This document shows positions 1 through 64,000 of a DNA stretch of 64,000 nucleotides, piece after piece. Origin of the DNA: a phage; sequence record PZ168832.1, one strand, 5' to 3'. Position numbers and translations under genes: made by a program. The notes below the pieces were generated by a model that was not told the origin of the DNA, made no database searches, and saw only the letters and a program-made list of their open reading frames with translations. How positions within the stretch are numbered: position 1 is the stretch's first letter; each line of letters starts with the position of its first letter.

Positions 1-437
1 GGGATGCGGTGATCAAGAAGGCGCTCTGTGTCCCACTCGCCAACCATCGACGCTTCATCGAGTACAACAAGGTGCGGCCTTTCATCCAGCTTTGACTTTC
101 TCGAAAAGATTGGCTCATTGTCGTCATTTACGCCGCGCACGTTATAGATGAACTGGTGAAGGGTCTTAGCGCCACGACAGCCTTTTTGCTTTAATCGGCT
201 TGCAGCCTTTCCGGTCGGCGCAATATAGATAGCGCCGTACTCACCGACACAGCGGCGCACAATCTCGCGAGCAATAGAGGTTTTACCAGTCCCTGCATAG
301 CCAGCGATGAAAAACACGCGCTTCGTCGTTTTACCGTCCTGCAATCGCTTGTACCATGCAACGGCTTTCTCGATGGCGTCGATTTGTTGCGCGTTAAACT
401 GAATCACTGGCTCATCATTAAATTCTGGAATGTTCAT
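1..437 (-). CDS. SF1 DNA helicase, Dda/RecD-like (N-terminal part; C-terminus lies beyond window start)
   Basis: Minus-strand translation from ATG (complement of 435-437) gives MNIPEFNDEP...FFIAGYAGTGKTSIAREI...YIAPTGKAASRL...LVVLDEASMV: Walker A, motif Ia and Walker B in the order typical of Dda/RecD helicases. Not in ORF track because it has no stop inside the window. Confidence 0.75.
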   Translation of the reverse strand, partial: MNIPEFNDEPVIQFNAQQIDAIEKAVAWYKRLQDGKTTKRVFFIAGYAGTGKTSIAREIVRRCVGEYGAIYIAPTGKAASRLKQKGCRGAKTLHQFIYNVRGVNDDNEPIFSRKSKLDERPHLVVLDEASMVGEWDTERLLDHRI

Positions 438-763
438 TATAACTCCACTACGCTTTCAAGGTCCAGATATACTGGAATAAAATGGCAATCTTCTTTTCGT
501 TCAAACATCTCACCATCAACATGGCTGAAGAAAACAGTTGTGTTTGGTATCTTCCATCCTTTCTCGTCGCGCACTAAGTACGCCATGGATTCAACAGGGA
601 TGTACAGCGATACCGGATTCGCGGCAAAAATAAATTTGATTCTGTCTGGTTGACCCAGGAATCGCATGATTGTTAGGCTTGAATTCAATCTTGTATTAAG
701 GAAGGACTCAACGATTCCGACGTGTGTTGCACGCTCGCGTTGCTTCGTCTCTTTTTCGTTCAT
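437..763 (-). CDS. hypothetical protein (108 aa)
   Basis: ORF track; stop overlaps helicase start (TAATG), consistent with operon coupling. Confidence 0.4.
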   Translation of the reverse strand: MNEKETKQRERATHVGIVESFLNTRLNSSLTIMRFLGQPDRIKFIFAANPVSLYIPVESMAYLVRDEKGWKIPNTTVFFSHVDGEMFERKEDCHFIPVYLDLESVVEL

Positions 764-868
764 TTCAGGCGACCTTTGTTAGTGCGGAAATATTTTTTGA
801 TAGTATAATTGCAGATATAGTATAAAGCAAAGTAAATCGAAATTGTGAACTAAATGGTAAATATTGTT

Positions 869-897
869 GACTTTGTATCACTCAATATTATACTGCA
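869..897 (+). promoter_or_regulatory. sigma70-like promoter upstream of primase gene (TTGACT, about 17 bp spacer, TATACT)
   Basis: Read directly in the 764-923 intergenic region; purine-rich RBS (gaaggaaag) precedes ATG at 924. Confidence 0.35.
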
Positions 898-923
898 GGT
901 ATTGATTACCGAAGGAAAGAAAG

Positions 924-2006
924 ATGGCTAGTTTAAGAGAAGAAGCAAAAATAATTGAAGAGTTTTTAACAGAACTCCAAAGAGGCATCCCAGAAGATGA
1001 GCGCGTCATGACGGTGTTTGCTCCTGAAGCAACGGTACAGACCGACGAGCGCGGCAAGAAGATCAACAGCAGCTTCTGGCCTAAGCCTTGGAAGTTGGGC
1101 AAGCCGCTCATGCAGCACCAAAACGGCTATGCGTGCATCAGTTCAATGCGTAAGTCTCCCAACCCAAAGACGGGTGAGATGCGATACTGGCGTACAGAGT
1201 CGGCCTTTGGTCACGGTATGGCGATGATGGTCGACGACATCGGCCACGGTAAAGGGTCCAAAGGCGATTTAGATTTGGAATTCTTTTTCGAGCGACTGAA
1301 GCCGACTGTCATTGTCGAGACGTCACCGAACAACCACCAGCTTTGGTACTTCTTTAAAGAGCCGATTGACCATCTTATTCAGTTCAAAGCATTCCTTGGG
1401 TCTTTCGTAAACATGGTACTCAAGAAGGGCGGCGACAATACGATTAAAGACGTGACGCGCGTGGGCCGTGTTCCTGGGTGCATCAACAACAAGCGTGTGA
1501 CTCACGACGGCCCCTATAAATATGTCGATGAGAACGGCGACCCGTTCCGCTGCCGACTTGTCCATGCAGACTACTCCTTGCGCTACACCATCGAAGACAT
1601 CTGTCAGGCATTTGGCTTTCACGTCGTTATGTCGCAAAAGCGTGAGATTCAAATTGACGTCGATGAATACAAGTACGATGCTGTTTGGTATAAAATAGCC
1701 CAGCAGATTCTAGCGCGCAACAAAATGGGTGAAGGGTCTGATGGCGACGTCATCGAGAACATGTCAGGCAAGTGCCGCATAATCTGTCCTTGGGGTGAAG
1801 AACACACCAACGGCGACCCGTATGGCGCTTATTTTCGCGGCCCCATCCCTGGTGCTGAACATGAATTCGTTTTCGGTTGCGCTCACGACTGTCACCGGAA
1901 AGGGGAAGGCAAGAAAGGTTGGACCGCTTTTGTTGAAGCAGTAGTCATGCCTTATATTGAGAATCAACTTGATATGATAAATCGTCGCGCAGGTGGCATA
2001 AAATAG
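924..2006 (+). CDS. DNA primase-polymerase of the archaeo-eukaryotic primase (AEP) type
   Basis: 360 aa; motifs MMVDDIGHG (DxD), ETSPNNHQLWYFF (S..H) and RVGRVPGCINNK (RxPGxxN) in the order characteristic of AEP/prim-pol domains. Confidence 0.6.
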   Translation: MASLREEAKIIEEFLTELQRGIPEDERVMTVFAPEATVQTDERGKKINSSFWPKPWKLGKPLMQHQNGYACISSMRKSPNPKTGEMRYWRTESAFGHGMAMMVDDIGHGKGSKGDLDLEFFFERLKPTVIVETSPNNHQLWYFFKEPIDHLIQFKAFLGSFVNMVLKKGGDNTIKDVTRVGRVPGCINNKRVTHDGPYKYVDENGDPFRCRLVHADYSLRYTIEDICQAFGFHVVMSQKREIQIDVDEYKYDAVWYKIAQQILARNKMGEGSDGDVIENMSGKCRIICPWGEEHTNGDPYGAYFRGPIPGAEHEFVFGCAHDCHRKGEGKKGWTAFVEAVVMPYIENQLDMINRRAGGIK

Positions 2007-2213
2007 TTTGCTTTTATTTTCATAGCAACTATAATCATTTTATGAACTGAAGCAGAGGTGATTTATGCAAAGCGAAGAATTGAACATCGAGGTTGAATGT
2101 CTGTTAAAGTCGTTAGAACATAAACCAGTAGAGCTTCCGACCCTTCAAGGAGTCATGGCTCACCATCAAGCGGCTGCGGCCAAACACTACTCTGAATTTG
2201 TTAAGGAATAAAA

Positions 2214-2504
2214 ATGAACGAACCAAAAATGATGACCGTTGAAGAAGCGCAAAAGCTTCGTGTTGAAAACGAGCTTAAGCTTGTCAACCAGATTCTCCCC
2301 TTGTTTGCAGGCTACGCAGTGGAGGAAGTTGTTGGGGCAATCCTTAACGTATCCACACATGTCGCTATGAATCTTCAGGCCGAACGATTCAATACGCTGC
2401 TGACTATTAAAAACCTTACGGTCAGTGCAACGTTCACCGTTGAGCCAGTCAATTTTGACGAAGCTGCAGCCGCGATTCAACAACAGCGAGATCAAGAGGT
2501 GTAG
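2214..2504 (+). CDS. hypothetical early protein (96 aa)
   Basis: ORF track; same strand, tightly packed. Confidence 0.4.
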   Translation: MNEPKMMTVEEAQKLRVENELKLVNQILPLFAGYAVEEVVGAILNVSTHVAMNLQAERFNTLLTIKNLTVSATFTVEPVNFDEAAAAIQQQRDQEV

Positions 2505-2506
2505 CA

Positions 2507-2769
2507 TGGGTGCTTTCCGTAACGAGTTCACCTGGAACGTTACCAGAAATCTCTCGACTTGTCCTAACTGTGCAAGCGATGTTATCAAGGTGCGGCAGCA
2601 TCGCAACGCGGAGGAAGGTGCCTGGGAAGATGGCGACCTTGTAGAGTGCCAGTGCTGCTCTCATGAAGGCGTTGTGGAGCTTTACGCTGGCGAAGGTTGC
2701 CCACCAGCAGAGCGCACAGCACGCGTTGAATGGGATGCAACAGACTCCATTGGTGATCCTCAACAGTAA
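2507..2769 (+). CDS. small zinc-ribbon-like protein
   Basis: Start moved to in-frame ATG (MGAFRNE...); CPNC...CQCC cysteine pairs. Confidence 0.4.
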
Positions 2770-2888
2770 ATTTAGGTATAGATACTTATGAAAGCCGTAA
2801 AGAAATACACATTAATCATTTCCCTTGTCATCATCCTGGGGCTATTATATGTATTGGATATGGCATATTATTTGGCAGGGGTGAGTGG

Positions 2889-3179
2889 ATGAATATTGTA
2901 ATTCTTTATGGTGAAAATATCAGCGATGACGACATCGAAGTTGCCGTTGATGTTTACGGTATCGATGAGGTGAAACGTGTTGAAGAAATTAGTGGCGCAA
3001 ATCTCAATGAGATTGTCAAAGAAGCTGGCTGCCCTTCGGAAGAGATTCTGGTGGTTACTAACGATGACCTGTCTTCTATGGATCATTTGCGCCGCATCTT
3101 CACCGATTGCCAATACCTTCATGCTGTTCAATCAGTAAACAAATTGAGAAAGGCATACGCCAACCAATTTCCTTGCTGA
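2889..3179 (+). CDS. hypothetical early protein (96 aa)
   Basis: ORF track. Confidence 0.4.
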   Translation: MNIVILYGENISDDDIEVAVDVYGIDEVKRVEEISGANLNEIVKEAGCPSEEILVVTNDDLSSMDHLRRIFTDCQYLHAVQSVNKLRKAYANQFPC

Positions 3180-3315
3180 TAGTTCACCAGTTATATTGCT
3201 TTAAATTGAGTTTTACTATATTAATATACAACGCCAGATTTCTGGCGTTTATTTACCGCACCCTGAAAGGATATATCCATGCAACAATATAACAAAGCCG
3301 TATCAGGAGGATTAA

Positions 3316-4986
3316 ATGTCAATTGAACATGACAATCTTCCAGAGGATACAGGTGATGAATTTGGTGCAATCTTTGACGAAATTCAAGACGCTGGTGTTT
3401 CAGAAGAAATGCAAGCAGCAGAGCAGCAAGGCACCAGAGCTAAAATAAGCCTTCAGCACAAGGCTGTTGAGAAAGATGCAGAGCGCATGGAATGCTACGG
3501 TGAAGAAGACTTGGTTGAAAGGGCACGTTTGCTCGCCTCACTTCAGGTAATCAAGTTCCCTCACTATAAACCGACGAAAGATGATTTTGTTCTTCAGGCG
3601 GACCGGACGAGTGACATGAACCGTTATGCGGTTTTCGACGCGTTGTTTGATAAGGGAAGCGGCGTTGTTCCATTCCCTCACAAAGATACTTTTCGTGGGC
3701 GCTTAGTCGACCATCGCGGCGAAACATTCACCGACCGGACGTTGGAAGTCACAGAGATAGTTGCCGCTGTCGACGCAGCAGGCCTGTCCAACCCAAACTC
3801 ACGGCAGGTCGCTCAATCCTATAAGGAATGGGCCATGCGTTATCAGCGCGACGACCTGATGGACTTCTTCTACAAGAAGCTGCCTGAATGGGACGGTACT
3901 GCGCGCATTGAGAAATACCTTATCGAGCTATTCCGACCGTTCGATACAGAGTTAAACCGACAAATCGGTGTGTATTTTTGGCTATCGCTCTATAACCGCC
4001 TGACCAACCCTGGCTGTCAAGCGCCAATATCCATTGCGCTCATCGGCGGCCAGAACGCAGGGAAGAGTTATTTTAGTAAGCTGCTTTGCGAAGCTATTAT
4101 GAACGACCGCCACGCAACACCGATTCCGTTGAACTTGGCCGCGCAAAACTTCAACCCGTTCTTGCGAGCTATTACGGGTCGCTCAATTATCGCGAACGTT
4201 GGCGAGATGACAGGCTTTAAAAAGGCCGACATCGAAAACATGAAAGCATTCCTGACTAAGACGGAAGATGACCTGGACTTCAAATTTGAAGACACGCAGG
4301 TTAAACCACGCCAGTGGATTGCGATCATGGACGGCAACGAATACGCAGGCATGCAGCGTGACGACACGGGCAACCGTCGTGTTTACCCTATCTTTGTTGG
4401 CCAACTTGCTGACAAGGACGGGCAACCGAACTGGTCTAAAGACTTCCAAGCTGACCTTTCCACTTTGAAAGAAGATGTTTGGCAGCTTATGGCTGAGTGC
4501 GCTGCGTGGATGGAGAAGCACGGCGAAGCAGGTTACAACGCCTTTGTTGGTGAAACGTCTCGTATGCTTACTGAGTTCAGCAAGAATGAAATGGAACGCG
4601 CTCGCGGCGTTATCCGTGATGAGATGGTCGACAACGACCTTGTTGAAGTCGTCATTACTGCGCCTTATGACCGACATCACAGCGGACGCTGGCACATCAC
4701 CAGTGGTGCAATCGCTATGGGATTCAGAGCTAAGTGCGGCAAGTCGCCTTTCTCACGTACCCTTGCGCCGCACATGTCGAAACTTGGATTTGAGCCTGCA
4801 ACCTATCGCAACCAGCGTGGTTACTTTACGCCGCTGATTAAGAATGAAGCAGGGGAATACATTTCTGACTTGATGACTATCTTGGCGTATCTTATCCGCG
4901 ACGAGTCTGACCCTGAAGATATTGAATTCTTGAAGAAGGTTATTGAACGCAAACGTTCTTTAGGAAGAGATAAGGATGAATTCTGA
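3316..4986 (+). CDS. VirE-like P-loop NTPase (primase-associated helicase-like replication protein)
   Basis: 556 aa; Walker A IALIGGQNAGKSYFSKLL; resembles primase C-terminal/VirE-family NTPases; lies downstream of the AEP primase. Confidence 0.55.
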   Translation: MSIEHDNLPEDTGDEFGAIFDEIQDAGVSEEMQAAEQQGTRAKISLQHKAVEKDAERMECYGEEDLVERARLLASLQVIKFPHYKPTKDDFVLQADRTSDMNRYAVFDALFDKGSGVVPFPHKDTFRGRLVDHRGETFTDRTLEVTEIVAAVDAAGLSNPNSRQVAQSYKEWAMRYQRDDLMDFFYKKLPEWDGTARIEKYLIELFRPFDTELNRQIGVYFWLSLYNRLTNPGCQAPISIALIGGQNAGKSYFSKLLCEAIMNDRHATPIPLNLAAQNFNPFLRAITGRSIIANVGEMTGFKKADIENMKAFLTKTEDDLDFKFEDTQVKPRQWIAIMDGNEYAGMQRDDTGNRRVYPIFVGQLADKDGQPNWSKDFQADLSTLKEDVWQLMAECAAWMEKHGEAGYNAFVGETSRMLTEFSKNEMERARGVIRDEMVDNDLVEVVITAPYDRHHSGRWHITSGAIAMGFRAKCGKSPFSRTLAPHMSKLGFEPATYRNQRGYFTPLIKNEAGEYISDLMTILAYLIRDESDPEDIEFLKKVIERKRSLGRDKDEF

Positions 4987-5633
4987 TGAATAAAGCAATC
5001 AACATCGCTAAATTCTTTCAAAATCTCGGTGAACTGAACAAAGAGAGTGACGTTCACGGAGAAGAAATGAACCGGATGATTTCAACCGTGTTGCGTGGTT
5101 TTGGGTACGATAAGGACTCCATCAACTGTAAGCGCACGAAGCTTGTCGATGAGACATACCTTTACTACGTTGAATTGCGCGTAGGGAAAGAGTTGATGAT
5201 CATCGACCCTAAATTGGAAGGGGCGCACTGTTTTGGCGCTCACCCTCGTGCGAGTGAATTCAAGGGTCGCGGTCGCAACCGACTCCAGAAGCTTGATGAT
5301 GCAGGCGACTTGAACATCTCGATGTTCCTCAAAGAGTTCCTTGCGCTGCCGAAGGTTGCATCCTCAACGGGCCGTGATGACCTGTGCAAGATTGGATTCA
5401 GAACTAAAGATTTGCGCAATGCGCTACGCAAGAAGGGATTTGTACCTTCTTATGATAACGTCGCCGCGCTGATGGCTTCCATGGAGGAAGCTGAAGCAAT
5501 GGATAAAGTGCGCGGCTATTTCCTGAATACAGGCTACACAATGTATGAGTGGCACACCAAAGGATTGACTGTCGCCGACTTCATCTATTCATTAGAGCAG
5601 AAGTATGTACGCAATATGCAGGCCACAGGATAA
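4986..5633 (+). CDS. hypothetical protein (215 aa)
   Basis: ORF track; ATGA overlap with upstream gene. Confidence 0.45.
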   Translation: MNKAINIAKFFQNLGELNKESDVHGEEMNRMISTVLRGFGYDKDSINCKRTKLVDETYLYYVELRVGKELMIIDPKLEGAHCFGAHPRASEFKGRGRNRLQKLDDAGDLNISMFLKEFLALPKVASSTGRDDLCKIGFRTKDLRNALRKKGFVPSYDNVAALMASMEEAEAMDKVRGYFLNTGYTMYEWHTKGLTVADFIYSLEQKYVRNMQATG

Positions 5634-5862
5634 TTATCATCAAAATATTTGCTTTTCTGACGAGGTGATATTATGATTAACTTAGACAGGATTGAGTTAG
5701 CACTTAGTACCTTAATCAAATATTACCAGTTTGCTTTTAAGGCTAGTTTGTTCGGCTTGTTCAATCCTCATCAAGCAGCAAAGGCGCGAAGCAATGCCAA
5801 CCGCCTGCGCTGTACTGGTATAGTTATCCACGACCGGATATTGACAGAGGGTAGATTCAGCC

Positions 5863-6072
5863 ATGAATACACAAGGGAGAATAACAAATCAACGTAGGGC
5901 TTTACAAGTCCTCATCCACTACCTGTCACGCCTTTATCCAACGGCGCACGAGCAGAATCCATCAACGGGTCACCTGTTTAAGCGCCGTAACCTTTCGTTA
6001 AAAACATTTGCTTTAATCCAATATGACCGCTACCTGGACGGGCGCTACTGCGGCCCGAAGGATTCTCTATGA
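5863..6072 (+). CDS. hypothetical small protein
   Basis: ORF track. Confidence 0.3.
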   Translation: MNTQGRITNQRRALQVLIHYLSRLYPTAHEQNPSTGHLFKRRNLSLKTFALIQYDRYLDGRYCGPKDSL

Positions 6073-6347
6073 TTACTACATACAAAGTATTCTTTGTCAA
6101 GTGCACATCATCTATTGATGACCAATTTACTGCTGGCAAGAATTATCCCGTGATTTCTGAGTCAAGGCTAGATATAATCTTGAACGATCATGAAATCTAT
6201 GAGCCGATGCCAGCGACTGCGTTTGATGTTATCGGTCATGTTCGGATTAAGACGAATGTTGAAACGATGCATGACCCGTTGTTCAAGAAGCAAATCAAGA
6301 ATGCCATGCAAGACTTTTGCGCGGCCATGTTTAAATATTATAAGTGA
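6069..6347 (+). CDS. hypothetical small protein
   Basis: ORF track; start overlaps previous stop. Confidence 0.35.
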   Translation: MITTYKVFFVKCTSSIDDQFTAGKNYPVISESRLDIILNDHEIYEPMPATAFDVIGHVRIKTNVETMHDPLFKKQIKNAMQDFCAAMFKYYK

Positions 6348-6354
6348 GTTGAAG

Positions 6355-6576
6355 ATGAGCAAGAAAACCCTTAAGGCTGGCGACCGTATCCGTTGGGTGT
6401 CAGGACAGCATATGCGCGCAGGCACCATCCTTGAGCTGGATGAATACCTTACCGATTCGCGCGGTCGCAATCATTACCGTGTAAGAATCGATACAGTAAA
6501 AGAAGATGACAAGTCACTGGTTGGTGAAGTCGTCATCGTAACTCCACGTCAAATCAAGGCGGCTTGTGAAGCATGA
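6355..6576 (+). CDS. hypothetical small protein (MSKKTLKAGD...)
   Basis: In-frame ATG within track ORF 6190..6576, chosen because the longer form overlaps the upstream gene. Confidence 0.35.
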   Translation: MSKKTLKAGDRIRWVSGQHMRAGTILELDEYLTDSRGRNHYRVRIDTVKEDDKSLVGEVVIVTPRQIKAACEA

Positions 6577-6730
6577 ATAAATATCAATTTAGCGATAATA
6601 AAATCAGTAAGGCAGATGCAATCAAGCAGCTTCGCCGCGTACTTGAAGCCAGCGGCCATACGAAAGAGCGCGCACGCGTCCTGGCCAAAGAGCATTATAA
6701 ACGTTTTGTGTCACAAATCAGAGGTTGACC

Positions 6731-7078
6731 ATGGCTCATGTTAAAGACGAAGTGTTGTATGGCGCAGAAATTAAGAAGCGCGTGCGTGAGATGGCTTCCG
6801 GTGGCACGCTGCTGCCGCCGCGCGTTCGATGCGACCATGTGATTGGCGTATCCGGCACGAAAGAGATGGGTGTGTTGGTAAAAGACATTCGCGTTGGCGA
6901 TGTCATGGTCATAGACCGACAAGCACGCGTCGTTATCCAGGTGCAACCGAACGATGATGAAGGCTGTGTTCTATTGAAGCTGAAGAAGCTTTCATCCAGC
7001 CCAGCGAAGGCCGTCATCAAGAAGGTGTGGCCCGAAGGATTACGCAAACTCATTCGTCGACCCGTGGAGAATGTATAA
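6731..7078 (+). CDS. hypothetical small protein
   Basis: Track ORF 6725..7078 with start at MAHVKDE. Confidence 0.35.
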   Translation: MAHVKDEVLYGAEIKKRVREMASGGTLLPPRVRCDHVIGVSGTKEMGVLVKDIRVGDVMVIDRQARVVIQVQPNDDEGCVLLKLKKLSSSPAKAVIKKVWPEGLRKLIRRPVENV

Positions 7079-7314
7079 TGGAAGATTATATCAACGCTAT
7101 GTATATGGCATTCTATGTCGTGCAACTTCCCAATGGCGCGGTATTCTATGGCGAGTATACCTTTGACGTTCAATATGACGTTTCAGAGCGTACAGTGTTA
7201 ACAAGGGAGTTAATCGCGGACCTTAAGGACGACATCAAACGCGTCGCGCGGCAGCAGTTCAATTTGGATGACACCGTCATCGTTCGAATTACCGGAATAA
7301 CAGAGGTGCAGTGA
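7078..7314 (+). CDS. hypothetical small protein
   Basis: In-frame ATG (MEDYINAMY...) of track ORF 7027..7314. Confidence 0.35.
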   Translation: MEDYINAMYMAFYVVQLPNGAVFYGEYTFDVQYDVSERTVLTRELIADLKDDIKRVARQQFNLDDTVIVRITGITEVQ

Positions 7315-7643
7315 TGACCCGTGATCAGATACTCGCCGCGCATGAGCGTGGATTGATAAAGGAAGTTTGGAAGAAGGCCAATGTCTTTGCTGATTCTTAT
7401 TACTTCTTAAAGAAGTGCATAAAAGAAAATGCAAGAATGGGCAACACAGTATTGACTTTTAATCTTCTATCTTATGGCGAAAAGCTTAATGCAATATATG
7501 CTTGTCGACTAGCCAGCATGAAGTTCGATAGAGGAAACGACGGAGAGTTGACCATCTATCGATTCTCTCACCGGACGGGTGATACAAAGATAACAAGGAC
7601 ACGTGACCAGATAGAGATTGACCTACTCCACTATGTAAAATGA
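7311..7643 (+). CDS. hypothetical protein (110 aa)
   Basis: ORF track. Confidence 0.4.
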   Translation: MMTRDQILAAHERGLIKEVWKKANVFADSYYFLKKCIKENARMGNTVLTFNLLSYGEKLNAIYACRLASMKFDRGNDGELTIYRFSHRTGDTKITRTRDQIEIDLLHYVK

Positions 7644-7647
7644 ATAT

Positions 7648-7696
7648 CAAAAGGTGAGCTAAATGCTTGCCTTTTATTTTATCAATACTTATACTA
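7648..7696 (+). promoter_or_regulatory. terminator-promoter cassette 1: hairpin plus T-run, then TTGCCT (about 17 bp) TATACT
   Basis: caaaaggtgagctaaatgcttgccttttatttt forms a stem with G-U pairs followed by a T-run; the -35 lies in the descending arm. Confidence 0.45.
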
Positions 7697-7727
7697 TTTT
7701 CATCAAGACAAACAAGTGAGGCGAATT

Positions 7728-8045
7728 ATGATTTACTTAGGCATCGACCAGGAACAAGACGAGCGTTTAGGAAGCGTGTTAAACGTAGACTTAAACACAG
7801 CTGTACACATCAAGCCTTGGCCAGAGGACCACGGCGACGTAGTTGTACCCGTTGCGCCTTGGACGCGTTACGTGGCCATTGACAATGACGGCCTTGTACA
7901 TTGTTATTCAGAAAAGCCGACCTACTTCGAAAAGTATCACCAATGGCTCATGACTGGTTGGGCATTGGTACGCTGTTGCGGCGAAGTCGGTCTGGATGGC
8001 TGGAGCTTCGAGGCTAGTGAATCGTGTGTCGAGGTGCGATTATGA
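7728..8045 (+). CDS. hypothetical protein
   Basis: Track ORF 7716..8045, start moved to ATG (MIYLGID...). Confidence 0.4.
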   Translation: MIYLGIDQEQDERLGSVLNVDLNTAVHIKPWPEDHGDVVVPVAPWTRYVAIDNDGLVHCYSEKPTYFEKYHQWLMTGWALVRCCGEVGLDGWSFEASESCVEVRL

Positions 8046-8260
8046 ATGCCGCGCTGGGTAAGCTGTCTTTCAACAAGCGCAACGAGTTGCGTATGGTGTC
8101 GCGCTTTCAACAAACGCATTTATCACTAATCAAGATTGCAAACAAGGCCTACTCTCTAAATTGTCCTGAAGAAGAATGGAAAGAATTGAATGAGCGTCGT
8201 AAACAATTACAAAAGGCTGCGTTTAAGCTGCAGCAATATGCCATGGAGTATGCAAAATGA
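8042..8260 (+). CDS. hypothetical small protein
   Basis: Track ORF 8024..8260, start at MNAALGK. Confidence 0.35.
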   Translation: MNAALGKLSFNKRNELRMVSRFQQTHLSLIKIANKAYSLNCPEEEWKELNERRKQLQKAAFKLQQYAMEYAK

Positions 8261-8640
8261 GAATGAAGCGTTGCCCTTACTGCCACGATGTAATGCACCT
8301 TCCACACGAAGAGTTTGTGCAGCACATGACTAACTGTGATAAGAATCCTAAGAGCGAAAGCCAACTTGAAGAAAGAATGTTCTTGGTGTCATTCAAAGCT
8401 TCTGCTTATGAAGTGCAACGTTCTTACGGCGCACCAAGTACGATTTACTGCCCAACAACATTGAGAAGCGACATCGACTCAATTCAGCTTGCGGCCTGGA
8501 TTAACGTTAAGGAAGGAGTCACGCCGCACTTTATTGCGCGCCTCCAATCTCAGATTCTACAAATGAAGCGCGAATACAACCGTGACATAACTGAAGTGAA
8601 GGTGTTGTCTATCACGCCTATGAATAAGGAGTTGCCGTGA
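8257..8640 (+). CDS. hypothetical protein with Cys/His cluster (CPYCHDVMH)
   Basis: ORF track. Confidence 0.4.
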   Translation: MRMKRCPYCHDVMHLPHEEFVQHMTNCDKNPKSESQLEERMFLVSFKASAYEVQRSYGAPSTIYCPTTLRSDIDSIQLAAWINVKEGVTPHFIARLQSQILQMKREYNRDITEVKVLSITPMNKELP

Positions 8641-8897
8641 ACAAGGGTCCGATGACGAAGTTGGCCGTTGCCGCGCGGAAGCTTCGACAAGCCGTTAATG
8701 GGTCGCGGCCCGTGGCGTTAACACTCGACGATGCAAAGGCACTGGTAGAGCTGCTCGACGAGCACAACCGACGCAAGAATCTGGAGAACACATTACGCTG
8801 GCGCGTTACTCCGAAAGGGCGGGAGAGCGAAAAGAAAGCTTACTTGCGGCGCAAACTAAGGTCGGTCGGCCTTCACGAAGAGGCGAAGAATATTTAA
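8637..8897 (+). CDS. hypothetical small protein
   Basis: ORF track. Confidence 0.4.
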   Translation: MNKGPMTKLAVAARKLRQAVNGSRPVALTLDDAKALVELLDEHNRRKNLENTLRWRVTPKGRESEKKAYLRRKLRSVGLHEEAKNI

Positions 8898-8900
8898 TTC

Positions 8901-8947
8901 AAAAAGGTGAGCTAAATGCTTGCCTTTTTATTTGCCTGTATTATACT
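8901..8947 (+). promoter_or_regulatory. terminator-promoter cassette 2 (near-identical copy of cassette 1)
   Basis: aaaaaggtgagctaaatgcttgcctttttattt followed by TTGCCT (about 16 bp) TATACT. Confidence 0.45.
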
Positions 8948-8975
8948 TAGTTCATCAAGCAAAGGAGAAATGATT

Positions 8976-9278
8976 ATGAGTTACGACGAAAGGTTTGGCA
9001 GAAGCGGATTATTTCATGACGCTGTACACAAAGACAGCAAAGATGTTGTCTGCGCATTCAAGGTTGATTCTTACGGTACACTGAAACCTTTTAAGGTCGG
9101 CGAAACATACAAGCTGTTTCACGGCTGGTTGACGCGTCGCAACAACTTGCCTGACGTGGAGGTGTGGTGGATAGAATACAAGGGTCAGGCTCATCGGTGC
9201 AAGGTTGTAGAGATGCACGGCGTCAAATACTATCAATCGATCATCAGCGGCTTTGTTTTTAAAGAGGGTGAGCTATGA
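8976..9278 (+). CDS. hypothetical protein
   Basis: Track ORF 8916..9278; start moved to ATG with aaggag RBS. Confidence 0.4.
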   Translation: MSYDERFGRSGLFHDAVHKDSKDVVCAFKVDSYGTLKPFKVGETYKLFHGWLTRRNNLPDVEVWWIEYKGQAHRCKVVEMHGVKYYQSIISGFVFKEGEL

Positions 9279-9580
9279 GTACAGAAGCGATGAAGAAAAA
9301 GATTTTGAACGCTTTGCAAGAAGGCGTGAACTGTGGTGCTATCAAAGAGTTTAATGAGGCGCAAGTCAGCGGAGAGAATGCAATAGGATTTAGTAATAAT
9401 AAAGGCGGCATCGCCGCAATCCTTTTGTTAAACAACACCGATGATAAGTTTATACTTTACGTCGGAGGGTATGAGCTTGTTGTTGATGATTTATTCATCA
9501 CTTGTGCCGACGGCCTTAACCCTATGTTGACATTTGAACGTTGCGGAATTCGTGTTGCAACGTTTGGAGGGAATTTATGA
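9275..9580 (+). CDS. hypothetical protein
   Basis: ORF track. Confidence 0.4.
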   Translation: MSTEAMKKKILNALQEGVNCGAIKEFNEAQVSGENAIGFSNNKGGIAAILLLNNTDDKFILYVGGYELVVDDLFITCADGLNPMLTFERCGIRVATFGGNL

Positions 9581-9762
9581 GTACCGAAGTCCATAACGCT
9601 TCAGCACTGGTGAGCTTTTACCGCAACAAAGGCGTGTCACTCGTTAAAACGCCGCAAGGCATGCTGTTCTTTGGCACGCGCTTCCTTAAGGCTTCGGAGC
9701 GTGAAACGCTGTCCAAGTTTGACCAGAAAACATTGCACGCAGTTTGGAGAAGACAACAATGA
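9577..9762 (+). CDS. hypothetical small protein
   Basis: In-frame ATG of track ORF 9541..9762 (ATGA overlap). Confidence 0.3.
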   Translation: MSTEVHNASALVSFYRNKGVSLVKTPQGMLFFGTRFLKASERETLSKFDQKTLHAVWRRQQ

Positions 9763-9995
9763 CATCCAATCTTAAAGCCCGTTTGTTATTCATCAAGCCG
9801 CATGTGCCTTATAAGATTAGTAAGCGCACCTGGCTTAACATTTACAACCGCAGCGGCGACCGTTGTTTGTACAAGGCAAAGCGACGCAAGAAGGTATATT
9901 TAAAGGCTGTGGTGTCGCATCCTGTTGATGCATTCCTCGTCGGCGAAAATGAATTATCAATCGGCTATCAAATTGAATTAGGAGTAAAGAAATGA
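9759..9995 (+). CDS. hypothetical small basic protein
   Basis: In-frame ATG of track ORF 9744..9995. Confidence 0.3.
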   Translation: MTSNLKARLLFIKPHVPYKISKRTWLNIYNRSGDRCLYKAKRRKKVYLKAVVSHPVDAFLVGENELSIGYQIELGVKK

Positions 9996-10318
9996 AAATC
10001 GAACAACTCGAAGCATTATTGGAAATGGCTGTAAAGGCAGGCGCAATAAAAAGCTATCGCCGCGAGAAGTCTGACGATGCTGCGCACTTTTGTCGCAACT
10101 TCTATATTGTCGGCAACCTTAACGACCACTACACCATCGAGTGGTATACTAATATGATGACGCTTAAGTCGCGCACCATGGAGCTTTGGTGCGATGACGT
10201 TTGTCTTTCTCATAGCCACCCGTGCTACGACGTTGCGCTTGGATTCTTTTACAAAAGCAACCAGCCAATCGCCCACATCGGAGAGAAGTACGACCACTTG
10301 AAGGAGAAGGTTGAATAA
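9992..10318 (+). CDS. hypothetical protein
   Basis: ORF track. Confidence 0.4.
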   Translation: MKIEQLEALLEMAVKAGAIKSYRREKSDDAAHFCRNFYIVGNLNDHYTIEWYTNMMTLKSRTMELWCDDVCLSHSHPCYDVALGFFYKSNQPIAHIGEKYDHLKEKVE

Positions 10319-10659
10319 TGGAAGAGCAAGAAGGTCGTGAGCTAACGTTCGACGAGCAAATGAAAGAGCTTCAGCGCACATCGCCGCTGCGCGGTAAGAT
10401 TGTTGACATCGAGGCGAGCGAATCCAATCTCACCCAGTGGCGGCTCAAGTGCACCAGCACAAGCAAGGATATGTTAAGCTTCAAAGTCGGTCATACTTAT
10501 TTGCTTTATGAGGCAAAAGGACTTATTATTGATGGAAGGCAAATTGTCTTCACCGTCGTCAACGGCATGCGTTGGTTCGTGAAGCGTGATGTCGAGGGCC
10601 GTGACATGTTTGTCGCAGGCTTTCTAGAAACAAGATTCCAATTGGAGAAGGTTAAATGA
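10318..10659 (+). CDS. hypothetical protein
   Basis: ORF track. Confidence 0.4.
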   Translation: MEEQEGRELTFDEQMKELQRTSPLRGKIVDIEASESNLTQWRLKCTSTSKDMLSFKVGHTYLLYEAKGLIIDGRQIVFTVVNGMRWFVKRDVEGRDMFVAGFLETRFQLEKVK

Positions 10660-10988
10660 AATTGAAATGGTATGTGGACCCTGAGCCGACAGGCCAATAC
10701 AGGTCATTCCAACGTCGCGGCTGGCCGACTTGTTACAGCGGCAATCCCGATAAAGAAGACTGCGAGCTGCTTGCCGCTATCGTAAGCCTCGACCATCACG
10801 GCTATGAAGGCCACTACGCGAGAGCAACCAACCTTCGGCTCAAGGTGCGCATCCATTTCAAGGTCGCAGGCGAGGACCGCACCGGACTCTCCAAGGAAGA
10901 GTTCAGCAGCATCGCCGACGCAAAGGCGTGGCTCAAGGCTTTCTATAAGAACAACCCTAAATTCTATCCAACTAAGGATGCATCATGA
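10656..10988 (+). CDS. hypothetical protein
   Basis: ORF track. Confidence 0.4.
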   Translation: MKLKWYVDPEPTGQYRSFQRRGWPTCYSGNPDKEDCELLAAIVSLDHHGYEGHYARATNLRLKVRIHFKVAGEDRTGLSKEEFSSIADAKAWLKAFYKNNPKFYPTKDAS

Positions 10989-11476
10989 CTAATAAAACTC
11001 AGCGCATCAAGTTCGAAGGCAAAGAATACAAAATAGACGTTCGTGCAAGATTCATTGCGCGCGATTCCAATGGCGGCATTTGGTTGTATGAGTCAAAACC
11101 TGTATGGGAAGAGCGGCGCGGCCAGTGGTTGTACGAGACTTGTGGTTCGGTTTGGTGCGAGCGCATCGACCAAGTGAAGACGTTGAAAAAGAACCGACCA
11201 GCATCACGAGATTCTCTGCAAGAAGTCGAATCAATCAAAATCCAAGACCCAGCAACGTCGACCGATAAACAATACGCAGTCGGGCAACGTGACATCGAGC
11301 AACTCGACGAGGGTGGCTATTATACGCGCCACATCTATGCCATGACTCATGAAGGACTTTACAGCAAGTCAGACATCGCCGCTGAACTGGCTCACCGTGA
11401 CTTGCAAATTGACCTTCTCAAGATAGAAGTGCAAAACTTACGCAACACCCTGTTAAATACTTGGAGCTTAAAATGA
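10985..11476 (+). CDS. hypothetical protein (163 aa)
   Basis: ORF track. Confidence 0.4.
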   Translation: MTNKTQRIKFEGKEYKIDVRARFIARDSNGGIWLYESKPVWEERRGQWLYETCGSVWCERIDQVKTLKKNRPASRDSLQEVESIKIQDPATSTDKQYAVGQRDIEQLDEGGYYTRHIYAMTHEGLYSKSDIAAELAHRDLQIDLLKIEVQNLRNTLLNTWSLK

Positions 11477-11898
11477 TACAACGTTACGACCTGACATATG
11501 ATGTGGTATCAGAAGATTGCGCCATCACTCCCGTTCCAGAGAGTCATGAAGGACGTTTTGTTGAATATGAGGACTATGCTGCGCTGGAAGCGAAATATAG
11601 TGAAGCGCAACGCGAGTTGGTTGCATTACGCTCACAGGTCCGTGATGCGTCGGCGCTTGTTAAGCAGTTGCACGACGTCGTTGCTACTATAGGCGTGGAT
11701 GATGATGCACCGAAGGAGGAAGCGTGGACCGTGTGGCTTGGTGGAGATAATCCGGTGCCTGGGAAGATGGTTGAGTTTGAATTACTCAACGGTTATAAAT
11801 CAAAAGCTGCCGTTCCTTCGGACAGTTTGACATGGGATAAAGTCACAAGCCCGACTGGTGCAAAGATTATTGCCTATCGGGTCGTTAAGGAGGGGTGA
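11473..11898 (+). CDS. hypothetical protein
   Basis: In-frame ATG of track ORF 11461..11898. Confidence 0.4.
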   Translation: MIQRYDLTYDVVSEDCAITPVPESHEGRFVEYEDYAALEAKYSEAQRELVALRSQVRDASALVKQLHDVVATIGVDDDAPKEEAWTVWLGGDNPVPGKMVEFELLNGYKSKAAVPSDSLTWDKVTSPTGAKIIAYRVVKEG

Positions 11899-12347
11899 TG
11901 GGTAAAAAGCTTATCGCCGCTGGTTGGGCCATCCCGAAGTGGGCTCATCGTGCGCACTACTTTGATGAAGGAGAAGTGCAAAGCCTTTGTGGTCGCGCAA
12001 CTTATTTCGGTGATGAGCGCGTCAGCGGCGATTACATCGACTCGCTTTTAGGCAAAGGTGATTGCAAGAAATGTCAGGATATATTAAGAGATATTCTTAC
12101 GCAAAGAGGATTGCTTGAGCTTGATGAATCGGAGGAAGTAATTGAACTTAAGCTTGAAGCGAATTACCTTATTTATACGTTCAAGAACTATTACGCAACT
12201 AATATGCGCTCAAAAATGAGCGAGGAAGTAATAGAAAAGGTGTTCACCTACAATCCGCTAAGGATGAATAAAACTAAATTGAAGAAGTTTAATATAATGT
12301 TAAGGAAAGAATTTAAAAGGCTTGGAGTGAAGAATTTTATATTTTAA
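11895..12347 (+). CDS. hypothetical protein (150 aa), last gene of early operon
   Basis: ORF track; followed by a terminator. Confidence 0.4.
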   Translation: MMGKKLIAAGWAIPKWAHRAHYFDEGEVQSLCGRATYFGDERVSGDYIDSLLGKGDCKKCQDILRDILTQRGLLELDESEEVIELKLEANYLIYTFKNYYATNMRSKMSEEVIEKVFTYNPLRMNKTKLKKFNIMLRKEFKRLGVKNFIF

Positions 12348-12363
12348 TAGTGATTAATGTTAA

Positions 12364-12388
12364 GAGGGCCGATTGGCCCTTTTTGTTT
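12364..12388 (+). terminator. rho-independent terminator ending the early operon
   Basis: agggccgattggccc stem followed by ttttt. Confidence 0.5.
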
Positions 12389-12880
12389 GCCTGTGGAATG
12401 TGAGGCTTTTGTGGTTATTTACGATTCAAGGCTGTAATTTAAGAGAGCGAAAATATTATAATAATTTATCAAGATTATTGCATATTGTGGCAATCAACGT
12501 TTATACGTATTTATGACAGTTTAATCCACTAAATAATACGGATAGAACAGTGAGGAAAATACAGCGGTGTATTTTAGTGTAAATATTGAATCAAAAATAA
12601 ATAATTATGGTGCTATTATATACGCAGATTGTTTGTAATTTATAGGATATTTTATCGTGGAGTATTGGCTAACGGTGCGTTAGCCGTGGGTCTTGGTGCT
12701 TGTGGTGTTGATGCTCAGAATTTTAATAATGTTTTAGTTTTAGTAATCGTAGTCAATGATGATACGTATAAGAAAATGAGAGTCACCCCTTCACAGGATA
12801 TTGTACCGTGGCCCTGTGGTGCGCCGCGCCTGGGATTGCTGGTATACACTGGTGCTATTTTGCCGCGAAGGCAGTCATTC

Positions 12881-13210
12881 ATACGTATCATGACGTATCA
12901 TTGGGCTATTGATTTATAAGGAAAAATACGCTGATACGGATGATACGGGTGCAAACATAATATATATAGAATTCCAGAAAATTAATTAACTCCATTTTGA
13001 ATTAATTTAAATTAATTTTTTTCTACATCCTCATACTTATACTAAACTTATATTTATACGTATCATCCGTAAGATATAAGTAAAAACAAAGACTTGCGGC
13101 AATACGGATGATACGTCATGATACGCTTCAACCAGCCATCTGCGGCTAAGTCATTGATTTGCATAACAAGCGGCGAAAGGGATGGATTTCTTTTATACGT
13201 ATCAAACAGT
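12881..13210. repeat. iteron region A: CCGTATCAT / ATGATACGG copies in alternating orientation around an AT-rich core
   Basis: acgtatcatgacgtatcat (~12883), gatacggatgatacgg (~12933), AT-rich core with gaattc and attaatttaaattaattttttt, cgtatcatccgta (~13059), atacggatgatacgtcatgatacg (~13102), tatacgtatca (~13196). Confidence 0.6.
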
Positions 13211-13339
13211 ACACCACGCACCACGGTCCGCAATCCACGCAGCATTATGATTTGTGTACATTTATAGCCATAATGAACATCAATCTGCACTTGAATATAA
13301 TGTCCATCCATTGTATAATTCACACTATTAATTTGCACT

Positions 13340-13828
13340 ATGGGATTTTGCACTATGAGTCAAGACTATGTAGCGATGCCTGAAGACTTTGAAGACCCGC
13401 GATTTGCAGAGCACAATCAGGCTTTATTCGATGAGTTCATTGACCTTGTTATTCAGGGCCATGACATGCGCGCAGCTTTTGCACTAGTATTTGGAATGGA
13501 AGTTGCAACGGATAACTACACTGGACAGCGAATCCTTTGCGCGCAACGCAACCCATACTACAAAATGCGCTTCAAAAAGCGTATGGAAGAGATGCCACTC
13601 AAGGATTTGTGGAGCGTAAAAGGTGCAATTCACAATTTGGTTAAGCTTGTGCGTGATCCAGAAGTCGCGGCGTCAGCCAAGCTTAATGCTATTCGCGAAC
13701 TGAATATCATCTACGGCATCACGATGATTGATGAAAACGGCAATAGTAAAATGGGCCGTTCCATGGACGATTTCTACAAGGATTTTGGAGAGGCAGCCAA
13801 AGAAGGCGAGCAATTCTCCCGCCACTAG
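13340..13828 (+). CDS. possible terminase small subunit (alternatively a DNA-binding regulator)
   Basis: 162 aa; FIDLVIQGHDMRAAFALVFG...AQRNPYYKMRF resembles the helix-turn-helix region of small terminase families (from memory); flanked by the 12-mer array. Confidence 0.4.
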   Translation: MGFCTMSQDYVAMPEDFEDPRFAEHNQALFDEFIDLVIQGHDMRAAFALVFGMEVATDNYTGQRILCAQRNPYYKMRFKKRMEEMPLKDLWSVKGAIHNLVKLVRDPEVAASAKLNAIRELNIIYGITMIDENGNSKMGRSMDDFYKDFGEAAKEGEQFSRH

Positions 13829-13845
13829 CCAATTTGCACTATAAA

Positions 13846-13880
13846 ACGGCCCTAGAACACATCTTCTCCACTTCTAGGGC
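13846..13880 (+). terminator. perfect 10-bp inverted repeat (ggccctagaa ... ttctagggcc), probable terminator
   Basis: Directly after the 13340..13828 stop; no strong T-run. Confidence 0.35.
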
Positions 13881-13942
13881 CGTCGGTAATACGACGGGGA
13901 AGGTTGCAACCGTAAACGCGTTAGAAAGTGTATTATTATAAG

Positions 13943-14206
13943 TCATCTTTTAGTCACCTTACGTAACAATTTACGACCTTCAGCCGTCCAATCGAACGAC
14001 TCCACCAGCAGATTCGCACTATAACCTAAGATGATGCGCCCTTTCTCGTTATCGACCCGCCAACAAGTCTCGAATAGCATTCGATTTGCACTATTAACTA
14101 TCGCCGCAACGCGCGTAGGGTAAACGCAATTTGCACTATGGTCATAAAGGGATAAGGTGCGACCACTTCCGATGGACAACGTAGCGATGAGAATGAGCGT
14201 ATTCAT
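13943..14206 (-). CDS. hypothetical protein (87 aa), island gene
   Basis: ORF track; CpG-rich codon usage; contains two 12-mer copies. Confidence 0.35.
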   Translation of the reverse strand: MNTLILIATLSIGSGRTLSLYDHSANCVYPTRVAAIVNSANRMLFETCWRVDNEKGRIILGYSANLLVESFDWTAEGRKLLRKVTKR

Positions 14207-14256
14207 AAGCCACCAATTTGCACTATGAAAAGCGACCCCGAAGGGCCGCCATTCGA

Positions 14257-14883
14257 TTAGATAATCTGGAAGGTGTAGGACTTGTTGCCGAACTCGAAGT
14301 TCAAGCGCCCAGCTTCCTTAAGCTTCATGCGGAAGCGAATATGTTTGCTATCCGGTAAGCCCAGCGCGGCGAACGCTACGCGGACCGATTTGAACTCTCC
14401 TACACCCTCGACCATAACGCCGTTACGGGTAAGACGCTTTTGCGCCACTTCCTTATTATCCCAACTTTTTGCAATGCCTTCGCTATTCGAACGGCGATGG
14501 GAAGGAGTTCCGTTTTGCACTACGCAATTTGCACTATCGTTTAAACCGCTCTTAACGAAGGCTTCATACTCTTCGTCGGTCATCGCGTCGAGTTCTTCCT
14601 GCGTCGGCTCGGCCTTTTTAACGACCGCACGCGCCTTATGCGTTTTTACATCGCTGGACACTTCCTCGCGCGGCTTCGCGTCGGGGATGGGCGATTCGTT
14701 GGACGGCTCATCGAGCGCGTTTAAGGACTCGATTAACGCGATTACGCGAGTCTCGGCGGTCCGGCGGTCCGAAAACTTCTTAATCGGTTTTGAGCCGGAA
14801 TTTGCATTATAGAATGCAACGAGGTCGGCGGTCTTAGTTGCGATAACGTCGCCGCTAGTCGAGAAGCGATTTAAGCTAACCAT
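14257..14883 (-). CDS. hypothetical protein (208 aa) with acidic central segment, island gene
   Basis: ORF track; EPTQEELDAMTDEEYEAF; unusually NCG-codon-rich. Confidence 0.45.
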   Translation of the reverse strand: MVSLNRFSTSGDVIATKTADLVAFYNANSGSKPIKKFSDRRTAETRVIALIESLNALDEPSNESPIPDAKPREEVSSDVKTHKARAVVKKAEPTQEELDAMTDEEYEAFVKSGLNDSANCVVQNGTPSHRRSNSEGIAKSWDNKEVAQKRLTRNGVMVEGVGEFKSVRVAFAALGLPDSKHIRFRMKLKEAGRLNFEFGNKSYTFQII

Positions 14884-14963
14884 AATAAACTCCTATTTGT
14901 TAGGGCGCTAGGCGCGAAAGAATTTTATTAAAGCGCCGCGCACGACGCTCTAAAAATCCTCTC

Positions 14964-15248
14964 TTACGCTTCGACGAGGGAGAAGGTTTCAAATTCTTCT
15001 TCTCCCATAACGAGTAAAATATTCCCGATTTCGACCGCTTCGAAGAAGTATCCGTTAACGTTTACTTCGAATGATTCGCGGTCCGATTCCGGTAACGCCG
15101 CGTAAAGTTTAAAAGCCTCGGCGACCGTTACCCCACCCGCTTCAATAGTTTGATCTACGTTCGCGGCGTAGACTTCGGATAAATTTTGTTTTACGCCGTA
15201 GTTCTCGACGATAGCGTTACGGATAGAAGAAACGTTAAGAATAGCCAT
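14964..15248 (-). CDS. small acidic protein, paralogue family member 1 (94 aa)
   Basis: About 16 D/E versus 4 K/R; SEVYAANVDQTIE and FEVNVNGYFFEAVEIGN align with YLSNVDATIE and YRVTINGFVYTITEIGG of 15880..16170. Confidence 0.5.
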   Translation of the reverse strand: MAILNVSSIRNAIVENYGVKQNLSEVYAANVDQTIEAGGVTVAEAFKLYAALPESDRESFEVNVNGYFFEAVEIGNILLVMGEEEFETFSLVEA

Positions 15249-15316
15249 TTTAAACTCCTAGTTGGGATAGGCGTTAACGACCTATTCGTTAACTCATCCC
15301 GTCCCGATATGAGTAC

Positions 15317-15344
15317 ATTATAATATAGTGTAGAAAAAAGTAAA
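15317..15344 (-). promoter_or_regulatory. promoter-leader cassette, copy 1 (minus strand): TTTACT, spacer, TATAAT, leader gtactcatatcgggacggg
   Basis: Reverse complement of the divergent region matches the two plus-strand cassette copies. Confidence 0.4.
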
Positions 15345-15388
15345 GCACTTTTTCGATAAAAATGCGATAAATTATTTTATCTTTTTTC

Positions 15389-15433
15389 TTTACTTCTTCG
15401 TACACTCGCGTATACTTGTTTATATCGAGACGG
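15389..15433 (+). promoter_or_regulatory. promoter-leader cassette, copy 2: TTTACT (16 bp) TATACT, leader gtttatatcgagacggg
   Basis: ctttacttcttcgtacactcgcgtatacttgtttatatcgagacggg upstream of ATG 15472. Confidence 0.45.
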
Positions 15434-15471
15434 GCGATGGCCTTTCTTCTACTAGCATCGGGAGCTTTATT

Positions 15472-15774
15472 ATGACTACTTTGATCTCTTCCATCCTTAC
15501 TTACGACGAAGACCGCTTAACCGTTCGCTCTCTTATCGCCGCCGTTAACGCGGAACTAGAATCTAGCGCCATTAAGGTCCGCGCGGTCGCCTTCATCGGC
15601 CTTTCCTTCGACGATATGAAGTACGCCGAACGTAGCGCCATCCGCTTCACGAAGACCGACGACGAAGCCGTTACCCTTATCGAGACGGTTACGCCGCGCG
15701 ACGAAGCGTTAATTATCATCGAGTATATCGATATAGAAGGTGATAAAGCTTATAAATATTTTATCGCAAAATAA
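15472..15774 (+). CDS. small acidic protein (100 aa), island gene
   Basis: ORF track; driven by cassette copy 2. Confidence 0.45.
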   Translation: MTTLISSILTYDEDRLTVRSLIAAVNAELESSAIKVRAVAFIGLSFDDMKYAERSAIRFTKTDDEAVTLIETVTPRDEALIIIEYIDIEGDKAYKYFIAK

Positions 15775-15785
15775 CGAAAAATTGC

Positions 15786-15830
15786 TTTACTTATTCGTAC
15801 ACTAAGACTATAATGTTTATATCGAGAGGG
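15786..15830 (+). promoter_or_regulatory. promoter-leader cassette, copy 3: TTTACT (17 bp) TATAAT, leader gtttatatcgagaggg
   Basis: gctttacttattcgtacactaagactataatgtttatatcgagaggg upstream of ATG 15880. Confidence 0.45.
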
Positions 15831-15879
15831 ATGAGGAAGCGAATAGGTCGCTACCCTCCCGACTAACTAGGAGAATATT

Positions 15880-16170
15880 ATGATTACTTTATCCGCTATC
15901 CGCGCCGCTCGCGTCGAAACTTCCGAAAACTCTAATGTATTTGGCGAAACCTTAGAGAGCGTTTATCTCTCTAACGTAGACGCGACTATCGAGTCTATTT
16001 ATGAACCGATCAACTTCCTCGACCTTTACAAGTATCGCGACGAGGACGTAGCATCCTACCGCGTAACGATTAACGGCTTCGTCTATACGATTACCGAAAT
16101 CGGCGGCGAATATCTCGCGATCCCGCAACTCGGCGGAGAAGTGACTTATTTTAAAATCGTAAGCCTTTAA
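15880..16170 (+). CDS. small acidic protein, paralogue family member 2 (96 aa)
   Basis: Alignable to 14964..15248 product; about 15 D/E versus 6 K/R. Confidence 0.5.
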   Translation: MITLSAIRAARVETSENSNVFGETLESVYLSNVDATIESIYEPINFLDLYKYRDEDVASYRVTINGFVYTITEIGGEYLAIPQLGGEVTYFKIVSL

Positions 16171-16181
16171 GGAGAAGAAAA

Positions 16182-16391
16182 ATGACTAATATGAATAACT
16201 CTCTTAACGCGCGCGCCCATCGTACCGCCGTCATCGATATGTTCCGCGAACTTAAGGAATTATGCGATAATATGAACGCGATGTTATCCATCGGCGGCTG
16301 GGGATACGAAGAAGAGGTTAAATACGCGGTTATGCGTCGTAAGCGCGATAACGTCCTGGGACAAATTAAACGCGCCGGATTATTCCTTTAA
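16182..16391 (+). CDS. hypothetical small protein (69 aa)
   Basis: ORF track; aggag RBS. Confidence 0.4.
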   Translation: MTNMNNSLNARAHRTAVIDMFRELKELCDNMNAMLSIGGWGYEEEVKYAVMRRKRDNVLGQIKRAGLFL

Positions 16392-16416
16392 TTATAATTA
16401 CCCACCGTTACTAATA

Positions 16417-16440
16417 GGCCGCGCTTAGTCGCGGCTTTTC
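16417..16440 (+). terminator. rho-independent terminator (ggccgcgcttagtcgcggc plus tttt)
   Basis: Read directly after 16182..16391. Confidence 0.45.
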
Positions 16441-16561
16441 TTCGTCCCTATTTCGATGCGCTTCTCCGCGAAAACTCCTTTATCCTTCCCTTCGTCGTCG
16501 CATAATCTTCTTCGAGATGCTCCTTAGTTCGCATAACAGGTATTACGTTAAATGGAGAACA

Positions 16562-16823
16562 TCGCGTAAGTCCTTGTTTTATATAGACACCTATATCGGA
16601 CCGTTAGGGCGGGTCGCGTAAGTCGTTGTTTTATAAAGGCGCAAAACTTTCCCTTCGTTCCGAACTAAAACGAGGAATATGCCGACCCTTCGTCCGAAAA
16701 TAGTACGCATGCGAAATTACATGCATCTAGAATAATCCCCACCGATATTATCCTACACGCAATCATTCGCTTTCGAATCATTATGCTTCATATTGTTATG
16801 CGTCAAATCATTCGCTTTCGAAT
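16562..16823. repeat. direct repeats in an ORF-poor region: tcgcgtaagtc(c/g)ttgttttata x2 and atcattcgctttcgaat x2
   Basis: Copies at about 16562/16614 and 16762/16807; the second contains palindrome attcg-cttt-cgaat. Confidence 0.4.
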
Positions 16824-17095
16824 TGTAACGCTGGAAACTGTAACGGCTATTGATTATTGCGTTCGTGTGGTTTTTATGGCATGGGTCTTTTGGTGCGTTT
16901 TGGTACTTGATGGAATTTGCGGTACACTAATCAAAATACGACACATTTGGTCCACTAACTTTTCAAAGAAAAAGTCCCAGACAGTACCGTACTATTTTGT
17001 ACCCACAGTAAATTTGCAGTACACTCCTGCGCGGCAGGCAAAATAAAGGGCCGCCACAGCGACCCACGATTCACGGTTAAATCAACAAGCACCCA

Positions 17096-17542
17096 CTATT
17101 CACTCTTATGGGCATCACCAAAGCCATCCGCAATCTGGCTGATCAGCGATTCAATGGACACAGTTTTACCAATTGATCGAGCGGTAATAGCAAGCATATT
17201 ATCAATCAAACCATGATTGGATGCATATGATCCAGGTTTTGAATCATCTTCAGAACAACCAAAAAGCTGGTCGCGCAGACTTTCAAGAGAACGCTCAATA
17301 TTTTCCAACTTCTCTTCTAAATCGGATTGGCGACGTAAAACCCACGTCAAGTCACGGTTGCCAACTTCCAATCCATCAGAATAGCAAGGTGGAGCGTCAA
17401 TTTTGATGCTGGAACCAAAAGCAATGCCGCTGCCTTTAGTATATGTGTGACTCATAGAATCATTTTTATTTGACATATCGTTACCTTCAATATTTGGGTG
17501 ATTAACAATAAGTATAATAAAGCCGCATAGCGCGGCATTCAA
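17096..17542 (-). CDS. hypothetical protein (start possibly at internal MSNKND)
   Basis: ORF track. Confidence 0.4.
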   Translation of the reverse strand: MNAALCGFIILIVNHPNIEGNDMSNKNDSMSHTYTKGSGIAFGSSIKIDAPPCYSDGLEVGNRDLTWVLRRQSDLEEKLENIERSLESLRDQLFGCSEDDSKPGSYASNHGLIDNMLAITARSIGKTVSIESLISQIADGFGDAHKSE

Positions 17543-17551
17543 ATCGATTTA

Positions 17552-17800
17552 TTAATTGTGACGATTGGATTCATCAATCGATACCAATTGTGCAGGGTCG
17601 CCGGATACAGTTGCGCCGATGATGCCCATCTGAGAGAAAAATTCTGAATAAACTTCCTTCCAGTACTTACGCGCTGCTTTCTGGGCTTGTCCTTTGCGCT
17701 TGAAGCTTTTGCCTTGAAAGATGAAACGGTCTTTTGGCGCGGAATACTCCACCACACCTTCCAGCCATTGTAAGAATGCTACTGATTCATTTTGATTCAT
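17552..17800 (-). CDS. hypothetical protein (82 aa)
   Basis: ORF track. Confidence 0.35.
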   Translation of the reverse strand: MNQNESVAFLQWLEGVVEYSAPKDRFIFQGKSFKRKGQAQKAARKYWKEVYSEFFSQMGIIGATVSGDPAQLVSIDESNRHN

Positions 17801-17807
17801 ATAATCC

Positions 17808-18209
17808 TCAATATTTTAATAAGAAAGCGCCCAACCAACTTTCCTCAATCTCGCGGCCAGTAGCCACACGGTCGGTCTTTGCTATGGGTCTGGATTCGCC
17901 GCAGGGTAATCCGTCTTGTAGCTGTGTACTATTGCCAATTCTCACCAAAACCTTTCCATCAGGGTCGATATAAGCGCGACAACCCATGATTTCGAGTCGC
18001 TGTAGACACTGGCGAATCGTTTTCAGCTTCTCACCGGACCGGATAGAGCGTGGTCGCGACCGCGACCGCTGACCGTTCTTATTCACTGTACGCTTGAAAA
18101 CCGGAATATCATTGGTGCGTTGTGGCTTGGGTCGGTAGTAGGCTTCTTCACCAGGAGTTGCGCCTGGTGTCAGTTCGCGCTTAAGCGCCTTTTCGATATC
18201 GATGATCAT
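17808..18209 (-). CDS. hypothetical basic protein (133 aa)
   Basis: ORF track; Arg/Ser-rich segment. Confidence 0.4.
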   Translation of the reverse strand: MIIDIEKALKRELTPGATPGEEAYYRPKPQRTNDIPVFKRTVNKNGQRSRSRPRSIRSGEKLKTIRQCLQRLEIMGCRAYIDPDGKVLVRIGNSTQLQDGLPCGESRPIAKTDRVATGREIEESWLGAFLLKY

Positions 18210-18303
18210 AATTCATGCCGCAGCAGCATGGATGATTGCGTAAACAATTCCAAACAGGGCGACAACACAAACAGTGCCCCAAAATGCAAAGCGTCGTGAC
18301 TCT

Positions 18304-18525
18304 TTATCCATTGTCCACCGCCCCAATATCAGTTAAGAACTCGTGCAACGCGCCTTTCTTATTGAGTCTTTGCATAGTTTTGATATCATCAAGCGATATA
18401 CTCTGATCACTTTGCTGTTTATCTATGCAGACAAGGCCGCCTTTCTTAGCCTTGATTGTCATGCCTTTGGCTTCAATACTTTTTACGAAATCGGACAATA
18501 ATTTAATTTCCATAATACACCTCAC
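18304..18525 (-). CDS. hypothetical small protein
   Basis: ORF track; track start is GTG, ATG four codons in (MEIKLL). Confidence 0.35.
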   Translation of the reverse strand: MRCIMEIKLLSDFVKSIEAKGMTIKAKKGGLVCIDKQQSDQSISLDDIKTMQRLNKKGALHEFLTDIGAVDNG

Positions 18526-18594
18526 TTGTTAACGTATAATGAGTATAACTTAATAGCCCATAAAGTAAAGGCGCTTTTCAGCGCCTTGAGTGAA

Positions 18595-20952
18595 TTATTT
18601 CGCTGCTTTCAGCGCGGCTATCTCTGCCTTGAGTTCATCTATCTGATCCATCAATGCAAGAATAGCCTCGTGGTGCAGTGCTGCTGCTACACCTGGTGTG
18701 TTGACAGATTTTATGTTATCCAACGTCGAACCGTCGCGCAGAGTAACAGGCGATGACTGTGTTTCAGATACTGCTTCAGGAAAGTCTTTCTCTACATCCT
18801 GGGCGATGAAGCCAAAACCGACGGAGCCATTAGTTTCCAGAGTCCATGCCACGCCTCTGATGTTGCGCATCTTGACAAGTGGATCAGTGATCCGCTCAAT
18901 GTTACTTTTAATACGTTCATCAGATATACTCCGCCACTCCTGACACCTTGCTATTCCATCGGAGCCAAAAAGATAAGAGGCCGCGCCGCCTGTCCCGCTG
19001 TAAACGTTCAATTGCGCGCGGTCCAGCGTGGTCGTGCTACTCCTTATGCCTCCGAGAATCCAGCTTCCACTGTACCAGTCACCGCTGATTGAGTTTACAA
19101 AATTTCCTTCTGGAACGTTGGCATAGTTTTGAATCCTTATGGCGTTGTTTTCTGCAGCAGCAACGCCTACTGAATTAACTGGGGATGCAACAAGGTCTTT
19201 AGACCGGATATATGCATCAACAACTATTGTCCCATCAGGGCGCAGAGTTCCAATCTGGGATGTGGAATTCGGCAACACCAATTTGCCATCTTGGTTAAAT
19301 GCCCACTCTTGCACCCCATTAGATATCACAGCACCTTGTTCAGACGTCAATCCATCAATTTTGCCGTATGCCTGCAAGAATGCTTGATACGCGATGTTCG
19401 TGCCAATCTTATATTCAGATTTTACACTACCGCCTCTGACAAGCATTCCGGCTGCAGGTTTTACTGCGTCGCCGTTAATCACACTCCAAGAAGTATTCGC
19501 GGCAACAAATCCACCCGATGCACGAATCACCCAAACGCCAACAAAGTTGCGACCCATGATTTCGTCAGTTGCCGCTCCATAAATCGGGCTTGATCTGGAT
19601 GCATCAATATTTATTGTATTGAGACGCCCCTCTACTGCCCCGCTTCCAACAGGTATGGTGTCGCCAGCGCCTTGGGGGTACAAATCGTTGTTTGTGTAAA
19701 AAGCACCTCGGACGGCTGTGCCAAAGATTTGCGCATAAGTGCCTGCCGATACACCAGCGGCTGAGCCTGTGATGTTTGGTGCAGCAGATTCAAATATTTG
19801 ACCGTTCGCAGTGGAGTTGCCGCCATCACCGCGCCCGTAAAGCGCCCGTACAGAGCCTGTCTGAACACCGTTAAGGTCTGGGACACGGAATGTCGTTGTG
19901 CCGTTACCTGAAGAATATTTTGCACGTTTGAACTTATCCGCAAGCCAGTCGGCATCTGCGATGGGCGAAAGCATTTGCGCATACGCCCAAAGTTCAGGCC
20001 AGTCAGCACGGTTTAGCAATTGCCCGTCTGCAACGACTTCGTATGGCTGAATATATGATCTACTATTGCGAAGATGGAAATCGCCAACACCATAGTTCAT
20101 GACGCCGTTCATACTTGGACCAACGGTGCCTGTGTTTACTAAGTTTTCAACCCAACGCTTAGTCGCGGCATCATAATCATTTACAGGGTCGCCAGCGAGC
20201 GGCGTTGATCCTTGTGGACGGATGTTTAGCCACGCCTGAGCATTATCTGCAGAGCCTGTGCCGCCCATTGAAGTTGGAACGATGCTCTGATCAGCAACAG
20301 GGCCGAATCCAAAAGCAGACTTCATCCCTTGGATGGTAGTTTGCCCTGTGCCGCCGTTGGCGACTGGGATGACAGATTTACTGTTGTATAATTGCGCCCA
20401 TTGACTCCAAACCCCATTTACCGCGTTGTAAGTCCTTTGGTATGTAACATTGTTGTAATATGTTGAGTATCTTTGGACGCAACTTTCTATTGATGGTCCA
20501 GTTTTTAGGACTTCAAGGACTCCTGCTTGTGAAACTGGGTAATTAAGAACAGTCTGAGCATCTGCATTGAAGTCTTGGAAATAATTTCCAAACCAAGAGC
20601 CTGTCAGAAAGTTGAGATTTATCCCAGAAGGAAGTTTGCCATAATTTCTTACAACCCCTGTTAAGGTCGCAGCAGTGTTACGAATAGAAAGCATGTCACC
20701 AGCAGACCATGCACGCGCTGCCGTACCTTCTTGTGCGCGCTGCACGGTCAGGACGTCTCCAACCACGGCTGTCACTGTGACAATTTCGAATTGGCGGCCT
20801 GTTGCAGCGTCGACGATTGTCGCCACTACACGCTCGTTCGCGCCCAAGGTCGGAAATCCCGACCCTGAGCGAATTGTGATTGTGGTGTCTGAAGTCGTCG
20901 TTGGTTGAGCCAGCGCGACCTCAAAGTTGTTTTTGAATATTAGCCTTGGCAT
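18595..20952 (-). CDS. tail spike/fibre with C-terminal intramolecular chaperone (peptidase S74-like) domain
   Basis: 785 aa; fibre-like Gly/Ser/Thr/Asn-rich repeats, YDAATKRWVEN motif; C-terminal SDERIKSNIERI...GFIAQDVEKDFPEAV followed by a coiled-coil tail, the hallmark of self-cleaving chaperone domains. Confidence 0.8.
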   Translation of the reverse strand: MPRLIFKNNFEVALAQPTTTSDTTITIRSGSGFPTLGANERVVATIVDAATGRQFEIVTVTAVVGDVLTVQRAQEGTAARAWSAGDMLSIRNTAATLTGVVRNYGKLPSGINLNFLTGSWFGNYFQDFNADAQTVLNYPVSQAGVLEVLKTGPSIESCVQRYSTYYNNVTYQRTYNAVNGVWSQWAQLYNSKSVIPVANGGTGQTTIQGMKSAFGFGPVADQSIVPTSMGGTGSADNAQAWLNIRPQGSTPLAGDPVNDYDAATKRWVENLVNTGTVGPSMNGVMNYGVGDFHLRNSRSYIQPYEVVADGQLLNRADWPELWAYAQMLSPIADADWLADKFKRAKYSSGNGTTTFRVPDLNGVQTGSVRALYGRGDGGNSTANGQIFESAAPNITGSAAGVSAGTYAQIFGTAVRGAFYTNNDLYPQGAGDTIPVGSGAVEGRLNTINIDASRSSPIYGAATDEIMGRNFVGVWVIRASGGFVAANTSWSVINGDAVKPAAGMLVRGGSVKSEYKIGTNIAYQAFLQAYGKIDGLTSEQGAVISNGVQEWAFNQDGKLVLPNSTSQIGTLRPDGTIVVDAYIRSKDLVASPVNSVGVAAAENNAIRIQNYANVPEGNFVNSISGDWYSGSWILGGIRSSTTTLDRAQLNVYSGTGGAASYLFGSDGIARCQEWRSISDERIKSNIERITDPLVKMRNIRGVAWTLETNGSVGFGFIAQDVEKDFPEAVSETQSSPVTLRDGSTLDNIKSVNTPGVAAALHHEAILALMDQIDELKAEIAALKAAK

Positions 20953-20990
20953 TTTACGGTCCTCGTTTTGTCGACAACCGTATTATAACC

Positions 20991-21332
20991 TTAATTTCTT
21001 TTGAGAGGAATATGACGGTGGCTGCCATTATTTGGTTTAATAATGAGCATAAAAACGATTAGAAAGATGATGGCTGATATACTTAATTCAATCAGCGCGG
21101 CTTGAGATATGGATTGGTCTTCGTGATACTGCTTTTGCATTTCCGCTTTCTTCTGAGCGCAAACTTCAGGTGATATATAATCGCCTTTTGAGTTGCCATA
21201 ATAAATCTCGCCATTCTCAGAAATAAGTCTGCCGCAAATATCAGTTTCAGCCTTTGCGCTTGACATCATAATGACGGTGCCGATGATAGCGGCAATTGTC
21301 CAGATTAGCAGTTGTGATAAAGTGTTGTTCAT
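20991..21332 (-). CDS. small membrane protein (N-terminal and C-terminal hydrophobic segments)
   Basis: Track ORF 20991..21566 trimmed to internal ATG (MNNTLSQLLIWTIAAIIG...); hairpin cccttcccacatcgggaaggg just upstream. Confidence 0.4.
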   Translation of the reverse strand: MNNTLSQLLIWTIAAIIGTVIMMSSAKAETDICGRLISENGEIYYGNSKGDYISPEVCAQKKAEMQKQYHEDQSISQAALIELSISAIIFLIVFMLIIKPNNGSHRHIPLKRN

Positions 21333-21528
21333 GATGACCTCTTTAAATTCCCTTCCCACATCGGGAAGGGTGAATATTATTTTAAACGAAAGAATAGGCG
21401 CGTGCCACACAGAGAGTCCCAACGGCCTTCGCCGTCCCATATCGAACCAACGCCAGCAGTGATTGGGCCAGCAGAATTGGCGGCATTGGCCCAAGCGAGA
21501 CGTTTCAACTTCCAACTGCACCAACGAT

Positions 21529-21792
21529 TCACAGTTCACCTCCAGATTGCAAAACAAGTCCCGCATAGAGGATTGCTAAAGCTAAAGGCGCACCACTTCC
21601 AGCTTCTCTATTCTCTTTGATTTGAAGAGTGTCCTTAAGGAATTGCAGCTGAACGTTGAATTCATTTTCAATTCCAAGCACTCCAGCTAATTCTTTTACA
21701 GAATCTGCATATGCCTTGTCTAGCACTTCTTTTGGTACTGTTAAAGTCAATTCATTTGCCATTTTCTTTCCACTCCACAAATGTGCTGCCAC
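21529..21792 (-). CDS. hypothetical small protein
   Basis: ORF track; probable start at MANELTL. Confidence 0.35.
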   Translation of the reverse strand: MAAHLWSGKKMANELTLTVPKEVLDKAYADSVKELAGVLGIENEFNVQLQFLKDTLQIKENREAGSGAPLALAILYAGLVLQSGGEL

Positions 21793-21973
21793 TTGTTTCT
21801 CTATTTAGCAGGTATCTGCCGCGCATTCCATGAAGGCTGAATTCAACCGTCGATGGATTAGATTTTGAAAGCCACATCGCTTGACCGTCGAATGGTCCGC
21901 CAACGCATGTGTATTTGGCTTTTGGCTCACTCCTTTTGGGCCGTTTTGCCCGCTCTTTGATTGATAGTCTCAT
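21752..21973 (-). CDS. hypothetical small basic protein
   Basis: ORF track. Confidence 0.35.
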   Translation of the reverse strand: MRLSIKERAKRPKRSEPKAKYTCVGGPFDGQAMWLSKSNPSTVEFSLHGMRGRYLLNRETSGSTFVEWKENGK

Positions 21974-22188
21974 CAGTCTTCACCTTGAGATTCAAGACAA
22001 GTAAGAACAAGCCATGTCATCGGAAGAATCAAAACCAGAGAAATAAGGGACCAGATGGACCAGCACAAGATGACAGACTTGAATGTGTGAACGTCGCCAA
22101 ACGCAGCAGTGAAACAAAATCCCATCACGAAAGCAAGCGCGGTGGAGTGGTTATCAATGGCTTTGATGGCACGGTCGATGAGTTTCAT
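21973..22188 (-). CDS. small membrane protein (two predicted TM helices)
   Basis: ALAFVMGFCFTAAFG and WSLISLVLILPMTWLVL hydrophobic stretches. Confidence 0.4.
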   Translation of the reverse strand: MKLIDRAIKAIDNHSTALAFVMGFCFTAAFGDVHTFKSVILCWSIWSLISLVLILPMTWLVLTCLESQGED

Positions 22189-22277
22189 ATTACCTCCGGT
22201 TTTGAGTTAATATGATTATAACGCAGAGCTTCAGAAAGGCAAACTTTTTGTGAATTTATGCCGTCCATGGCAAATGA

Positions 22278-22508
22278 TTAGTGAGAAGACACGACTAATG
22301 TGCCGCTTCCTTTCGCGAAAATCTCAACACCTGGCGGGATTGTGACCGTGCCAACCACTGCGATTCCGATCAACTTGTCATCGGCTTTTTCTTCGAAACA
22401 GATCTCTGCGGCACCGCCGCGAACTTGAATAAGTGCGCCTGATACGTTTTCAGCAACAGAAAGAACGGAAGTGTAAGATGGAGTGAGTTGAATATTTACT
22501 AGGGCCAT
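22278..22508 (-). CDS. hypothetical protein (76 aa)
   Basis: ORF track; hairpin plus T-run (minus sense) immediately upstream of its RBS. Confidence 0.4.
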   Translation of the reverse strand: MALVNIQLTPSYTSVLSVAENVSGALIQVRGGAAEICFEEKADDKLIGIAVVGTVTIPPGVEIFAKGSGTLVVSSH

Positions 22509-22626
22509 GATTTACTCCTGATAAAAAAATGGCCAGAAAGAATCTGGCCGAAAAGATCACCCTTTATCCACTACTAAGCTGGAATCATAATTTTACTTGA
22601 TATAGCTGTCGCAAGCAAACTATAAT

Positions 22627-24087
22627 ATGAATAAAATATTAACACATAATTGGAAAGTCATGTACCAGTTGAATCCTGCTTTAAGAGAAGTCTGGAAGAC
22701 GAAAGCGCGATACAAAGTAATATACGGCGGTCGTGCATCTTCCAAATCGCATGATGCCGCTGGTTTTGCTATTTATTTGGCGGCAAACTTTAAATTAAAA
22801 TTCCTTTGCGTTCGACAATTCCAGAACAAGATTTCTGAATCAGTATATACGCTATTAAAAGACAAAATAGAAATTTCTGATTTCAAAGATGAGTTCAACT
22901 TGTTAAAGAACTCCATTGAACACAAAAGAACAAAATCTGAATTCTTATTTTACGGTATCGCACGCAACGTTGACGAAATCAAATCAACAGAAGGCGTTGA
23001 TGTTCTTTGGCTTGAAGAAGCGCACGCACTTACTGAAGAGCAGTGGGACATCATTGAGCCGACAATTCGTAAGGAAGGGTCCGAAATATGGATCATATTT
23101 AACCCTGATGAAGAGGCTGATTTCGTCTACCAGAACTTTGTTATGCGACCGCCTAAAAATGCCATCGTTAAGAAGATTAACTGGCAGGACAATCCATTCT
23201 TGTCGCAAACAATGCTGGACGTTATCGCTGGCATGTATGAGCGCGACCCGAAAAAGGCAGAACACGTTTATGGCGGAGTACCGAAGACAGGCGGCGACAA
23301 GTCGGTCATCAACCGTGCATTCGTCAAGGCCGCACTAAACCTCCACAAACACCCTACGTTGGGATGGAGCTTGTCAGGGTCTAACCGTATAGGCTTTGAC
23401 GTGGCAGACGACGGCGACGACTTAAACGCCACAGCATTTGTCACGGGCAACGTATTGCGCGGCATAAAGACATGGGAAGGTCTGGAAGATGAATTGCTTA
23501 AGTCCGCAAGCGGAGTTTGGAAAGATGCATTAACATTCGGCGCATCAATTACCTATGACGCCATCGGTGTTGGTGCATTTGCTGGTTCAAAATTTGATGA
23601 GCTTAATGAGTATGCAATCCATGAAAATCCAACATTCCCAAGAATCGAATTTAATGCGTTCAACGCGCAAGGTGCTGTTGATGATCCTGATGACGTCTTC
23701 CTTGAGTTACCACACGTTGAAATACTCAATAAAGACCATTTCGCAAACATAAAAGCGCAAAAATGGACTGAGATTGCCGAACGATTCAGGAAGACATATG
23801 AGTATGCAACAGGGCAGGCCGTATACCCGACTGATGAGCTGATTTCCATCGACACAGACGGCATTCCAGAACTTGGGATTCCTGCTTGGTCTGCGGAAGA
23901 AATTGAGACATTTCTTTTTGAGATGTCAGCGCCGCGCAAAGACACGTCTGTGCTTGGTAAGTTTAAAGTTGAATCGAAAAAGGATATGGCAAAGCGTGGA
24001 GTCAAATCGCCTAACAAAGCGGACGCAGCAATCATGGCGTTGATGAAACCAATTGTTGCAGCATCCGGCTTCTTCTCTAACCTTTAA
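22627..24087 (+). CDS. terminase large subunit
   Basis: 486 aa; Walker A-like YGGRASSKS near N-terminus; ATPase-then-nuclease layout; true start may be the second in-frame ATG (MYQLNPA) because TATAAT abuts the first ATG. Confidence 0.8.
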   Translation: MNKILTHNWKVMYQLNPALREVWKTKARYKVIYGGRASSKSHDAAGFAIYLAANFKLKFLCVRQFQNKISESVYTLLKDKIEISDFKDEFNLLKNSIEHKRTKSEFLFYGIARNVDEIKSTEGVDVLWLEEAHALTEEQWDIIEPTIRKEGSEIWIIFNPDEEADFVYQNFVMRPPKNAIVKKINWQDNPFLSQTMLDVIAGMYERDPKKAEHVYGGVPKTGGDKSVINRAFVKAALNLHKHPTLGWSLSGSNRIGFDVADDGDDLNATAFVTGNVLRGIKTWEGLEDELLKSASGVWKDALTFGASITYDAIGVGAFAGSKFDELNEYAIHENPTFPRIEFNAFNAQGAVDDPDDVFLELPHVEILNKDHFANIKAQKWTEIAERFRKTYEYATGQAVYPTDELISIDTDGIPELGIPAWSAEEIETFLFEMSAPRKDTSVLGKFKVESKKDMAKRGVKSPNKADAAIMALMKPIVAASGFFSNL

Positions 24088-24090
24088 CAA

Positions 24091-24330
24091 TTAAAGCATT
24101 CCGTGCTGAAGGTCGAGTTTTCTTGCGGCAAACGACCTGGCACGGAATCGCTTACCCGCCCTTACTGCCTGTCGAATCTTCTTTTGCAAACACTTACGAT
24201 CAAAATCGTTGCGGTCGACGGCTTCGAGTAAATCACGACGCAAAGCACCCAGTGTCGACTTTTCAGAGACTTCAACGCCCAGCGCCGCTGCAACGTCTTT
24301 CAAAACATCGAGTTCGGTTAAAGTTCTCAT
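24091..24330 (-). CDS. hypothetical small basic protein (79 aa), second gene of a two-gene insert
   Basis: ORF track; ATGA overlap with upstream gene; opposite strand to flanking terL and portal. Confidence 0.4.
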   Translation of the reverse strand: MRTLTELDVLKDVAAALGVEVSEKSTLGALRRDLLEAVDRNDFDRKCLQKKIRQAVRAGKRFRARSFAARKLDLQHGML

Positions 24331-24743
24331 TTGATAATCCCCTTGATGTCTGATTCTGCCATAAAGATTGGAGTTCCGCCGCCAGGAACAATCGAGCGCG
24401 TGACTTTATCAAACATATCGTTTTCTTCAACTTGAATACGATAGAATTTATTTTTGGATGAAGATGGGCACAATCCCATAAATTTGCCGATTCCGCGAAC
24501 GCATTCATCTTCAAAGTATACTGTTTCACCTTGAATGGAGTCGATGTTGTCTACTGGATAGACTTTGCGACCCAACAACCACTCATCCAAAGTAGCTTGC
24601 AAGACGTTTCGCGCATCTAAAATCCACGGGTCAATAATAGCACCTTCATATCGCGCAGCAGTGGCTTTTGCCAGCTCTTCATATTCGCATACGTTTACCA
24701 CTTCGCCTTGATGAAGGACGACAAATACAATTGTTGTGCTCAT
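24327..24743 (-). CDS. hypothetical protein (138 aa), first gene of the two-gene insert
   Basis: ORF track. Confidence 0.4.
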   Translation of the reverse strand: MSTTIVFVVLHQGEVVNVCEYEELAKATAARYEGAIIDPWILDARNVLQATLDEWLLGRKVYPVDNIDSIQGETVYFEDECVRGIGKFMGLCPSSSKNKFYRIQVEENDMFDKVTRSIVPGGGTPIFMAESDIKGIIK

Positions 24744-24872
24744 TTCAATCTCCTTTCGTTTGGTTAACTAAAATATAACTCAAAATGATACAAAAGCAAA
24801 ATATTTTATGAACTATTTATGATTACTATACATATCATTTGCTTACAAACACATGAATATTTATAATATAGA

Positions 24873-27281
24873 TTGATTCCCTTTCACTGTCAGGTGGCGT
24901 TAACAATGAAAATTCTTGGCATAAAACTCTGGGAGAAGACGCAACCAGAAGCCGAACCAGCGGAGATGCCGCCAGGCGACCCATTGGCACCGTTTGAACG
25001 CCTTGAAAGGCGCGGCAGCGGTCAACGCTGGGAAAAGACTGAAAGCAATCGACCGACCTTTAAAACGGTTGATGACTTCCCTTTATATGAGCCTGATATT
25101 AATGGCGATGGTGTTGCAATCATAAAAGGTCGTTCAGTCGATTCCGCAACAGTATCCAAAAAGGTTATGGATAATGCCTTAAAGAACATCAGTTCAGAAG
25201 GGCAAGTCAACCCATACACAGTACCTATTCAACTTCAAAACTGGTATTTGTCACAGTCATTTATCGGCTATCAAGCTTGTGCCATCATCGCACAGCATTG
25301 GCTGGTGAACAAGGCTTGCTCTATGGTAGGCCGTGATGCAGTGCGTAAAGGTTGGGAAGTAAAATCAAGCTCTGAATCAGAATTGTCTGTGCAGGCCAGC
25401 GAACGCTTAAAGCAAATTGATAAAGAATTTAATATCAAAGAGCACTTAGTTGAAGCCGAACGATTCAAAAATATTTTTGGTATCCGCGTCATCATATTTG
25501 ATGTGCGTAGCGATGATCCAGAATACTACAGCAAACCTTTTAACATTGATGGTGTGACAAAGGGGTCTTATAAGGGAATCATTCAGGTTGACCCTTATTG
25601 GATGATGCCATTTTTGACGTCTGAAAACACCGCCGACCCTGCATCACAGCACTTCTATGATCCAGAATACTGGGTGATCAGCGGACAACGTTATCATCGA
25701 AGCCACCTGATCATTTTGCGAAACGATGAGCCAGCTGATATTCTCAAGCCGACTTATATTTACGGCGGCATCCCTCTGACTCAGCAGATTTATGAACGCA
25801 TCTATGCCGCTGAACGTACCGCTAACGAAGCGCCATTGCTGGCGATGTCCAAGCGTACAACCACGCTGCGGACCGACGTTGACAAGGCGATTGCCAATGA
25901 GCGGTCTTTTGCTGAACGTCTGATGATGTGGATTAAGTACCGCGACAACTATGCAGTCAAAGTGCTTGGTCAAAAAGAAGAGATGGACCAGTTCGACATC
26001 AACTTGTCAGACTTCGACAGCATCATCATGAACCAGTACCAGCTGGTGGCCGCAATCGCAAAAGTTCCGTCGACCAAACTTCTTGGGACTTCGCCAAAAG
26101 GCTTTAACGCCACTGGTGAATTTGAGATGGTCAGCTATCACGAAGAGTTGGAAACGTGCCAGCAGCATGACCTGACAAAAATTCTCGACCGCCATTACAA
26201 AATCCTTCTCAAATCAGAAGGGGTGGAAGTCGACGTTAAGGTTGCATGGGAACCAGTTGGCTCACTTACTGCTACTCAACTTGCAGAAATCAACGACAAG
26301 CGAGCTAACACTGGCAAAACTCTCATTGATGCTGGCGTCATTTCTCCTGATGAAGAGCGCGACCGCATCAAAGACGACAAAAACAGCGGCTACAACCGTC
26401 TGCCGGAAGACGCAGCAGAAGAAACCCCAGGGATGTCTCCAGAGAATATGGCATTGCTTGGCAAGTCTGCTGGTGAAGTCCTGCAAGGTAAGGCCGATAT
26501 TGAACAGGCGAAAGTTGATGTCGTTAAGATGGGCGGCCAGTTCTATAGCGAAACAGGTATTATGCCAGAGGGTGCCGCGCGTGGTGAGTTGGCGGAAAAC
26601 CCTGACAAAGCGCCTGTCGAAATCAACATGGACGATACCGATGATGAATCAAGCCATCAGGTTGATGTCCTAACGCAGTTGAAAGAAGGGCTGGAGGGTA
26701 TTGCGGATTACTACCTGAAAGAAGGTCAGGATGTGGATTTTGACCCTCAAAAAGATTCACGGTCGGTGCAACCGTCTACCCTTCCAAGCGTTAAAGGACA
26801 CGTCGTCAACTTACGCCACAACGTGGGTAAAATGGACGCAGCATCATTACCTAAGATGAAGTTGCACGGAATGATTCTTGGCATTGAGAATCCGCGAAAC
26901 AGCATTCGTAGAGGAAACAGCCTTGACGGTGAATGGGCCGTGAAGATGCCGCACCACTACGGATTCATCAAGGGCACCAAGGGCGCAGACGGTGATGAAG
27001 TCGACTGCTTTGTGGGTCCAAATCTGAAGTCGCCGAAAGTCTTTATCGTGAACCAAAACGATAACTACTCTGGCGAGTTTGATGAACACAAGTGTATGCT
27101 TGGATTCGATTCAGCAGAAGAAGCGAAAGAAGCTTATCAAGCATCATTTGGTAACGGTTGGAACGGATTCGACTCAATCCACGAATTAGATGTGAACTCA
27201 TTCAAGGAGTGGTTGAAGGGTGATTGCTCTCAAGCATACGGAGCACTCAATAATCCTACTAATTCACCGAAGCAAGGTTGA
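24873..27281 (+). CDS. portal protein with long C-terminal extension
   Basis: About 800 aa between terL and the Mu-F-like head protein; likely start is ATG at 24906 (MKILGIK), since the track start is a non-ATG codon. Confidence 0.7.
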   Translation: MIPFHCQVALTMKILGIKLWEKTQPEAEPAEMPPGDPLAPFERLERRGSGQRWEKTESNRPTFKTVDDFPLYEPDINGDGVAIIKGRSVDSATVSKKVMDNALKNISSEGQVNPYTVPIQLQNWYLSQSFIGYQACAIIAQHWLVNKACSMVGRDAVRKGWEVKSSSESELSVQASERLKQIDKEFNIKEHLVEAERFKNIFGIRVIIFDVRSDDPEYYSKPFNIDGVTKGSYKGIIQVDPYWMMPFLTSENTADPASQHFYDPEYWVISGQRYHRSHLIILRNDEPADILKPTYIYGGIPLTQQIYERIYAAERTANEAPLLAMSKRTTTLRTDVDKAIANERSFAERLMMWIKYRDNYAVKVLGQKEEMDQFDINLSDFDSIIMNQYQLVAAIAKVPSTKLLGTSPKGFNATGEFEMVSYHEELETCQQHDLTKILDRHYKILLKSEGVEVDVKVAWEPVGSLTATQLAEINDKRANTGKTLIDAGVISPDEERDRIKDDKNSGYNRLPEDAAEETPGMSPENMALLGKSAGEVLQGKADIEQAKVDVVKMGGQFYSETGIMPEGAARGELAENPDKAPVEINMDDTDDESSHQVDVLTQLKEGLEGIADYYLKEGQDVDFDPQKDSRSVQPSTLPSVKGHVVNLRHNVGKMDAASLPKMKLHGMILGIENPRNSIRRGNSLDGEWAVKMPHHYGFIKGTKGADGDEVDCFVGPNLKSPKVFIVNQNDNYSGEFDEHKCMLGFDSAEEAKEAYQASFGNGWNGFDSIHELDVNSFKEWLKGDCSQAYGALNNPTNSPKQG

Positions 27282-27282
27282 T

Positions 27283-28134
27283 ATGGCTTTTAAAGCTTCG
27301 AAAAAACGTGAACGCCGCTCACCCGATAGAATCGGACGCGGCAGTCCGATAATCCCATCAAACGCTATTGCGATGGCCTACCGTCGTGAGATGAAAGGTC
27401 TTTGCTATGCGATGATTGATGACTATCAGGCAGGCATTTCAGAATGGCTTGACAAGAAGCAGGTGCAGAAGTTTTTTGCGCAAGACTCTGCTGATTCGAC
27501 ATTCCAGACCCTTATGAAACGGCTGCAACTGAAATGGGCAAAGGCGTTTGCACGTGTTGGGTCGAAGATTGCCGCTGATTTTATCAAATCGGTCGAAAAG
27601 GGTGCCACTTCTGCTACATTCGCAAGCCTTAAGTCCGCAGGCATAGAAGCGCCAAAGGCCACATATAACAAATTCGTTGAGAACACTCTTAGAACAAGCG
27701 AGAAGTTTAACACGACTCTAGTGACTAAGGTCGGCGAGGATATTCACAACAGGGTGTACGAAGCGGTGATGCTTTCGCTGACTTCGCCAGACCCAGCACA
27801 GCAAGGCGCATCCGGCATTCAGGCGGCATTAAGAAATGTCAAACACTTCTCTGCAAAACGCGTAGACCTTATCGCCAAAGACCAAACGAGCAAACTTTAT
27901 TGCGTATTAAGTGATGAAAGGATGCGACAGAATGGCGTGGAGGAATTTGAGTGGGCGCATTCAGGAGCAGGCAAAGAGCCGCGAATATCACATGAGCACG
28001 TCGACGGCATGAGATTCAAGCTTGATGACAAACGCTTATGGGAAGTAGGTGGAGAACTTAAGTTCAAAAAGGGTGACATCGGTCCTCCTGGATGGGCAAT
28101 ACACTGCAAGTGCAGAAAAATACCAATTATCTGA
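27283..28134 (+). CDS. head morphogenesis protein (Mu gpF / SPP1 gp7-like)
   Basis: Track ORF 27220..28134 trimmed to MAFKASKK; C-terminal ...PPGWAIHCKCRKIPII resembles the conserved H-x-C-x-C end of this family. Confidence 0.65.
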   Translation: MAFKASKKRERRSPDRIGRGSPIIPSNAIAMAYRREMKGLCYAMIDDYQAGISEWLDKKQVQKFFAQDSADSTFQTLMKRLQLKWAKAFARVGSKIAADFIKSVEKGATSATFASLKSAGIEAPKATYNKFVENTLRTSEKFNTTLVTKVGEDIHNRVYEAVMLSLTSPDPAQQGASGIQAALRNVKHFSAKRVDLIAKDQTSKLYCVLSDERMRQNGVEEFEWAHSGAGKEPRISHEHVDGMRFKLDDKRLWEVGGELKFKKGDIGPPGWAIHCKCRKIPII

Positions 28135-28386
28135 ATTAAGATAGTTGTAAATAAGCGCAATTTAAACTGTGCAATTATTAATTTGATATGAACTAAAGAG
28201 GAAGTTATGCAAAAGATTATTCAGTCACGTTATGTTAAAGTGCGAAATATTAATTGCAACTCTTTGCTTTCTTGGAAATGGGCTGTTTATGACTCAATGC
28301 TGATTGGCGTTTTAGTTGCTGGAGTGCTTTTTAATATTCACTGAATCGCCTGGCAATGGATTGCCGCAGGATTTCACGCGTATAAT

Positions 28387-28655
28387 GACGTATCATCCGT
28401 ATCAAGTAAGTAGTTGTTTTCAAAAGAATCTTACGGATGATACGGATGATACGCGTTGCCGCGATACTTTATAGGAATTCAAATAAATTAATTTAAAATT
28501 ATATATCTAATTTAATTTTATTTTTTTATAAACTCTTATATATGAAAAGTATCCGTATCATCCGTATCATCCGTAGCACACCAGTGATAGCGCGGCTTAT
28601 ACACCGATACGGATAAAAATACGCCTCATTTTATCCGTATCATCCGTATCACACT
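28387..28655. repeat. iteron region B: diverged copy of region A
   Basis: gacgtatcatccgtatca (~28388), ttacggatgatacggatgatacg (~28431), gaattc plus attaatttaaaatt...attttattttttt core, ccgtatcatccgtatcatccgta (~28550), ccgatacggat (~28605), tccgtatcatccgtatca (~28633). Confidence 0.6.
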
Positions 28656-28760
28656 AATTAAGGCGCGGCTATATCGGTTGTTATACATATTCAAACCATA
28701 ATTATTGTTTGCCTAAGTTTTTTTCATTAGATATAATACACAATACTTATTTGAGGGTGG

Positions 28761-30179
28761 ATGCGAATGCAAACGGCACGCGAAATTGACAAAAATGGAT
28801 TCTTGACGATTGTGGGTTGTCCCATTTCGTCATTTGGCATTTTTGATTATTCTGCAGGTCAGGTTGGACTTGATGGTGATCCGAATCGCATCGTAAAAGT
28901 TTATCGCCCAGAGTCAGCGGTGAAAGACCCCGAAGCGATAGATTCATTCAAAAATATCCCTTTCATCGACAATCACGAAATGCTTTCTGGATTCGAAGGT
29001 GATGAGGATAACACAGCACCCGAAGAGTATGGAGTTGATGGCGTTCTGACTGGCAATGTTTATTATGACAAGCCATGGATGCGCGGCGACCTTAAAGTGT
29101 TTAGCCGTCGTCTGAAGAAGGCCATTGATTCTGGAAAGGTTGACTTGTCTTTGGGCTATGACTGTGAATTCATCATACAGTCTGGAGAGTTTGACGGGCA
29201 GCCGTATGAAGTGGTGCAGACAACTCTTCGCGGCAACCACATTGCTCTCGTGGACGTTGGTCGAGTACCAGGTGCACGGGTGCTGGATGGTCGTTGCTTT
29301 GACCATCTTTGTTTGACGACTGTAACACCATCCAACGAGGATTTAGACATGCCAAAACCGTTAAAAGGTAAAGCGCGTGATAATGCTGTTGAACAGCTGA
29401 AATCACTGATCCCTGCGCTCGAACAATTTCTGAATGAAGAGAGTACTGAAGCTGCTCATCAGGACGAAGTTGAAGTGAAAGCAGAAGAGAAGGACTCAAC
29501 CGAAAATCGTGAAGAAGTAATGGTTGATCCAGAAGTCAAGGCAGAAGCAGAAGAAACCCCAGAAGGTGAAGAGAAGTTTGAAGTTGAAACTGAATCTAAC
29601 GCTGGCGGCGAACTTCCGCAATTGATCAGCCAAATCGAAGCACTTATTGCAAAACTGAAAGGTGGCGCGGTAGGTGATGAAGAAGAAGTTGAAGCCGAAG
29701 TCAAAGACGAAGAAGTTGAAGTCAAGGCTGAAGATGTATCACCTTGCGACAAAGCTGAAGATGTGGTTAGCGGCCTGCAAAACAGCAACGTAAAGGGGGC
29801 TTCGGTCGAAAAAGATGACAAACCGACAAAAGCGGCGAAAGCGTCGCCAGGTCCAGCAAAAGGGGAACACTCAATGGCATCTGATTCAGCAGTTGCTGCT
29901 TTCTACGCTGATTCTGCTCGTAAGAATAGCCTCTACCAGCGCCTGTCTAAAGTTGTTGGTGCCTTTGATCATGCAACTATGGACTCCAAGTCCGTAGCGA
30001 AATATGGCGCTAAAAAGTTAGGCTTGAAGTGCGTTGATGGTGCTGAGTTTGACGTGGTGGATAATTATCTGCGTGGCGTTGAACACGGTCAAAAACAGCG
30101 TGTAGTCGCAAAACAAAAGGCCGCTGCGGATTCTGCAGCAACTGACGAAGCATTTGAAGCTTGGTTGAAAGGGGAATAA
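28761..30179 (+). CDS. probable prohead protease/scaffolding fusion protein
   Basis: 472 aa; globular N-terminal domain followed by Glu/Ala/Lys-rich low-complexity repeats (EEVEVKAEE...); sits between portal/head protein and capsid gene. Confidence 0.5.
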   Translation: MRMQTAREIDKNGFLTIVGCPISSFGIFDYSAGQVGLDGDPNRIVKVYRPESAVKDPEAIDSFKNIPFIDNHEMLSGFEGDEDNTAPEEYGVDGVLTGNVYYDKPWMRGDLKVFSRRLKKAIDSGKVDLSLGYDCEFIIQSGEFDGQPYEVVQTTLRGNHIALVDVGRVPGARVLDGRCFDHLCLTTVTPSNEDLDMPKPLKGKARDNAVEQLKSLIPALEQFLNEESTEAAHQDEVEVKAEEKDSTENREEVMVDPEVKAEAEETPEGEEKFEVETESNAGGELPQLISQIEALIAKLKGGAVGDEEEVEAEVKDEEVEVKAEDVSPCDKAEDVVSGLQNSNVKGASVEKDDKPTKAAKASPGPAKGEHSMASDSAVAAFYADSARKNSLYQRLSKVVGAFDHATMDSKSVAKYGAKKLGLKCVDGAEFDVVDNYLRGVEHGQKQRVVAKQKAAADSAATDEAFEAWLKGE

Positions 30180-30181
30180 AT

Positions 30182-30799
30182 ATGACTTTCCAAACTAGTG
30201 TAGGCCGTCAATATACAACTGGCTTTCCTGGCGACATCGTTCGCGACGGCCCACAGCGTGGGAAGCCAGGTCGAATTGCCAACGCCAACGAAGGCGCAAA
30301 CGTAAACGCCATCAGCCGTGTGTTCGGTTTTAAGGCTGACGTATCCTTAATGGGTACTGGTCAAACCAAAACTTTGGGCGCGCAGGACTTTGAAGTTGAG
30401 CTGGGCGGCACCAACTACTACGGCATCCTCGGCAATAGCAAGCGTTACGCGCTGTATGGCAACTCTACTGGTCCTTTGGGCGCCAGCATGGTTCTGCCTC
30501 AATATAGCGAAGGCGAGTTCTACGACATGTGCACGGGCCTCGTAGTTGAAGTATTCAACCCAAGCACCAGCCCGCAGACGCTTAACTATGGCGATTTGCT
30601 CGCTTATGTACCTAAAGGCATCTCCAGCACGGATAACCCGAACAACTTGCCTATTGGTGCAATTATCGCCTATACTGGCTCACTGCCAACTGGCATGGTT
30701 GCCATTCCAGGCGGTATCGTGATTGACCCGACTGCTATTGCCCTTTCCGGCCCAAGCGTCCAGTCTTCCACTTATACCATTGTACAATTGACTCGTTAA
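30182..30799 (+). CDS. hypothetical head protein (possibly decoration)
   Basis: Track ORF 30161..30799 with start at MTFQTSV; position between scaffold and capsid. Confidence 0.4.
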   Translation: MTFQTSVGRQYTTGFPGDIVRDGPQRGKPGRIANANEGANVNAISRVFGFKADVSLMGTGQTKTLGAQDFEVELGGTNYYGILGNSKRYALYGNSTGPLGASMVLPQYSEGEFYDMCTGLVVEVFNPSTSPQTLNYGDLLAYVPKGISSTDNPNNLPIGAIIAYTGSLPTGMVAIPGGIVIDPTAIALSGPSVQSSTYTIVQLTR

Positions 30800-30813
30800 T
30801 AGGCAGGTGAATA

Positions 30814-31953
30814 ATGACTCGCATTAGCCAAACACACTCTCGCCTCCCAGCGAGCAAGGTGCGCCCTTTTGATATGCAATCCGTCACCGACGCGGCTGTT
30901 TCCCAGCTTGCTCGTATCGGTATTGTGTTTGATTCCGCGATTGTGCGTGATCAGATTGAGCACTTAAACCGTGCAGGCGCTTTCCGCGTAGGTGATGCCG
31001 CGTTTACTGCGCCGCAGACTACTCCGTCAATCCCGACCCCGTTGCAGTTCCTGCAGCAGTGGTTGCCTGGCTTCGTCAAAATCATGACAGCTGCTCGTAA
31101 AATCGACGAGCTGGTTGGTATTGATACCGTTGGTCAGTGGGAAGATGCAGAAATCGTTCAGGGCATCGTTGAACCAGCTGGCACCGCAGTTGAATATGGT
31201 GATTTCACCTCTATTCCTCTGGCAAGCTGGAACGTAAACTTTGAACGTCGCTCTATCGTTCGCGGTGAAATGGGCATGGCAGTTGGTATGCTGGAAGAAG
31301 GCCGCGCGTCTGCGATGCGTCTGAACTCCGCAGAAACCAAACGCCAGCAGGCTGCTGTATCTCTGGAAATCATGCGTAACGCAATCGGCTTCTATGGTTG
31401 GTACAACGGGAACAACCGCACGTTCGGCTTCCTGAATGATCCAAACCTGCCAGCGGCGATGACTTCCACCACCACTTCCGGCTGGGCCACTGCGACTTTC
31501 CAACAGGTGACTGCAGACATCCGTTTGATGGTTCGTCAAATTCGTGTGAACTCTCAGGACCAGATTGATCCAGAGAAGGTTGACATGACTCTTGCGCTGC
31601 CGACTAACTCTATCGATTGGCTGTCCAACACCACTGACTTCGGTATTTCTGTACGTGACTGGATCACCCAGACTTATCCGAAGATGAAGATCAAGTCTGC
31701 ACCGGAACTCAACGGCGCACTTGGCAGCGACCCGACTTTCTTGAACGTGGCATACCTGTACGCTGATCACATCGATTCCTCAATCGATGGTTCAAGCGAT
31801 GATGGTTCCGTATTCAGTCAGCTGGTTCAAACCAAGTTCATGACTCTGGGCGTTGAAAAGCGTGCTAAGAGCTACGTTGAAGACTACGCAAACGCAACAG
31901 CAGGCGTTCTGCTCAAGCGTCCGTTCGCAGTCGTCCGTATGACTGGTATTTAA
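30814..31953 (+). CDS. major capsid protein
   Basis: 379 aa; position after scaffold; size and composition typical of major capsid proteins. Confidence 0.6.
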
Positions 31954-32068
31954 TTGCTGTGATTACACAGTAAAACACATGGGGCGTGGTCGAAAGGCTT
32001 CGCCCCATATCAATAGACCTCAAGGGCTGTAGGGGCTTATCTGAGGCTTATATAAATAGGACTACAAA

Positions 32069-32533
32069 ATGCCAAAATACATCGTTTCAACTATGTCTAT
32101 GTCAGTCAACTACACTTTCTATACGGAAGTGAAAGAAAACCCGAATGCAAAAGCTGGTTCAGGCGCTCTTCCAAATATTCGCAAACAGATTCTGATCAAG
32201 GGCGGTGCTGGTCTTACTTCGGCAACTTCCGGCTTTGGTGAAATGGCAAAAGGCGCTGATGGTGCACCTTTGTGGACTCCTGAAGGAATCGTCACCGTTG
32301 TAAGCGATGCTGATTTTGAACATTTAAAAGATCATCACGTATTCAAGCAGCACCTTGAAAAAGGTCTGGTTAAAGTGGTTAACCACGACATCGTTGGCAA
32401 TCATAAAGCTGTCGCTAAAGAAGTGCGCGGCATGTCAGATGACCCGTTCGCACCTATGACGCGTGAGACGGCTGACAAGCGCATCAAGGTTAAATTGAGC
32501 GGCGAACAAGAAGATGATTTGTTCCGCGTTTAA
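32069..32533 (+). CDS. hypothetical structural protein
   Basis: ORF track. Confidence 0.45.
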   Translation: MPKYIVSTMSMSVNYTFYTEVKENPNAKAGSGALPNIRKQILIKGGAGLTSATSGFGEMAKGADGAPLWTPEGIVTVVSDADFEHLKDHHVFKQHLEKGLVKVVNHDIVGNHKAVAKEVRGMSDDPFAPMTRETADKRIKVKLSGEQEDDLFRV

Positions 32534-32538
32534 ATAAG

Positions 32539-33003
32539 GTGAATGCCATGTCATTAGATTACGAAAAGTTCAGAATAAAATTTCCACAGTTTGCTGATCA
32601 GGTAAAATTCCCTGACACAACGCTTCAAGTATTCTATGACATGGCATGTGAATTTATTGAATCACAAGACAGTCCTTGTCGTGTTTTAAATGGCAGTAAA
32701 TTGGAGCTGGCATTGGAATATATGACGGCTCATCTTTTATGCATAGCCACAGACCAACAGGTGTCTGTGTCTTCTGGTGACGGAGTCGAACAAGGCGGCT
32801 TCGTGACTGGTGCAACAATCGGTGACATCACCGTGAATAAGGTAGCGCCGCCTGCAAGTGATGGTTGGGAATACTGGCTTTCAAGCACTCCTTATGGCAT
32901 GGCGCTTTGGGCGCTTCTGCAAGCACTGGCTGTCGGCGGCTTGTCGTTTGGCGGTCTTCCAGAGCGCGAAGGATTTCGTAAAATTGGTGGGGTATTCTGG
33001 TGA
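32539..33003 (+). CDS. hypothetical head-tail joining protein
   Basis: ORF track; track start is GTG, ATG at about 32548. Confidence 0.4.
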   Translation: MNAMSLDYEKFRIKFPQFADQVKFPDTTLQVFYDMACEFIESQDSPCRVLNGSKLELALEYMTAHLLCIATDQQVSVSSGDGVEQGGFVTGATIGDITVNKVAPPASDGWEYWLSSTPYGMALWALLQALAVGGLSFGGLPEREGFRKIGGVFW

Positions 33004-33386
33004 GGATTCCTGGCGTAAACTTATATCGAGTTGCGACAAAGGTCATCGGTCGCCAACCGATTCAATATTACATGTACAAGGGGCGCACTCTTGATAAAAT
33101 GCGCAACTACGTTACCACTTATGAAGAACCAATCACGCTACTTGCTTCGGTGCAGGCTGTTCTTCGAAATCAATACGTCGAGCTTGGATTGGAGCTTCAA
33201 AAGAACTATGTCAAAATATGGGTAGACAAAGACATTGTTGACCTTGACCGCGACGCTTCCGGCGACTATTTTGTGTTTGGTGGGAAAACGTATAAAATGG
33301 AAGATGAAACGACATGGTTTGACCAAGATGGTTGGACTACTTGCCTTGCCGTGGAAATAAAACAAAGCTTTCCAGTGTCTACTTGA
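33000..33386 (+). CDS. hypothetical structural protein
   Basis: ORF track (GTG start). Confidence 0.4.
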   Translation: MRIPGVNLYRVATKVIGRQPIQYYMYKGRTLDKMRNYVTTYEEPITLLASVQAVLRNQYVELGLELQKNYVKIWVDKDIVDLDRDASGDYFVFGGKTYKMEDETTWFDQDGWTTCLAVEIKQSFPVST

Positions 33387-33387
33387 G

Positions 33388-33969
33388 GTGTATATGACAG
33401 ATGTCGACCTGATTGACATGCTGGCAACGCGAATTGAAGAAGGTCTGGCGGCGTATAGTCGTGCAGACCTTTCTGCTGTTCCGGTCCAGAAAAAGTATCA
33501 ACCGACTCAACAGGGTATTCCGACTGGTGACCAAATTTGGTTTAACCTTTTATTCTCAGTTCCGTTTGGATGGTCCATGAGGAAAAGTGAATTTGTCAAT
33601 GATGAGTCTCAATTTGTAAACGGAAAATTCAAAGATATTGAAGATCAAATATACGCTACACGTTTTCAAATCAGCGGCTTATTTCCAGAAGTTCCTGGCA
33701 ATCCAGAAAAGCCTACTGCTAATGACGTATTGACTTATTTGGCAAGATTCATAACTCATAAAGCGAATTTGAGGGATTGGTTCAAAAAGCATCAGGCATC
33801 AGTATATCGAATCGACATGAATAATAATGAAAAGTTTTATGATGACATGTCGCAATTTGAATCATTCCCTTCTTTTGATTTGGTAATACTTCACAGAAAC
33901 GCAATTTCAATTGATACTCCTGCTGTTGCAAGAGCTGTTAATAATGATTTGGGTGATATTCCGGTGTAA
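33388..33969 (+). CDS. hypothetical structural protein
   Basis: ORF track. Confidence 0.45.
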   Translation: MYMTDVDLIDMLATRIEEGLAAYSRADLSAVPVQKKYQPTQQGIPTGDQIWFNLLFSVPFGWSMRKSEFVNDESQFVNGKFKDIEDQIYATRFQISGLFPEVPGNPEKPTANDVLTYLARFITHKANLRDWFKKHQASVYRIDMNNNEKFYDDMSQFESFPSFDLVILHRNAISIDTPAVARAVNNDLGDIPV

Positions 33970-33970
33970 T

Positions 33971-34456
33971 ATGACAAAATCAAAAATGATAGAAAAACAG
34001 ATTAAGGCGCTTCAGTCTATGAAGGGTCTTACTGTTGAGGCAGGATGGTTTGATTCTACCAGATACCCTTCAGAAACTGGTGGAGAAGGAATACTGGTGT
34101 CAGAAGTCGCGCGGCTTAACGAGTTTGGTCACATAGCCGTTTTGAACTTTGGACAAGGACCAGTCAGGGTAGAAGTGCCACCCAGACCATTCATGAGATA
34201 TGCCTATGAATTATTCGTTAGTGAGCGCAGTGAAATAGAGAATAAAATTGCTAAAAAGATTTTTTCCGGTAAAATAGACGCTAGACAGGCATTGGGTCAA
34301 ATTGGGCTTGCGATGGAAGCAAAGATTGTCGAATCAATTAAAAACGGACCGTGGCAACCAAATGCCAGATATACTGTACGTGTGAAGGGATTCGACAAGC
34401 CTTTGATTCACACTAGCCTCATGTGGCAATCTGTCAGCAGCCAAGTCATTAAATAA
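33971..34456 (+). CDS. hypothetical neck/tail completion protein
   Basis: Track ORF 33911..34456 with start at MTKSKMIEK. Confidence 0.4.
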   Translation: MTKSKMIEKQIKALQSMKGLTVEAGWFDSTRYPSETGGEGILVSEVARLNEFGHIAVLNFGQGPVRVEVPPRPFMRYAYELFVSERSEIENKIAKKIFSGKIDARQALGQIGLAMEAKIVESIKNGPWQPNARYTVRVKGFDKPLIHTSLMWQSVSSQVIK

Positions 34457-34468
34457 GAGGACACCGAC

Positions 34469-36007
34469 GTGATCAGTCAATCTCGTTATATTAAAATTGT
34501 ATCAGGGGTCGGAGCAGGCGCGGCTGTTGCAGTTCGCAAACTGTCGCTTCGCATCATGACTTCCAATACAGTTCTGCCGCCAGGCATTGTAGCAGAATTT
34601 TCAACTGCTGATGCCGTTGGATCATATTTCGGTTTTTCTTCCGAAGAATACAAGCGTGCAGCACTGTATTTTGGATTCATCAGCAAGCAAATCAACTCGC
34701 CTGATTCAATCAGTTTTTCTCGCGTTGTATCCACGGCGATTCCTGCAATGGTTATCGGCGATACTGAGCCTAAAACACTTGCTACTTTTCAGGCATTCAC
34801 TGGCGCTATCTTAAGCATCACTTATGACGGCACAGACTACCTGACCGACGCAATCAACCTTTCAGCGGCAACAAGCCTTGCCAACGTAGCGGAACTTTTG
34901 GAAACGGCAATCAACACCAAGTTTGCAGCAGAAGGTGGGACATCGGTGCCTGCACTTGCTGATGCAGAAGTGTATTGGAACGCCAACACCCAGCAGTTCA
35001 CTTTGGAAGCCGCGCCGTCGACCGCTGGCGCTGGCAACCTTTCGATTAACGTTACAGGTCAACCGACAGACCCATCTCAGGCGCTTGGTTGGACGACTAC
35101 TGGCACCGTTACGGTCGATGGTCAGGGCGTAGCAAGTCCGGTAGAAGCCATCGCGGCATCTGTAGAGATTTCCAACAACTTTGGCTCATTCCTTTTCGCT
35201 GGAGCAGACCGAACGCTGGAAGAAATCACCGCTGTTGCAGCTTGGACTCACTCGCAGAACAATATGTACATGTATCTGTTCTCGACTGCATTCGCCAACA
35301 TCGGCTCATACTATACCGCGCTGAAAGGTTACTCAGGCGTTGGCATGATGATCCGTGCAACCAACCTCGCGAATGATTACATCGACCAGGCACCTGCTGA
35401 AATTCTTGCGGCAACAAACTATAATACTGTAAACGCAACTCAAAACTACATGTATTATCAGTTTGACACGCGAAATGTTACTGTATCGACTGATTCACGC
35501 GCAGATACTGCTGATCAAAACCGTGCAAACTATATCGGCGCTACTCAGCAAGCTGGTCAAACGCTCGCATTCTTCCAGCGTGGCGTTCTGATGGGCGGGT
35601 CTACCGCAGCAGTTGACATGAACACTTATGCCAACGAGATGTGGCTTAAATCTGCTATCACTTCTCAATTGTTCAGCATGTTCTTGAATCTTGGTCGCGT
35701 GCCTGCAAACGAAGAAGGCAAAGCGACTGTACAAGCCATGATTCAAGTTGCTGTTGACAATGCGAAGGTTAACGGCACCATCTCTGTCGGTAAGGCGCTG
35801 ACGGAAATCCAGAAACAGTACATCACGCAAACTTCCGGTGACAACACTGCTTGGCGGCAGGTTGAGACTATCGGCTATTGGTTGACTGTCGATTTTGACA
35901 CTGAAACCACTTCCGATAACCGAACCGAATACTATGCAACATACACGCTAATCTACTCTAAAGATGATGCTGTGCGTCGCGTTGAAGGTCGTGACGTTCT
36001 TATTTAA
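34469..36007 (+). CDS. tail sheath protein
   Basis: 512 aa, immediately upstream of tube-like genes and upstream of tape measure; GTG start with aagagga RBS. Confidence 0.55.
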   Translation: MISQSRYIKIVSGVGAGAAVAVRKLSLRIMTSNTVLPPGIVAEFSTADAVGSYFGFSSEEYKRAALYFGFISKQINSPDSISFSRVVSTAIPAMVIGDTEPKTLATFQAFTGAILSITYDGTDYLTDAINLSAATSLANVAELLETAINTKFAAEGGTSVPALADAEVYWNANTQQFTLEAAPSTAGAGNLSINVTGQPTDPSQALGWTTTGTVTVDGQGVASPVEAIAASVEISNNFGSFLFAGADRTLEEITAVAAWTHSQNNMYMYLFSTAFANIGSYYTALKGYSGVGMMIRATNLANDYIDQAPAEILAATNYNTVNATQNYMYYQFDTRNVTVSTDSRADTADQNRANYIGATQQAGQTLAFFQRGVLMGGSTAAVDMNTYANEMWLKSAITSQLFSMFLNLGRVPANEEGKATVQAMIQVAVDNAKVNGTISVGKALTEIQKQYITQTSGDNTAWRQVETIGYWLTVDFDTETTSDNRTEYYATYTLIYSKDDAVRRVEGRDVLI

Positions 36008-36054
36008 ATAATTGCCGCCGTAACTGGCGGCCATCTCTCTGAGAGGAATCTGTA

Positions 36055-36522
36055 ATGATTAACGTTTCCGGTTTTGGCGCTTCGATTCGTTTGGTAGCAT
36101 CAAACACTTTTCCGAATGGTGTGACTCTTTCTGATTTTGCAGATGATGCTGATCCGATTGACGCGCCGGACCTGCAAATCTCTGAGGCCGCAATGGGCCT
36201 TAACGGTGACCTAGTAGTATGGAACCGTGCAAACCCACTTGAAGTAGGTGTGAACATCATCCCTACTTCTGAAAGTGATGTCAACTTGGACGTTCTTGCA
36301 GCTGCAAACCGCGTAGGCAAGCGTAAGAACTCCGCAAAAGACGTGATCACACTTGTGCTGACTTATCCTTCTGGAATGGTTATCACGCTAAACAAAGGCA
36401 CCTTGACAACTGGTTCAGTAATTCCTGGCATCCAGTCTCAAGGTCGTGTGAAAACACGTCAATATCGCTTCAAGTTTGAGAACGTAGTCAAAACTGGCGT
36501 GAGCAACCAAGAGATTTTATAA
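36055..36522 (+). CDS. tail tube protein
   Basis: 155 aa; MINVSGFGASIRLVA...; paralogue of 37473..37970. Confidence 0.55.
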   Translation: MINVSGFGASIRLVASNTFPNGVTLSDFADDADPIDAPDLQISEAAMGLNGDLVVWNRANPLEVGVNIIPTSESDVNLDVLAAANRVGKRKNSAKDVITLVLTYPSGMVITLNKGTLTTGSVIPGIQSQGRVKTRQYRFKFENVVKTGVSNQEIL

Positions 36523-36851
36523 TGTATCAAATACCACTTGACAGCGTACCTAACCAGAATATCAGCTTTAACGTTGACGGTGCATATTGGCAGTTGCACA
36601 TTTTTGCCGCTATCGAGCATATGTGTGCCGACGTATATCGCAATGGTGAACTTTTGATTCAAGGGGTGCGCTGTTTTGGTGGTATCCCAATGGTGCCTTA
36701 TAAGTATCTCATGATTGGGTACGGTAATTTCATTTTCGACAGCGTACCTGATTATGAAAGTTTTAACTCTGGCGGCTGTAATCTATATTACATGTCAGAA
36801 TCTGAGTTGGCTGAATTCCAGGCCACTGCTGAAGCGGAGTTTGCAATTTGA
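36522..36851 (+). CDS. hypothetical tail protein
   Basis: ORF track. Confidence 0.4.
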   Translation: MYQIPLDSVPNQNISFNVDGAYWQLHIFAAIEHMCADVYRNGELLIQGVRCFGGIPMVPYKYLMIGYGNFIFDSVPDYESFNSGGCNLYYMSESELAEFQATAEAEFAI

Positions 36852-37204
36852 CAACTCTAACCATTGAAGTGAACGAAAATAATGACCTTTTTCTACCTGA
36901 TGGAAGAAACTTAAATATTCTTTCAGGAGAAAAAGCAATGGTGCAAGTAATCAAGGCCGCGCATCAGATGCGACTTGGTGAAGACTTGTACGATATAGAA
37001 AACGGGGTCGATTATTTGGGGACCGTTTTCAAGTCGCCCGTTGACGAAGACGGTGCGCGAAAGTCGATTGCAGATGCTATTCTGAAGAAAGCAGACGTTG
37101 CCGGAATCGACTCATTGACTGTCACCATCCAAAACGGTATCCTTGGATTCACTGCAGAAGTGGTGACTATTTATGGCGAACGTATAAAGGTGAGTAATCA
37201 ATAA
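36848..37204 (+). CDS. hypothetical tail protein
   Basis: ORF track (non-ATG start). Confidence 0.35.
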   Translation: MTTLTIEVNENNDLFLPDGRNLNILSGEKAMVQVIKAAHQMRLGEDLYDIENGVDYLGTVFKSPVDEDGARKSIADAILKKADVAGIDSLTVTIQNGILGFTAEVVTIYGERIKVSNQ

Positions 37205-37470
37205 TGGCACAAGTAATTCATTTTGCAAATGGCGTCATGAAATTTGGCGAAAAATTTGAAGACGCATCAGAGCTGTTTAATAAGAAGGTTGAGCCTGTTA
37301 CAGAAATCAAAGAGCAGGTCGAAGAAAAGTCCGTTGAACAAAAACTCGATTTTGATTCCATGAGCGTTTCAGAATTGAAGTCTTATGCCAAAGAAAATGG
37401 CATCGACATCAAGGGTCTTTCTTATAAGGATGAAATTCTTGCTGCAGTTAAATCTGCATCTGCGGAGTAA
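37204..37470 (+). CDS. small acidic protein (88 aa)
   Basis: ORF track; lies between the two tube paralogues. Confidence 0.4.
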   Translation: MAQVIHFANGVMKFGEKFEDASELFNKKVEPVTEIKEQVEEKSVEQKLDFDSMSVSELKSYAKENGIDIKGLSYKDEILAAVKSASAE

Positions 37471-37472
37471 AC

Positions 37473-37970
37473 ATGGTCAATATTAGTGGATTTGGCACAA
37501 GCATTAGAATTGTCGCTCTTCAATCTTTTCCTGTTGGGCTGAATATCAGTTCTTTGTCTGATGACCAGGATTCGCTAATTATTGAGGAAGTTGAATCAGT
37601 AGGTTATCAACTTACTTACGACGGCGGCATTTGCATATACGACAAAGCCGCCGTCGTTCGCGTATCCATTGCGGTCATTCCAAACACTGAAGATGACATA
37701 AATCTTAAGCTTTTATTATCTGCCCGTAAAGGTGGATTCAAGTGGTTGCCAATTCAGGATGTGACATCAATGCTTATTACATATCCTGACGGTGGAAGGG
37801 TGGCATTCTCTAACGGAACAATAATCAGCGGTCCGCTTGGTGACTCCATAGAGCAATCAGGCCGTCGCAAGACAAACCGATACACATTTGTGTTTGCCAG
37901 CTACGGTGGCGCACAGAGCACGTCTCAAATTGCCAAGGGCGTGGTGCAAAGCATATTGGGGTCCATTTAA
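37473..37970 (+). CDS. tail tube protein paralogue
   Basis: MVNISGFGTSIRIVA... aligns with MINVSGFGASIRLVA... and further along the length. Confidence 0.55.
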   Translation: MVNISGFGTSIRIVALQSFPVGLNISSLSDDQDSLIIEEVESVGYQLTYDGGICIYDKAAVVRVSIAVIPNTEDDINLKLLLSARKGGFKWLPIQDVTSMLITYPDGGRVAFSNGTIISGPLGDSIEQSGRRKTNRYTFVFASYGGAQSTSQIAKGVVQSILGSI

Positions 37971-38503
37971 TGGCTATCGATTTACTGTCATATAGTCTAT
38001 CAAACAGAAGCTTCACGATAAAGAGCTTCAACCTTGGAGAAGTATCCACGCTTGGATGGGCCATAGTCAACGTCAAAATAAGACTCCAAGCGAAGATATT
38101 CAAAAACCAAAGGGAAGACGGCAGCTATATTGTCGATGGCAGAGTAAAGATGCCGCGAATACTCACTGTCACCGTGATAGCTCAGACGAAAAGCGCATCA
38201 GACGCAATAGCTAAGATGTTGCAAAACAGGTCGACTATATACACAATTAATTCCCGTGGTCTAATATTCGAACGTATGGTGCTGCAAAATAACAACTTCA
38301 GCCAGGACGCTGACAATATAACGTCTCAGCCCATACAATTGGTCTTCCATGAGATATTAACACAGCAGGATGTGTCTATTCAAACAGCGCAGGCAGGCGA
38401 CTCAACAGTAATAGAGCGCGGCATTGCATACATAAAAGAAACTTCTGCCAGCGTCACTGGCGTCGCTACAAAGGTGATGAATGGTATCAAGGGGATGTTC
38501 TGA
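37970..38503 (+). CDS. hypothetical tail protein
   Basis: ORF track. Confidence 0.4.
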   Translation: MAIDLLSYSLSNRSFTIKSFNLGEVSTLGWAIVNVKIRLQAKIFKNQREDGSYIVDGRVKMPRILTVTVIAQTKSASDAIAKMLQNRSTIYTINSRGLIFERMVLQNNNFSQDADNITSQPIQLVFHEILTQQDVSIQTAQAGDSTVIERGIAYIKETSASVTGVATKVMNGIKGMF

Positions 38504-39063
38504 TGGACTTCGTTTCGATTCTGCTTTCTGGTCAATCTTTGACCATAACGAATGAGTCAACAGGTCTTCCTGTCTGGACAAGGCTTTCACCTGTTTCTGC
38601 AGAAATAACATCCCCAGCAGAAACAACTCAATTCCCTCTTGCTGGTACAGCCATGCAGGTTGTCGAAGTATCAAGCACGTCATCAGTAAGCAATTTACAG
38701 GCGGCAAAGGTTGTAATGCCAGCCCATATGGCGTTAAACGTAATTTGCAATGACCAGTCTACAATTGAAAATATCATAAATTCATTTGATGATGACGAAG
38801 TCACATTTTCAATAACTTCTCGAAGCATCATTGCCAGTAAAATGTCGATGTCCGACGTTGAAATAACCCAGTCAGAAGAAAACTTGAATGGAGTCTCAAT
38901 AGTAATAACTTTCGAGCAAACGTCATTTAGCATTCAAGGAAGCTTCGACCCTAAACAATCTGCAGACGAATCATCAAATGGTGTTGCTATTAAAGAACCA
39001 GTCAGTTTGACTACAACTGTGAGTTCGTTATATAATAAAATAAAATCAACAGTAGGAATATAA
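38503..39063 (+). CDS. hypothetical tail protein
   Basis: ORF track. Confidence 0.4.
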   Translation: MDFVSILLSGQSLTITNESTGLPVWTRLSPVSAEITSPAETTQFPLAGTAMQVVEVSSTSSVSNLQAAKVVMPAHMALNVICNDQSTIENIINSFDDDEVTFSITSRSIIASKMSMSDVEITQSEENLNGVSIVITFEQTSFSIQGSFDPKQSADESSNGVAIKEPVSLTTTVSSLYNKIKSTVGI

Positions 39064-39064
39064 A

Positions 39065-39481
39065 ATGAAGATCACCAACAAACAAACTGGTCGTACAGTA
39101 GAAATTAAAATCAGCAAAATGACTGCGATGGAAGGCTGGAATATTCAGCGTCGCTTTGTCGAATTTGCAATGTCGAAGGACCCTGCGTTTCGTTCAGAGT
39201 ATACGATGGAAGTGTTGAGCTTCGCAAAAGTCGAGCTTGATGTTGGCCAAGAAATCCCATTAAGTACTGGTGCACTAATTGACAACCATCTTGGTGACTG
39301 GGAAAACCTTAAAGAAGTCTTCGAAGCAGTCCTCATGGAGAACGGTATAAACCCAGATACTCACGCCGAGCGTGAAGGCTACTGGGAACAAGCTGGCGGC
39401 GAAATGGCTGCAGCATTCATCGGCGAATCGATGCGATTAATCGCGCCATTCCTCAGCGGCGAGACTCCAAACAAGGGGTAA
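39065..39481 (+). CDS. possible tail assembly chaperone
   Basis: 138 aa directly upstream of the tape measure gene. Confidence 0.35.
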   Translation: MKITNKQTGRTVEIKISKMTAMEGWNIQRRFVEFAMSKDPAFRSEYTMEVLSFAKVELDVGQEIPLSTGALIDNHLGDWENLKEVFEAVLMENGINPDTHAEREGYWEQAGGEMAAAFIGESMRLIAPFLSGETPNKG

Positions 39482-39484
39482 ACT

Positions 39485-41665
39485 GTGTCTGACTCATTAG
39501 AAAAATTTGTGCTTCAATATACGGTGGACTTGAAAGAGTCCATCAATCGTCTTGAGCAATTGCAAGATAAGGTTGATCAGACAAACAAAAAGGCAAAATC
39601 CGCTGGCAAAGATTTCTCTGGAGCATTCAAAGATGTTTTTGGCGAGCTAAAGCCGCTTACTGGTGAGCTAGGGTCAATTGACGGAATACTTGCGCGGCTG
39701 ACATATCGTTTTGCCGCGCTCGTCCCTGTTGTCGCAGGATTGGCAGTCGTCGTCAAATCCATCGTTGATGTTCGAAAAGAATACGAAGCGCAAAGAAAGC
39801 TTGGTTTTGAAGCCGGACTCTCTCCAATGGGTGTCGAACAACTACAACGACAGTTGAATGAAAGTTCAGGTGGCATCCTTGGCGCACAGGGGTCGCGAGA
39901 CTTAATCAGCAAAGCTTCTAATCTGGCATTCAATGCATACACCAACCCCGATGTGATGAACAAGGACAACTTGTTGTTGAACAAGATGGGGACAAGTCCT
40001 TTCAACAGTAACGGCGGCATCAAAGACACGAATCAGCTGCTTGATGAAATTGGAACAAAGCTGAGAAGTGTGAATGAGCAAACCGCTCGTGCTATTGGTG
40101 CTCTGGCAGGTTTTACCGCCGATGAAGTCCGCGCCCTTCGCGAGCGCAACCAGTCTGTGAAAGAAAGCACACGCATAAGCGATGAGGAAACGGCAAAGCT
40201 GCAGCGCCAACAAGCTGCTCTTGAGACTATACGAAATAGTATGGGGCAAATTCAAGAAGATTGGCGGCGTATTGAGCTGGTTATCGGTGAAAACGTTATG
40301 CCTGCATTCTCGACGCTTGTCAGCAAAACCGCCGATACAGTCGAAGGATTCCAGATGATGTTCCAAAGAATGTCTGACGGATGGAGCGAATTTGTCGACA
40401 ATTTCATCGCTGACTTGAAACACCCGTTTGATAAACAGGCGGCTGTTAACGAGCGTCACGAGCGTGCCGTTGATAGATGGATCACGCAGATGGCCGAAGG
40501 CGATGTGAAACGCCAGAGGAACCAGGAGCAAAACGCAGCTGAACAACGTTCTGCGCAAGCACTTTTCACTCGCGATATAAACCTGTTTTCAAGCGCCGTT
40601 TCAACATTTGCTGGCGTCATTGATGAGCGACAAGCATGGGCTGCATGGGCTGGTGAAATAGGACGAAGCGCAGGTCAATCTGCCATGCCTGGAACACCAG
40701 CACTAAGTACTGGCGCGACCGTAGGCAACAACTTGGGATCAGGCAATCCGACCGCTTACGACTCAATATATGAGGAAGCATCCAAGCGTTATGGAATCCC
40801 TGTTGCGATGATGAAGGCCGTAACAGAAGTCGAATCTGGATTCAACCCCAATGCCGTAAGCGGAGCAGGTGCGACCGGACTGATGCAAATCATGCCTTCC
40901 AACTTCAAGGGCCTTGGTATCACAGACGGCAACGACCCTAGACAAAACATTATGGGCGGCGCTCAACTGTTGAAAGAGTATTTAAACGCTGCCAACGGCG
41001 ATTGGAATCTTGCGCTGACGATGTATCACGGCGGCTACGACCGCAGCGGCTGGGGCAAGAATACACGCGCTTATCCTGGAAAGGTCATGGCCGCTCTCGA
41101 CCGACAATCCAATGGTGAGTATGCCACGGCAGCGCCGCAAGGTGCACCAGTTACTCCAGTACTTAGCGGTAGCGGAGCGGAAGCACCAAAGGGCAGCTAT
41201 GCACCAGTACAAGGCCAATCGCGCCAAACGGTGCAATACAGGCAATTGCAAGAAGCCATTGCAGGATACCTGAACGTACCAGTTGAGCAGTTGATGCAGG
41301 GACAAGTAAACAAAGGTGATATTGACTTTGCTCAAACTTACCTTAAGCTTGGAACGCAAAGGGATTATATTAAAAATATGCAGCTGGCTTCAACTCCAGG
41401 TGTAAGACCGAACATTCAAGCCGAAGCGATGAAAAACGCTCGTCTTGCTGCATTCCAACTTGAAGCATTCCAGAAATATGGCGGCGACCTTTCCGCGAAT
41501 AGTCGACCTGGTGGGCGTGATATTACTATGGGTCAGAAAAACGTTGTCATCAACGTAAACGGCGCTCAAGACCCACGCAGCACGGCGTTCGAAACGAAAC
41601 GGGTGCTTGAACAAGATGATATCAACGACATAAACAACCTTACTGCTACACCTTTGAAGTGGTGA
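39485..41665 (+). CDS. tail tape measure protein with lytic transglycosylase (SLT) domain
   Basis: 726 aa, coiled-coil N-terminal part; VTEVESGFNPNAVSGAGATGLMQIMPSNF plus YHGGYD match SLT motifs; GTG start. Confidence 0.8.
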   Translation: MSDSLEKFVLQYTVDLKESINRLEQLQDKVDQTNKKAKSAGKDFSGAFKDVFGELKPLTGELGSIDGILARLTYRFAALVPVVAGLAVVVKSIVDVRKEYEAQRKLGFEAGLSPMGVEQLQRQLNESSGGILGAQGSRDLISKASNLAFNAYTNPDVMNKDNLLLNKMGTSPFNSNGGIKDTNQLLDEIGTKLRSVNEQTARAIGALAGFTADEVRALRERNQSVKESTRISDEETAKLQRQQAALETIRNSMGQIQEDWRRIELVIGENVMPAFSTLVSKTADTVEGFQMMFQRMSDGWSEFVDNFIADLKHPFDKQAAVNERHERAVDRWITQMAEGDVKRQRNQEQNAAEQRSAQALFTRDINLFSSAVSTFAGVIDERQAWAAWAGEIGRSAGQSAMPGTPALSTGATVGNNLGSGNPTAYDSIYEEASKRYGIPVAMMKAVTEVESGFNPNAVSGAGATGLMQIMPSNFKGLGITDGNDPRQNIMGGAQLLKEYLNAANGDWNLALTMYHGGYDRSGWGKNTRAYPGKVMAALDRQSNGEYATAAPQGAPVTPVLSGSGAEAPKGSYAPVQGQSRQTVQYRQLQEAIAGYLNVPVEQLMQGQVNKGDIDFAQTYLKLGTQRDYIKNMQLASTPGVRPNIQAEAMKNARLAAFQLEAFQKYGGDLSANSRPGGRDITMGQKNVVINVNGAQDPRSTAFETKRVLEQDDINDINNLTATPLKW

Positions 41666-41669
41666 TAAT

Positions 41670-42542
41670 TTGAAAAAGAGAATCCTTAAAGTCACCTTAT
41701 CTATGCCGGATGGCACAAGCCAAGTGCTTGATGAAGGATTGATGCTTAGATGCCGAATCAAAAAGGCAGCACTTTCCGTGCAAAATAAGGCCACAATCGA
41801 AGTCGCAGGATTGACAGGGTACTTGAGAGAGCACCTGCTTTCCAACTTCACCGCATTCAACAAACGTCTGCGTGATCAAGGCCAATTGGCGGCGAATTAC
41901 GTCAACGTAACAATTGAAGCTGGATATAGAGAAGGCAACGTTGTTAGCAGCAACTTAGTCTACAAGGGGCAAGTCACAACGGTCGAGATAACAGCGCCGC
42001 CGCCGAACATCGTCATACGCATCACTTGCTACACCAACCAGATAAACAGGACTAAGTTCATCACTCAAGCTGCACCGTCAAACCCAACATTCAAAGAGTT
42101 TGTGGAGTGGTCGGCAAAGCAAATGGATATTGATACTGTTATCTGCGATACTTCGATTAACAATCAGCGTCTTGTTAACCCAGGCCGCACAACATATGTT
42201 GCAGCCGCCTTGCTGCTTGAGATTCAGAACTATCAAAGGAACTCTATTGCGGCATATATCGATGATGATACGCTCATCGTCAAGGATAAAGACAAAATTC
42301 TGAATCCAGAACAGATAACGGTGATTGAGGAATTTGTCGGAATACCGATGTGGAACGAGTGGGGCGCTGACTTCACTTGCATGTATAACGCGGATTTGAA
42401 GCTTGCCCAAGGTGTGAAATTCAAATCAGTCTTAAACCCAAGCTTGAACGACACCACATTCGTCATCATGCAACTTGAATATGATTTAGCAAGTCGTGAT
42501 GACATATTTACGGTGACGGGCGGCGTTGCACCATCGGCCTAA
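41670..42542 (+). CDS. hypothetical tail/baseplate protein (290 aa)
   Basis: ORF track; non-ATG start. Confidence 0.45.
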   Translation: MKKRILKVTLSMPDGTSQVLDEGLMLRCRIKKAALSVQNKATIEVAGLTGYLREHLLSNFTAFNKRLRDQGQLAANYVNVTIEAGYREGNVVSSNLVYKGQVTTVEITAPPPNIVIRITCYTNQINRTKFITQAAPSNPTFKEFVEWSAKQMDIDTVICDTSINNQRLVNPGRTTYVAAALLLEIQNYQRNSIAAYIDDDTLIVKDKDKILNPEQITVIEEFVGIPMWNEWGADFTCMYNADLKLAQGVKFKSVLNPSLNDTTFVIMQLEYDLASRDDIFTVTGGVAPSA

Positions 42543-42544
42543 AT

Positions 42545-43066
42545 ATGAGAAAGAATAAAGTAATTGAGTTGTTTGGAGTTACTTATGAAATACATCAATT
42601 CAGCGCAATAGATGCGTTTGAAATGGTTGATGCGATAAGCATATTAACTCCACTTGAATTATTAAGTGAATGTCATGTTATTAAATATGACGGAACTAAA
42701 GTCAGGTTAAACTCTGAGAAGGCCATAAGTGAAGAAGTGAAAAGTGTGCCAAATCACTTGCCGCCAAACCTTGTATTGAAAGTTCTAATGGAAGCGGTAA
42801 AGAAGCACAATTTTGGATTCCTCAGTGATTGGAAAGGCACTAAGATTCCAAATAGATTCTTGGCTGACGTTCCGACCGTGGAGCCTAATTATCTTGAGCC
42901 GATGGTTGCAAGCCTAATAAACAATGGTCTTGCTTCGTTAAAAGAACTGGAAGAATATTATTCATTGCGTGATGCATTCGCCATGTTTGATGGACTAATA
43001 GCAAAATCACTTAATGAAGCCTACTCAAACGAAGCTGCCATTAAAGAATCAAAGTCAAATCGCTAA
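42545..43066 (+). CDS. hypothetical tail protein
   Basis: ORF track. Confidence 0.4.
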   Translation: MRKNKVIELFGVTYEIHQFSAIDAFEMVDAISILTPLELLSECHVIKYDGTKVRLNSEKAISEEVKSVPNHLPPNLVLKVLMEAVKKHNFGFLSDWKGTKIPNRFLADVPTVEPNYLEPMVASLINNGLASLKELEEYYSLRDAFAMFDGLIAKSLNEAYSNEAAIKESKSNR

Positions 43067-43123
43067 AATATTGCTTATAGACTCCTTATAGATTATAATT
43101 TGTTGATCAGATATAAGGAGTCT

Positions 43124-43852
43124 ATGATGGCAGAAAAGTTAACCCAACTTACAAGCCCCAACCAAACTGACAAATCAAGTATGTTTGCCGCGCTGCAGGG
43201 AATGCTGGACCGTGGCAAGTATACCACTGACGGCATGATTCCTGCACAAGTAATATCTTATGACCGCAAACAGAATTTAGCAGTCATAAAGCCTGTTATT
43301 CATTTCGTAAGTCTTGATGATAGACCAGTGGAGCGTCAACCACTGGTGTCAATTCCTGTATTGGCAATCGGCGGCGGCGGCTTCGTAATCAACTTTCCTC
43401 TGAAAGAGGGTGATTTGGGCTGGATATTCGCTGGCGACCGCGAGTTGTCGACATTCCTTGAAGAATTGAAGCCGACCGCGCCTACCAATGGCCGCGCGAA
43501 AACTTTCGCTGATGGACTGTTCATACCGGATGTATTTCGAAAATACACCATAAGCGGAGAGGATGCAGGCTCAATGGTAATCCAGTCACTCAGCGGAGCT
43601 GTCCGCATCGCATTAAGTGATGACTCGATAAACATAACTGCATCGGCTGGAGTAAATGTGAAAACACCAATAACCACTATCGACCAACAATTGATAGTTA
43701 ATGGAAAGGCAACGTTCAATGGTGGTATAGAAGGGAAAGAAGGAACGACGGCAACGCTTCCGACTGGCACAACAATCGGCGGCACAAATGTATCCACTCA
43801 CGGTCACATAGGTAACGGACCTGGAAACAGAACTGGGGATATGATAGAATGA
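43124..43852 (+). CDS. putative baseplate protein
   Basis: Track ORF 43100..43852 trimmed to ATG with aaggag RBS. Confidence 0.4.
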   Translation: MMAEKLTQLTSPNQTDKSSMFAALQGMLDRGKYTTDGMIPAQVISYDRKQNLAVIKPVIHFVSLDDRPVERQPLVSIPVLAIGGGGFVINFPLKEGDLGWIFAGDRELSTFLEELKPTAPTNGRAKTFADGLFIPDVFRKYTISGEDAGSMVIQSLSGAVRIALSDDSINITASAGVNVKTPITTIDQQLIVNGKATFNGGIEGKEGTTATLPTGTTIGGTNVSTHGHIGNGPGNRTGDMIE

Positions 43853-45120
43853 GTGCACAATATTCTTACATAGTAAGCACTGGTGTAATAACCATCGACA
43901 CAGCCGATTTGCTGGCTGACGTTCAAAGTGAATGGATTGAGTCATTAGGGGTCGGGCTTGACGTTGATGCCTCGACACCGCAAGGCACCCTAATCGCGAC
44001 AGAGACTTTGGCAAGAACTTCAGTCATGAAGAATAACGCCGAGCTGGGAAGTCTCATCAACCCTAATTATTCATATGGCGTATACCTTGATGCCATCGCG
44101 GCGTTGCTTGGTATTGAGCGAACGAAAAACATCAGCACGATGTTGAAAGGCATTACCGCAGAAGGAACGCCGCTGTTGGAAATTCCTGCTGGAAGTTTGC
44201 TGACGGATTCAAATGGCACATACTGGTATGTTTTGGAAGACGTTCAAATCACTTCGACTGGCAAGACAAGCAATATGACTCTTGCATCAAAAGAGTATGG
44301 CTCATTTACTGTTGCACCTGATGAAGAGTTTACCGTGGTGCAAGGATATGACGTCATCGGATGGTCAAGAACGTATTCAACATCAGCAACGACGACCGTA
44401 CCAGGTACGCAATACATGGGCGACGGAGCGTTAAAGGCCGCTCGCGTTAAGCGCCTTTACCAGCAGGGAATTGCATCGCTTGGTGCTATTCGCGCTCGCG
44501 CCATGTCGGTCGACGGCGTGGAATCGGTGATGGTAGTGGAGAATGACACGGGATTGCCTGGAACGGTGCGCGGCATCACCTTTTCAACGCCTAACGGTGT
44601 CTGGGTGTGCGCAAGCGGAACGTTCGATAAGCAAGTTTTTGCTGAGACTATTTTCAAGGCAAAGATGGGCGGCCAACCGTGGGACTTTGGTGCTACCAAC
44701 CAGGGTGATCCAGTCAACTCGCCTGATGGAATAGAAGTTGTCGACGAAGAATCGCAACTGTCTTATTTCGTAAAGTTCAACACTGCTGTCATATATGACT
44801 TGTATGTCGACATTACTGTTGTAAGAGGCACCGCAACCGCCGATGCCGAATCTATTATTGCCGCTGTGTTGAATTACGGTAATGGAAATTTTAACGGCGA
44901 GCAAGGATATGCAGTGGGTCAATCTCAATCTTCTTTTGAGATTGCTTCATCAGTGTCTTGCGAGTATCCAGGTCTGTACATTAAAGATTGCAAAATTGCA
45001 GCAGTTAAAAGCGGACAGGCAGCGCCAAATTATCCATCCGATTACGGCAGCGAGTGGATTGCCAATCCTTGGGATAAGGCTAATACTATGCGCGGCTTCA
45101 TCAACGTTAAATTTGTGTGA
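43849..45120 (+). CDS. baseplate J-like protein
   Basis: 423 aa; N-terminal region resembles baseplate J family; position after the putative baseplate gene. Confidence 0.45.
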   Translation: MSAQYSYIVSTGVITIDTADLLADVQSEWIESLGVGLDVDASTPQGTLIATETLARTSVMKNNAELGSLINPNYSYGVYLDAIAALLGIERTKNISTMLKGITAEGTPLLEIPAGSLLTDSNGTYWYVLEDVQITSTGKTSNMTLASKEYGSFTVAPDEEFTVVQGYDVIGWSRTYSTSATTTVPGTQYMGDGALKAARVKRLYQQGIASLGAIRARAMSVDGVESVMVVENDTGLPGTVRGITFSTPNGVWVCASGTFDKQVFAETIFKAKMGGQPWDFGATNQGDPVNSPDGIEVVDEESQLSYFVKFNTAVIYDLYVDITVVRGTATADAESIIAAVLNYGNGNFNGEQGYAVGQSQSSFEIASSVSCEYPGLYIKDCKIAAVKSGQAAPNYPSDYGSEWIANPWDKANTMRGFINVKFV

Positions 45121-45126
45121 GGAACT

Positions 45127-47865
45127 ATGCAAAAGTTTGACACAAACCTGTTGCAAAACCTTAAGTGGATGCAGAACAATGCGCCAAACATCACATCTTT
45201 GGTGCAAAAGAAAAGTGACTGGTATGAAAGATACCAAGATCAGTTTTGGACTGACTGGTACAATAACATTTTTAACATTGACACTTGTGATGCAATGGGC
45301 ATTTATATTTGGTGCGACATCCTTTGCATACCAAGAGACTTTGTGGACTTAAGCAACTATGAGCACAACTGGGCGTTTGGACCCACACGCGACAATTTCG
45401 AAGGGCCGGACAATATCGGCGGCAACTTCTTTGGTGCTGGCGGAAAGGTTGTGAAAAACATCGAAGAAGCCCGCATCCTTCTGAAGCTTCGTTATCTGAC
45501 GCTTACAAGTGATGGCCGCATAGAAAGCATCAACCGTATGCTTAAGTGGATTTTCAACCGTGGAGAAGATTGGGATTACTCTTCATCGCGCTACGCATAT
45601 GTGACAGATAATACTCAAGGCGCGGTGTCTTCTTCTGAAGCAACAAACGGCTCATTCCTTCTGTACGACTGGCAGGGGTCAACTGAGATTCAGCACGATT
45701 ATAAACAAGTTCTTTTGAGCCACGGCAACAACGCAGGACTTACCATAAGTGGGGTGGCAGGGACCGTTTCGCGAATGGCACACCCAGACTGGTATTCATG
45801 GGGTAATGGTTCCGGCGCTGGTATTGTCGGTGGCGACACCAGACAGTACGGCGGCCCTGATTACTATGGACAGTTGTGTGGCGATTACCCAGGTGAGGCA
45901 ATAGAGAATTTTGCCAACGCAGTAAGGGTCGTCAAGACGGCTTCAAGCGGTGAGCCTGTGTATTCTTTGGCTAATAATCCAAGCGCACAGTCAATTGCCC
46001 TTCCTTCGCAGGCTGGCGTTAACGTTTGCTATAGCTTCTACATAAAGGTGCTTTCTGAAAACGTCGCTTCTGTTTCTGTTACAGAGAATAGTGATGCATC
46101 GAGCAATGGAAAGCTGTTTGACCCCGTCACCGGCCAGTTCAACTTGGACCCGTCATTGAGCTATTTCATCAAAGGCAAATTCGATGGAGTAAGAAGGGAA
46201 TCAAACCGTGGTGGCATAAAAGCAATTGGCGGCGATTGGTATCGAATCTGGATTGTAGAGCAGACGGCAACCGCTGCTTCTGGAGTAAGTACCAGCTTTT
46301 CAATAGAGTTGAAGGCGACTGCCGCTGGATCAACTCAAACTCGTGAATTGCCTGAAGGGTCTGATGCACTTCTTTTTGGATACTCGATTTGCGTCTGCGA
46401 CCCTGTTCAGAATCCAAATGGGCCTGAGCCTTATTTTTATGGAACGCAAAACCCTCCTTCTGACGGAACAGCAATACTGTCTGTAACGGCGGGAACGCTC
46501 AACAACATCTCCTGTGCAAACGGACCGCTGACGACAAGAAACGGTGTGGTTGGCGAGTCATTCATGCAACCTGGCTCATCACTTGCATACTCTGGCTCAA
46601 TCGGCGGCTACCCGTACCCAGGGAACGCCACATTGATTGCAGAGACTGACGGCATCAGACGCTCATGGAACGTTAGCAGGCTTGATGGAGTACCGCCGCC
46701 GCCGACCGCTGACTATTACATGGAATACGTCATCGGACCTTATTTCGCCAACAACCTGTCAGACAACTTTAAGACGCTAGTTGGCGACAGGAATGAAGGA
46801 TTCTTGCCAGCAAATGCCGGAATACGTTGGCAGCTTTACCAAGAAGTCGCAGACTTATCTGATATTGATTTGACCGTCAGCAACATAACAGACACGCGAG
46901 TAGGATTCGAAACGGAAGGTGTCGCATGGATTAACACTGACGGCATCATCAGAGTTGGCGGCATAAACGAGTGGCCGTTGAACAACTTCAAAGGTGTTAT
47001 ACGACAGCTTGAATCTTTGAAAGGTGTGAACCAAGTTATCGACGGCGCACTTGTCAACGACTATTCAATCTCAAAAGCATCAAGAGATGACTTTGGTCGT
47101 GAAATCCCACGTGCCGCGATCACAAACTACTGGCGATACACACAGCCCAATGACGGCACATCTTTTGGAAATATCGTCAAGGACGGAGATAACACGGTAA
47201 CGGCGACGCCAATCAGCGGTGTGCCCAACCAGTTCCCATCATTCAAGCTTTCCGCTACAATAGGGACTGTGCCAGCGTCCGGCTATGCACGTGCTGTACT
47301 TGCTACTAAATACACTGGCAACCTGACTGGTCCTTTGTCATTTATCGCAATAGTTAAAAACAACACGGTAAACGGTCAAAAACTTTTCGTAACCGTACCG
47401 GATGGTATGGGCGGCTATATCCCTAAATTCTACAGCATAGGCGCAGGTGATTTGCAACGTATCGAAATTGACCTTGCCGCTGAGATTGTTGCAGGAACGA
47501 CTTGGGATGGTTCGACAGGTGGAATCAGCATTGGTTTGATATCAGGGAAAGACTTGCCGACCGAAGTTGGTACGACTCTTGAACTTGATATTTTAAGCTT
47601 GATGCTTGTTTCTGGTAATACGATGAATGCTCTTGCGATTTCAACAAGCGAAGATTTTGCAAAGAAAACTGCAACTTCTATATACATCAAAAACCCAGGG
47701 TCACTGGCGACTGGAGTTCAATTGATAGCTTCGAATGGGGATGTTGTAGCGACAGTAAACTTTCCAAGAAGTGCTGCTGGCGGTTATGTTTCAAGCATGA
47801 ATATAACTGACTTGACTGGTGATTGGGCATCGACCCTTTTATCAAAAATTAAATACATCGTGTAG
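45127..47865 (+). CDS. tail fibre / baseplate-attached receptor-binding protein
   Basis: 912 aa; Gly/Ser/Thr/Asn-rich repetitive sequence; position. Confidence 0.5.
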   Translation: MQKFDTNLLQNLKWMQNNAPNITSLVQKKSDWYERYQDQFWTDWYNNIFNIDTCDAMGIYIWCDILCIPRDFVDLSNYEHNWAFGPTRDNFEGPDNIGGNFFGAGGKVVKNIEEARILLKLRYLTLTSDGRIESINRMLKWIFNRGEDWDYSSSRYAYVTDNTQGAVSSSEATNGSFLLYDWQGSTEIQHDYKQVLLSHGNNAGLTISGVAGTVSRMAHPDWYSWGNGSGAGIVGGDTRQYGGPDYYGQLCGDYPGEAIENFANAVRVVKTASSGEPVYSLANNPSAQSIALPSQAGVNVCYSFYIKVLSENVASVSVTENSDASSNGKLFDPVTGQFNLDPSLSYFIKGKFDGVRRESNRGGIKAIGGDWYRIWIVEQTATAASGVSTSFSIELKATAAGSTQTRELPEGSDALLFGYSICVCDPVQNPNGPEPYFYGTQNPPSDGTAILSVTAGTLNNISCANGPLTTRNGVVGESFMQPGSSLAYSGSIGGYPYPGNATLIAETDGIRRSWNVSRLDGVPPPPTADYYMEYVIGPYFANNLSDNFKTLVGDRNEGFLPANAGIRWQLYQEVADLSDIDLTVSNITDTRVGFETEGVAWINTDGIIRVGGINEWPLNNFKGVIRQLESLKGVNQVIDGALVNDYSISKASRDDFGREIPRAAITNYWRYTQPNDGTSFGNIVKDGDNTVTATPISGVPNQFPSFKLSATIGTVPASGYARAVLATKYTGNLTGPLSFIAIVKNNTVNGQKLFVTVPDGMGGYIPKFYSIGAGDLQRIEIDLAAEIVAGTTWDGSTGGISIGLISGKDLPTEVGTTLELDILSLMLVSGNTMNALAISTSEDFAKKTATSIYIKNPGSLATGVQLIASNGDVVATVNFPRSAAGGYVSSMNITDLTGDWASTLLSKIKYIV

Positions 47866-47875
47866 AGGAACGGCA

Positions 47876-49663
47876 ATGCCAACACTTATTAACAGACCTT
47901 TCGCGCAAAGCGGTGATGTATCCGTGGTGCCGGATGCAAGCCCAAGTGGTTATGTGAACTTCCAGCGCGGATACACCCCTGACTATGCGCTTGCTCTGGC
48001 GGCTGGAAACGTCTCCGCGAAAGCTGTTGAGCGCGAATCGATGAACTGGTTGTTGAATCTGATTACAGACAACCTTATGTTTATTCAAGATCATGGCGCT
48101 CAACAATATTTCTCTTCTGACTTGAAGCCGGATGGATACCCGAAAAACGCCATCGTAGTAAGCAACTCTGGAACTCCTTCAGCGCCTGAATGGCGCATTT
48201 TCCAGAGCGTAGTTGACGGAAACACAAGCGCCGTCCCGGCCAACGGAGAAACGGAATCTTGGCAGGAATTAACACTGCCCAGCGAAGCGCGAAAATACAT
48301 TCCTATGCCTGCTGGCGGCGATGCGCAAAACCCGTATTTTGTTCGCGGATTGATTTCAAGTGTTGTTGACTTTGACAATATCACGACTTCCACAACTATC
48401 GTGATTCAATCCGATGCCGTTGCCGCTCTGTGCTCTAACATACCGAATGCTGTTGGCGCAACGAAGGTTGCAGGTCGGCTGCAGGTATGCGCTTGGCAGG
48501 TCGATGAACAAACCTTTGCCTTGCAGCAATATACATCAATGAATGGCTATTTGTTTACTCGCTCTTATACTTCTGGTGCTTGGAGTGCTTGGATTCAAAA
48601 TGCCACTGTTCAAGACGTTCAAATTGGAACGCCGAATCTTGCATCAGGTAAAGGAGCGCAAGACATAATCCTTACCGTCCCAGCAGGTTATTCATGGCCT
48701 CCGTCAGCAGGTAGTCGCCTGACAATCGTCAATGATGTGACGACTACCGGACCTGTCACTGTGACCATTGGTGTAAACAAAGTTGCCGTTCTTGGATTCG
48801 ACGGCAGCGAGTTGCCAGCTGGCGCTATCGTAGGCCTGTTGCCATTCACCATCATCTATGACGGCACTGTTTGGCGTCTTCTTCAGGCATTCGGCGCGGC
48901 GCAAATCGGCGTTGATGCTACGGAGCCGCAGCAGTTTGTTACCAAAAGGCAACTTGACGCGCTTGCCGCGAAGTTGATTACCATGGGTGACGTATTCGAA
49001 GTCGGTGAGACTCGATTCCTTACCAACGGGACCAACCCGAATACTAAACTGGGCGCTTACGGCCAGGTATGGACACGACTGCCTGATAACATGGTGATTC
49101 GCACGTCCGGCGCTGCGCGAAACGGTCTTGATACAGGCGGAGCAGACTCTGTTACTCTCACCGCCGCCATGCTTCCTCTCCATAATCACAGCGTGAACAT
49201 TACCACGCGACAAAGTGGTCCATGGTCCAATACCACTGGAGACGCAGGCAACCATAACCACACAGGCGATACCAGTCAAAACGGCGCTCACGTGCACGGA
49301 ATGGACACGGCAGGCAACCACCATCATGACAGTAGCTGGGGTGAAGCGAATACGAACGATGCACGATACGGCGTTTATGATGGAACACACAACAACTTCG
49401 GAAGTCGAAAGGGCGGCGACTGGGACAACTACAAATACAACACTTCAACCAACGGCAACCACGTCCATAATATTCAGTCGTCTGGATCACACACCCATGG
49501 GTTGAATATAAATTACGCTGGCAATCACAGCCATAGCTATACCCTTCCCGCTCACACTCACGATGTGGTCGGTAACACTGGCAACGCAGGGCAGTCCGTT
49601 CCAACGGCTGTTTCAACCCTGCCGCGATATGTCGTCTTGAACGGCTGGTACAGAAGCGCATAA
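47876..49663 (+). CDS. tail fibre protein with His-rich H-x-H repeats
   Basis: Track ORF 47819..49663 trimmed to ATG with agaggaa RBS; C-terminal HNHSVN...GNHNHTGD...HVHGMDTAGNHHHD...GNHVHNIQSSGSHTHG...GNHSHSYTLPAHTHD. Confidence 0.65.
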   Translation: MPTLINRPFAQSGDVSVVPDASPSGYVNFQRGYTPDYALALAAGNVSAKAVERESMNWLLNLITDNLMFIQDHGAQQYFSSDLKPDGYPKNAIVVSNSGTPSAPEWRIFQSVVDGNTSAVPANGETESWQELTLPSEARKYIPMPAGGDAQNPYFVRGLISSVVDFDNITTSTTIVIQSDAVAALCSNIPNAVGATKVAGRLQVCAWQVDEQTFALQQYTSMNGYLFTRSYTSGAWSAWIQNATVQDVQIGTPNLASGKGAQDIILTVPAGYSWPPSAGSRLTIVNDVTTTGPVTVTIGVNKVAVLGFDGSELPAGAIVGLLPFTIIYDGTVWRLLQAFGAAQIGVDATEPQQFVTKRQLDALAAKLITMGDVFEVGETRFLTNGTNPNTKLGAYGQVWTRLPDNMVIRTSGAARNGLDTGGADSVTLTAAMLPLHNHSVNITTRQSGPWSNTTGDAGNHNHTGDTSQNGAHVHGMDTAGNHHHDSSWGEANTNDARYGVYDGTHNNFGSRKGGDWDNYKYNTSTNGNHVHNIQSSGSHTHGLNINYAGNHSHSYTLPAHTHDVVGNTGNAGQSVPTAVSTLPRYVVLNGWYRSA

Positions 49664-49671
49664 GGTGATTT

Positions 49672-50316
49672 ATGATTAATGCAAACGTAATATCTAAAGG
49701 GACCGGATGCAGCATGGATGTCGCAGAGAAATGGGTGGACCCTTTCAAGCAGGCTTGTGAGCACTACGGAATCAAAAGCAAGAATGCCATCGCGGCATTC
49801 CTTGCAAACGTAGGAGTAGAGACAGGCAGCTTGAGAACATTTGTGGAAAATCTCAACTACTCTGCACAGGGTCTTGCCAACACGTGGCCTAGCCGTTACA
49901 GCGTCAGCGGTCGTTTCGGTGGCGCACCAAACTCCTTGGCGTTGTCGATTGCCCGTAAACCAATGGAAATCGCCAATAATACATATGCAAACCGAATGGG
50001 AAATGGTTCGGTAGCATCTGGCGACGGTTGGAAGTACCGTGGCCGTGGTGCCATTCAGCTGACTGGAAAGGACAACTATGCAGAGTATTCAAAGCAATCA
50101 GGGTATGACGCCTTGAATAACCCTGACATTTTGACTGAGCCGAAATACATCGCTGACAGCGCGGCGTGGTTCTTCAAGAACAGCGGTTGCATTCCACTTG
50201 CCGATGCGGGTGCATTTGATTCGACCGTGAAGCGGATTAACGGGGCCGCGCCGAATACGGCTAACCATGGGGATTTGCGACGGAAGCGTTACAAGGATGC
50301 ACTAGCAGTTATGTAA
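49672..50316 (+). CDS. endolysin, glycoside hydrolase family 19-like
   Basis: 214 aa; FLANVGVETGSL and YRGRGAIQLTGKDNY resemble GH19 chitinase/lysin motifs. Confidence 0.75.
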   Translation: MINANVISKGTGCSMDVAEKWVDPFKQACEHYGIKSKNAIAAFLANVGVETGSLRTFVENLNYSAQGLANTWPSRYSVSGRFGGAPNSLALSIARKPMEIANNTYANRMGNGSVASGDGWKYRGRGAIQLTGKDNYAEYSKQSGYDALNNPDILTEPKYIADSAAWFFKNSGCIPLADAGAFDSTVKRINGAAPNTANHGDLRRKRYKDALAVM

Positions 50317-50320
50317 GAAA

Positions 50321-50341
50321 AAGGCCCATATGGGCCTTTGT
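50321..50341. terminator. bidirectional terminator (aaaaaggcccatatgggccttt)
   Basis: Palindromic stem flanked by A-run and T-run between convergent genes. Confidence 0.5.
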
Positions 50342-50572
50342 TTATTTCACGGCTTCAACCTGGACTGGCGGCGCGGAACTTGTATCAATGTCTGGCAAGT
50401 CGAAGTAATACCCCGCCATGCCAATCACGCCAACAATCGCGGCCCGTGCCACCTTGTTGCTAATTGACTCCCCAATAAGCTTTACCAACAGGGACAAGAT
50501 TTGAGACGTCAAAGCCTTTTTCAGCCTTTTGTTTTCTTCCAAATCTTTCTGCATAACTACCACCCATGTCAA
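50342..50572 (-). CDS. small protein with one TM segment (76 aa)
   Basis: AAIVGVIGMAGYYF hydrophobic stretch. Confidence 0.35.
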   Translation of the reverse strand: MTWVVVMQKDLEENKRLKKALTSQILSLLVKLIGESISNKVARAAIVGVIGMAGYYFDLPDIDTSSAPPVQVEAVK

Positions 50573-51111
50573 CGCACATCCTGTGTCTTAACATTACCTG
50601 AAGCATCTCTTAAGGGCAGTGGATAGTAGGCCATTTGGTAGTCTGATACGCCTTCAACATGATAAAACACGATTACGTCTTTGCTGTTGATGAGCATGTT
50701 AACGACATCTGATTTATCTTCTGGAGTGAGTATGAGTGCGCCGCCTGTCCTGCTGTCTACTGCAACAGGGTATGTCTTGTCGACAAGGCCGCTGTCCAAT
50801 GTATTATACCTGACAACGATTTCAGCGGCATCAACTTTTGCAATTGACATTCCGAACACAAACGACACGACTTGGCGACCGCGATCATTCATTACGCACA
50901 TCTTTTCCTTATCAAACCTTTCCTTTATCACATCATATTTGTTCCAGCAAAATTCGAACGATTGGCCGTTGTTAAAATATCTCGTTAACACTTTGGCATT
51001 ACTATTTGGCGGCGTAAACATACTTTCAGCCGCTGCACTTTTGGTGAAGAACAAGACTGTCAGCATAGCCATGATGGTGATCAAAACAATCTTTAAAGTT
51101 TTCGATTTCAT
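50569..51111 (-). CDS. secreted/periplasmic protein with N-terminal signal peptide (180 aa)
   Basis: MKSKTLKIVLITIMAMLTVLFFTKSAAAE signal-like N-terminus. Confidence 0.45.
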   Translation of the reverse strand: MKSKTLKIVLITIMAMLTVLFFTKSAAAESMFTPPNSNAKVLTRYFNNGQSFEFCWNKYDVIKERFDKEKMCVMNDRGRQVVSFVFGMSIAKVDAAEIVVRYNTLDSGLVDKTYPVAVDSRTGGALILTPEDKSDVVNMLINSKDVIVFYHVEGVSDYQMAYYPLPLRDASGNVKTQDVR

Positions 51112-51202
51112 TATAATTCACCTTTTGATTACGAATATTAATAGTATAGGCCGAAGGTTTTGAAAGTAAATAAGGCGAAAGGTAAATAAAAGAAAAGCCG
51201 GA

Positions 51203-51228
51203 GATTTCCGGCTTTATGTATACACTGT
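51203..51228 (-). terminator. terminator-like hairpin (agccggagatttccggct) with U-rich flank on minus sense
   Basis: Read directly between ligase and the downstream minus gene. Confidence 0.4.
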
Positions 51229-51287
51229 ATATTAAATTCTATAAAACGACGCGATAGATTATCCGCACCAATTATTTATCTAGTGTC

Positions 51288-52250
51288 TTAAAAATACTCC
51301 ATATCGGTAATATCACGGAAGCATTTATACAAAGCAGAGCGCGGCACATCAACGATGCCAAAGTTAAAGAATTTATACGTTAGATATTTATCGCGATAGT
51401 TCTCGCGATTCTCCCAAAGCATTTTTCTCTCTGCCATAGGCATTGAACCAGCGGATACGCGGAAAGGAATCATTTCACCTTTTTCATCCACATATTTTGG
51501 ATTGACGACTACGAATGAGCCAAGGTGTCCTTTCGCAACTAAACCTTCAGCCTCTTTTGAACGCTTGGTGCGACCCAATTCGTCAATGAATGCTTCGTTG
51601 TTGTTCTCCATCATCTCAACGAAGTCTATGATCAATCCTTCTTCATCCGTCCACGGCTTGTCCTTCCACACATCACGTGACTTCGGCGTCGCGCGGCCAT
51701 GCTTGTATTTGCCCGTCCAAGACTTGCCATACAAGCCTTCATATCCAAGCTGGTCTGCTTCGATTTGCATCGCCGCGTACTGTTCCATATTTTCGATGTT
51801 TCGATATTCGAGAGCGCGAAGGAATGGGCGTCGACCATGGTTGATGAGATGTTGATTAACTTCAGCAACTCTGGCTCGATAGTTTGCATAACGCTTTTCA
51901 AAAGGCAGATCAGGGTCGCTGAAGTCATCAAACACCCACCATGTAAAGTTAGTTATTGCGTCAGTATTCATGCATGCAGTATAGGCCTGTTGCATTACGT
52001 TCTTATCATTTGGATTGCCGTCGATTAGCTCTCCATCAAGTCCGTGAATTAGTTCACCCAAAAAGAGGAACTCTTTTTTGATTTGAACGTTGCGCAACGG
52101 CATGCCGGAAGTGCCCATTGGCAAGTTGTCATACGCCATTGCACGTATGCCATCGACCTTGAATGACAGTCCGCAAGGCAGCGGCACGTCTTCGCCGCGC
52201 TCGATAATCTGCTTACGTTGGCAACCCTTCATTGGTTTTAATGCTGTCAT
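51288..52250 (-). CDS. ATP-dependent DNA ligase
   Basis: 320 aa; motif I FKVDGIRA (KxDG), motif III-like LDGELIDG. Confidence 0.7.
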   Translation of the reverse strand: MTALKPMKGCQRKQIIERGEDVPLPCGLSFKVDGIRAMAYDNLPMGTSGMPLRNVQIKKEFLFLGELIHGLDGELIDGNPNDKNVMQQAYTACMNTDAITNFTWWVFDDFSDPDLPFEKRYANYRARVAEVNQHLINHGRRPFLRALEYRNIENMEQYAAMQIEADQLGYEGLYGKSWTGKYKHGRATPKSRDVWKDKPWTDEEGLIIDFVEMMENNNEAFIDELGRTKRSKEAEGLVAKGHLGSFVVVNPKYVDEKGEMIPFRVSAGSMPMAERKMLWENRENYRDKYLTYKFFNFGIVDVPRSALYKCFRDITDMEYF

Positions 52251-52252
52251 AA

Positions 52253-52876
52253 TTATTGTCCTGTAACTTCTCTGATCACACGGTCTTCAAGTTCCAGCTT
52301 CTTTACCATTTTGCAGGAGTGCTCATAAGCTGGATCAGTCGATTTGATAAACGTGCCGTTGTACATGACACCTTTGCGGTCCTTGATGTCTTCGTAGGCC
52401 GCTTGCGCACAGTCGGATAATCGAAGGCCATAATCATGAGCTACGCCGGAAAGGTAATCGACTGCGGCCATGATAGTGACGTCAATATCCATGGCCTGAT
52501 TCTTGGCAATAGCATCACCAAGTCGTCCAAGGGTCTTTGCCAGGCGAAGGATAAATGAATGAGGGTGAGCGCCCTTATCAGCGCAACCGCCGCCATTAAT
52601 GTTTTCGATTTCAGTACCGTTTTGCGCTGCCAGGATGGCCAACACAACAAGGCAATCGCCGATGTCGTCCTTAATTGCCGCCTGCAAGTCACAGATGGCC
52701 TGCTCTGTATATCCAATTTCAGGGTCAAAGAACACAAGGTCATGGAGTTGATCAACGTGGTCGGTTAACTCCCCAAACTCGCTGATAAGCTTCGGATATT
52801 GGTCTTTAAGGTCGCAACCTTGGATGATGTTACGGTCAGAAGCCCACTGGCGAATGTTTGCATAAATCTGGTTCAT
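52253..52876 (-). CDS. possible MazG-like nucleotide pyrophosphohydrolase
   Basis: 207 aa; KLISEFGELTDHV resembles the EExGE-type helix; weak call. Confidence 0.3.
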   Translation of the reverse strand: MNQIYANIRQWASDRNIIQGCDLKDQYPKLISEFGELTDHVDQLHDLVFFDPEIGYTEQAICDLQAAIKDDIGDCLVVLAILAAQNGTEIENINGGGCADKGAHPHSFILRLAKTLGRLGDAIAKNQAMDIDVTIMAAVDYLSGVAHDYGLRLSDCAQAAYEDIKDRKGVMYNGTFIKSTDPAYEHSCKMVKKLELEDRVIREVTGQ

Positions 52877-53391
52877 TTATTTTCCTTTGATGCATTTAAT
52901 TGATCGATTTTTATTTTAGCCTGATTATAAGTATCAATCAAGCTATTAACTTTCTCTTTTAATCGGTTTGTTTCTGCGGCGAACTGAACAAGAAATCTGA
53001 CATCCTCTTCTGATAGTCCACAGTTTCCTTCTGGGATAGAGAGGCGTCCAGTGGTCGCAGAGTCGGGCACACTCCTGAGTAACTCACGGGAGCAGCTGAG
53101 TTGCTCGCGCAGCTTGATATTCCCAGACTTGTAACGAGCAATAGTGTCATCAGCAACCAGTTGCGCTTCCTGGCGACCCTTCTCATATGCCGATGCCGAT
53201 TCAACCTGTAAAGTTGCAATTTGCTCTTCGAGTGCATTTATCTTGTCCTTACGCTCATTAAGCGATGTCAGATATTGATTATCCTTGGCCAGTGATGCGT
53301 TGGTTTGCTGCAGGTCTTCAACGTATGATCCAGCGGCAAACGCACCAACAAGGGCCAGAATCTTCAGGAGCGGTACAATTCTTTCTATCAT
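52873..53391 (-). CDS. i-spanin-like protein (Rz-like)
   Basis: N-terminal TM (LLKILALVGAFAAG) followed by coiled-coil; contains an embedded +1-frame lipoprotein ORF. Confidence 0.45.
   Translation of the reverse strand: MIERIVPLLKILALVGAFAAGSYVEDLQQTNASLAKDNQYLTSLNERKDKINALEEQIATLQVESASAYEKGRQEAQLVADDTIARYKSGNIKLREQLSCSRELLRSVPDSATTGRLSIPEGNCGLSEEDVRFLVQFAAETNRLKEKVNSLIDTYNQAKIKIDQLNASKENK
52959..53186 (-). CDS. o-spanin-like embedded lipoprotein (Rz1-like)
   Basis: Track ORF 52959..53237 from internal Met: MRRVARKRNWLLMTLLLVTSLGISSC, signal peptide plus lipobox ISSC; entirely inside the i-spanin-like gene in another frame. Confidence 0.4.
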   Translation of the reverse strand: MRRVARKRNWLLMTLLLVTSLGISSCASNSAAPVSYSGVCPTLRPLDASLSQKETVDYQKRMSDFLFSSPQKQTD

Positions 53392-53448
53392 GATGCACCA
53401 GATAAATAAAAGGCCGCCAAACGGCAGCCTTGTTGATTTGATTGTCGA

Positions 53449-54309
53449 TTAAAACTCTTCTGCGTCGGTCGGAGTTTCATTGACAGGACCAGCGGCACCG
53501 CTTGCTTCTTCCTGCTTGCTGCGGTCGATGTTAACGTTACCGCCAACTACGTCGTTGTGGAATGCCTTGGCGACTTCGTACAGGCCTTTGTCCTGCACCA
53601 GACCTTCCAGCTCAAACTTCAGAACAGACCAGGTGTTGCCGTCTTTGGACTGGGATGCAGTACCCATGCGAACGATGTTCATAAAGGTCGGCGGCGTTTT
53701 CAGACCCTGCGGAGTCTGAACTTTCTTCTGCTGCAGCGCGGTCATCAGCATGCGAGACGGCTTGATCATGGAAGAAGTCAGAGACAGCATTGCGCTACCA
53801 AATTCACCAGTTTCTTCGTTCAACAGAATCACAAAGTGGTTGCGTGTATCTGCGTAGTAAGGCGATTTCTTCTCGTGCACCTTGCCGTTTTCGTCTGGCA
53901 CAAACACCTTACCGTTGATCTCAACAGCGCGGCCTGCCGCGACTTCTGCATCAACGTGCTCTTTGGTGAATTCACCTTTAAAGCCTTTATCGTCGGACTC
54001 GCGACCGCCCCAAAGAATGAAGGTGCGTTTGAATGCGCAAGGGATGATCTGCACGCCTTTCTTGCCGTCATACAACTCACCAGTAACGGTGTTGTAAAGC
54101 ATGCCAGCTTTTGCGCCAGGAACGTGTTTTGGATCATCTTCGTCGACCATAGGAGACATCTTCTGCAGTACGACGATAAAAGGAATGGCATACGCATCGG
54201 CATCGGCACCTTCAAAACCAGCGCCAAAATCGGTCATGTCGACAAAATCAGCCATAGCGGACATCTGGGTGTTTTTCACTGCAACTTCGGTGGTTTCTTT
54301 CTTAGACAT
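53449..54309 (-). CDS. possible single-stranded DNA-binding protein
   Basis: 286 aa; acidic C-terminal tail ending in Phe (...ETPTDAEEF), as in T7 gp2.5-type SSBs; replication-operon context. Weak. Confidence 0.3.
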   Translation of the reverse strand: MSKKETTEVAVKNTQMSAMADFVDMTDFGAGFEGADADAYAIPFIVVLQKMSPMVDEDDPKHVPGAKAGMLYNTVTGELYDGKKGVQIIPCAFKRTFILWGGRESDDKGFKGEFTKEHVDAEVAAGRAVEINGKVFVPDENGKVHEKKSPYYADTRNHFVILLNEETGEFGSAMLSLTSSMIKPSRMLMTALQQKKVQTPQGLKTPPTFMNIVRMGTASQSKDGNTWSVLKFELEGLVQDKGLYEVAKAFHNDVVGGNVNIDRSKQEEASGAAGPVNETPTDAEEF

Positions 54310-54368
54310 TTGATATTTTCCTATAGTATCAAGTTTCGTGGCAACCTGATTTCAAGATAAAGGTTAAA

Positions 54369-54926
54369 TTACTTTTTGCTTTTAGGCAAGGTTATTTTAG
54401 CTTCTTTGTATTCAAAAACGCTAATATCTTCACTAACTGGATTGCCCGCTTCCAGCTGTTCTTTTACAAACGACTTCAGTGTAGCAGAATGAACGCCTTG
54501 TTTCAACGTGGCTTCAACACCATCTTCACGCAGCGCGGCAACAATCTCTTGCGCCTGTTCGATTTCTTCGCGACCGAACTCAGCCGTGACGCTGGACTTG
54601 ATCAAGCCGCCGTAACCGTTGTTGACAAGCCAATCGAAAACTTTTAATTCGTTTTCTTTCTTGATTGAAGCGTTCACCTTGGACTCGACCTTGATTTTGG
54701 TCTTGTCCTCAAGCTTGATTTCGGACACGCCAAGCTCATCCATAACGCCAGGAAGCAGAACAGTTTTGATTTCACTGATGCGCTGCTTTTGCATATCAGC
54801 TTCATCTTCAAGCTTTGTCAAAACTTCTTGTCGTTCTGCCAGTTCAGACACTAAGCGCGCAAGGCGCTCTTGAATGCTCTCAGGAGCAACCTGCGGCAAA
54901 TCATCTTCCCAATTAATATTGCTCAT
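54369..54926 (-). CDS. hypothetical protein with coiled-coil N-terminus (185 aa)
   Basis: ORF track. Confidence 0.4.
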   Translation of the reverse strand: MSNINWEDDLPQVAPESIQERLARLVSELAERQEVLTKLEDEADMQKQRISEIKTVLLPGVMDELGVSEIKLEDKTKIKVESKVNASIKKENELKVFDWLVNNGYGGLIKSSVTAEFGREEIEQAQEIVAALREDGVEATLKQGVHSATLKSFVKEQLEAGNPVSEDISVFEYKEAKITLPKSKK

Positions 54927-55186
54927 ATTTTACCTTCTTGCATTAGCCCTTCAACACGGGTCATTTGATAACGTTCAGGCTTCCAAGCCGCCAAAGCCTT
55001 CTCAGCGCCTTTTAAGGTTTTATATGCCTTGATGCCAGGCATAATAACGGTATTCACCCCAGCACCGTTGCCATAATCAAACTCTTTAACAACGCGGAAC
55101 ATACCGTCAATTTCTTTGACCAAAAGACGTTTGAAAGCGATTGCGCCAGTAGCTTCATTTTTGTAACGTTCAAGGATGCGTACCAT
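54923..55186 (-). CDS. hypothetical protein (87 aa)
   Basis: ORF track. Confidence 0.4.
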   Translation of the reverse strand: MVRILERYKNEATGAIAFKRLLVKEIDGMFRVVKEFDYGNGAGVNTVIMPGIKAYKTLKGAEKALAAWKPERYQMTRVEGLMQEGKI

Positions 55187-55260
55187 TTTGTGTTCCTCTG
55201 TTTCGTTTCGATGAAGTAATTATGACTCATCTTCCATGACAAGTCAAATTATTTTTGATA

Positions 55261-56784
55261 TTAATTCATCTTTTTGCCGTCGAGGATGTGATCAGCAAGC
55301 ATAGATTTCATGCTCAGTGAACGCTGAATTTCTTCGTCGATGGTATCAACGCCAATAAAATCAACATACAACACGCTTGATTTGGTGCCGATGCGGTGAT
55401 TTCGGTCTTCGGATTGCTTGCGCAACTCGTTGTCATAGTTGCAAGAATAATAGATTGCCAAGTCGGCGGCTGTAAGCGTGATTCCGATGCCTGCCGCTGC
55501 AGCGTGACAAACAAGCACTTGCGTCCCACCGTTCTCGACTGTGTTCTTCTGGAAGTCATCAATCAAGAACTCACGCTGCTCTTTTGACGTCTCACCGTTA
55601 TATAAACCAGTGACCACTCCTTCAGACTCAAGCCAATCCTTAATCTGGTTCATCTCTTCCTTAAAGATGGCCCAAACAATGAATTTGCGCTCTGGGTCGT
55701 CTTCCAGCACCCCTTCCACATAGTCCTTAAAGGCCGTGAATCGTGGGTTGTCTTCCATGTAGACCATCTCATCATACACCTTAACAAAGCCTGATGTAAC
55801 CTGCTTCATCTTAGTGCGAGATGCGATCATCTCAAACTTAACGTTTTCTTCTTCGCCCTTGTATTCCATCAAATAGTTGTACTCATTCTTGAGTTCATCG
55901 TAGACATCGCGTTGTTTAGGCGACAGCTCGAAGTCGATAAACTTATACACCTTCTCTGGAAGGTCAGGCAAGTATTCCGCTTTTGTCGCACGAAAATAGT
56001 GCGGTTCCATCAGCCGGATAAGCTTGTCAAGGTTTTTGTACATCGGTCGGCCAAACTGGTCTTTGCGCGGCACTTGCGGAATCCCATGGCCATTGCCGCC
56101 GATTTTCTTGAGAATGGCCTGCATCTCTGGGTCGTGCGCTTCAAGCAGCACCGTGAATTCAGAATTGAATGCACGGAACGATTTTGTGCCAAGCAAGCCA
56201 GCTTCAAGGAAGTGATACTGCATGTAAATATCAGCAGGCGAGCGCGGCAGCGGCGTACCGGAAAGGATTCGACGGGCCTTTGCCAGCCGTCCCAATTCCA
56301 CAACCTTGATGGAGCGTTTGGCTGTGTTATTTTTGATACGCGTCGATTCATCAATGATCATCAAACAGCGGTACTTCTTCAGGACGGACTCAATGTGTTG
56401 ATAACCGACTGGCGTATTCACCGTATCAATGTTGAATGAGAAGATGCGCGCAGGCACTTCACCTTCAGGGTAGTGATCAGCAAACATCTTCTCCCAAAGC
56501 GCCTTGCCCTTTTTAGTCTTCATCTTGTCATTGCCGCGCCAGTAATGCCCAATCCACTTGATGGAAAGGTGTTCTGGTGCTTCACGACGAATCCAGTTTG
56601 AGTGCACACCGTTAGGAGCGATGACAACCATGGCATCAAATGCGCCAGCGGCGAAGTGTTTTTCAAACTCTGCCAAAGCAGTCCAGGTTTTGCCAAGACC
56701 CTGCTCCATGAAATAAGCAAAGTATTTTCTGCGGCCTGCTTTATCAAGCGCCAATAATTGGTGGCGCATTCCTTGTGTTTTCAT
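55261..56784 (-). CDS. SNF2-family ATP-dependent helicase
   Basis: 507 aa; Walker A MEQGLGKTWTAL, DExx box MIIDESTRIKN, C-terminal helicase domain. Confidence 0.8.
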   Translation of the reverse strand: MKTQGMRHQLLALDKAGRRKYFAYFMEQGLGKTWTALAEFEKHFAAGAFDAMVVIAPNGVHSNWIRREAPEHLSIKWIGHYWRGNDKMKTKKGKALWEKMFADHYPEGEVPARIFSFNIDTVNTPVGYQHIESVLKKYRCLMIIDESTRIKNNTAKRSIKVVELGRLAKARRILSGTPLPRSPADIYMQYHFLEAGLLGTKSFRAFNSEFTVLLEAHDPEMQAILKKIGGNGHGIPQVPRKDQFGRPMYKNLDKLIRLMEPHYFRATKAEYLPDLPEKVYKFIDFELSPKQRDVYDELKNEYNYLMEYKGEEENVKFEMIASRTKMKQVTSGFVKVYDEMVYMEDNPRFTAFKDYVEGVLEDDPERKFIVWAIFKEEMNQIKDWLESEGVVTGLYNGETSKEQREFLIDDFQKNTVENGGTQVLVCHAAAAGIGITLTAADLAIYYSCNYDNELRKQSEDRNHRIGTKSSVLYVDFIGVDTIDEEIQRSLSMKSMLADHILDGKKMN

Positions 56785-57203
56785 GACAATTCCTCTAAAT
56801 ACTTGATGATGTGATGAATAGTTCCCTTCACGATTATCTCACGTTGAACGTCTGCAGTATTATAACGCTTTAATTCAATAGAAGGGTGGACTAAATAAAA
56901 CATCTTCTCAGAATCAACCTTAAGCAAAACGAATGATGGGTATCGCCAATCATTCCACGAAGAAAGGAAGCTGCACTGTCCTTTCTCAAATGCATTTCTG
57001 AAAGGTGCAGTGGTTGCCCTTGCAGGCCACGATTCAAAGAACTTCATTTCAAGCCAAAAGCCGCGCCCTTTCCGGTTGGTGCCGATTACGTCCGGCACGC
57101 CATCACCAGTCATTGACTCGATTCGTTGAAGCTTCAATACCGATTCTGAATGCTTCTTCAAAGGCACGAATATGTATTTCTGCTCACGGTTATTTGTTGC
57201 CAT
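56781..57203 (-). CDS. VRR-NUC-type PD-(D/E)xK nuclease
   Basis: 140 aa; GVPDVIG ... WLEMKF pattern; directly downstream of and overlapping the SNF2 helicase gene. Confidence 0.5.
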   Translation of the reverse strand: MATNNREQKYIFVPLKKHSESVLKLQRIESMTGDGVPDVIGTNRKGRGFWLEMKFFESWPARATTAPFRNAFEKGQCSFLSSWNDWRYPSFVLLKVDSEKMFYLVHPSIELKRYNTADVQREIIVKGTIHHIIKYLEELS

Positions 57204-60087
57204 CTGGATACACCTGTTTGATCACGTCAACGATGAACATGTCAATGCCTTCAAGCTTACGACCTTTCATCAGGAAGAATGCGCCGTTCCCGACGTTTTC
57301 AGCAATGTACTTCCCGTACTTCTGGAACTTCTCTGGACGAATCCTGAAGCGCATTGGCGAGTCGGTCGAGTCGTCTTTGCACATAAGGTCGATGAACTGA
57401 GTCTCAAGCTTGTTCCCGTACTGGTCAAACTCTGCGTAGCGGCCATCAGCTTGAAGACCCTTTTTAAGCTTTCCGTACTTTGTATAAATGCCGCGCTCAA
57501 GACGTTTGCGGATGCGTGTTGCTTCGTTCTCGTCTGCAAGCACTTTCTTTGTCAACTTGCCGATTACTATTGCGCGCTCGTCATCACCGACTTCCTTCAT
57601 CTGGCGTATTGAAGCGCCGGACGTCACGCCAATAAGATAAGGGTCATTATACGCCCAGCCAAACTTTGTGTGCATCTCTGTAAGGTCGCCGTATTTGACT
57701 TCAGCATTGGCCAATGCATCCTTTTGCTTTTGCGTTAAGGTTCCGGCTTCACGTGCTTCGATATACTTCATCGCCTTCACCATTCCGTACCCTTTCGCGT
57801 TCATGATGCCGCCGATTAGCTTTCCGTTCGCGATGGTCCAGTTCATTGAAGAGTGATCAGGGTCGATTGGCACATAATCCACGCCTTCCTTCGCAAGTTC
57901 ACGTAATATCGCAATCGTCTGGTCTTCATCCTTGGCAGCGCGTAAGCAGGCAGCGGCAAATTCCAACGGGTAGTGTCGCTTAAGCCACAAGGTCCAGTAG
58001 GTCACGACCGCGTATGACACGGAGTGTGATTTGTTAAAGCCCCATGACCCGAACGTAGCCATCGCTTGCCAAAGCTTTCTTGCATCCGCTTCCGGTACGC
58101 CGTTATTGATTGCGCCTGCAACAAAGTCCTCGCCAAGCTTGTTAAAGTATTCTTCACCCTTACGGCCTGACATCGCCTTACGGACAGCGGACGTTTTCGC
58201 CCAGTCAAATGAACCAATCTCTTTAACCACGGCCATGATTTGCTCTTGGTAAAGAAACACGCCGTAAGTCTCTTTTAAGTACGGCTCAAGCTGCGGCACG
58301 TCGTATTCAATCGGCGCACGCCCTGCCGCGCGTTCAATGTATTTCTGGGCCATACCGGATGACAACGGGCCAGGTCGACCCAAAGCCGTCAGGTTGTCGA
58401 TTTTGTTAAAGTTATCGACGTGCACAAAGTTTGTTACTGAGCGTACAGCGTCGCCTTCAAACTGGAAGATGCCTGACATCTTGTTTTCGTTAAGAATGTC
58501 AAGGACGCTTTGATCATCAAGCTTGATGCCGTAGAGCGTTTCAGCATCAATAACGCCTGTATCAGAAATAATGCCGAGAGTACGAAGGCCCAGCGCATCA
58601 AGCTTCAAAAGGTTAAGGTATTCGCTGTCAGGCTTATCGATTTGTGCAATCCCTTCTGCAGTTACAGTACAGTAATCAGAGATTGGGTCATTACACACAA
58701 TGATTCCCGCTGCGTGAACACCTGTGTGGGACGGGTGAATCTCAAGGTCACCCATGCAACGCGCGGCGTCAGGATATTTCGCCACGAACTCTTGGCCCGT
58801 GGTCGTTGTTGCAAAGGTATCCTCCAGGCCGTGACCATAACGGGCGTCACCGGATGAGTATTCAAGCAGTGCGTTTTTAATGTTGGCCGTTTCGTGGTAT
58901 CCAATGTTGAACTTCTTACCAACCTGCGCCATTACTGAGTTGGCCTTAAGCGTGTTGATGTTGCCAAGCTTTGCAACGTTCATTTCGCCGTATTTCTCTT
59001 TAAGGTAATCAAACACCATGTAGCGTTTGGTATCTTCAAAGTCGATGTCGATGTCAGGAAGGTCGGCGCGGCTTACGTCGATGAATCGGGCAAACAGCAG
59101 CTTATACGGGATTGGGTCCACTTCCGTGATGCCGAGGCAATAGCAAACAAGTGAACCAGCCGATGAGCCGCGAGCAGGACCGACGAGCATTTTTGTTTTT
59201 GCGAATCGTACAAGGTCCGCTACTACCAGAAAGTATGAGTCGAAATCTTTCAGCTGAATCTGGTGAATTTCTTCGTTGAAGCGGTCCTCATATTCCTGAG
59301 TCCATTCTTTGATGTGACCTGCTTTGAGACGGTACTCCATCCCCTCACGCGCAAGCTTTACCATATCACCAGCAAGGTGAATAATCGGTGCCTTGCGTAA
59401 TTTCAGGTCAAGTCCGACTATGCCGTTTGCTATGTCAACAGCATTGGCCGTTGCCTGATTCAGCTCATCTTCCGTCAAGATGCCTTTAAGCTGTTTGCGC
59501 AAGTCTTCCGCGTCAACGATGCAGTGCGGCTTGACCGTGTCGCGCACTTCCCAAGCATAAGCAAAGTCAACGTGCTCAGGTGAAGGCATGTGGTTGTATC
59601 CGGTTAAAACCAGCGGCCTTCCACCGCTACGATGAGCCAATGCCTGGCGCTTTGCCAAAAGGAACGATGATGGGTTGACGTCTATATAGTCGTAGTCCTC
59701 TGGCCGCAGCAACTCCACGGCACCGCCACAGAATTTAACGACGCCATCGAGCGCACCGAACTCTGCACGGGTAAGCCCACCGCGCTGCGTTGAAAGTGTT
59801 GTCGCGTTGTAAAAAGATTTTAAGTCAAGGGCCAATATCCAAGCCTTCGGTTTGAATCCCTTTTTAGGGTCCGCATCAGGGTCGATGATTGGAATCTCCA
59901 TCCCAAACATAGGCTTAATATCATTTTTCTGGCATTCCTTTTCCCAGCGAACGTGACCCCATGTGTTGTTATCAACTAATGCCGCGACTTCGCAGCCCAA
60001 CTCTTTGAGCCGTGCTATAATTTCAGGATGCCGTCCATAAACTTCTTTGAACGTGTAACCGCTGCAAACTCTCAATTGTGGAAACAT
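57190..60087 (-). CDS. DNA polymerase III alpha subunit-like (DnaE-type) replicative polymerase
   Basis: 965 aa; N-terminal PHP-like region; GPARGSSAGSLVCYCLGITEVDPI...DIDIDFE matches the DnaE palm motif. Confidence 0.85.
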   Translation of the reverse strand: MFPQLRVCSGYTFKEVYGRHPEIIARLKELGCEVAALVDNNTWGHVRWEKECQKNDIKPMFGMEIPIIDPDADPKKGFKPKAWILALDLKSFYNATTLSTQRGGLTRAEFGALDGVVKFCGGAVELLRPEDYDYIDVNPSSFLLAKRQALAHRSGGRPLVLTGYNHMPSPEHVDFAYAWEVRDTVKPHCIVDAEDLRKQLKGILTEDELNQATANAVDIANGIVGLDLKLRKAPIIHLAGDMVKLAREGMEYRLKAGHIKEWTQEYEDRFNEEIHQIQLKDFDSYFLVVADLVRFAKTKMLVGPARGSSAGSLVCYCLGITEVDPIPYKLLFARFIDVSRADLPDIDIDFEDTKRYMVFDYLKEKYGEMNVAKLGNINTLKANSVMAQVGKKFNIGYHETANIKNALLEYSSGDARYGHGLEDTFATTTTGQEFVAKYPDAARCMGDLEIHPSHTGVHAAGIIVCNDPISDYCTVTAEGIAQIDKPDSEYLNLLKLDALGLRTLGIISDTGVIDAETLYGIKLDDQSVLDILNENKMSGIFQFEGDAVRSVTNFVHVDNFNKIDNLTALGRPGPLSSGMAQKYIERAAGRAPIEYDVPQLEPYLKETYGVFLYQEQIMAVVKEIGSFDWAKTSAVRKAMSGRKGEEYFNKLGEDFVAGAINNGVPEADARKLWQAMATFGSWGFNKSHSVSYAVVTYWTLWLKRHYPLEFAAACLRAAKDEDQTIAILRELAKEGVDYVPIDPDHSSMNWTIANGKLIGGIMNAKGYGMVKAMKYIEAREAGTLTQKQKDALANAEVKYGDLTEMHTKFGWAYNDPYLIGVTSGASIRQMKEVGDDERAIVIGKLTKKVLADENEATRIRKRLERGIYTKYGKLKKGLQADGRYAEFDQYGNKLETQFIDLMCKDDSTDSPMRFRIRPEKFQKYGKYIAENVGNGAFFLMKGRKLEGIDMFIVDVIKQVYPDGNK

Positions 60088-60629
60088 TATTTACTCCAGA
60101 TGTCATATATGCCAATTTGTTGGCAGACTTTGTGCAGTAATATTACGTCGTCTAATGCACGGTGTTTCTGTTCATATTTTCCGAAATATAATTCATACAG
60201 CTCTTGAAGCTTAACTCTTCGGCCAAAAATAGGCAAGGTTTGCTCAACTGTACAAATGTTTATTTCTGGAAAATTAACATCATCAAGCGTAAGTCCTTCG
60301 CGCTGTAGTGCATAATCAAGAATGTTTTTATCGAACGCATGGTTGTGCGCGATAGTGGCATCCGTCTTCTTGAAGATTTCTTTTAGCTGCGGGACAAAAT
60401 TGATGAATGGTGGATTGCACTCAAGGTCTTCATTTGTTAATCCGGTAATCTTTGTGATAATTTCTTCAATCACGATTTCAGGATTAATTATGAATTCAAA
60501 CGTTTCAAGAATCTCTTTGCCGTCTGTCAACAGACCTGCAAATTCAATAGGGCGCGGCTGCATCCCAAGCGGCGCTTTCGGGTGCACGGTCAATCCGGTT
60601 GTTTCGAAGTCATAAGGGAGAAATAACAC
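60087..60629 (-). CDS. DnaQ-like 3'-5' proofreading exonuclease
   Basis: 180 aa; Exo I YDFETTGL, Exo II HNHAFDKNIL, Exo III HRALDDV. Confidence 0.85.
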   Translation of the reverse strand: MLFLPYDFETTGLTVHPKAPLGMQPRPIEFAGLLTDGKEILETFEFIINPEIVIEEIITKITGLTNEDLECNPPFINFVPQLKEIFKKTDATIAHNHAFDKNILDYALQREGLTLDDVNFPEINICTVEQTLPIFGRRVKLQELYELYFGKYEQKHRALDDVILLHKVCQQIGIYDIWSK

Positions 60630-60683
60630 ATTAGCCTCCTACAAAAAGGCCGCCCATTAGGACGGCCACAGATTCACGATTTG

Positions 60684-61235
60684 TTATACAGTGTACGGAG
60701 TACCGTCTTGATTCAACCGCACGATGAATTTAAGGTCGACACCGATGATTTCACGAGTATCAAAGATTACATAGTTGTAACGACGCTGACCAGCAATGTT
60801 TGGGTTGGTGTGAGAGTCGGTCACAACTTCCTGCGCAACCTGAATGCCTTCTTCTTTAAAGAACTTGCGCCATTCAGCAAGTTCAGCGGCAGTCACGTGC
60901 ATACCAAGATGGCTAACCTGATTGTCGTGCGCATCGATGTATTCGATGTTTTCGTGAATCCAGTTGCAACCTTTTGTATAGTCAAGAATTTCAAGCTCAA
61001 GAGGCTTACCAGCGCCGCCATCGGTGCCGTTGCCAGCCTGATAGTTGAAGCGCAAGTCAGCTTCGTTGGTGCAATCGCCGCGCTGACCCTTAAAGACATC
61101 AGCTTCAAATACGCGACCAGTAGCAACAACGTGATCATGGAACCATTCTGTCAGGCCGATTTTAGCCAGGAAATTCTGTGCGCGCTGAGCACCTGGAATT
61201 GACAGGGCGATTTGTTCAATTTTAAAATGTGGCAT
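60684..61235 (-). CDS. hypothetical protein (183 aa)
   Basis: ORF track; no confident family assignment; hairpin plus T-run on minus sense lies between it and dnaQ-like gene. Confidence 0.4.
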   Translation of the reverse strand: MPHFKIEQIALSIPGAQRAQNFLAKIGLTEWFHDHVVATGRVFEADVFKGQRGDCTNEADLRFNYQAGNGTDGGAGKPLELEILDYTKGCNWIHENIEYIDAHDNQVSHLGMHVTAAELAEWRKFFKEEGIQVAQEVVTDSHTNPNIAGQRRYNYVIFDTREIIGVDLKFIVRLNQDGTPYTV

Positions 61236-61331
61236 TTTGTTTCCTTAATTAAATATTATTGATTAATTACTTTGTTGTCTTCGTCCTGTTTCTTTTCAGG
61301 AGCGGGTGTGACAACCTCAAATTTTCGTGAT

Positions 61332-62015
61332 TTATTTACCGAATGGAATATCAGTACCAGACATAAAGCGCCATGCGCCCGTAATTAAGATATGGCGAAT
61401 GAAGTCAGCAATTACTTGCGGCTCAGTCTCCAATCCATTCATCAGTGCCTTTTTCTGGTATTCAGCAGCGTATTCAGGAGTCCAGCCGCGAGTCGCGCAA
61501 ACAGCATCTTCAATCTGTTTGGACATGCCAGTACCACGTAGCTTGTTAGGACTAATAGAGAATACCGTGATCCCGTATTTAGGCGTAAGCTCGTGAGCCA
61601 TCTGCTTGCTAATCATGAGCGCAGCAGCCTTGGAAGCATTATAACACAAGCTGGACGTCATAGGAATATGCGCAGCGTTGGAAACGATGTTGATCACAAA
61701 ACCTTTGTTGTCAATAAGACTTTTCAGCGCGGCCTGAGTCGTGTTGACGAAAGAGAAGGCGTTGGTGTGCATAACGCGATTGAACTCTTCGTAGTTAACA
61801 TCTTCGAACCAGTTGTTGGAGTTGACGCCAGCGCAGTTGATCAAGCCTTCTACGTCGTATTGAGAGAGAAGCTCTTTCATCTGTTTCGCGTTACGGATGT
61901 CATAGCCGTTCTCCAAATCAATACCGACAACTTCATGACCGTAAGCGCCAAGGGTGTCAAAAATGGATTTACCAAGACCGGAATTGCAGCCAGTTACAAC
62001 AATTACTTTTTTCAT
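61332..62015 (-). CDS. short-chain dehydrogenase/reductase (SDR) family oxidoreductase
   Basis: 227 aa; VTGCNSGLG Rossmann motif and YNASKAA catalytic Y-x-x-x-K. Confidence 0.75.
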   Translation of the reverse strand: MKKVIVVTGCNSGLGKSIFDTLGAYGHEVVGIDLENGYDIRNAKQMKELLSQYDVEGLINCAGVNSNNWFEDVNYEEFNRVMHTNAFSFVNTTQAALKSLIDNKGFVINIVSNAAHIPMTSSLCYNASKAAALMISKQMAHELTPKYGITVFSISPNKLRGTGMSKQIEDAVCATRGWTPEYAAEYQKKALMNGLETEPQVIADFIRHILITGAWRFMSGTDIPFGK

Positions 62016-62038
62016 TTATTTATCCTTTTTGGACTTCG

Positions 62039-62072
62039 TTTCGATGAGATAAATATAACTCATCGAAACGCA
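62039..62072. promoter_or_regulatory. perfect 12-bp inverted repeat (cgtttcgatgag ... ctcatcgaaacg) with 10-bp AT-rich spacer
   Basis: Read directly in the intergenic gap between the HAD and SDR genes. Confidence 0.3.
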
Positions 62073-62080
62073 CAAGTAAA

Positions 62081-62953
62081 CTATTTATTGAAATTAATAT
62101 TATGGGTGTTAACAAGACGTTCACACATGGCGCTGTAAACACCATCATCGTGTATAGAGTCTTCGTGCTTCAGGCCGCTGATTGCGAAGCGTGTAAGCTT
62201 GACAATCTTAAGCTCGAACAGATGCCACATGTGGTAGTCTTCCGGCGTTTTCAACGTCACGCCATTAGGGAAAAGCACTTGCATAACCTGACCTACCATC
62301 ACAGCGTTATCGCCATAGACAGCGTTGCGCTCACGGAAGGTTGCTGCCATTGCATCAAGAATATCAGCGGCAGTTGCCGGAGATTGTCCAACTTCCACAG
62401 CCTTAGTCTCTTCTTGCCCTGTTGCGCTTGGATCAATTGCTAATTGTTGCACCACTTCACCTGCCTTGCAAAGATTAAATGTAAAAGCGATTTTATTTTG
62501 AGCAACGGAATTATAATACAATGCTTCATCTTGCATCCGCGCGAGTACGTCTTGTCGGTCGTCGAATACATTGATGATTCGATAATCGCCGTGCCGCAAA
62601 GCGTGCGATAGCCATGCAGATTTCATAATAGTTGATGGACGTTTGTCGCCATAGTCTCTCATCTTGATTGTAAATTCATCAAAAGGAAAAACATTGTCCA
62701 GACGTTCAAAAGTCACTTGTCTGTATTTTTCTGGCCTTGCAGTCCAATATTCAACCGCCTCACCGCGAAGAGATGCCGACTCTACTGCTGATGCAATGTG
62801 AGGATAGAACTGATCATAACCAATACCGCTGTGATAATCATCATAGTCTGACAACGGACCTGCCACCTTAATGCGGTCTAAGCGCCAACGATCATCAAAC
62901 AGCGTTCCGTCAAGGTCGAATACGTTTAAGATTTCGCTGTTTTTAATGCTCAT
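62081..62953 (-). CDS. HAD-superfamily phosphatase (possible nucleotidase) with extra C-terminal domain
   Basis: 290 aa; motif I VFDLDGTL. Confidence 0.55.
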   Translation of the reverse strand: MSIKNSEILNVFDLDGTLFDDRWRLDRIKVAGPLSDYDDYHSGIGYDQFYPHIASAVESASLRGEAVEYWTARPEKYRQVTFERLDNVFPFDEFTIKMRDYGDKRPSTIMKSAWLSHALRHGDYRIINVFDDRQDVLARMQDEALYYNSVAQNKIAFTFNLCKAGEVVQQLAIDPSATGQEETKAVEVGQSPATAADILDAMAATFRERNAVYGDNAVMVGQVMQVLFPNGVTLKTPEDYHMWHLFELKIVKLTRFAISGLKHEDSIHDDGVYSAMCERLVNTHNINFNK

Positions 62954-63753
62954 CCTTTTGATACTCCATCTTTAGCAACTGGATTGTTGGTGATTGGCAT
63001 CGCATTCCAAAACTGGATGCGCAACTCTTCTTGCTGTGCCGTAGTATCCATCCAATCACGATACCAAGGGCAATGGGCTTTTCCATGACGAGGAAACGCG
63101 CATTTACCCATACCGATGCATTGCGGCTGTAATAATGGATTTGCCCACGGGTGCACCTTGAGGACTTCCGCAACCATTGCGCGGAATACTTCTTGATACT
63201 CGCCTTGAGTGCGCGTGCACAAGCGGTTTGACGCCATCTGCTGCAGCGTGCGCAAGTTGAACTTTGCCATGATATGCGTTTGCATATTAGAAGGCAACAC
63301 GGCACGTGCATCTTGAATCTCTGCGCCAGCCGCGCGAAGCTCTTGGTAGAGGGCGTCAATCGTGGCCATCGCATCATCCCATTTCTCTGCCAGTTCAGCG
63401 GCCTTCTCGTCATGACGAGTCCATCCCTTTGGATCATCCTCTGGGTAAGTGAATTTAGCAGGACGAATCGCATCAAATGCAGACGACTCCTGAGCGCGGC
63501 TGGTGCGTTCTTGATATGCACCTGTGCGTGTGCGTACCATCTGATGAGTCATATTCTTTGATACAGCGGTGATGTCAAAGATATAGTCCACAAAGTCAAA
63601 AGGCGACTTGATGGTGTCAAGCATATAGCGCCAATGCTCTTGCTTCTCTGATTCCGTCATCTCAGAGACAGGCTTACCAGTCATGCGCGTGTTCTTTGTT
63701 TCCAGCAAAAGGTCAAGTGCATCTTGGGTGTATCGAATTAATTCAACTTTCAT
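62950..63753 (-). CDS. ThyX-like flavin-dependent thymidylate synthase homologue (divergent)
   Basis: 267 aa; HQMVRTRTGAYQERTSRA resembles the ThyX signature region but with RTR where I recall RHR. Confidence 0.45.
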   Translation of the reverse strand: MKVELIRYTQDALDLLLETKNTRMTGKPVSEMTESEKQEHWRYMLDTIKSPFDFVDYIFDITAVSKNMTHQMVRTRTGAYQERTSRAQESSAFDAIRPAKFTYPEDDPKGWTRHDEKAAELAEKWDDAMATIDALYQELRAAGAEIQDARAVLPSNMQTHIMAKFNLRTLQQMASNRLCTRTQGEYQEVFRAMVAEVLKVHPWANPLLQPQCIGMGKCAFPRHGKAHCPWYRDWMDTTAQQEELRIQFWNAMPITNNPVAKDGVSKG

Positions 63754-63766
63754 TTTAATTATCCTA

Positions 63767-64000
63767 TTAACGGTAATTTACTAGTTGCTGATCACTAGAG
63801 AAGGTGCAATGATAAACGAATTGTGCGTTATAAAGCAACTGAAAACTTTTCTTTGGTTCATTATTAGAACTCATTGATGTAAAGATTTCTGCACCAGAAC
63901 GGTTTTCACCAATCAGGTTAATAAAGCCGCCAGTTGAACGAGGCTGAACGAAAGTGAAACGTTGCATCCACGGAGTGCGGTTGGCACCTTTCCCTGTGAA
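63767..64000 (-). CDS. hypothetical protein, partial (continues beyond window end)
   Basis: Open reading frame on minus strand runs off the window end (...FTGKGANRTPWMQRFTF...). Confidence 0.3.
   Translation of the reverse strand, partial: FTGKGANRTPWMQRFTFVQPRSTGGFINLIGENRSGAEIFTSMSSNNEPKKSFQLLYNAQFVYHCTFSSDQQLVNYR

Follow-up and report, generated by a model that had tools for sequence, protein, structure and literature searches.

Separate placement of terS and terL in a Wifcevirus genome, with terS in the direct terminal repeat and a putative TerS recognition array

The genus of the phage studied here is Wifcevirus (92-96% identity to ECML-117, Mansfield and WFC; the host named for the phage is E. 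coli). It is likely that the 64-kb stretch of DNA analysed (the window) carries the ancestral split packaging layout of the PB1-like phages, with the small terminase gene (terS) lying in the direct terminal repeat (DTR) and packaging proceeding from an array of short repeats over terS according to the model proposed below.

Terminase genes and their separation

The packaging genes and the elements next to them are as follows.

13291..13319, plus strand: sigma-70-like promoter match before terS (TTGAAT-17-TATAAT, 10/12 consensus positions)
13340..13828, plus strand: terS ORF, 162 aa, ATG start
22597..22626, plus strand: sigma-70-like promoter match before the terL ORF (TTGATA-18-TATAAT, 11/12 positions), the best of the region
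22627..24087, plus strand: large terminase (terL) ORF, 486 aa, ATG start
24091..24743, minus strand: two genes (ORFs 24091..24330 and 24327..24743) between terL and portal
24873..27281: portal gene, identified by homology

The terS ORF follows a primase and helicase module, and its product is a true small terminase orthologous to the TerS of E217, as the first-pass annotation had supposed. In phmmer it matched PDB 7UXE ('Small terminase') at E=6.1e-34 and 41% identity (residues 7-152 against 6-150 of 189), and it matched phrog_4783 at 4e-75 and is 96% identical to CPT_Mansfield_002, the 'terminase small subunit' of that GenBank record. PHROGs gives this family the label 'unknown function', most GenBank records call the counterpart hypothetical, and a Pfam search with the product gave no match. 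According to a review from the laboratory of the E217 structure, 7UXE is the decameric TerS of Pseudomonas phage E217; the review takes the protein as genuine TerS, reports a complementation assay with it, and describes no appreciable DNA binding in vitro. The gene may start at ATG 13355 (157 aa) instead of 13340, the former being the start annotated in relatives and having GGGA 8 nt upstream.

The terL product matched Pfam Terminase_3 (E=3.2e-37), PDB 8DKR 'Large terminase protein' (2.6e-84) and, over its full length, Sf6 gp2 (3e-64), and has 100% amino acid identity to Mansfield and ECML-117 and 64% to E217. A start at ATG 22660 is more likely than one at 22627, because 22660 is preceded by GGAAAG, the promoter match reaches to 22626 and residue 12 is the first in the Sf6 alignment. 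Each terminase gene has a promoter-like site of its own; these, like all promoters given here, are consensus matches, the count of which barely exceeds the shuffled expectation (30 vs 23.3). The two genes are 8,798 bp apart (13829..22626), terL being downstream, which agrees with the distance of about 8.8 kb given earlier. A better terS candidate beside terL, a possibility raised by the first-pass annotation, did not appear: the flanking genes 22278..22508, 24091..24330 and 24327..24743 lie on the strand opposite to terL and had no terminase-like match in PHROGs, Pfam or PDB.

The gap was surveyed in nine relatives carrying the TerS family of the window.

XcP1 (Carpasinavirus): 3,451 bp
E217 (Pbunavirus): 7,655 bp on the circular map
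Salmonella phage PCSE1: 7,866 bp
ECML-117: 8.4 kb as annotated
Mansfield (Wifcevirus): 8,649 bp
PA1 (Kylevirus): about 9.2 kb
Kyle (Kylevirus): 9,261 bp
BcepF1 (Bcepfunavirus): 20,182 bp
TropicalSun (Myosmarvirus): at least 7.3 kb

The genes are apart in all nine, by 3.5 to 20 kb, and the adjacent pair for which a synteny comparison had been suggested was found in none of the relatives examined. All have the order replication genes, terS (plus), minus block, terL (plus), minus block, portal (plus), the minus blocks in PB1-like phages being mostly minus-strand small genes, and this order and strand pattern is kept in eight lineages at 30-43% TerS identity. The split layout as such is already known: that of E217 has been published (in its linear record about 58 kb lie between the two genes, according to the review from the laboratory of its structure), and terS was already annotated in the GenBank record of Mansfield. 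The split does not stem from recent insertions, since it is inherited, common to all PB1-like phages checked and already published, and we interpret three separate packaging units (terS, terL and portal) as the layout ancestral to PB1-like myoviruses.

Terminal repeat, end element and array

The features around terS are listed here.

12870..13140, no strand: quasi-palindromic end element, an AT-rich core flanked by inverted GATGATACG/CGTATCAT repeats
12994..16890, plus strand: equivalent of the DTR, 3,897 bp, from ends of relatives mapped by homology
13332..14810, plus strand: array of 11 same-strand copies of (A)ATTTGCACTAT, from repeat counts in the window
about 14500..16700, no strand: CpG-rich domain, CpG observed/expected 1.9-2.27, entirely inside the DTR

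We infer the ends of this phage by homology from five relatives with determined ends, because the window holds a single copy of the repeat. The left ends of the Mansfield, WFC and SA1 records all fall at window position 12994, and the right ends of the Ro157lw, SP13 and WFH records and of the 3,673-bp repeat that PhageTerm gave for Mansfield fall at one nucleotide, 16890; the right end of WFC is 81 bp beyond it. The repeat copies are 100% identical within WFC (3,784 bp) and within Kyle (3,603 bp). Korf et al. reported repeats of about 3.7 kb, and the repeats of Mansfield (a direct terminal repeat by PhageTerm) and of WFC/WFH have been described in papers. By this homology the DTR is exact and roughly 3.9 kb long, and terS is inside it, 346 bp from its left end; five or six small genes as well as the CpG-rich domain also fall within it. 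In virion DNA terS would therefore be present twice.

The left end of the DTR is within the AT-rich core of the end element. There are 14 copies of CGTATCAT in the window vs 1.87 expected, seven of them at 12759-13125, and a perfect 18-nt inverted repeat is formed by 12884-12901 and 13108-13125. A paralogue of the element at 28375-28660, far from any genome end, is apparently uncut, so that the element cannot suffice for cutting.

The TTGCACTA array extends from the start codons of terS across the two minus-strand genes that follow. With up to 1 mismatch allowed, TTTGCACTAT has 11 matches in the window, and every one is inside the array on the plus strand, 11 sites within 1.5 kb vs about 0.1 expected, and TTTGCACTA is the most repeated 9-mer of the window. 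Of 12 Wifcevirus genomes, 11-12 retain the first eight sites, the columns of which vary 4% vs 12% for the remaining region (p=0.024). Three distal sites are absent from some isolates, and for all 11 sites together conservation in the genus is not above background (p=0.12). The core recurs in Kylevirus (9 copies in Kyle, 10 in PA1) at the same position and strand relative to terS, at TerS identity of about 41-43%, and is absent from the E217, PCSE1, XcP1 and BcepF1 loci; for pbunaviruses, circular permutation and terminal redundancy have been reported. The array and its recurrence in Kylevirus look unreported. The array is a putative TerS recognition site, the conserved 208-aa neighbour and a host protein being equally open as candidates for its binding.

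Genes between terS and terL

13943..14206, minus strand: 87-aa ORF convergent with terS, annotated in Mansfield and WFC, with three array sites inside
14257..14883, minus strand: gene for a 208-aa protein (phrog_4730 at 1.1e-89)
14964..15248, minus strand: 94-aa gene, variable in the genus by comparison of Wifcevirus loci
about 15317-15416, both strands: divergent promoter region for the 15472..16170 genes (TTTACT-16/17-TATAAT, consensus matches only)
15472..15774 and 15880..16170, plus strand: two small ORFs conserved in all Wifcevirus loci
16182..16391, plus strand: 69-aa putative transcriptional regulator (phrog_10377 at 9.5e-38), an indel inside the DTR
17096..18525, minus strand: block of small ORFs, the 18304..18525 gene variable
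18595..20952, minus strand: tail fibre gene with a C-terminal intramolecular chaperone (Peptidase_S74 1.9e-11, phrog_6921 2.5e-257)
20991..22508, minus strand: small ORFs up to terL, the 22278..22508 gene an indel

Judged by homology, the interval consists of the rest of the DTR, about 3.1 kb of the 8.8 kb, and a unique block with the host-range tail fibre gene. The accessory DNA, the CpG island and the minus-strand receptor-binding cassette that the first-pass annotation had placed between terS and terL are all there, as small genes, the CpG-rich domain and the fibre gene. The only interval gene conserved across genera is that of the 208-aa protein, which always accompanies terS and has homologues in E217 (gp79), Kyle (gp4), PA1, PCSE1, XcP1 (XcP1_081) and TropicalSun (two); it had no match in Pfam or PDB, profile search included. 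The 87-aa ORF has weak homologues in Kyle, PA1 and TropicalSun. No functional family matched the 17096..18525 genes, and no terminase-like match was found for those at 20991..22508.

The interval backbone is 87-97% identical across Wifcevirus, and the genes at 14964..15248, 16182..16391, 18304..18525 and 22278..22508 vary by presence and absence. The 94-aa gene is present in Mansfield, TH35, TH32 and Bas99 and replaced in ECML-117, WFC, SA1 and Eco4M-7; segment 16161-16391 is present in ECML-117, Eco4M-7 and FEC19 and absent from Mansfield, WFC, TH35, TH32, SA1 and Bas99; and 22258-22522 is absent from WFC, SA1, FEC19 and Bas99. Isolates differ by a swap of the receptor-binding part of the fibre (about 18630-19760), which is matched only by ECML-117 and Eco4M-7. 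For Wifcevirus the BASEL paper describes a T-shaped fibre whose N-terminus is conserved and whose receptor-binding domains vary. Uniform conservation is confined to the structural module, and mosaicism of the interval does not exceed that of the other small-gene region, 1-12993.

The CpG ratio of the CpG-rich domain is the maximum of the window (mean 1.14, sd 0.25), and the excess is mainly at codon 3-1 boundaries in genes on both strands. In Kyle the ratio is 1.5-1.9 in the repeat interior and falls to 1.0 beyond the repeat end. The segment is not a recent import, because it is DTR interior and the repeat interior of Kyle is also enriched; its coincidence with the DTR interior looks unreported.

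Proposed packaging and alternative readings

In the model that we favour, a TerS ring would assemble on the same-strand array over its own gene, a short way in from the left end, and the array-bound TerS would recruit TerL, which would cut at 12994, within the AT-rich core of the end element. Packaging would then run rightward to an end beyond the next repeat, at 16890, with duplication of the repeat meanwhile, which resembles T7-type packaging. The array over terS can be likened to cosB next to Nu1 in lambda and, in P22 and SPP1, to pac sites that lie within terS. Several observations count against the model: the E217 TerS bound no appreciable DNA in vitro, which weakens the idea of a TerS-bound array, and TerL is of the Sf6 type, usually headful (as an annotation note to BcepF1 also has it). 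The 81-bp offset of the right end of WFC, the background-level conservation of the 11 sites taken together and the apparently uncut second end element count against it as well.

That terS and terL were once adjacent, the 8.8-kb interval being a plasticity zone filled by inserted accessory DNA, seems highly improbable. The indels and the fibre swap do make the interval plastic within the genus, its length differs from 3.5 to 20 kb among genera, it is more mosaic than the structural module and the CpG-rich domain is compositionally distinct. However, the order and strands are the same in eight lineages, none of them with an adjacent pair, the backbone is conserved across the genus, the 208-aa gene beside terS recurs in other genera, region 1-12993 is just as mosaic, and the CpG-rich segment belongs to the DTR interior, enriched in Kyle too and a fixed structural feature of the genome. 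Variation of the interval is supported; insertions as the cause of the split are not. It is scarcely credible that the working terS is instead an unrecognised small gene beside terL. The lack of a Pfam family, the uninformative PHROGs and GenBank labels and the DNA binding result for E217 would suit this, but the 13340..13828 product is similar over its full length to a solved TerS that the review treats as genuine and for which it reports a complementation assay, and the genes flanking terL are on the opposite strand without terminase-like matches, one being absent from several isolates.

A possible, though rather unlikely, reading is that the array and the end element are a replication origin or an operator array and not packaging signals. 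As an origin, they would be iterons beside an unwinding element, with a phage initiator or host DnaA as the binding protein: same-orientation short repeats near an AT-rich core are typical of origins, terS comes after the replication module, and the array core is two mismatches from TTATNCACA, a likeness to the DnaA box seen in a by-eye comparison only. As an operator, the array would control terS and the convergent genes, and two sites overlapping the terS start codons just past the promoter match suit autoregulation. The second end element far from any genome end and the in vitro result for E217 also speak for functions other than packaging. On the other side, the two genera that have the array are those whose terminal repeats are long and exact; the array overlaps terS, 0.3-1.8 kb inward of the left end, like the sites of lambda, P22 and SPP1; and it is absent from the Pbunavirus locus, circular permutation being reported for that genus, and from three other relatives that must replicate. 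It is improbable that the DTR is the terminal redundancy of headful packaging from a precise pac cut at 12994, with terS beside the pac site. The full-length match of terL to Sf6 gp2, the circular permutation and terminal redundancy described for related pbunaviruses and the 81-bp offset in WFC are in line with it, but headful cuts are imprecise whereas four independent right ends are at one nucleotide, PhageTerm assigned Mansfield to the direct terminal repeat class, and the 3,603-bp repeat of Kyle is exact, with the same gene content.

Under the packaging model favoured here, terS would be kept beside its DNA target and not beside terL, and therefore the accessory genes between the two could turn over harmlessly.

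Phage identity and the two terminase genes

Megablast of window positions 12000-25000 returned 59 phage records, with the Escherichia phages ECML-117, vB_Eco4M-7, Ro157lw, TH35, WFC, WFH and Mansfield as top matches at 91-95% identity, and the 13-kb stretches on either flank returned the same relatives. Mansfield, WFC, WFH and ECML-117 share 92-96% nucleotide identity and gene order with the window, and the structural region is covered to 99-100% in 29 records. Given this identity and the agreement of the flanks, the phage is, as judged from its sequence, a member of Wifcevirus, collinear with the type members. The genus is described in the literature as ~68-kb E. coli myoviruses, distant kin of the Pseudomonas PB1-like pbunaviruses, and ~68-kb Wifcevirus-like contigs are common in E. 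coli sequencing runs. The genes considered here are placed as follows:

13340..13828 (+), small terminase gene (terS), assigned by homology
22627..24087 (+), large terminase gene (terL), assigned by homology
13829..22626, interval between the two genes

The terS product matched PDB entry 7UXE, 'Small terminase' (phmmer E=6.1e-34, residues 7-152 of 162 on 6-150 of 189), which is the cryo-EM structure of the decamer ring of phage E217 TerS, a protein for which a complementation assay is also cited in review (PMC9611059). It matched phrog_4783 at 4e-75, a family labelled 'unknown function' in PHROGs, and the Pfam search of the product gave no match. The Mansfield orthologue is 96% identical and annotated as 'terminase small subunit' on HHpred evidence, and most Wifcevirus records, the 2025 BASEL isolates included, label the orthologue 'hypothetical protein'. 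The near full-length similarity to a solved TerS shows, by homology, that 13340..13828 is a genuine small terminase gene of the E217 type, as the first-pass annotation had supposed. Its true start is probably the candidate at 13355.

The terL product matched Pfam PF04466 (Terminase_3) at 3.2e-37, PDB 8DKR 'Large terminase protein' at 2.6e-84 (residues 217-484) and Sf6 gp2 (4IFE/4IDH) at 3e-64 over its full length (residues 12-476), and is thus of the Terminase_3/Sf6 gp2 type with ATPase and nuclease domains. Because a promoter match (TTGATA-18-TATAAT, 22597 onward) ends one base before ATG 22627, GGAAAG precedes ATG 22660 and the Sf6 alignment begins at residue 12, translation probably starts at 22660, giving 475 aa; this is the annotated start in Mansfield, WFC and FEC19. 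A terS adjoining terL was considered and rejected, as the small flanking genes lie on the opposite strand and contain nothing terminase-like in PHROGs, Pfam or PDB. With this result and the homology of terS, the separation pointed out in the first-pass annotation is real, and no better small terminase is found beside terL.

Separation of terS and terL among relatives

The layout is not the canonical terS-terL operon of the lambda, P22, SPP1 and T4 type, as the genes are separated by 8,798 bp that hold 15 or more ORFs, the majority of them on the other strand. Tblastn with TerS gave 359 phage records, including 295 from Pseudomonas and 27 from Escherichia, and others from Serratia, Burkholderia, Xanthomonas, Pantoea, Erwinia, Salmonella and Aeromonas. 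We placed terS and terL in representatives of these records.

Distance between terS and terL in the window and in representatives of the TerS-bearing records
Window: 8,798 bp
Mansfield: 8,649 bp
Kyle: 9,261 bp
PA1: about 9.2 kb
E217: 7,655 bp across record ends
PCSE1: 7,866 bp
XcP1: 3,451 bp
BcepF1: 20,182 bp
TropicalSun: at least 7.3 kb

In no representative compared are the two genes adjacent, and all share one order: replication genes, terS (+), a mostly minus-strand block of small genes, terL (+), a second minus-strand block and portal (+). In E217, Kyle, PA1 and PCSE1, terS follows the primase genes, has a convergent phrog_4730 gene next to it and lies kilobases from terL; the phrog_4730 homologue is found further along the block in XcP1 and TropicalSun, and in BcepF1 the split is present and no phrog_4730 homologue was detected in the locus. 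For E217 the split is in print, given as 'about 58 kb' for the linear record (PMC9611059). As no adjacent pair occurs among these representatives and the order is shared, the comparative data place the split as ancestral to the PB1-like clade and not as a product of insertions, and the layout is already known in the literature.

The BcepF1 terS homologue is unannotated (locus L006 16001-16405, record 20082-20486; 33% identity, E=2e-24); its place in the record is covered by small CDSs on the opposite strand, BcepF1.058-.060. The phrog_4730 product of the window is a 208-aa protein (14257-14883, minus strand) with a conserved N-terminal ~50 aa and C-terminal ~85 aa (KHIRFRMKLK motif). Of seven other lineages compared, six have its gene together with terS, with two copies in TropicalSun; in the BcepF1 locus no homologue was detected. 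Pfam, PDB and PHROGs held nothing useful on this protein, and a seven-sequence profile had no match in PDB or Pfam. All proteins returned by the homologue search were 98-100% identical, too uniform for a useful alignment, and the single-sequence AlphaFold pLDDT was 40.5, too low for the model to be used.

Within the genus the interval backbone is 87-97% identical. Mansfield, WFC, WFH and ECML-117 differ from the window only in the receptor-binding part of the fibre gene and by small indels, at the following genes:

Interval genes present or absent within the genus
14964..15248, varying within the genus
16182..16391, 69-aa putative regulator, phrog_10377
18304..18525, varying within the genus
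22278..22508, varying within the genus

Between isolates the fibre gene is replaced in its receptor-binding part (about 18630-19760), which fits the description in the BASEL paper of a Wifcevirus fibre with a conserved N-terminus and variable receptor-binding domains. Mosaicism of the interval exceeds that of the structural module (99-100% coverage, 29 records) and is similar to that of the small-gene region 1-12993. The first-pass annotation was correct in its observation and in the identity of terS, and its description of the interval as plastic is fair, given the gene presence and absence and the fibre swap. Its further suggestion that accumulated insertions had split the pair does not hold against the shared order and the lack of adjacent genes in any relative compared; the layout is the known ancestral PB1-like one.

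Additional variation was seen in and near the interval. A 231-bp indel at 16161-16391, which carries the 69-aa putative transcriptional regulator and lies inside the terminal repeat described below, is shared with ECML-117, Eco4M-7 and FEC19; six other isolates lack it. The non-coding AT-rich stretch 12410-12934, just before the left repeat end, is matched only by Bas99 of the seven covering loci (nine Wifcevirus loci were compared). On the minus strand, 20991-21566 is open for 191 aa in the window and ECML-117, and relatives annotate a 113-aa and a 51-aa gene there. Search of the interval for RNA features gave no Rfam match, no tRNA and trivial tandem repeats only.

Terminal repeat and cis elements at terS

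The records of Mansfield, WFC and SA1 all begin at window 12994. On the right, four independent determinations fall on the same nucleotide, 16890, namely the PhageTerm repeat of Mansfield (3,673 bp) and the record ends of Ro157lw, SP13 and WFH; the WFC right end lies 81 bp beyond. The two repeat copies are 100% identical in WFC (3,784 bp) and Kyle (3,603 bp), at both record ends, and Korf et al. give repeats of about 3.7 kb. The fixed boundaries, with three records on the left and four determinations on the right, and the identical copies in relatives show by homology that window 12994..16890 corresponds to a direct terminal repeat, of which the window carries a single copy. The first substantial gene in the repeat is terS, which lies 346 bp in from the left physical terminus. 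In WFC there are two copies of terS, gp001 and gp107, and in Mansfield it is annotated inside the PhageTerm-predicted repeat; the gene would thus be present twice in virion DNA. Many public contigs with the 208-aa gene are only 3.2-4.4 kb long, which would fit a repeat of double coverage assembling as a separate contig.

The CpG island proposed in the first-pass annotation is real, as observed/expected CpG reaches 1.9-2.27 at 14500-16700, the highest in the window (mean 1.14). Most of the excess falls on codon 3-1 junctions, and genes of either strand show it; the domain and the interior of the terminal repeat coincide. The repeat interior of Kyle is likewise CpG-enriched and returns to 1.0 at its repeat boundary. 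Promoter-like sites of the form TTTACT-16/17-TATAAT were found at 15317-15416, 15786-15814 and 18542-18569; a divergent pair of them inside the repeat is embedded in 19-33-nt inverted repeats (I2, I11). These sites suggest early transcription of the repeat genes by host polymerase.

The left end sits in the AT-rich core of a quasi-palindromic element of ~270 bp, with inverted GATGATACG repeats on its flanks and a perfect 18-nt inverted repeat; CGTATCAT occurs 14 times in the window against 1.87 expected. No obvious similarity to this end was seen on inspection of the right repeat boundary. A paralogous copy of the element at 28375-28660, between the head-morphogenesis gene 27220..28134 and ORF 28761..30179, has inverted GATGATACG around an AT-rich core, is locally CpG-rich and AT-rich, and could be an origin or a regulatory site.

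Over terS and the genes that follow it lies an array of 11 short same-strand repeats, TTGCACTA. All 11 matches to TTTGCACTAT (at most one mismatch) in the 64-kb window are on the plus strand within 13332-14810, where ~0.1 sites are expected, and the series opens at the start codons of terS; no other 9-mer is repeated as often in the window as TTTGCACTA. The array core occurs nine times in Kyle (L005 580-1483) and ten times in PA1 (L021 12269-13114), in the same position and strand relative to terS. No TTGCACTA sites were found in the E217, PCSE1, XcP1 and BcepF1 loci, where the alternative arrays were only unconvincing four-copy 8-mers. Within the genus, the first eight sites (13333-14225) are kept in 11-12 of 12 Wifcevirus genomes, with 4% varying columns against 12% in the surroundings (p=0.024), and the three distal sites are lineage-specific; over all 11 sites the conservation test was not significant (p=0.12). 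Another repeat, CCACCAGC, forms an array around terS or just downstream of it, on the same strand as terS, in Kyle (L005 255-1972), PA1 (L021 11861-13433) and TropicalSun (L022 8487-8992), and in the terS region of the window it has only two copies (13822, 14002), each fused to a TTGCACTA site. We found no description of the array, the CpG-rich interior or the end element in the accessible literature. The array, the CpG-rich repeat interior and the duplicated end element appear unreported and deserve follow-up.

Packaging in Wifcevirus and its relatives

The mechanism proposed here is that TerS would assemble on the array beside or over its own gene and recruit TerL, which would cut at 12994; packaging would end past the next repeat, at 16890, the repeat being duplicated as in T7-type systems, and terS would be kept beside its DNA target and not beside terL. 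With the array as recognition site, it would be explained why terS is tethered to the genome end, is carried twice per virion and does not stand beside terL. The mechanism is weakened because E217 TerS did not bind DNA in vitro (PMC9611059), because TerL is of the Sf6 headful type and pbunaviruses are reported to be permuted, and because the end element occurs a second time, at a place where no cut is known. The array could instead consist of origin iterons or be an operator. We offer, as a tentative and rather doubtful joint reading, that the Sf6-type, normally headful terminase of Wifcevirus and Kylevirus may act as a site-specific packager producing exact repeats of ~3.6-3.9 kb, with the TTGCACTA array as its recognition site, and that the CpG-rich interior and the GATGATACG element (copy at 28.4-28.7 kb) may share an end-forming or first-entry system.

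The comparison with E217 relies on Lokareddy et al. 2022, as summarized in PMC9611059. Its TerS and TerL are 41% and 64% identical to those of the window, its terS follows the primase genes with the convergent phrog_4730 next, and a block of small minus-strand genes separates terS and terL by 7.7 kb on the circle. In contrast to the window, pbunaviruses reportedly have circularly permuted, terminally redundant genomes without exact repeats, E217 has no TTGCACTA array and no full-length tail fibre gene in the interval, and its terL-portal distance is 6.5 kb versus 0.8 kb. Kyle resembles the window in its exact repeat, which starts 356 bp before terS and has the same gene order and a CpG-rich interior, and both Kyle and PA1 have the TTGCACTA array on the terS strand and terL about 9.2-9.3 kb downstream. 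However, the TerS proteins of these two are no more than about 41-43% identical to that of the window, the region shows no similarity at the nucleotide level, and they have other short repeats at the left end (GGTTATT, ATATCCGAA) and a prominent extra CCACCAGC array.

In classical systems, such as lambda cosB/Nu1 and the pac sites in P22 gene 3 and SPP1 gene 1, the recognition site is next to or inside terS, with a cluster of short repeats near the cut, and terS and terL of lambda, P22 and SPP1 are adjacent and co-transcribed. The window resembles them in its cluster of short repeats over terS near the predicted cut. It differs in that 8.8 kb separate the two genes and each has a promoter-like site of its own, and binding of TerS to the array would be predicted by analogy with these systems. 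Phages with exact repeats (T7 160 bp, T5 about 10 kb, SPO1 about 13 kb) have fixed ends, with short repeat arrays near the repeat boundaries in T7 and small early-type genes inside the long repeats of T5 and SPO1. The window may be likened to them in all three features, but its repeat holds terS itself and its TerL is of the Sf6 type.

The E217-type TerS family has no Pfam model, is of 'unknown function' in PHROGs and is called hypothetical in nearly all of the 359 records. This missing label together with the split means that annotation pipelines expecting terS beside terL will overlook it, and terL, not the true ends, is being used as the point at which genomes are linearised. The phage is an example of how terS may be tied to the genome end, as its DNA target, and not to terL. 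If the array is the recognition site, Wifcevirus and Pbunavirus would together offer a tractable system for studying how a single lineage of terminases changes between headful packaging and packaging with exact repeats, which would be relevant to the engineering and rebooting of these therapy-related phages.

Follow-up and report, generated by a model that had tools for sequence, protein, structure and literature searches.

A CA/TG exclusion zone in the direct terminal repeat of Wifcevirus is conserved in three phage genera

The window, a stretch of 64,000 nucleotides (PZ168832.1), belongs to a Wifcevirus, a myovirus of E. coli. Within its direct terminal repeat (DTR) a zone was found in which CA/TG is excluded on both strands and is left only where a protein or a signal needs it, for example in ATG. 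This exclusion is conserved in three phage genera. The zone lies within an island flagged by an earlier note, which occupies the part of the DTR beyond a TerS-like gene.

The Mansfield, WFC and SP13 records all start at the base that is 12994 of the window, and the final base of the SP13 DTR (3899 bp, 100% identity) corresponds to 16890. The Mansfield DTR was given by PhageTerm as 1-3673, the WFC record places the DTR boundary 80 bp farther out than 16890, and a 'terminal repeat of about 3.7 kb' was described for Wifcevirus (PMC6563267). The DTR is organized as follows.

12994..16890, no strand: DTR of 3897 bp, with the left physical end at 12994 and the right boundary at 16890
13332..14812, plus strand: AATTTGCACTAT array, 11 copies on the same strand, 9 of them with the exact 9-mer core
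13340..13828, plus strand: TerS-like gene (phrog_4783; terminase small subunit via HHpred in the Mansfield annotation)
13750..14649, no strand: shoulder of partial CA/TG depletion (observed/expected, o/e, 0.6-0.9, one bin up to 1.1)
~14650..16680, no strand: core CA/TG-free zone (CA/TG o/e 0.16-0.55, CpG o/e ~2, TpA o/e 1.0-1.5)
16761..16823, plus strand: two AATCATTCGCTTTCGAAT copies in the final ~130 bp of the DTR, read from the sequence

The TerS-like gene, inside the DTR and outside the CA/TG-free zone, is of normal composition, and its orthologue in the MyoSmar DTR is 36% identical. The AATTTGCACTAT copies are syntenic across all Wifcevirus loci, and outside the array the 64 kb contain no exact copy. 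The shoulder coincides with the right-hand part of the array. The AATCATTCGCTTTCGAAT copies are candidate terminase or end-recognition repeats; in Kyle, too, the final 200 bp of the DTR contain AATCATTCG-type repeats. In the TerS-proximal half of the Wifcevirus DTR, the orientation of the Chi sites is opposed to RecBCD arriving from the TerS side, which hints that the other DTR end may be the exposed one.

The island contains 175 CA/TG where the rest of the window would predict 438, and 13 CAG/CTG where 99.6 would be predicted. Its CA/TG o/e is 0.16-0.4, and in 1-kb windows the value reaches a minimum of 0.29 versus 1.183±0.069 elsewhere (z = -12.9), a drop of about four-fold. The loss is strand-symmetric and reaches non-coding stretches too. 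Additional CG and TA make up for it almost exactly, and the fraction of pyrimidine-purine steps is kept (0.24 versus 0.25). Because CG and TA take the place of the lost steps, the CpG excess follows as a by-product. Among the trinucleotide classes of the Wifcevirus zone, CAG/CTG is depleted most (ratio 0.06) and ATG/CAT least (ratio 0.59); the remaining CA/TG are mostly ATG/CAT. The CpG enrichment reported by the earlier note was recovered, with 9.6-12.0 CpG per 100 nt in 1-kb windows over 14001-16500 versus ~3.3-8.5, mostly 5-7, elsewhere, and a CpG o/e of 1.7-2.2 in the island versus 1.105±0.12 (z = +9.3). The preference for NCG codons that it had proposed is borne out only in part (6-10 per 100 codons versus 4.3 in the TerS-like gene), but most of the extra CpG is located at codon junctions, where NNC followed by GNN occurs 19-27 times per 100 codons versus 6. 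The claim on composition is thus real, yet it was incompletely described, as the CA/TG depletion had been missed.

Transitions alone would match the CA/TG losses to the CG and TA gains in this way. A local mutational bias, in which context-specific hypermutation turns CA/TG steps into CG or TA, would also fit the graded inner edge of the zone and the fact that resident genes of any ancestry take on its composition. However, such hypermutation needs two different transitions, C-to-T and A-to-G, limited to one dinucleotide, to ~2 kb and to only one half of a repeat whose two halves are copied together, and we know of no bacterial or phage process of such dinucleotide-confined hypermutation. The preference for transitions is equally predicted by selection under coding constraint, and the predominance of ATG/CAT among the remaining CA/TG fits retention where function requires it. 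A mutational origin is considered improbable. [quoted passage not shown] The likeness is one of pattern only, duplicated fungal DNA being depleted in CpA/TpG and enriched in TpA by RIP (PMC2621366).

The following genes and signals were identified in the island.

13846..13879, no strand: hairpin with a 10-bp stem (GGCCCTAGAA...TTCTAGGGCC), candidate bidirectional terminator 3' of the TerS-like gene (from the sequence and a WFC terminator at the homologous site)
13943..14206, minus strand: 87-aa ORF (B87), hypothetical in related records; basic, without CA/TG avoidance, carrying three of the AATTTGCACTAT copies
14231..14248, minus strand: terminator-like hairpin 3' of C208 (from the sequence and a WFC terminator annotated at the homologous site)
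14257..14883, minus strand: C208, 208 aa, 98-100% conserved within Wifcevirus
14964..15248, minus strand: D94, 94 aa, acidic (pI 4.05, net charge -12), paralogue of F96
15264..15305, minus strand: stem-loop in the P3 leader, loop AAUAGG
15317..15344, minus strand: promoter P3, TTTACT-16-TATAAT, facing left
15389..15416, plus strand: promoter P1, TTTACT-16-TATACT, facing right
15472..15774, plus strand: E100, 100-aa acidic orphan, pI 4.58
15786..15814, plus strand: promoter P2, TTTACT-17-TATAAT, facing right
15828..15860, plus strand: stem-loop in the P2 leader, loop AAUAGG
15880..16170, plus strand: F96, 96 aa, acidic (pI 4.23), paralogue of D94
16182..16391, plus strand: G69, 69 aa, basic, phrog_10377 ('transcriptional regulator')
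16416..16437, plus strand: intrinsic terminator closing the rightward transcription unit

The three promoter-leader cassettes described previously, two rightward and one leftward, are all present in the sequence. P1, P2 and P3 are each followed by ATATCG(A/G)GA(C/G)GG. Two of these predicted sigma-70-type promoters match the consensus at 10/12 positions and one at 9/12, and the cassettes hardly differ among the 8 Wifcevirus genomes examined. The layout shows P3 as the predicted promoter of D94 and then C208, and the rightward pair as the predicted promoters of E100, then F96 and G69. The P2 and P3 leaders share a covarying hairpin, for which no Rfam covariance model matched at E≤1 across 12500-17500. 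The 87-aa ORF at 13943..14206 is doubtful as a real gene.

The zone matches the early transcription units plus ~200 bp, and its composition could be explained by insulation of expression. TG is needed in the -35 TTG, in the extended -10 TG and in all NTG starts, and CA is needed likewise on the other strand, so that, once they are removed, a rapidly expressed module would have no starts of transcription or translation other than the intended ones. The weakest depletion being that of ATG/CAT and the very short infection cycle described for these phages (PMC7048862, section 10; PMC11990801, section 16) count in favour of this explanation. However, further TTTACT-type promoters at 18569, 51170 and 62080 precede and drive genes of normal composition, nothing comparable is seen in T7 and T5, whose early regions are strongly expressed, and CAG/CTG is depleted far beyond TTG, GTG or ATG. 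Insulation is thus regarded as quite unlikely.

C208 belongs to a large family of phage proteins that is uncharacterised and has two conserved domains, and its CA/TG depletion is graded along the gene. The slot of D94 varies from genome to genome. F96 evolves fast, with 61.5% amino acid identity between Wifcevirus subgroups. G69 was found in some Wifceviruses only, is absent from many and is shared with Klebsiella Weberviruses; it is annotated as a regulator and adjoins F96. As the earlier note had stated, D94 and F96 are acidic paralogues that align (34% identity over 82 aa, E = 2e-7), and small acidic proteins are indeed encoded behind promoters predicted to be strong, a theme that recurs in the two other genera. 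The acidity of these proteins is moderate (15-18% Asp+Glu, net charge -6 to -12, pI 4.05-4.58). Beyond the uncharacterised family of C208 and phrog_10377 of G69, no known fold or family was found for the island proteins. None of them matched known anti-restriction proteins in Pfam, PHROG, NCBIfam, PADLOC or PDB, and no A1, A2 or Dmp homologues were found by Pfam, PHROG and NCBIfam. No sequence or family similarity to DNA mimics (Ocr, ArdA and similar) was observed, the best PDB match of a low-quality F96 model (pLDDT 60) having a Foldseek E-value of 0.32, and no anti-CRISPR similarity was seen in the general libraries searched, which include no dedicated Acr set.

Compared with synonymous shuffles, CA/TG at codon junctions was 3-5 fold lower (P<0.0005) in C208, D94, E100, F96 and G69, and no such avoidance was found in the TerS-like gene and B87. 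The CA/TG depletion is not explained by codon usage. Homologues of C208 elsewhere have 11.6 (E217 gp79) and 13.7 (Spe5P4 CDS0106) CA/TG per 100 nt, compared with 7.0 in the island copy, and the Webervirus homologue of G69, KLPN1_06, has 16.4, compared with 6.2 in the island copy. Because these homologues are normal in CA/TG, the composition belongs to the position and not to the ancestry of the gene. Orthologues of F96 differ at 91 of 291 nt (31% divergence), yet contain 9 and 6 CA/TG, whereas simulated neutral divergence gave 28.7±4.2 with a minimum of 14 (5000 runs). Together, these comparisons show that the CA/TG exclusion goes with the location rather than with the genes and that it is being actively maintained.

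The earlier note had offered foreign origin or distinct selection as explanations of the composition. Distinct selection is borne out by the deficit in the synonymous shuffles and by the low CA/TG content that F96 kept through its divergence. Foreign origin, in the form of a horizontally acquired cassette that retained the composition of its donor, would account for a composition sharply unlike the rest of the genome, for the occurrence of G69 in Weberviruses and for the variable D slot. It is, however, already contradicted by the present data and is extremely improbable: C208 is a vertically inherited core gene of the clade, its homologues and that of G69 in other phages have a normal CA/TG content, the signature survives 31% divergence, the same DTR position is affected in three genera with mostly different small genes, and a donor-like signature is absent from ~110 unrelated viral loci.

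Zones of this kind were also identified in Kylevirus, where Pantoea phage Kyle has a DTR at 1-3603 and a CA/TG-poor zone at ~1500-3400, and in Myosmarvirus, where Serratia phages MyoSmar/Spe5P4 have a DTR at 1-3559 (record reversed) and a zone at 200-1800. In each of the three genera the zone stops ~200 bp short of the TerS-distal DTR boundary. Its occupants are mostly different small genes, while the promoter cassettes are conserved in Wifcevirus and Kyle. The most depleted trinucleotide differs, being CAG/CTG in Wifcevirus, CAA/TTG in Kyle and TCA/TGA in MyoSmar. No CA/TG-free zone was found in Pbunavirus E217, T5, T7 and ~110 unrelated viral loci.

This distribution bears on the possibility that the zone is a cis requirement of terminal-repeat biology, either free of primase start sites for single-stranded annealing, invasion or concatemers, or uncuttable by terminase during head filling. 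The zone is present in the DTR of all three genera at ~0.2-2 kb from one boundary, whatever genes are present, the CA/TG loss is strand-symmetric with non-coding DNA included, and TG-rich DNA and conserved repeats start right at the edge of the zone. Its absence from E217 may count on the same side. CTG is the start site of E. coli DnaG, and the extreme depletion of CAG/CTG in Wifcevirus agrees with the primase version; a primase motif would, however, be one trinucleotide, and the most depleted one is not common to the three genera. Moreover, the TerS-proximal half of the same DTR is normal in composition, the zone is centred on early promoters, and T7 and T5 also use DTRs, yet without such a zone. 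A cis requirement is considered rather unlikely.

Wifceviruses resist most of the restriction systems tested, with no known protection, are sensitive to EcoP1_I only, and have restriction phenotypes that the authors found not explicable by site counts (PMC11990801, section 16; S2 table). The DTR contains five EcoP1I sites in both orientations and no EcoRI, EcoRV, EcoKI or EcoAI-type sites, of which the whole window has 18, 5, 6 and 3, respectively. Some of these sites (EcoKI, EcoRV, EcoAI-type) are so rare that chance alone would leave 3.9 kb free of them. The phenotyped phage Bas98 has the same DTR site pattern, and the DTR site maps agree with the published phenotypes of Bas98-101 (PMC11990801), as a correlation over six systems with one motif guessed. 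Among the tested systems whose motif is known, EcoP1_I alone has sites in the DTR; for EcoCFT_II the motif CACAG is a guess based only on site counts. Of the 512 asymmetric 5-mer classes, 98 are missing from the zone, compared with 41.8±7.4 in background windows of equal length, and the zone has 1920 distinct 6-mers versus 2296±49. Palindromes are not reduced in the zone (16 distinct 6-bp palindromes versus 18.2±3.3), 4-bp ones being more numerous, and the zone gives no generic protection against type II enzymes. The function proposed by the earlier note, anti-restriction, is plausible on the circumstantial evidence of DTR location, published resistance and DTR site pattern, but the DNA mimicry and the anti-CRISPR activity that it invoked have no direct support, and mimicry is unproven.

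The leading end of T7 (A1-A3, gene 0.3 Ocr) likewise has several strong host-type promoters near the end, followed by a small acidic protein. In T7 the anti-restriction protein is made before the remaining genome is exposed. The proteins of the island have no sequence or fold match to Ocr and are much less acidic, two of the three promoters point to the genome end, and the T7 early region is normal in composition. SPO1-like and Staphylococcus K-like phages carry host-takeover modules of small orphan proteins with strong early promoters in long terminal repeats. The clustering of small orphan proteins in the terminal repeat is alike, while hosts and proteins differ, and to our knowledge no compositional exclusion zone has been reported in these phages. 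T5-like phages (Tequintavirus; T5, BF23) have early genes in a long DTR, host-type promoters and a repeat-rich inner side, as is predicted for Wifcevirus. Unlike T5, with a DTR of 10 kb, Wifcevirus has a DTR of 3.9 kb, a myovirus virion, no A1, A2 or Dmp homology in the searches and a stepwise entry that is a prediction. The T5 repeat is of normal dinucleotide content (lowest CA/TG o/e 0.8), and a dinucleotide ban is no part of T5. T5-like phages are reported to withstand restriction of types I, II and III when the sites lie outside the terminal repeats, restriction being effective only with terminal-repeat sites (PMC10644984); here, too, the sole effective system has DTR sites (PMC11990801, section 16). 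The known avoidance of restriction sites by phages (Rusinov et al. 2018, ref. 64 of PMC8594841) is similar in that selection strips recognition motifs from phage DNA. It concerns particular 4-8-bp sites, usually genome-wide, whereas here one dinucleotide class is affected in a 2-kb segment only, with palindromes unreduced.

We tentatively favour, at a little less than an even chance, the explanation that the TerS-distal DTR carries a first-exposed immediate-early module which was itself selected to avoid restriction sites. On the model of T5-like phages, whose terminal repeat is transferred in a first step, the DNA of the zone would enter the cell and be expressed first, and the products of the module would shield the remaining genome against restriction, perhaps against other defences as well. 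The early segment itself would be unprotected and would therefore be selected to be without recognition motifs. A ban on one frequent dinucleotide class would be a generic route to this, as it would remove a large share of short asymmetric motifs and could be reached by transitions, many of them synonymous. The AATTTGCACTAT array at the graded inner edge may mark the pause of the first DNA-entry step or a TerS binding site. T5 and T7 have no compositional zone, and a leading segment that avoids motifs therefore does not usually look like this.

Somewhat more cautiously, the subterminal ~2-kb 'CA/TG exclusion zone' could be a previously unrecognised cis feature, a stealth segment with a shrunken k-mer space, or else the mark of a DNA-level activity that reads CA/TG steps. 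If it is a stealth segment, it would escape the sequence-specific nucleases of the host during the time before its own products come to protect the remaining genome, and it would explain the restriction resistance of Wifceviruses without known DNA protection, with EcoP1_I as the exception.

Searches with the flagged region returned 29 phage records at 90-99% identity, all from E. coli and Shigella myoviruses belonging to the genus Wifcevirus or to close unclassified relatives. The Mansfield, WFC and SP13 records all begin at the equivalent of window position 12994. In SP13 an exact repeat of 3899 bp is found at the two ends, and its final base corresponds to window position 16890. Because of this end mapping, the block at 13850-16750 that an earlier note had flagged as CpG-rich could be placed within the direct terminal repeat (DTR), where it comprises all sequence rightward of the terminase-small-subunit-like (TerS-like) gene. 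The PhageTerm repeat of Mansfield (1-3673) is consistent with these limits, the boundary according to the WFC record lies 80 bp beyond 16890, and the WFC paper describes a 'terminal repeat of about 3.7 kb' (PMC6563267). The main features are as follows.

Features of the window DTR
12994-16890: DTR
13340-13828: TerS-like gene, inside the DTR
13332-14812, plus strand: array of 11 same-strand copies of AATTTGCACTAT, nine of them with the exact 9-mer core
13943-14206, minus strand: B87, an 87-aa ORF
14257-14883: gene for C208, of the C208 family
16182-16391: gene for G69
13750-14650: shoulder with partial CA/TG depletion
14650-16680: core of the CA/TG-depleted zone (150-nt resolution)

The reported CpG enrichment was confirmed, with observed/expected (o/e) values of 1.7-2.2 across 14001-16500 vs 1.105±0.12 elsewhere. 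A k-mer comparison showed that this excess is a by-product and that depletion of CA/TG is the real signal: the island contains 175 CA/TG, compared with 438 expected from the rest of the window, and 13 CAG/CTG compared with 99.6, while CTAG occurs 10 times against 1.1 expected. CG and TA are each raised ∼1.8-fold and the remaining dinucleotides are unchanged. In 1-kb windows the CA/TG o/e falls to 0.29 vs 1.183±0.069 (z = -12.9), and the right edge of the zone is sharp, ∼200 bp short of the DTR end. Since CA and TG are equally depleted on the sense strands, and intergenic and post-terminator DNA is likewise depleted, the effect acts on double-stranded DNA; an RNA-level cause was rejected on the same grounds of strand symmetry and depletion in non-coding DNA. 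Pyrimidine-purine steps keep their overall share (0.24 vs 0.25), hence the replacements are transitions. Avoidance of MazF is disfavoured because ACA shows no special depletion in Pantoea phage Kyle, and a single longer motif as target was rejected because every CA/TG context is depleted. In the unrelated viral contig L083 (IMGVR_UViG_3300020049_003693) CA/TG is low throughout the locus (median o/e 0.57) without CpG excess, which is a phenomenon distinct from the local zone.

The effect on coding was analyzed by shuffling synonymous codons within each gene, preserving the protein and its own codon usage.

CA/TG at codon junctions: observed, shuffle mean, P
D94 (small acidic protein): 3, 14.7, P<0.0005
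E100 (small acidic protein): 7, 20.8, P<0.0005
F96 (small acidic protein): 5, 14.4, P<0.0005
G69: 2, 11.1, P<0.0005
C208: 20, 34.8, P<0.0005

Codon usage as the cause was rejected, as junction CA/TG lies below the synonymous shuffles; no such avoidance was found by this shuffle in the TerS-like gene or ORF B87. The extra CpG is mostly located at codon junctions. Amino acid content is also skewed, D94, E100 and F96 being devoid of His, Cys and Trp and containing only 0-2 Gln. The ban bears on whatever gene occupies the zone.

A foreign origin of the island, as had been suggested from its composition, was not borne out. Orthologs of C208 are found in Pseudomonas Pbunaviruses (36-37% identity), Serratia Myosmarvirus and other phages, and homologs of G69 in Klebsiella Weberviruses (44-48% identity), where they are annotated as 'transcriptional regulator'. 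These homologs outside the island contain 11.6, 13.7 and 16.4 CA/TG per 100 nt, compared with 7.0 for C208 and 6.2 for G69 inside it, and their junction counts equal or exceed the shuffle mean. Their normal CA/TG content rules out a foreign-donor signature and, judged from this comparison, the composition of the zone is positional and not inherited with the genes. G69 occurs in some Wifceviruses only (nine phage-database records), being missing from Mansfield, Bas99 and others, and seems to have arrived recently; CA/TG has already been cleared from its codon junctions, and 11 within-codon CA/TG are left.

Between the two Wifcevirus subgroups, F96 has 91 differences in 291 nt (61.5% amino acid identity), and the copies contain nine and six CA/TG, only two at shared positions. 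Random substitution of equal extent resulted in 28.7±4.2 CA/TG, with a minimum of 14 in 5000 trials. As far as these alignments indicate, the depletion is maintained through divergence. A local mutational bias that made the zone is possible and fits less well.

The three promoter-leader cassettes described in the earlier note (rightward P1 and P2, leftward P3) could be aligned over ∼50 nt and are near-invariant in eight Wifcevirus genomes, while the genes behind them diverge or swap. The D slot, the gene position of D94, is occupied by D94 itself in the window, Mansfield and SP13 and by an unrelated 104-aa acidic protein in WFC and Bas98; in Eco4M-7 and RCIP0319 it is empty and P3 directly drives C208. 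The leader forms a 5' stem-loop of -15.2 kcal/mol for P2 (z = -1.6) and -17.3 kcal/mol for P3 (z = -2.5). Across the paralogous and Myosmarvirus leaders the stem has eight pairs, three of which show compensatory changes, and the AUAGG loop is invariant. Rfam gave no match on 12500-17500, leader hairpin included; our guess is a 5' stabilizer or protein-binding site. Outside the DTR, TTTACT-N-TATA(C/T)T promoter-like sites occur at 18569, 51170 and 62080, all on the minus strand, and the genes behind them have normal composition; the site at 18569 has the upstream GAAAAGCGCC motif in common with the DTR promoters. The -35 TTTACT as a product of the ban was rejected, as the same hexamer serves promoters elsewhere in the genome.

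The proposed acidic paralogs were likewise recovered, D94 and F96 aligning with E = 2e-7. No homologs of D94/F96 or E100 outside Wifcevirus were found among 5.8 billion proteins. Scanning the eight island proteins against Pfam, PHROGs, NCBIfam and PADLOC gave informative matches only for G69 (phrog_10377) and for TerS and C208 (PHROGs of unknown function). C208 is 98-100% conserved within Wifcevirus. Its family lacks annotation, comprises 829 clusters at 50% identity and has W141, R150, F171, I182, F184-R185 and K189 as invariant residues. Profiles built from 3 and 50 sequences matched nothing in PDB or Pfam, and one of the 50 family members had a weak NUMOD-like match (E = 0.0035). Further family genes lie at 24-527 in locus L016 and 7605-8639 in L003. 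Myosmarviruses have one copy within the CA/TG-free zone plus a second, longer copy in normal DNA adjoining the large terminase gene. The AlphaFold models of F96 (pLDDT 60, 12-sequence alignment) and C208 (pLDDT 37, near-identical alignment) were unusable, and Foldseek with the F96 model against PDB returned nothing under E = 0.3. For DNA mimicry by the island proteins, the searches gave neither support nor anything against it.

The zone is conserved in two further genera. Pantoea phage Kyle (Kylevirus) has an exact 3603-bp DTR with a zone at ∼1500-3400 (minimum o/e 0.20), and the Myosmarviruses MyoSmar and Spe5P4 have one at 200-1800 (minimum o/e 0.12-0.14); the PhageTerm DTR of Serratia phage MyoSmar is 1-3559. 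The MyoSmar record is oppositely oriented, with the TerS-like ortholog on the minus strand (36% identity, E = 3e-30). In all three genera the zone lies in the TerS-distal part of the DTR and ends ∼200 bp from that boundary. Its contents correspond between the genera, with promoters of the TTTACT/TATAAT type, a C208-family gene, a terminator and two to four small acidic proteins (pI 4.05-4.65). Most small zone proteins do not align between genera; the one cross-genus pair that does is the WFC D-slot protein and Kyle_6 (32% identity, E = 1e-4). That the zone serves as 'expression insulation' is possible and fits less well.

No zone was found in Pbunavirus E217 (64 of 66 kb scanned; minimum 0.69), the T5 first-step-transfer repeat (minimum 0.80), T7 (minimum 0.91), ∼110 unrelated IMG/VR loci, or 12 kb around one C208-like gene each in Salmonella PCSE1 and Aeromonas Gekk3-15. 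A general trait of first-injected DNA was rejected, as T5 and T7 lack the zone. The IMG/VR promoter-pattern scan gave chiefly chance matches and was used as a ∼1 Mb negative control; among its loci, only Wifcevirus- and Kyle-derived ones had the zone.

Its constant distance from the DTR boundary would also fit a role in replication or packaging, as a stretch free of priming sites or safe from premature terminase cuts. Several repeats occur near the genome ends. AATCATTCG-type repeats (window 16761-16778 and 16806-16823; Kyle L018 4400-4600) lie within the final ∼200 bp of the DTR in Wifcevirus and Kylevirus, with TG-rich DNA beyond, across the boundary, and are probably terminase end-recognition sequences. 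The AATTTGCACTAT array has its first copy at the TerS-like start codon and its last copies reach into C208; it is syntenic across all Wifcevirus loci, and the rest of the 64 kb has no exact copy, with 0.5 expected. It is a candidate TerS/packaging recognition array or injection-stop signal. At the matching place, MyoSmar and Spe5P4 have another triple repeat, ACAAAGCATGCTTATTTTTT. ORF B87, which is basic and annotated in related records, includes a Chi site along with three copies of the array repeat, and may not be a real gene. Across the left genome end, the low-G+C stretch at 12000-13340 (0.27-0.43) lacks convincing ORFs and includes AT-rich repeats, among them TTAATTTAAATTAATT; it is presumably the terminase cut-site region.

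Wifceviruses are restriction-resistant without known genome protection, yet highly sensitive to EcoP1_I, and site counts of 5, 3, 38, 8, 92 and 89 are given for Bas99 in the S2 table (PMC11990801). The window DTR has five EcoP1_I sites (AGACC), in both orientations, and no EcoRI, EcoRV, EcoKI or EcoAI-type (EcoCFT_I) sites, of which the whole window has 18, 5, 6 and 3; for rare sites, having none in 3.9 kb is not remarkable. The phenotyped phage Bas98 has the same site map. The 5-nt motif of EcoCFT_II is, at a guess from its fit to the published site count, CACAG, which occurs 89 times in the window and not in the DTR. Palindromic sites are not reduced in the zone, and on this ground a general avoidance of palindromic type II targets was rejected. 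The ban enlarges the set of wholly absent short motifs: of the 512 asymmetric 5-mer classes, 98 do not occur in the zone vs 41.8±7.4, and 1920 distinct 6-mers are present vs 2296±49.

The restriction phenotype is the strongest lead to a mechanism. Together with the DTR site maps and the enlarged absent-motif set, it leads us to favor, by analogy, a T5-like logic for the distal DTR. This segment would be exposed and expressed first, its products would protect the remainder of the genome, and the segment itself would survive by presenting few recognition motifs. Beside the observed location, composition, maintenance, conservation and site maps, we thus infer early timing, entry order, a protective function and motif avoidance as the purpose of the ban. 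T5 has no compositional zone, unlike the Wifcevirus DTR. Published work on vB_Eco4M-7 and WFC was uninformative about DNA modification, early genes and entry. Chi sites (GCTGGTGG) cluster in the TerS-proximal half of the DTR in the other genera, and the window phage has a single one in the same orientation.

Chi sites
Kyle L018 6027-7744 (record ∼262-1979): nine within 1.7 kb
Myosmarvirus L016 2132-2582 and L017 2107-2447: four within 0.5 kb
Window 14002: single site

All are oriented against RecBCD coming in from the TerS-side end, which suggests that it may be the opposite end that is exposed. The DTR of SP13, the nearest relative of the window phage, contains single EcoRV and EcoKI sites (L006 2620 and 2780); if the T5-like model is true, SP13 would be sensitive to EcoRV and EcoKI systems, unlike Bas98-101.

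Terminal-repeat early or host-takeover regions are a known kind, of which this module is a variant; no earlier description appears to exist of its CA/TG exclusion zone, covarying leader hairpin or protein families. Nothing relevant was found in the literature on a CA/TG-poor phage region, and a local dinucleotide ban of this strength (o/e ∼0.25, 13 standard deviations off the genome's own background) is, in the literature searched, undescribed for phages. For phage engineering, it would show which 2 kb to keep without host recognition sites, and for genome scanning it would be a simple signature for locating first-expressed modules. The small orphan proteins and the widespread C208 family are candidate carriers of a new, broad anti-restriction function. 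The zone represents a new compositional rule, conserved in phages of Escherichia, Serratia and Pantoea, and the model makes the published, unexplained restriction phenotype of Wifceviruses directly testable.

What the first reader, a model, noticed from the sequence alone, without database searches (positions are those of the whole stretch)
16392..17095. ORF-poor, repeat-rich 0.7 kb stretch at the right edge of the island
No convincing ORF is present (track ORF 16783..17046 looks spurious), yet there are two copies of tcgcgtaagtc(c/g)ttgttttata about 50 bp apart and two copies of the palindrome-containing atcattcgctttcgaat. Very short minus-strand reading frames beginning ATGCG(A/T)ACT recur. 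This could be decayed gene copies, small RNA genes or a binding-site array.
Basis: seen in the sequence. Interest (0 to 1): 0.4.

Follow-up and report, generated by a model that had tools for sequence, protein, structure and literature searches.

The report
Non-coding right end of phage terminal repeat
This gene-free, repeat-rich 0.7 kb stretch is the conserved non-coding DNA in which the 3.9 kb direct terminal repeat of a Wifcevirus coliphage ends, so it most likely carries the signals for cutting and packaging the chromosome rather than genes or small RNAs.

Summary
16392-17095 has no conserved ORF, and the two repeat pairs are real.

The window is a Wifcevirus (ECML-117/WFC-like E. coli myophage) genome with its direct terminal repeat (DTR) collapsed to one copy. 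The stretch is the gap between two convergent intrinsic terminators, and it contains the right DTR boundary at 16890|16891. Four of five Wifcevirus end determinations agree on this position; WFC places it at 16971|16972.

The gap is present in all 29 Wifcevirus records. It varies 2-4 times less than third codon positions of the flanking genes.

A 40-nt element lies immediately outside the boundary: TGGTGCG..ATGGA..GTACACTAA, 16891-16930. It recurs, starting at the independently determined DTR boundary, in Serratia phage MyoSmar (27/40 identical, 0/300 shuffles reach this). It also recurs in Pantoea phage Kyle (30/45).

Kyle also conserves one AATCATTCGCTTTCGAAT box and its spacer.

Rfam matches, folding, promoter scans, ORF conservation, paralogue searches and DnaA boxes gave nothing.

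Best reading: a cis-acting chromosome-end (terminase cutting and packaging) region. The anatomy is shown; the function is inferred. The DTR itself is published; the conserved boundary element appears to be undescribed.

The parts
12994..16890 (.). Direct terminal repeat (DTR), present once in this window because the assembly is collapsed. This is context for the finding.
   Evidence: The left end ...AACTCC|ATTTT and the right end ...GGGTCTTT|TGGTGCG were read from GenBank records that carry both copies with 0 mismatches: SP13, Ro157lw and WFH. They also match Mansfield's PhageTerm annotation. Published DTR lengths are 3,533-3,7xx bp (PMC6454146, PMC6753283, PMC6563267).
16416..16445 (+). Intrinsic terminator closing the rightward DTR genes (15880..16391).
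   Evidence: 8-bp stem with 6 GC pairs followed by a T-tract. Invariant in 17 phages. Annotated as a terminator in Mansfield, WFC and WFH.
16446..16760 (.). Conserved non-coding DNA inside the DTR.
   Evidence: No conserved ORF. Diversity pi = 0.048, against 0.087-0.205 at third codon positions of flanking genes.
16562..16586 (+). Repeat D2, copy 1: TCGCGTAAGTCCTTGTTTTATATAG.
   Evidence: pi = 0.018.
16614..16638 (+). Repeat D2, copy 2: TCGCGTAAGTCGTTGTTTTATAAAG.
   Evidence: pi = 0.009, the most conserved piece of the gap.
16651..16707 (+). Repeat D3: CCCTTCGT(T)CCGAA... twice, 35 nt apart.
   Evidence: 73% identity. Weak; may be chance.
16761..16778 (+). Repeat D1, copy 1: AATCATTCGCTTTCGAAT, with palindromic core ATTCG-CTTT-CGAAT.
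   Evidence: Absent from phage Bas100, which lacks exactly 16761-16805.
16806..16823 (+). Repeat D1, copy 2: AATCATTCGCTTTCGAAT.
   Evidence: Conserved in Pantoea phage Kyle as AATCATTAGCCTTCTAATT, with arms ATTAG/CTAAT.
16890..16891 (.). Right DTR boundary, which is the right physical end of virion DNA.
   Evidence: Four of five Wifcevirus determinations agree. Homologous position in MyoSmar (same) and Kyle (+/- 1 nt).
16891..16930 (+). Boundary element: TGGTGCGTTTTGGTACTTGATGGAATTTGCGGTACACTAA.
   Evidence: It is the best of 314,721 40-mer pairs between the window and MyoSmar flanks, it begins at both boundaries, and it has 27/40 identities; 0 of 300 shuffles reach 27. Kyle matches 30/45. 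TGGTGCG and GTACACTAA are invariant in 17 Wifcevirus genomes.
16914..16928 (+). Repeat D4, copy 1: AATTTGCGGTACACT (overlaps the boundary element).
16958..16975 (.). Imperfect palindrome ACTTTTC-AAA-GAAAAAGT that contains the alternative DTR end reported for phage WFC (16971|16972).
   Evidence: WFC record; hairpin seen in folds.
17011..17025 (+). Repeat D4, copy 2: AATTTGCAGTACACT.
17040..17065 (-). Intrinsic terminator closing the leftward genes (17096..17476 and upstream).
   Evidence: 7-bp stem with 6 GC pairs followed by TTTATTTT. Annotated in WFC and WFH.

Best explanation
The stretch is the non-coding junction region at the right end of the roughly 3.9 kb direct terminal repeat (DTR) of a Wifcevirus genome.

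Shown:
- It lies between two face-to-face intrinsic terminators, so it probably carries little read-through transcription (an inference from the terminators and the lack of strong promoters; no transcript data were available).
- It contains the point (16890|16891) at which packaged chromosomes end on the right.
- It is under purifying selection although it codes for nothing.
- A block of roughly 180-200 nt spanning the boundary (about 16757-16935) is conserved in a different genus, Kylevirus. This block includes an AATCATT-box palindrome.
- The 40-nt element TGGTGCG...GTACACTAA, which starts at the first base outside the repeat, is conserved in both Kylevirus and Myosmarvirus. In both it starts at, or 1 nt from, that phage's own DTR boundary.

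Inferred:
- This block is the cis-acting signal that the phage terminase uses to make the right-end cut in replicated concatemers. The small terminase subunit (TerS) is encoded inside the same DTR at 13340..13828.
- The repeat would then be duplicated during packaging, as in T7-type DTR phages.
- The genus-specific repeats further in (the two TCGCGTAAGTCSTTGTTTTATA copies, 250-330 nt from the physical end) are probably accessory protein-binding sites of the same end-processing or end-protection function. This last step is the weakest.
For: Identity of the window: 94-97% nucleotide identity to 29 Wifcevirus records.

DTR ends:
- Read from records that carry both copies, and from Mansfield's PhageTerm feature.
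- Published as PhageTerm or sequencing results in PMC6753283, PMC6454146 and PMC6563267.

Terminators.

No coding signal.

Constraint: gap pi = 0.045, against 0.087-0.205 at third codon positions of eight neighbouring genes. The D2 copies have pi = 0.009-0.018.

Cross-genus conservation anchored on independently mapped boundaries:
- MyoSmar 27/40 at offset 0/0, with 0 of 300 shuffles reaching 27.
- Kyle 30/45 with one 1-nt indel.
- The D1 box and its spacer match Kyle 28/40, with 0 of 200 shuffles reaching 28.
- Within Myosmarvirus, the matches of the more divergent members (SMP, Spe5P4, TropicalSun; 86% identity) to a 400-nt query centred on the MTx boundary cover only about -81 to +146 nt around it.

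TerS homologue: E = 6e-34 to the phage E217 small terminase, PDB 7UXE (PMC9611059). It is 36% identical to the first DTR gene of MTx.
Against: - No experiment links any of these sequences to terminase binding or cutting.
- E217 TerS showed no appreciable DNA binding in vitro (PMC9611059).
- The WFC record places the boundary 81 nt further right, at 16971|16972, which puts the 40-nt element inside the repeat.
- MTx's PhageTerm boundary is 14 nt further in than MyoSmar's.
- Viable phage Bas100 lacks one D1 copy.
- The D2 repeats are not significantly conserved outside the genus.
- The D1 palindrome is not strictly maintained within the genus: single-arm changes are seen.
- The boundary DNA has no special secondary structure (z = +1.9).
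- The motifs TGGTGCG, GTACACT and AATCATT are individually not rare in the genome.
- Pbunavirus Ab27 and Salmonella phage PCSE1, which share the TerS family, lack the element in their first 7 kb.
Confidence: 0.6

Rival explanations
1. Regulatory DNA. The repeats would be operators or promoters for a phage or host regulator, possibly driving a small RNA or micro-protein from the minus strand. One candidate regulator is the adjacent 69-aa 'transcriptional regulator', 16182..16391.
For: - The palindromic D1 boxes flank weak minus-strand promoter-like sites at 16806..16777 and 16776..16747.
- The adjacent gene matches PHROG 10377, 'transcriptional regulator', at 9.5e-38.
- One 150-nt window (16540-16689, plus strand) folds with z = -2.3.
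- GTACACT also sits in the spacers of the strong early promoters at 15389-15416 and 15786-15814.
Against: - The 69-aa gene is absent from about half of the genus, while the gap is present in all 29 records.
- By my reading of the alignment, the -35 TTGACG is specific to this window, and the hairpin at 16705-16726 is broken in 8 of 17 relatives.
- No Rfam family matches.
- All small ORFs lack a coding signature.
- This reading does not explain why conservation across genera is anchored on the DTR boundary.
Confidence: 0.15
2. A DNA-entry pause or stop signal like the T5 injection stop signal (iss). The left DTR copy would enter first, its small genes would be expressed, and entry of the rest of the genome would be held at the repeat-rich untranslated end of the repeat.
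For: - Same position and look as T5 iss: a large untranslated region at the inner end of the left terminal repeat, with repeats, inverted repeats and palindromes (10.1101/866236).
- The DTR carries small genes of unknown function behind strong sigma-70-type promoters.
Against: - No DnaA box within 1 mismatch lies anywhere between 16198 and 17643, whereas T5-like iss regions have a fixed set of eight (10.1101/866236).
- None of the DTR proteins scanned has a named Pfam or PHROG function: there are no significant Pfam hits and only unknown-function PHROG families. Homology to T5 A1/A2 was not tested directly.
- These are contractile-tailed phages, and two-step transfer has not been reported for them.
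- The reported latent period is very short (PMC11990801).
Confidence: 0.08
3. Neutral leftover. The stretch would be a decayed gene or mere spacer between convergent operons. It would look conserved only because the whole DTR is young or homogenised between its two copies.
For: - The whole DTR interior is less diverse (pi 0.02-0.07) than the DNA to its left (0.13-0.33).
- The CpG-rich composition of 16446-16760 resembles the neighbouring genes.
- Variation occurs in recombination-like blocks.
Against: - Third codon positions of genes inside the same DTR are 2-3 times more diverse than the gap (0.087-0.131 against 0.045).
- The part outside the DTR (16891-17039) is equally conserved (pi 0.027-0.042).
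- Conservation extends to other genera whose proteins are only 36-43% identical.
- No similarity to any gene in the window.
Confidence: 0.12

Closest known systems
Long direct terminal repeats of Wifcevirus, Myosmarvirus and Kylevirus phages, as predicted by PhageTerm (Mansfield, Ro157lw, WFC/WFH, MTx, MyoSmar)
   Same: The window is one of these genomes. The stretch contains the published right DTR boundary (PMC6753283, PMC6454146, PMC6563267, PMC6588376, PMC6753285).
   Different: In the papers I read, only the length of the repeat is reported. The non-coding region, its repeats and the boundary element conserved across genera are not described there.
T7/T3-type concatemer junction. From my own knowledge: a terminal repeat flanked by terminase recognition and cleavage sequences (pacB/pacC) and by arrays of short repeats next to the repeat.
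   Same: - Exact, non-permuted ends.
- The repeat must be duplicated at packaging.
- Repeat-rich non-coding DNA lies next to the repeat boundaries.
- The cut site is adjacent to conserved sequence.
   Different: - The repeat here is 3.9 kb rather than 160-230 bp, and it carries genes, including TerS.
- No sequence similarity to T7 was tested or is expected.
- No phage RNA polymerase promoter is evident near the junction.
T5 injection stop signal region in the left terminal repeat
   Same: A large untranslated, repeat- and palindrome-rich region at the inner end of a long terminal repeat that otherwise carries small early-type genes (10.1101/866236).
   Different: - No DnaA boxes.
- Far smaller: about 0.45 kb inside the repeat.
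- None of the DTR proteins scanned has a named Pfam or PHROG function; homology to T5 A1/A2 was not tested directly.
- Myovirus rather than siphovirus.
Lambda-type cos region (cosQ-cosN-cosB). From my own knowledge.
   Same: A precise cut next to a conserved multipartite recognition sequence in non-coding DNA, recognised through the small terminase subunit.
   Different: The ends here are direct repeats, not cohesive ends. No IHF-type or R-site organisation was identified.

Membership tests
Terminal region of a direct-terminal-repeat (DTR) phage genome | The sequence is present identically at both ends of the linear virion genome. | tested here: met
   In SP13, Ro157lw, WFH and WFC the first 3,533-3,899 nt equal the last 3,533-3,899 nt with 0 mismatches. 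The window's 16392-16890 is homologous to the end of that repeat.
Terminal region of a direct-terminal-repeat (DTR) phage genome | Sharp, reproducible end positions (read-start pile-ups). | not testable with these tools
   Raw reads are not available here. PhageTerm calls are reported for Mansfield and Ro157lw (PMC6753283, PMC6454146). Four of five Wifcevirus records agree to the nucleotide; WFC differs by 81 nt.
Terminal region of a direct-terminal-repeat (DTR) phage genome | The phage encodes a terminase that could make the cuts. | tested here: met
   TerS homologue at 13340..13828, E = 6e-34 to PDB 7UXE. I did not look for TerL.
Terminase recognition/cleavage site (pac/cos-like cis element) | Conserved sequence at a fixed distance from the cut in related phages. 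| tested here: met
   GTACACTAA begins 31, 31 and 32 nt after the boundary in the window, MyoSmar and Kyle. 27/40 and 30/45 identities start at the boundary.
Terminase recognition/cleavage site (pac/cos-like cis element) | Terminase binds and cuts there; mutation abolishes packaging. | not testable with these tools
   Needs EMSA or footprinting and genome engineering.
T5-type injection stop signal | A conserved array of DnaA boxes in the untranslated part of the left terminal repeat. | tested here: not met
   No TTWTNCACA match with up to 1 mismatch between 16198 and 17643.
T5-type injection stop signal | Two-step DNA transfer dependent on pre-early proteins. | not testable with these tools
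   No entry data.
Small non-coding RNA gene | Match to a described RNA family, or a conserved and stable secondary structure. | tested here: not met
   Best Rfam E-value is 2.8, and bit scores of 14-16 compare with gathering scores of 40-50. Fold z-scores range from -2.3 to +0.8.
Small non-coding RNA gene | Own promoter and terminator, conserved among relatives. | tested here: not met
   Only 9-of-12 promoter matches. By my reading of the alignment, the best-placed one is not conserved; the other two were not examined. The candidate minus-strand terminator hairpin at 16705-16726 is broken in 8 of 17 relatives.
Pseudogene / decayed gene copy | Residual protein-level similarity to an intact gene. 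| tested here: not met
   tblastn of 30 six-frame pieces against the rest of the window gives a best E of 0.085. No PHROG hit for the two gap ORFs tested. I did not search the large protein databases.
Rho-independent terminators | GC-rich hairpin followed by a T-tract at the 3' end of a transcription unit. | tested here: met
   16416-16437 on the plus strand and 17065-17048 on the minus strand, each directly downstream of the last gene of a convergent unit.

The most novel reading that the evidence does not exclude
The block 16757-16935 would be the first defined cis-acting end-formation signal of a long-DTR myophage lineage. It would be shared by Wifcevirus, Kylevirus and Myosmarvirus. It consists of AATCATT-box palindromes inside the repeat and TGGTGCG-N24-GTACACTAA outside it, with the cut exactly between them. 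It would work together with the one-strand motif arrays inside the DTR around the TerS gene: AATTTGCACTAT x8 in this window, and TTGCACTAC/TTCGCACTA plus CCACCAGC in Kyle. This would make the unknown mechanism of long-repeat generation directly testable in a phage that can already be rebuilt in vitro (PMC11074155).
Probability: 0.4. Interest if true: 0.55.

Novelty: new member of a known kind. Interest (0 to 1): 0.35.

Why it matters
How phages with kilobase-long direct terminal repeats choose and cut their ends, and how they duplicate the repeat, is still unknown; PMC6454146 states this explicitly for long repeats. A short sequence that sits at the same distance from the mapped end in three genera is a concrete candidate for the recognition and cleavage signal.

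It could be tested by mutagenesis in the published synthetic-genome system for vB_Eco4M-7. It would also help annotators to place genome ends correctly in this group of therapeutic and biocontrol candidate phages.

For the genome scan itself, the result is mostly a clarification. The 'island' probably corresponds to a terminal repeat, and the odd stretch is its non-coding end, not a gene graveyard or an RNA locus.

Tried and rejected
- Rfam E-value scan of 15500-18000: only chance-level hits.
- Six-frame tblastn of the gap against the rest of the window, looking for pseudogene remnants: nothing.
- ORF intactness and synonymous/nonsynonymous counts in 17 genomes: no coding signal.
- Pfam and PHROGs on neighbouring genes and two gap ORFs (16783..17046 and 16591..16710): only the 69-aa 'regulator' and unknown-function families hit.
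- Apparent similarity between 12687-12723 (left of the DTR) and the right boundary: not significant, score 28 against a shuffle mean of 22 and maximum of 38.
- Similarity of the D2 repeat to the Myosmarvirus sequence GCGTAAGTGGTTGAAAAATAAGT: not significant, except marginally for MTx (4 of 300 shuffles).
- DnaA boxes: none in the gap.
- RNA and DNA folding of the region: unremarkable, and the boundary is structure-poor.
- IMG/VR protein-anchored search: only the same genus was found.
- IMG/VR pattern scans. The first used a wrong spacer length and found nothing. The corrected scan found only WFC, MTx and MyoSmar.
- Pbunavirus Ab27 and Salmonella phage PCSE1: no boundary element in the first 7 kb.
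- Looking for assembly contig breaks at DTR boundaries in Logan and ENA contigs: uninformative.
- Genome-wide counts of GTACACT, AATCATT and TGGTGCG. The first two are at chance frequency, and TGGTGCG occurs 16 times against 8.7 expected. These short motifs are therefore not specific on their own.

Full report
**What is in the sequence**

The stretch 16392-17095 reads as described.
- The 22-mer TCGCGTAAGTC(C/G)TTGTTTTATA occurs at 16562 and 16614 and nowhere else in the 64 kb with up to 3 mismatches; 0 are expected.
- ATCATTCGCTTTCGAAT occurs exactly at 16762 and 16807.
- The recurring minus-strand ATGCG(A/T)ACT is only two occurrences, which is chance level.
- Weaker repeats are CCCTTCGT... 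at 16651 and 16686, and AATTTGC(G/A)GTACACT at 16914 and 17011.

**Where the window comes from**

Megablast and blastn place the window in the genus Wifcevirus. These are E. coli/Shigella myophages of about 68 kb, such as ECML-117, FEC19, WFC/WFH, vB_Eco4M-7, Mansfield and Bas98-101.
- The 704-nt stretch is present in all 29 records at 89-97% identity.
- Its left neighbour, the 69-aa gene 16182..16391, is present in only some of them.
- The stretch lies between the last rightward gene and the last leftward gene (17096..17476).
- Each of these units ends in an intrinsic terminator: 16416-16437 plus a T-tract on the plus strand, and 17065-17048 plus TTTATTTT on the minus strand.

**The 'island' probably corresponds to the direct terminal repeat (DTR)**

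Phage Mansfield's record annotates a 3,673-bp DTR predicted by PhageTerm (PMC6753283). Four other records (WFC, WFH, SP13, Ro157lw) contain both copies. I compared the two ends of each of these records.
- The copies are identical, with 0 mismatches.
- All five records begin the repeat at ...AACTCC|ATTTT, which is window 12993|12994.
- Four end it at ...GGCATGGGTCTTT|TGGTGCG, which is window 16890|16891.
- WFC ends it 81 nt later, at ...CAAAGAAA|AAGTCC, which is 16971|16972.
- Ro157lw's 3,533-bp DTR is also a PhageTerm result (PMC6454146). WFC and WFH are described as having repeats of about 3.7 kb (PMC6563267).

The window is therefore a collapsed, concatemer-like representation of the genome, and the finding holds the right end of the repeat. 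About 445 nt of non-coding DNA lie inside the repeat, and about 150 nt lie outside it before the minus-strand terminator.

**Not genes, not detectable RNAs**

I aligned 17 Wifcevirus genomes.
- The 87-aa ORF 16783..17046 is intact in 2 of 17.
- Every smaller ORF is broken or loses its start codon somewhere.
- All have 3-6 times more nonsynonymous than synonymous variant codons.
- The careful BASEL annotations (Bas98-101) call no gene in the gap.
- Six-frame pieces have no similarity to the rest of the window, and the two gap ORFs tested have no PHROG match.
- Rfam gives only chance-level hits.
- RNA folds are unremarkable, the best being z = -2.3 in ten tests.
- Promoter-like sites are weak. 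By my reading of the alignment, the -35 of the best-placed one (16806..16777) is weakened in most relatives; I did not examine the other two.
- A minus-strand hairpin at 16705-16726 is destroyed in 8 of 17 genomes.

**Yet it is constrained**

| Region | Mean pairwise diversity (pi) |
|---|---|
| Whole gap | 0.045 |
| Third codon positions, eight neighbouring genes | 0.087-0.205 |
| Third codon positions, genes inside the same repeat | 0.087-0.131 |
| D2 copies | 0.009-0.018 |
| 16824-16890 | 0.019 |
| 16931-17039 | 0.027 |

Viable phage Bas100 lacks exactly 16761-16805, which is one D1 copy plus its spacer. Two D1 copies are therefore not essential.

**Distant relatives**

Three distant relatives carry comparable repeats.

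| Phage | Host | DTR length | Source |
|---|---|---|---|
| MTx | Serratia | 3,566 bp | PhageTerm, PMC6588376 |
| MyoSmar | Serratia | 3,559 bp | PhageTerm, PMC6753285 |
| Kyle | Pantoea | 3,603 bp | both copies in the record, 0 mismatches, |

- The first DTR gene of MTx is 36% identical to window 13340..13828. That fixes the orientation. The MyoSmar record is inverted relative to MTx.
- The window protein matches the solved small terminase of phage E217, PDB 7UXE, at E = 6e-34 (PMC9611059).
- In all of these phages the right DTR boundary falls at or near the end of a 310-450 nt non-coding gap.

*The 40-nt boundary element.* I compared +/- 300 nt around the right boundaries.
- Of all 314,721 ungapped 40-mer pairs between the window and MyoSmar, the best begins at position +1 after both boundaries. 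It is TGGTGCGTTTTGGTACTTGATGGAATTTGCGGTACACTAA against TGGTGCGATTTCACACAAAATGGATTGGCACGTACACTAA.
- It has 27/40 identities. No dinucleotide shuffle out of 300 reaches 27.
- Kyle aligns from its own boundary at 30/45 with one 1-nt indel: GACCGCGATTTAGTACCTGGTCCAATTTCACAGTACACTAATCAG.
- GTACACTAA starts 31, 31 and 32 nt after the boundary in the window, MyoSmar and Kyle. MTx has the same element, but its PhageTerm boundary is 14 nt further in.
- Within Wifcevirus, TGGTGCG and GTACACTAA are invariant.

*Conservation inside the repeat.*
- Kyle also conserves D1 copy 2: AATCATTAGCCTTCTAATT against AATCATTCGCTTTCGAATT. Both arms of the palindrome changed together, ATTAG/CTAAT against ATTCG/CGAAT.
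- Kyle also conserves the spacer between the D1 copies, 28/40 with 0 of 200 shuffles reaching 28.
- Within the genus, the same two arm positions vary singly, so the palindrome is not strictly kept.

*Other checks.*
- Within Myosmarvirus, the matches of the more divergent members (SMP, Spe5P4, TropicalSun) to a 400-nt query centred on the MTx boundary are confined to about -81 to +146 nt around it.
- The D2 repeats are not significantly conserved outside Wifcevirus.
- Pbunavirus Ab27 and Salmonella phage PCSE1 share the TerS family, but they lack both the gap and the element in their first 7 kb.

**Interpretation**

Shown:
- the anatomy: two terminators, non-coding DNA inside the repeat, the DTR boundary, and the boundary element;
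- purifying selection on the gap;
- cross-genus conservation anchored on independently mapped ends.

Inferred:
- The block of about 180 nt spanning the boundary is the cis-acting signal for making the right chromosome end during packaging from concatemers. The repeat would be duplicated in the process.
- By analogy with T7-type phages (my own knowledge), the right-end cut may be the initiating cut.
- I cannot tell which side of the cut carries the recognition site, because both sides are conserved.
- The role of the genus-specific D2 repeats, 250-330 nt from the physical end, is the least supported part. I favour accessory protein binding.

**Rivals**

- An operator or small-RNA locus would not explain the boundary-anchored conservation, and it lacks conserved promoter, terminator or structure.
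- A T5-like injection stop signal matches the position and general look (10.1101/866236). It fails the DnaA-box test, and there are no entry data.
- A neutral spacer is contradicted by the diversity comparison.

**Open discrepancies**

- WFC's boundary lies 81 nt further right, inside the imperfect palindrome ACTTTTC-AAA-GAAAAAGT at 16958-16975.
- MTx's boundaries lie 14 nt inward of MyoSmar's at both ends.
- E217 TerS did not bind DNA in vitro (PMC9611059).

**Novelty and score**

The DTR of these phages is published. The non-coding end region and the conserved boundary element are, as far as the papers I could read show, not described. This is a new example of a known kind of feature, a phage chromosome-end or packaging site, and not a new kind of system. 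Interest is modest (0.35). It would be higher (about 0.55) if the element is shown to direct end formation, because the mechanism for long terminal repeats is unknown.

Noticed in passing
window 13330-14810: AATTTGCACTAT (up to 1 mismatch) occurs 8 times in the window against 0.56 expected. All copies are on the plus strand and all lie inside the DTR, starting at the TerS start codon and regardless of gene strand. Kyle's DTR has analogous one-strand arrays: TTGCACTAC x4-5, TTCGCACTA x4 and CCACCAGC x9. MTx has CCACCAGCA x3. This is a candidate TerS-binding or other cis-acting array.
   Followed up: partly
window 12758-13204: Direct and inverted copies of GATACG / ACGTATCAT(GACGTATCAT) cluster on both sides of the DTR left end at 12994. 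They include a perfect 18-nt inverted pair at 12884-12901 and 13108-13125.
   Followed up: no
window 12809-12834: The 26-nt sequence TGGCCCTGTGGTGCGCCGCGCCTGGG lies 160-185 nt upstream of the DTR left end. It is conserved in MyoSmar upstream of its left end (TGGCTCTATGGTGCGCCGCGACTGGG; score 37, with 0 of 500 shuffles reaching it). It is not explained by protein homology of the overlapping ORFs. It contains the same TGGTGCG core as the right-boundary element.
   Followed up: partly
window 16182-16391: A 69-aa gene (PHROG 10377, 'transcriptional regulator', 9.5e-38) is present in this window, vB_Eco4M-7, ECML-117, FEC19, SP13, F13 and Ro157lw. It is absent from WFC, WFH, Mansfield, Bas98-101 and others. 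It is an indel directly abutting the conserved gap.
   Followed up: partly
window 15317-15416 and 15772-15814: There are strong sigma-70-type promoters (TTTACT-N16/17-TATAAT, 10 of 12 matches) on the minus strand at 15344..15317 and the plus strand at 15786..15814, and a 9-of-12 plus-strand site at 15389..15416. 15326-15358 and 15772-15804 form an 85% inverted repeat. The spacers of the two plus-strand promoters contain GTACACT, the core of the boundary element.
   Followed up: no
window 11900-13000 versus 13000-14900: Diversity among 17 Wifcevirus genomes drops sharply at about the DTR left end, between the 12900-12999 and 13000-13099 windows. pi is 0.13-0.33 with many gaps to the left, and 0.02-0.07 inside the repeat.
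   Followed up: no
window 16761-16805 (alignment with PQ850605, Bas100): Phage HansTraber_Bas100 lacks exactly one 45-nt unit, which is one AATCATTCGCTTTCGAAT copy plus its spacer. This is consistent with recombination between the 18-nt direct repeats.
   Followed up: yes
L025/L027 (MyoSmar) and L026/L028 (MTx): The MyoSmar GenBank record is in the opposite orientation to MTx and to Wifcevirus records. The PhageTerm boundaries of MTx lie 14 nt inward of MyoSmar's at both DTR ends. GTACACT(AA) also lies 9-23 nt inside the Myosmarvirus left end.
   Followed up: partly
window 13340-13828: The small terminase gene (E = 6e-34 to E217 TerS, PDB 7UXE) sits inside the terminal repeat, 346 nt from the left chromosome end. 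It is therefore present twice per virion.
   Followed up: partly
window 16953-16964 and L026 (MTx) 12-23: The 12-mer CACTAACTTTTC lies just before the WFC-type boundary in the window. It is also found 11 nt inside the left terminus of MTx (TAGTGTGCGTACACTAACTTTTCTAGAG). It may be coincidence.
   Followed up: no
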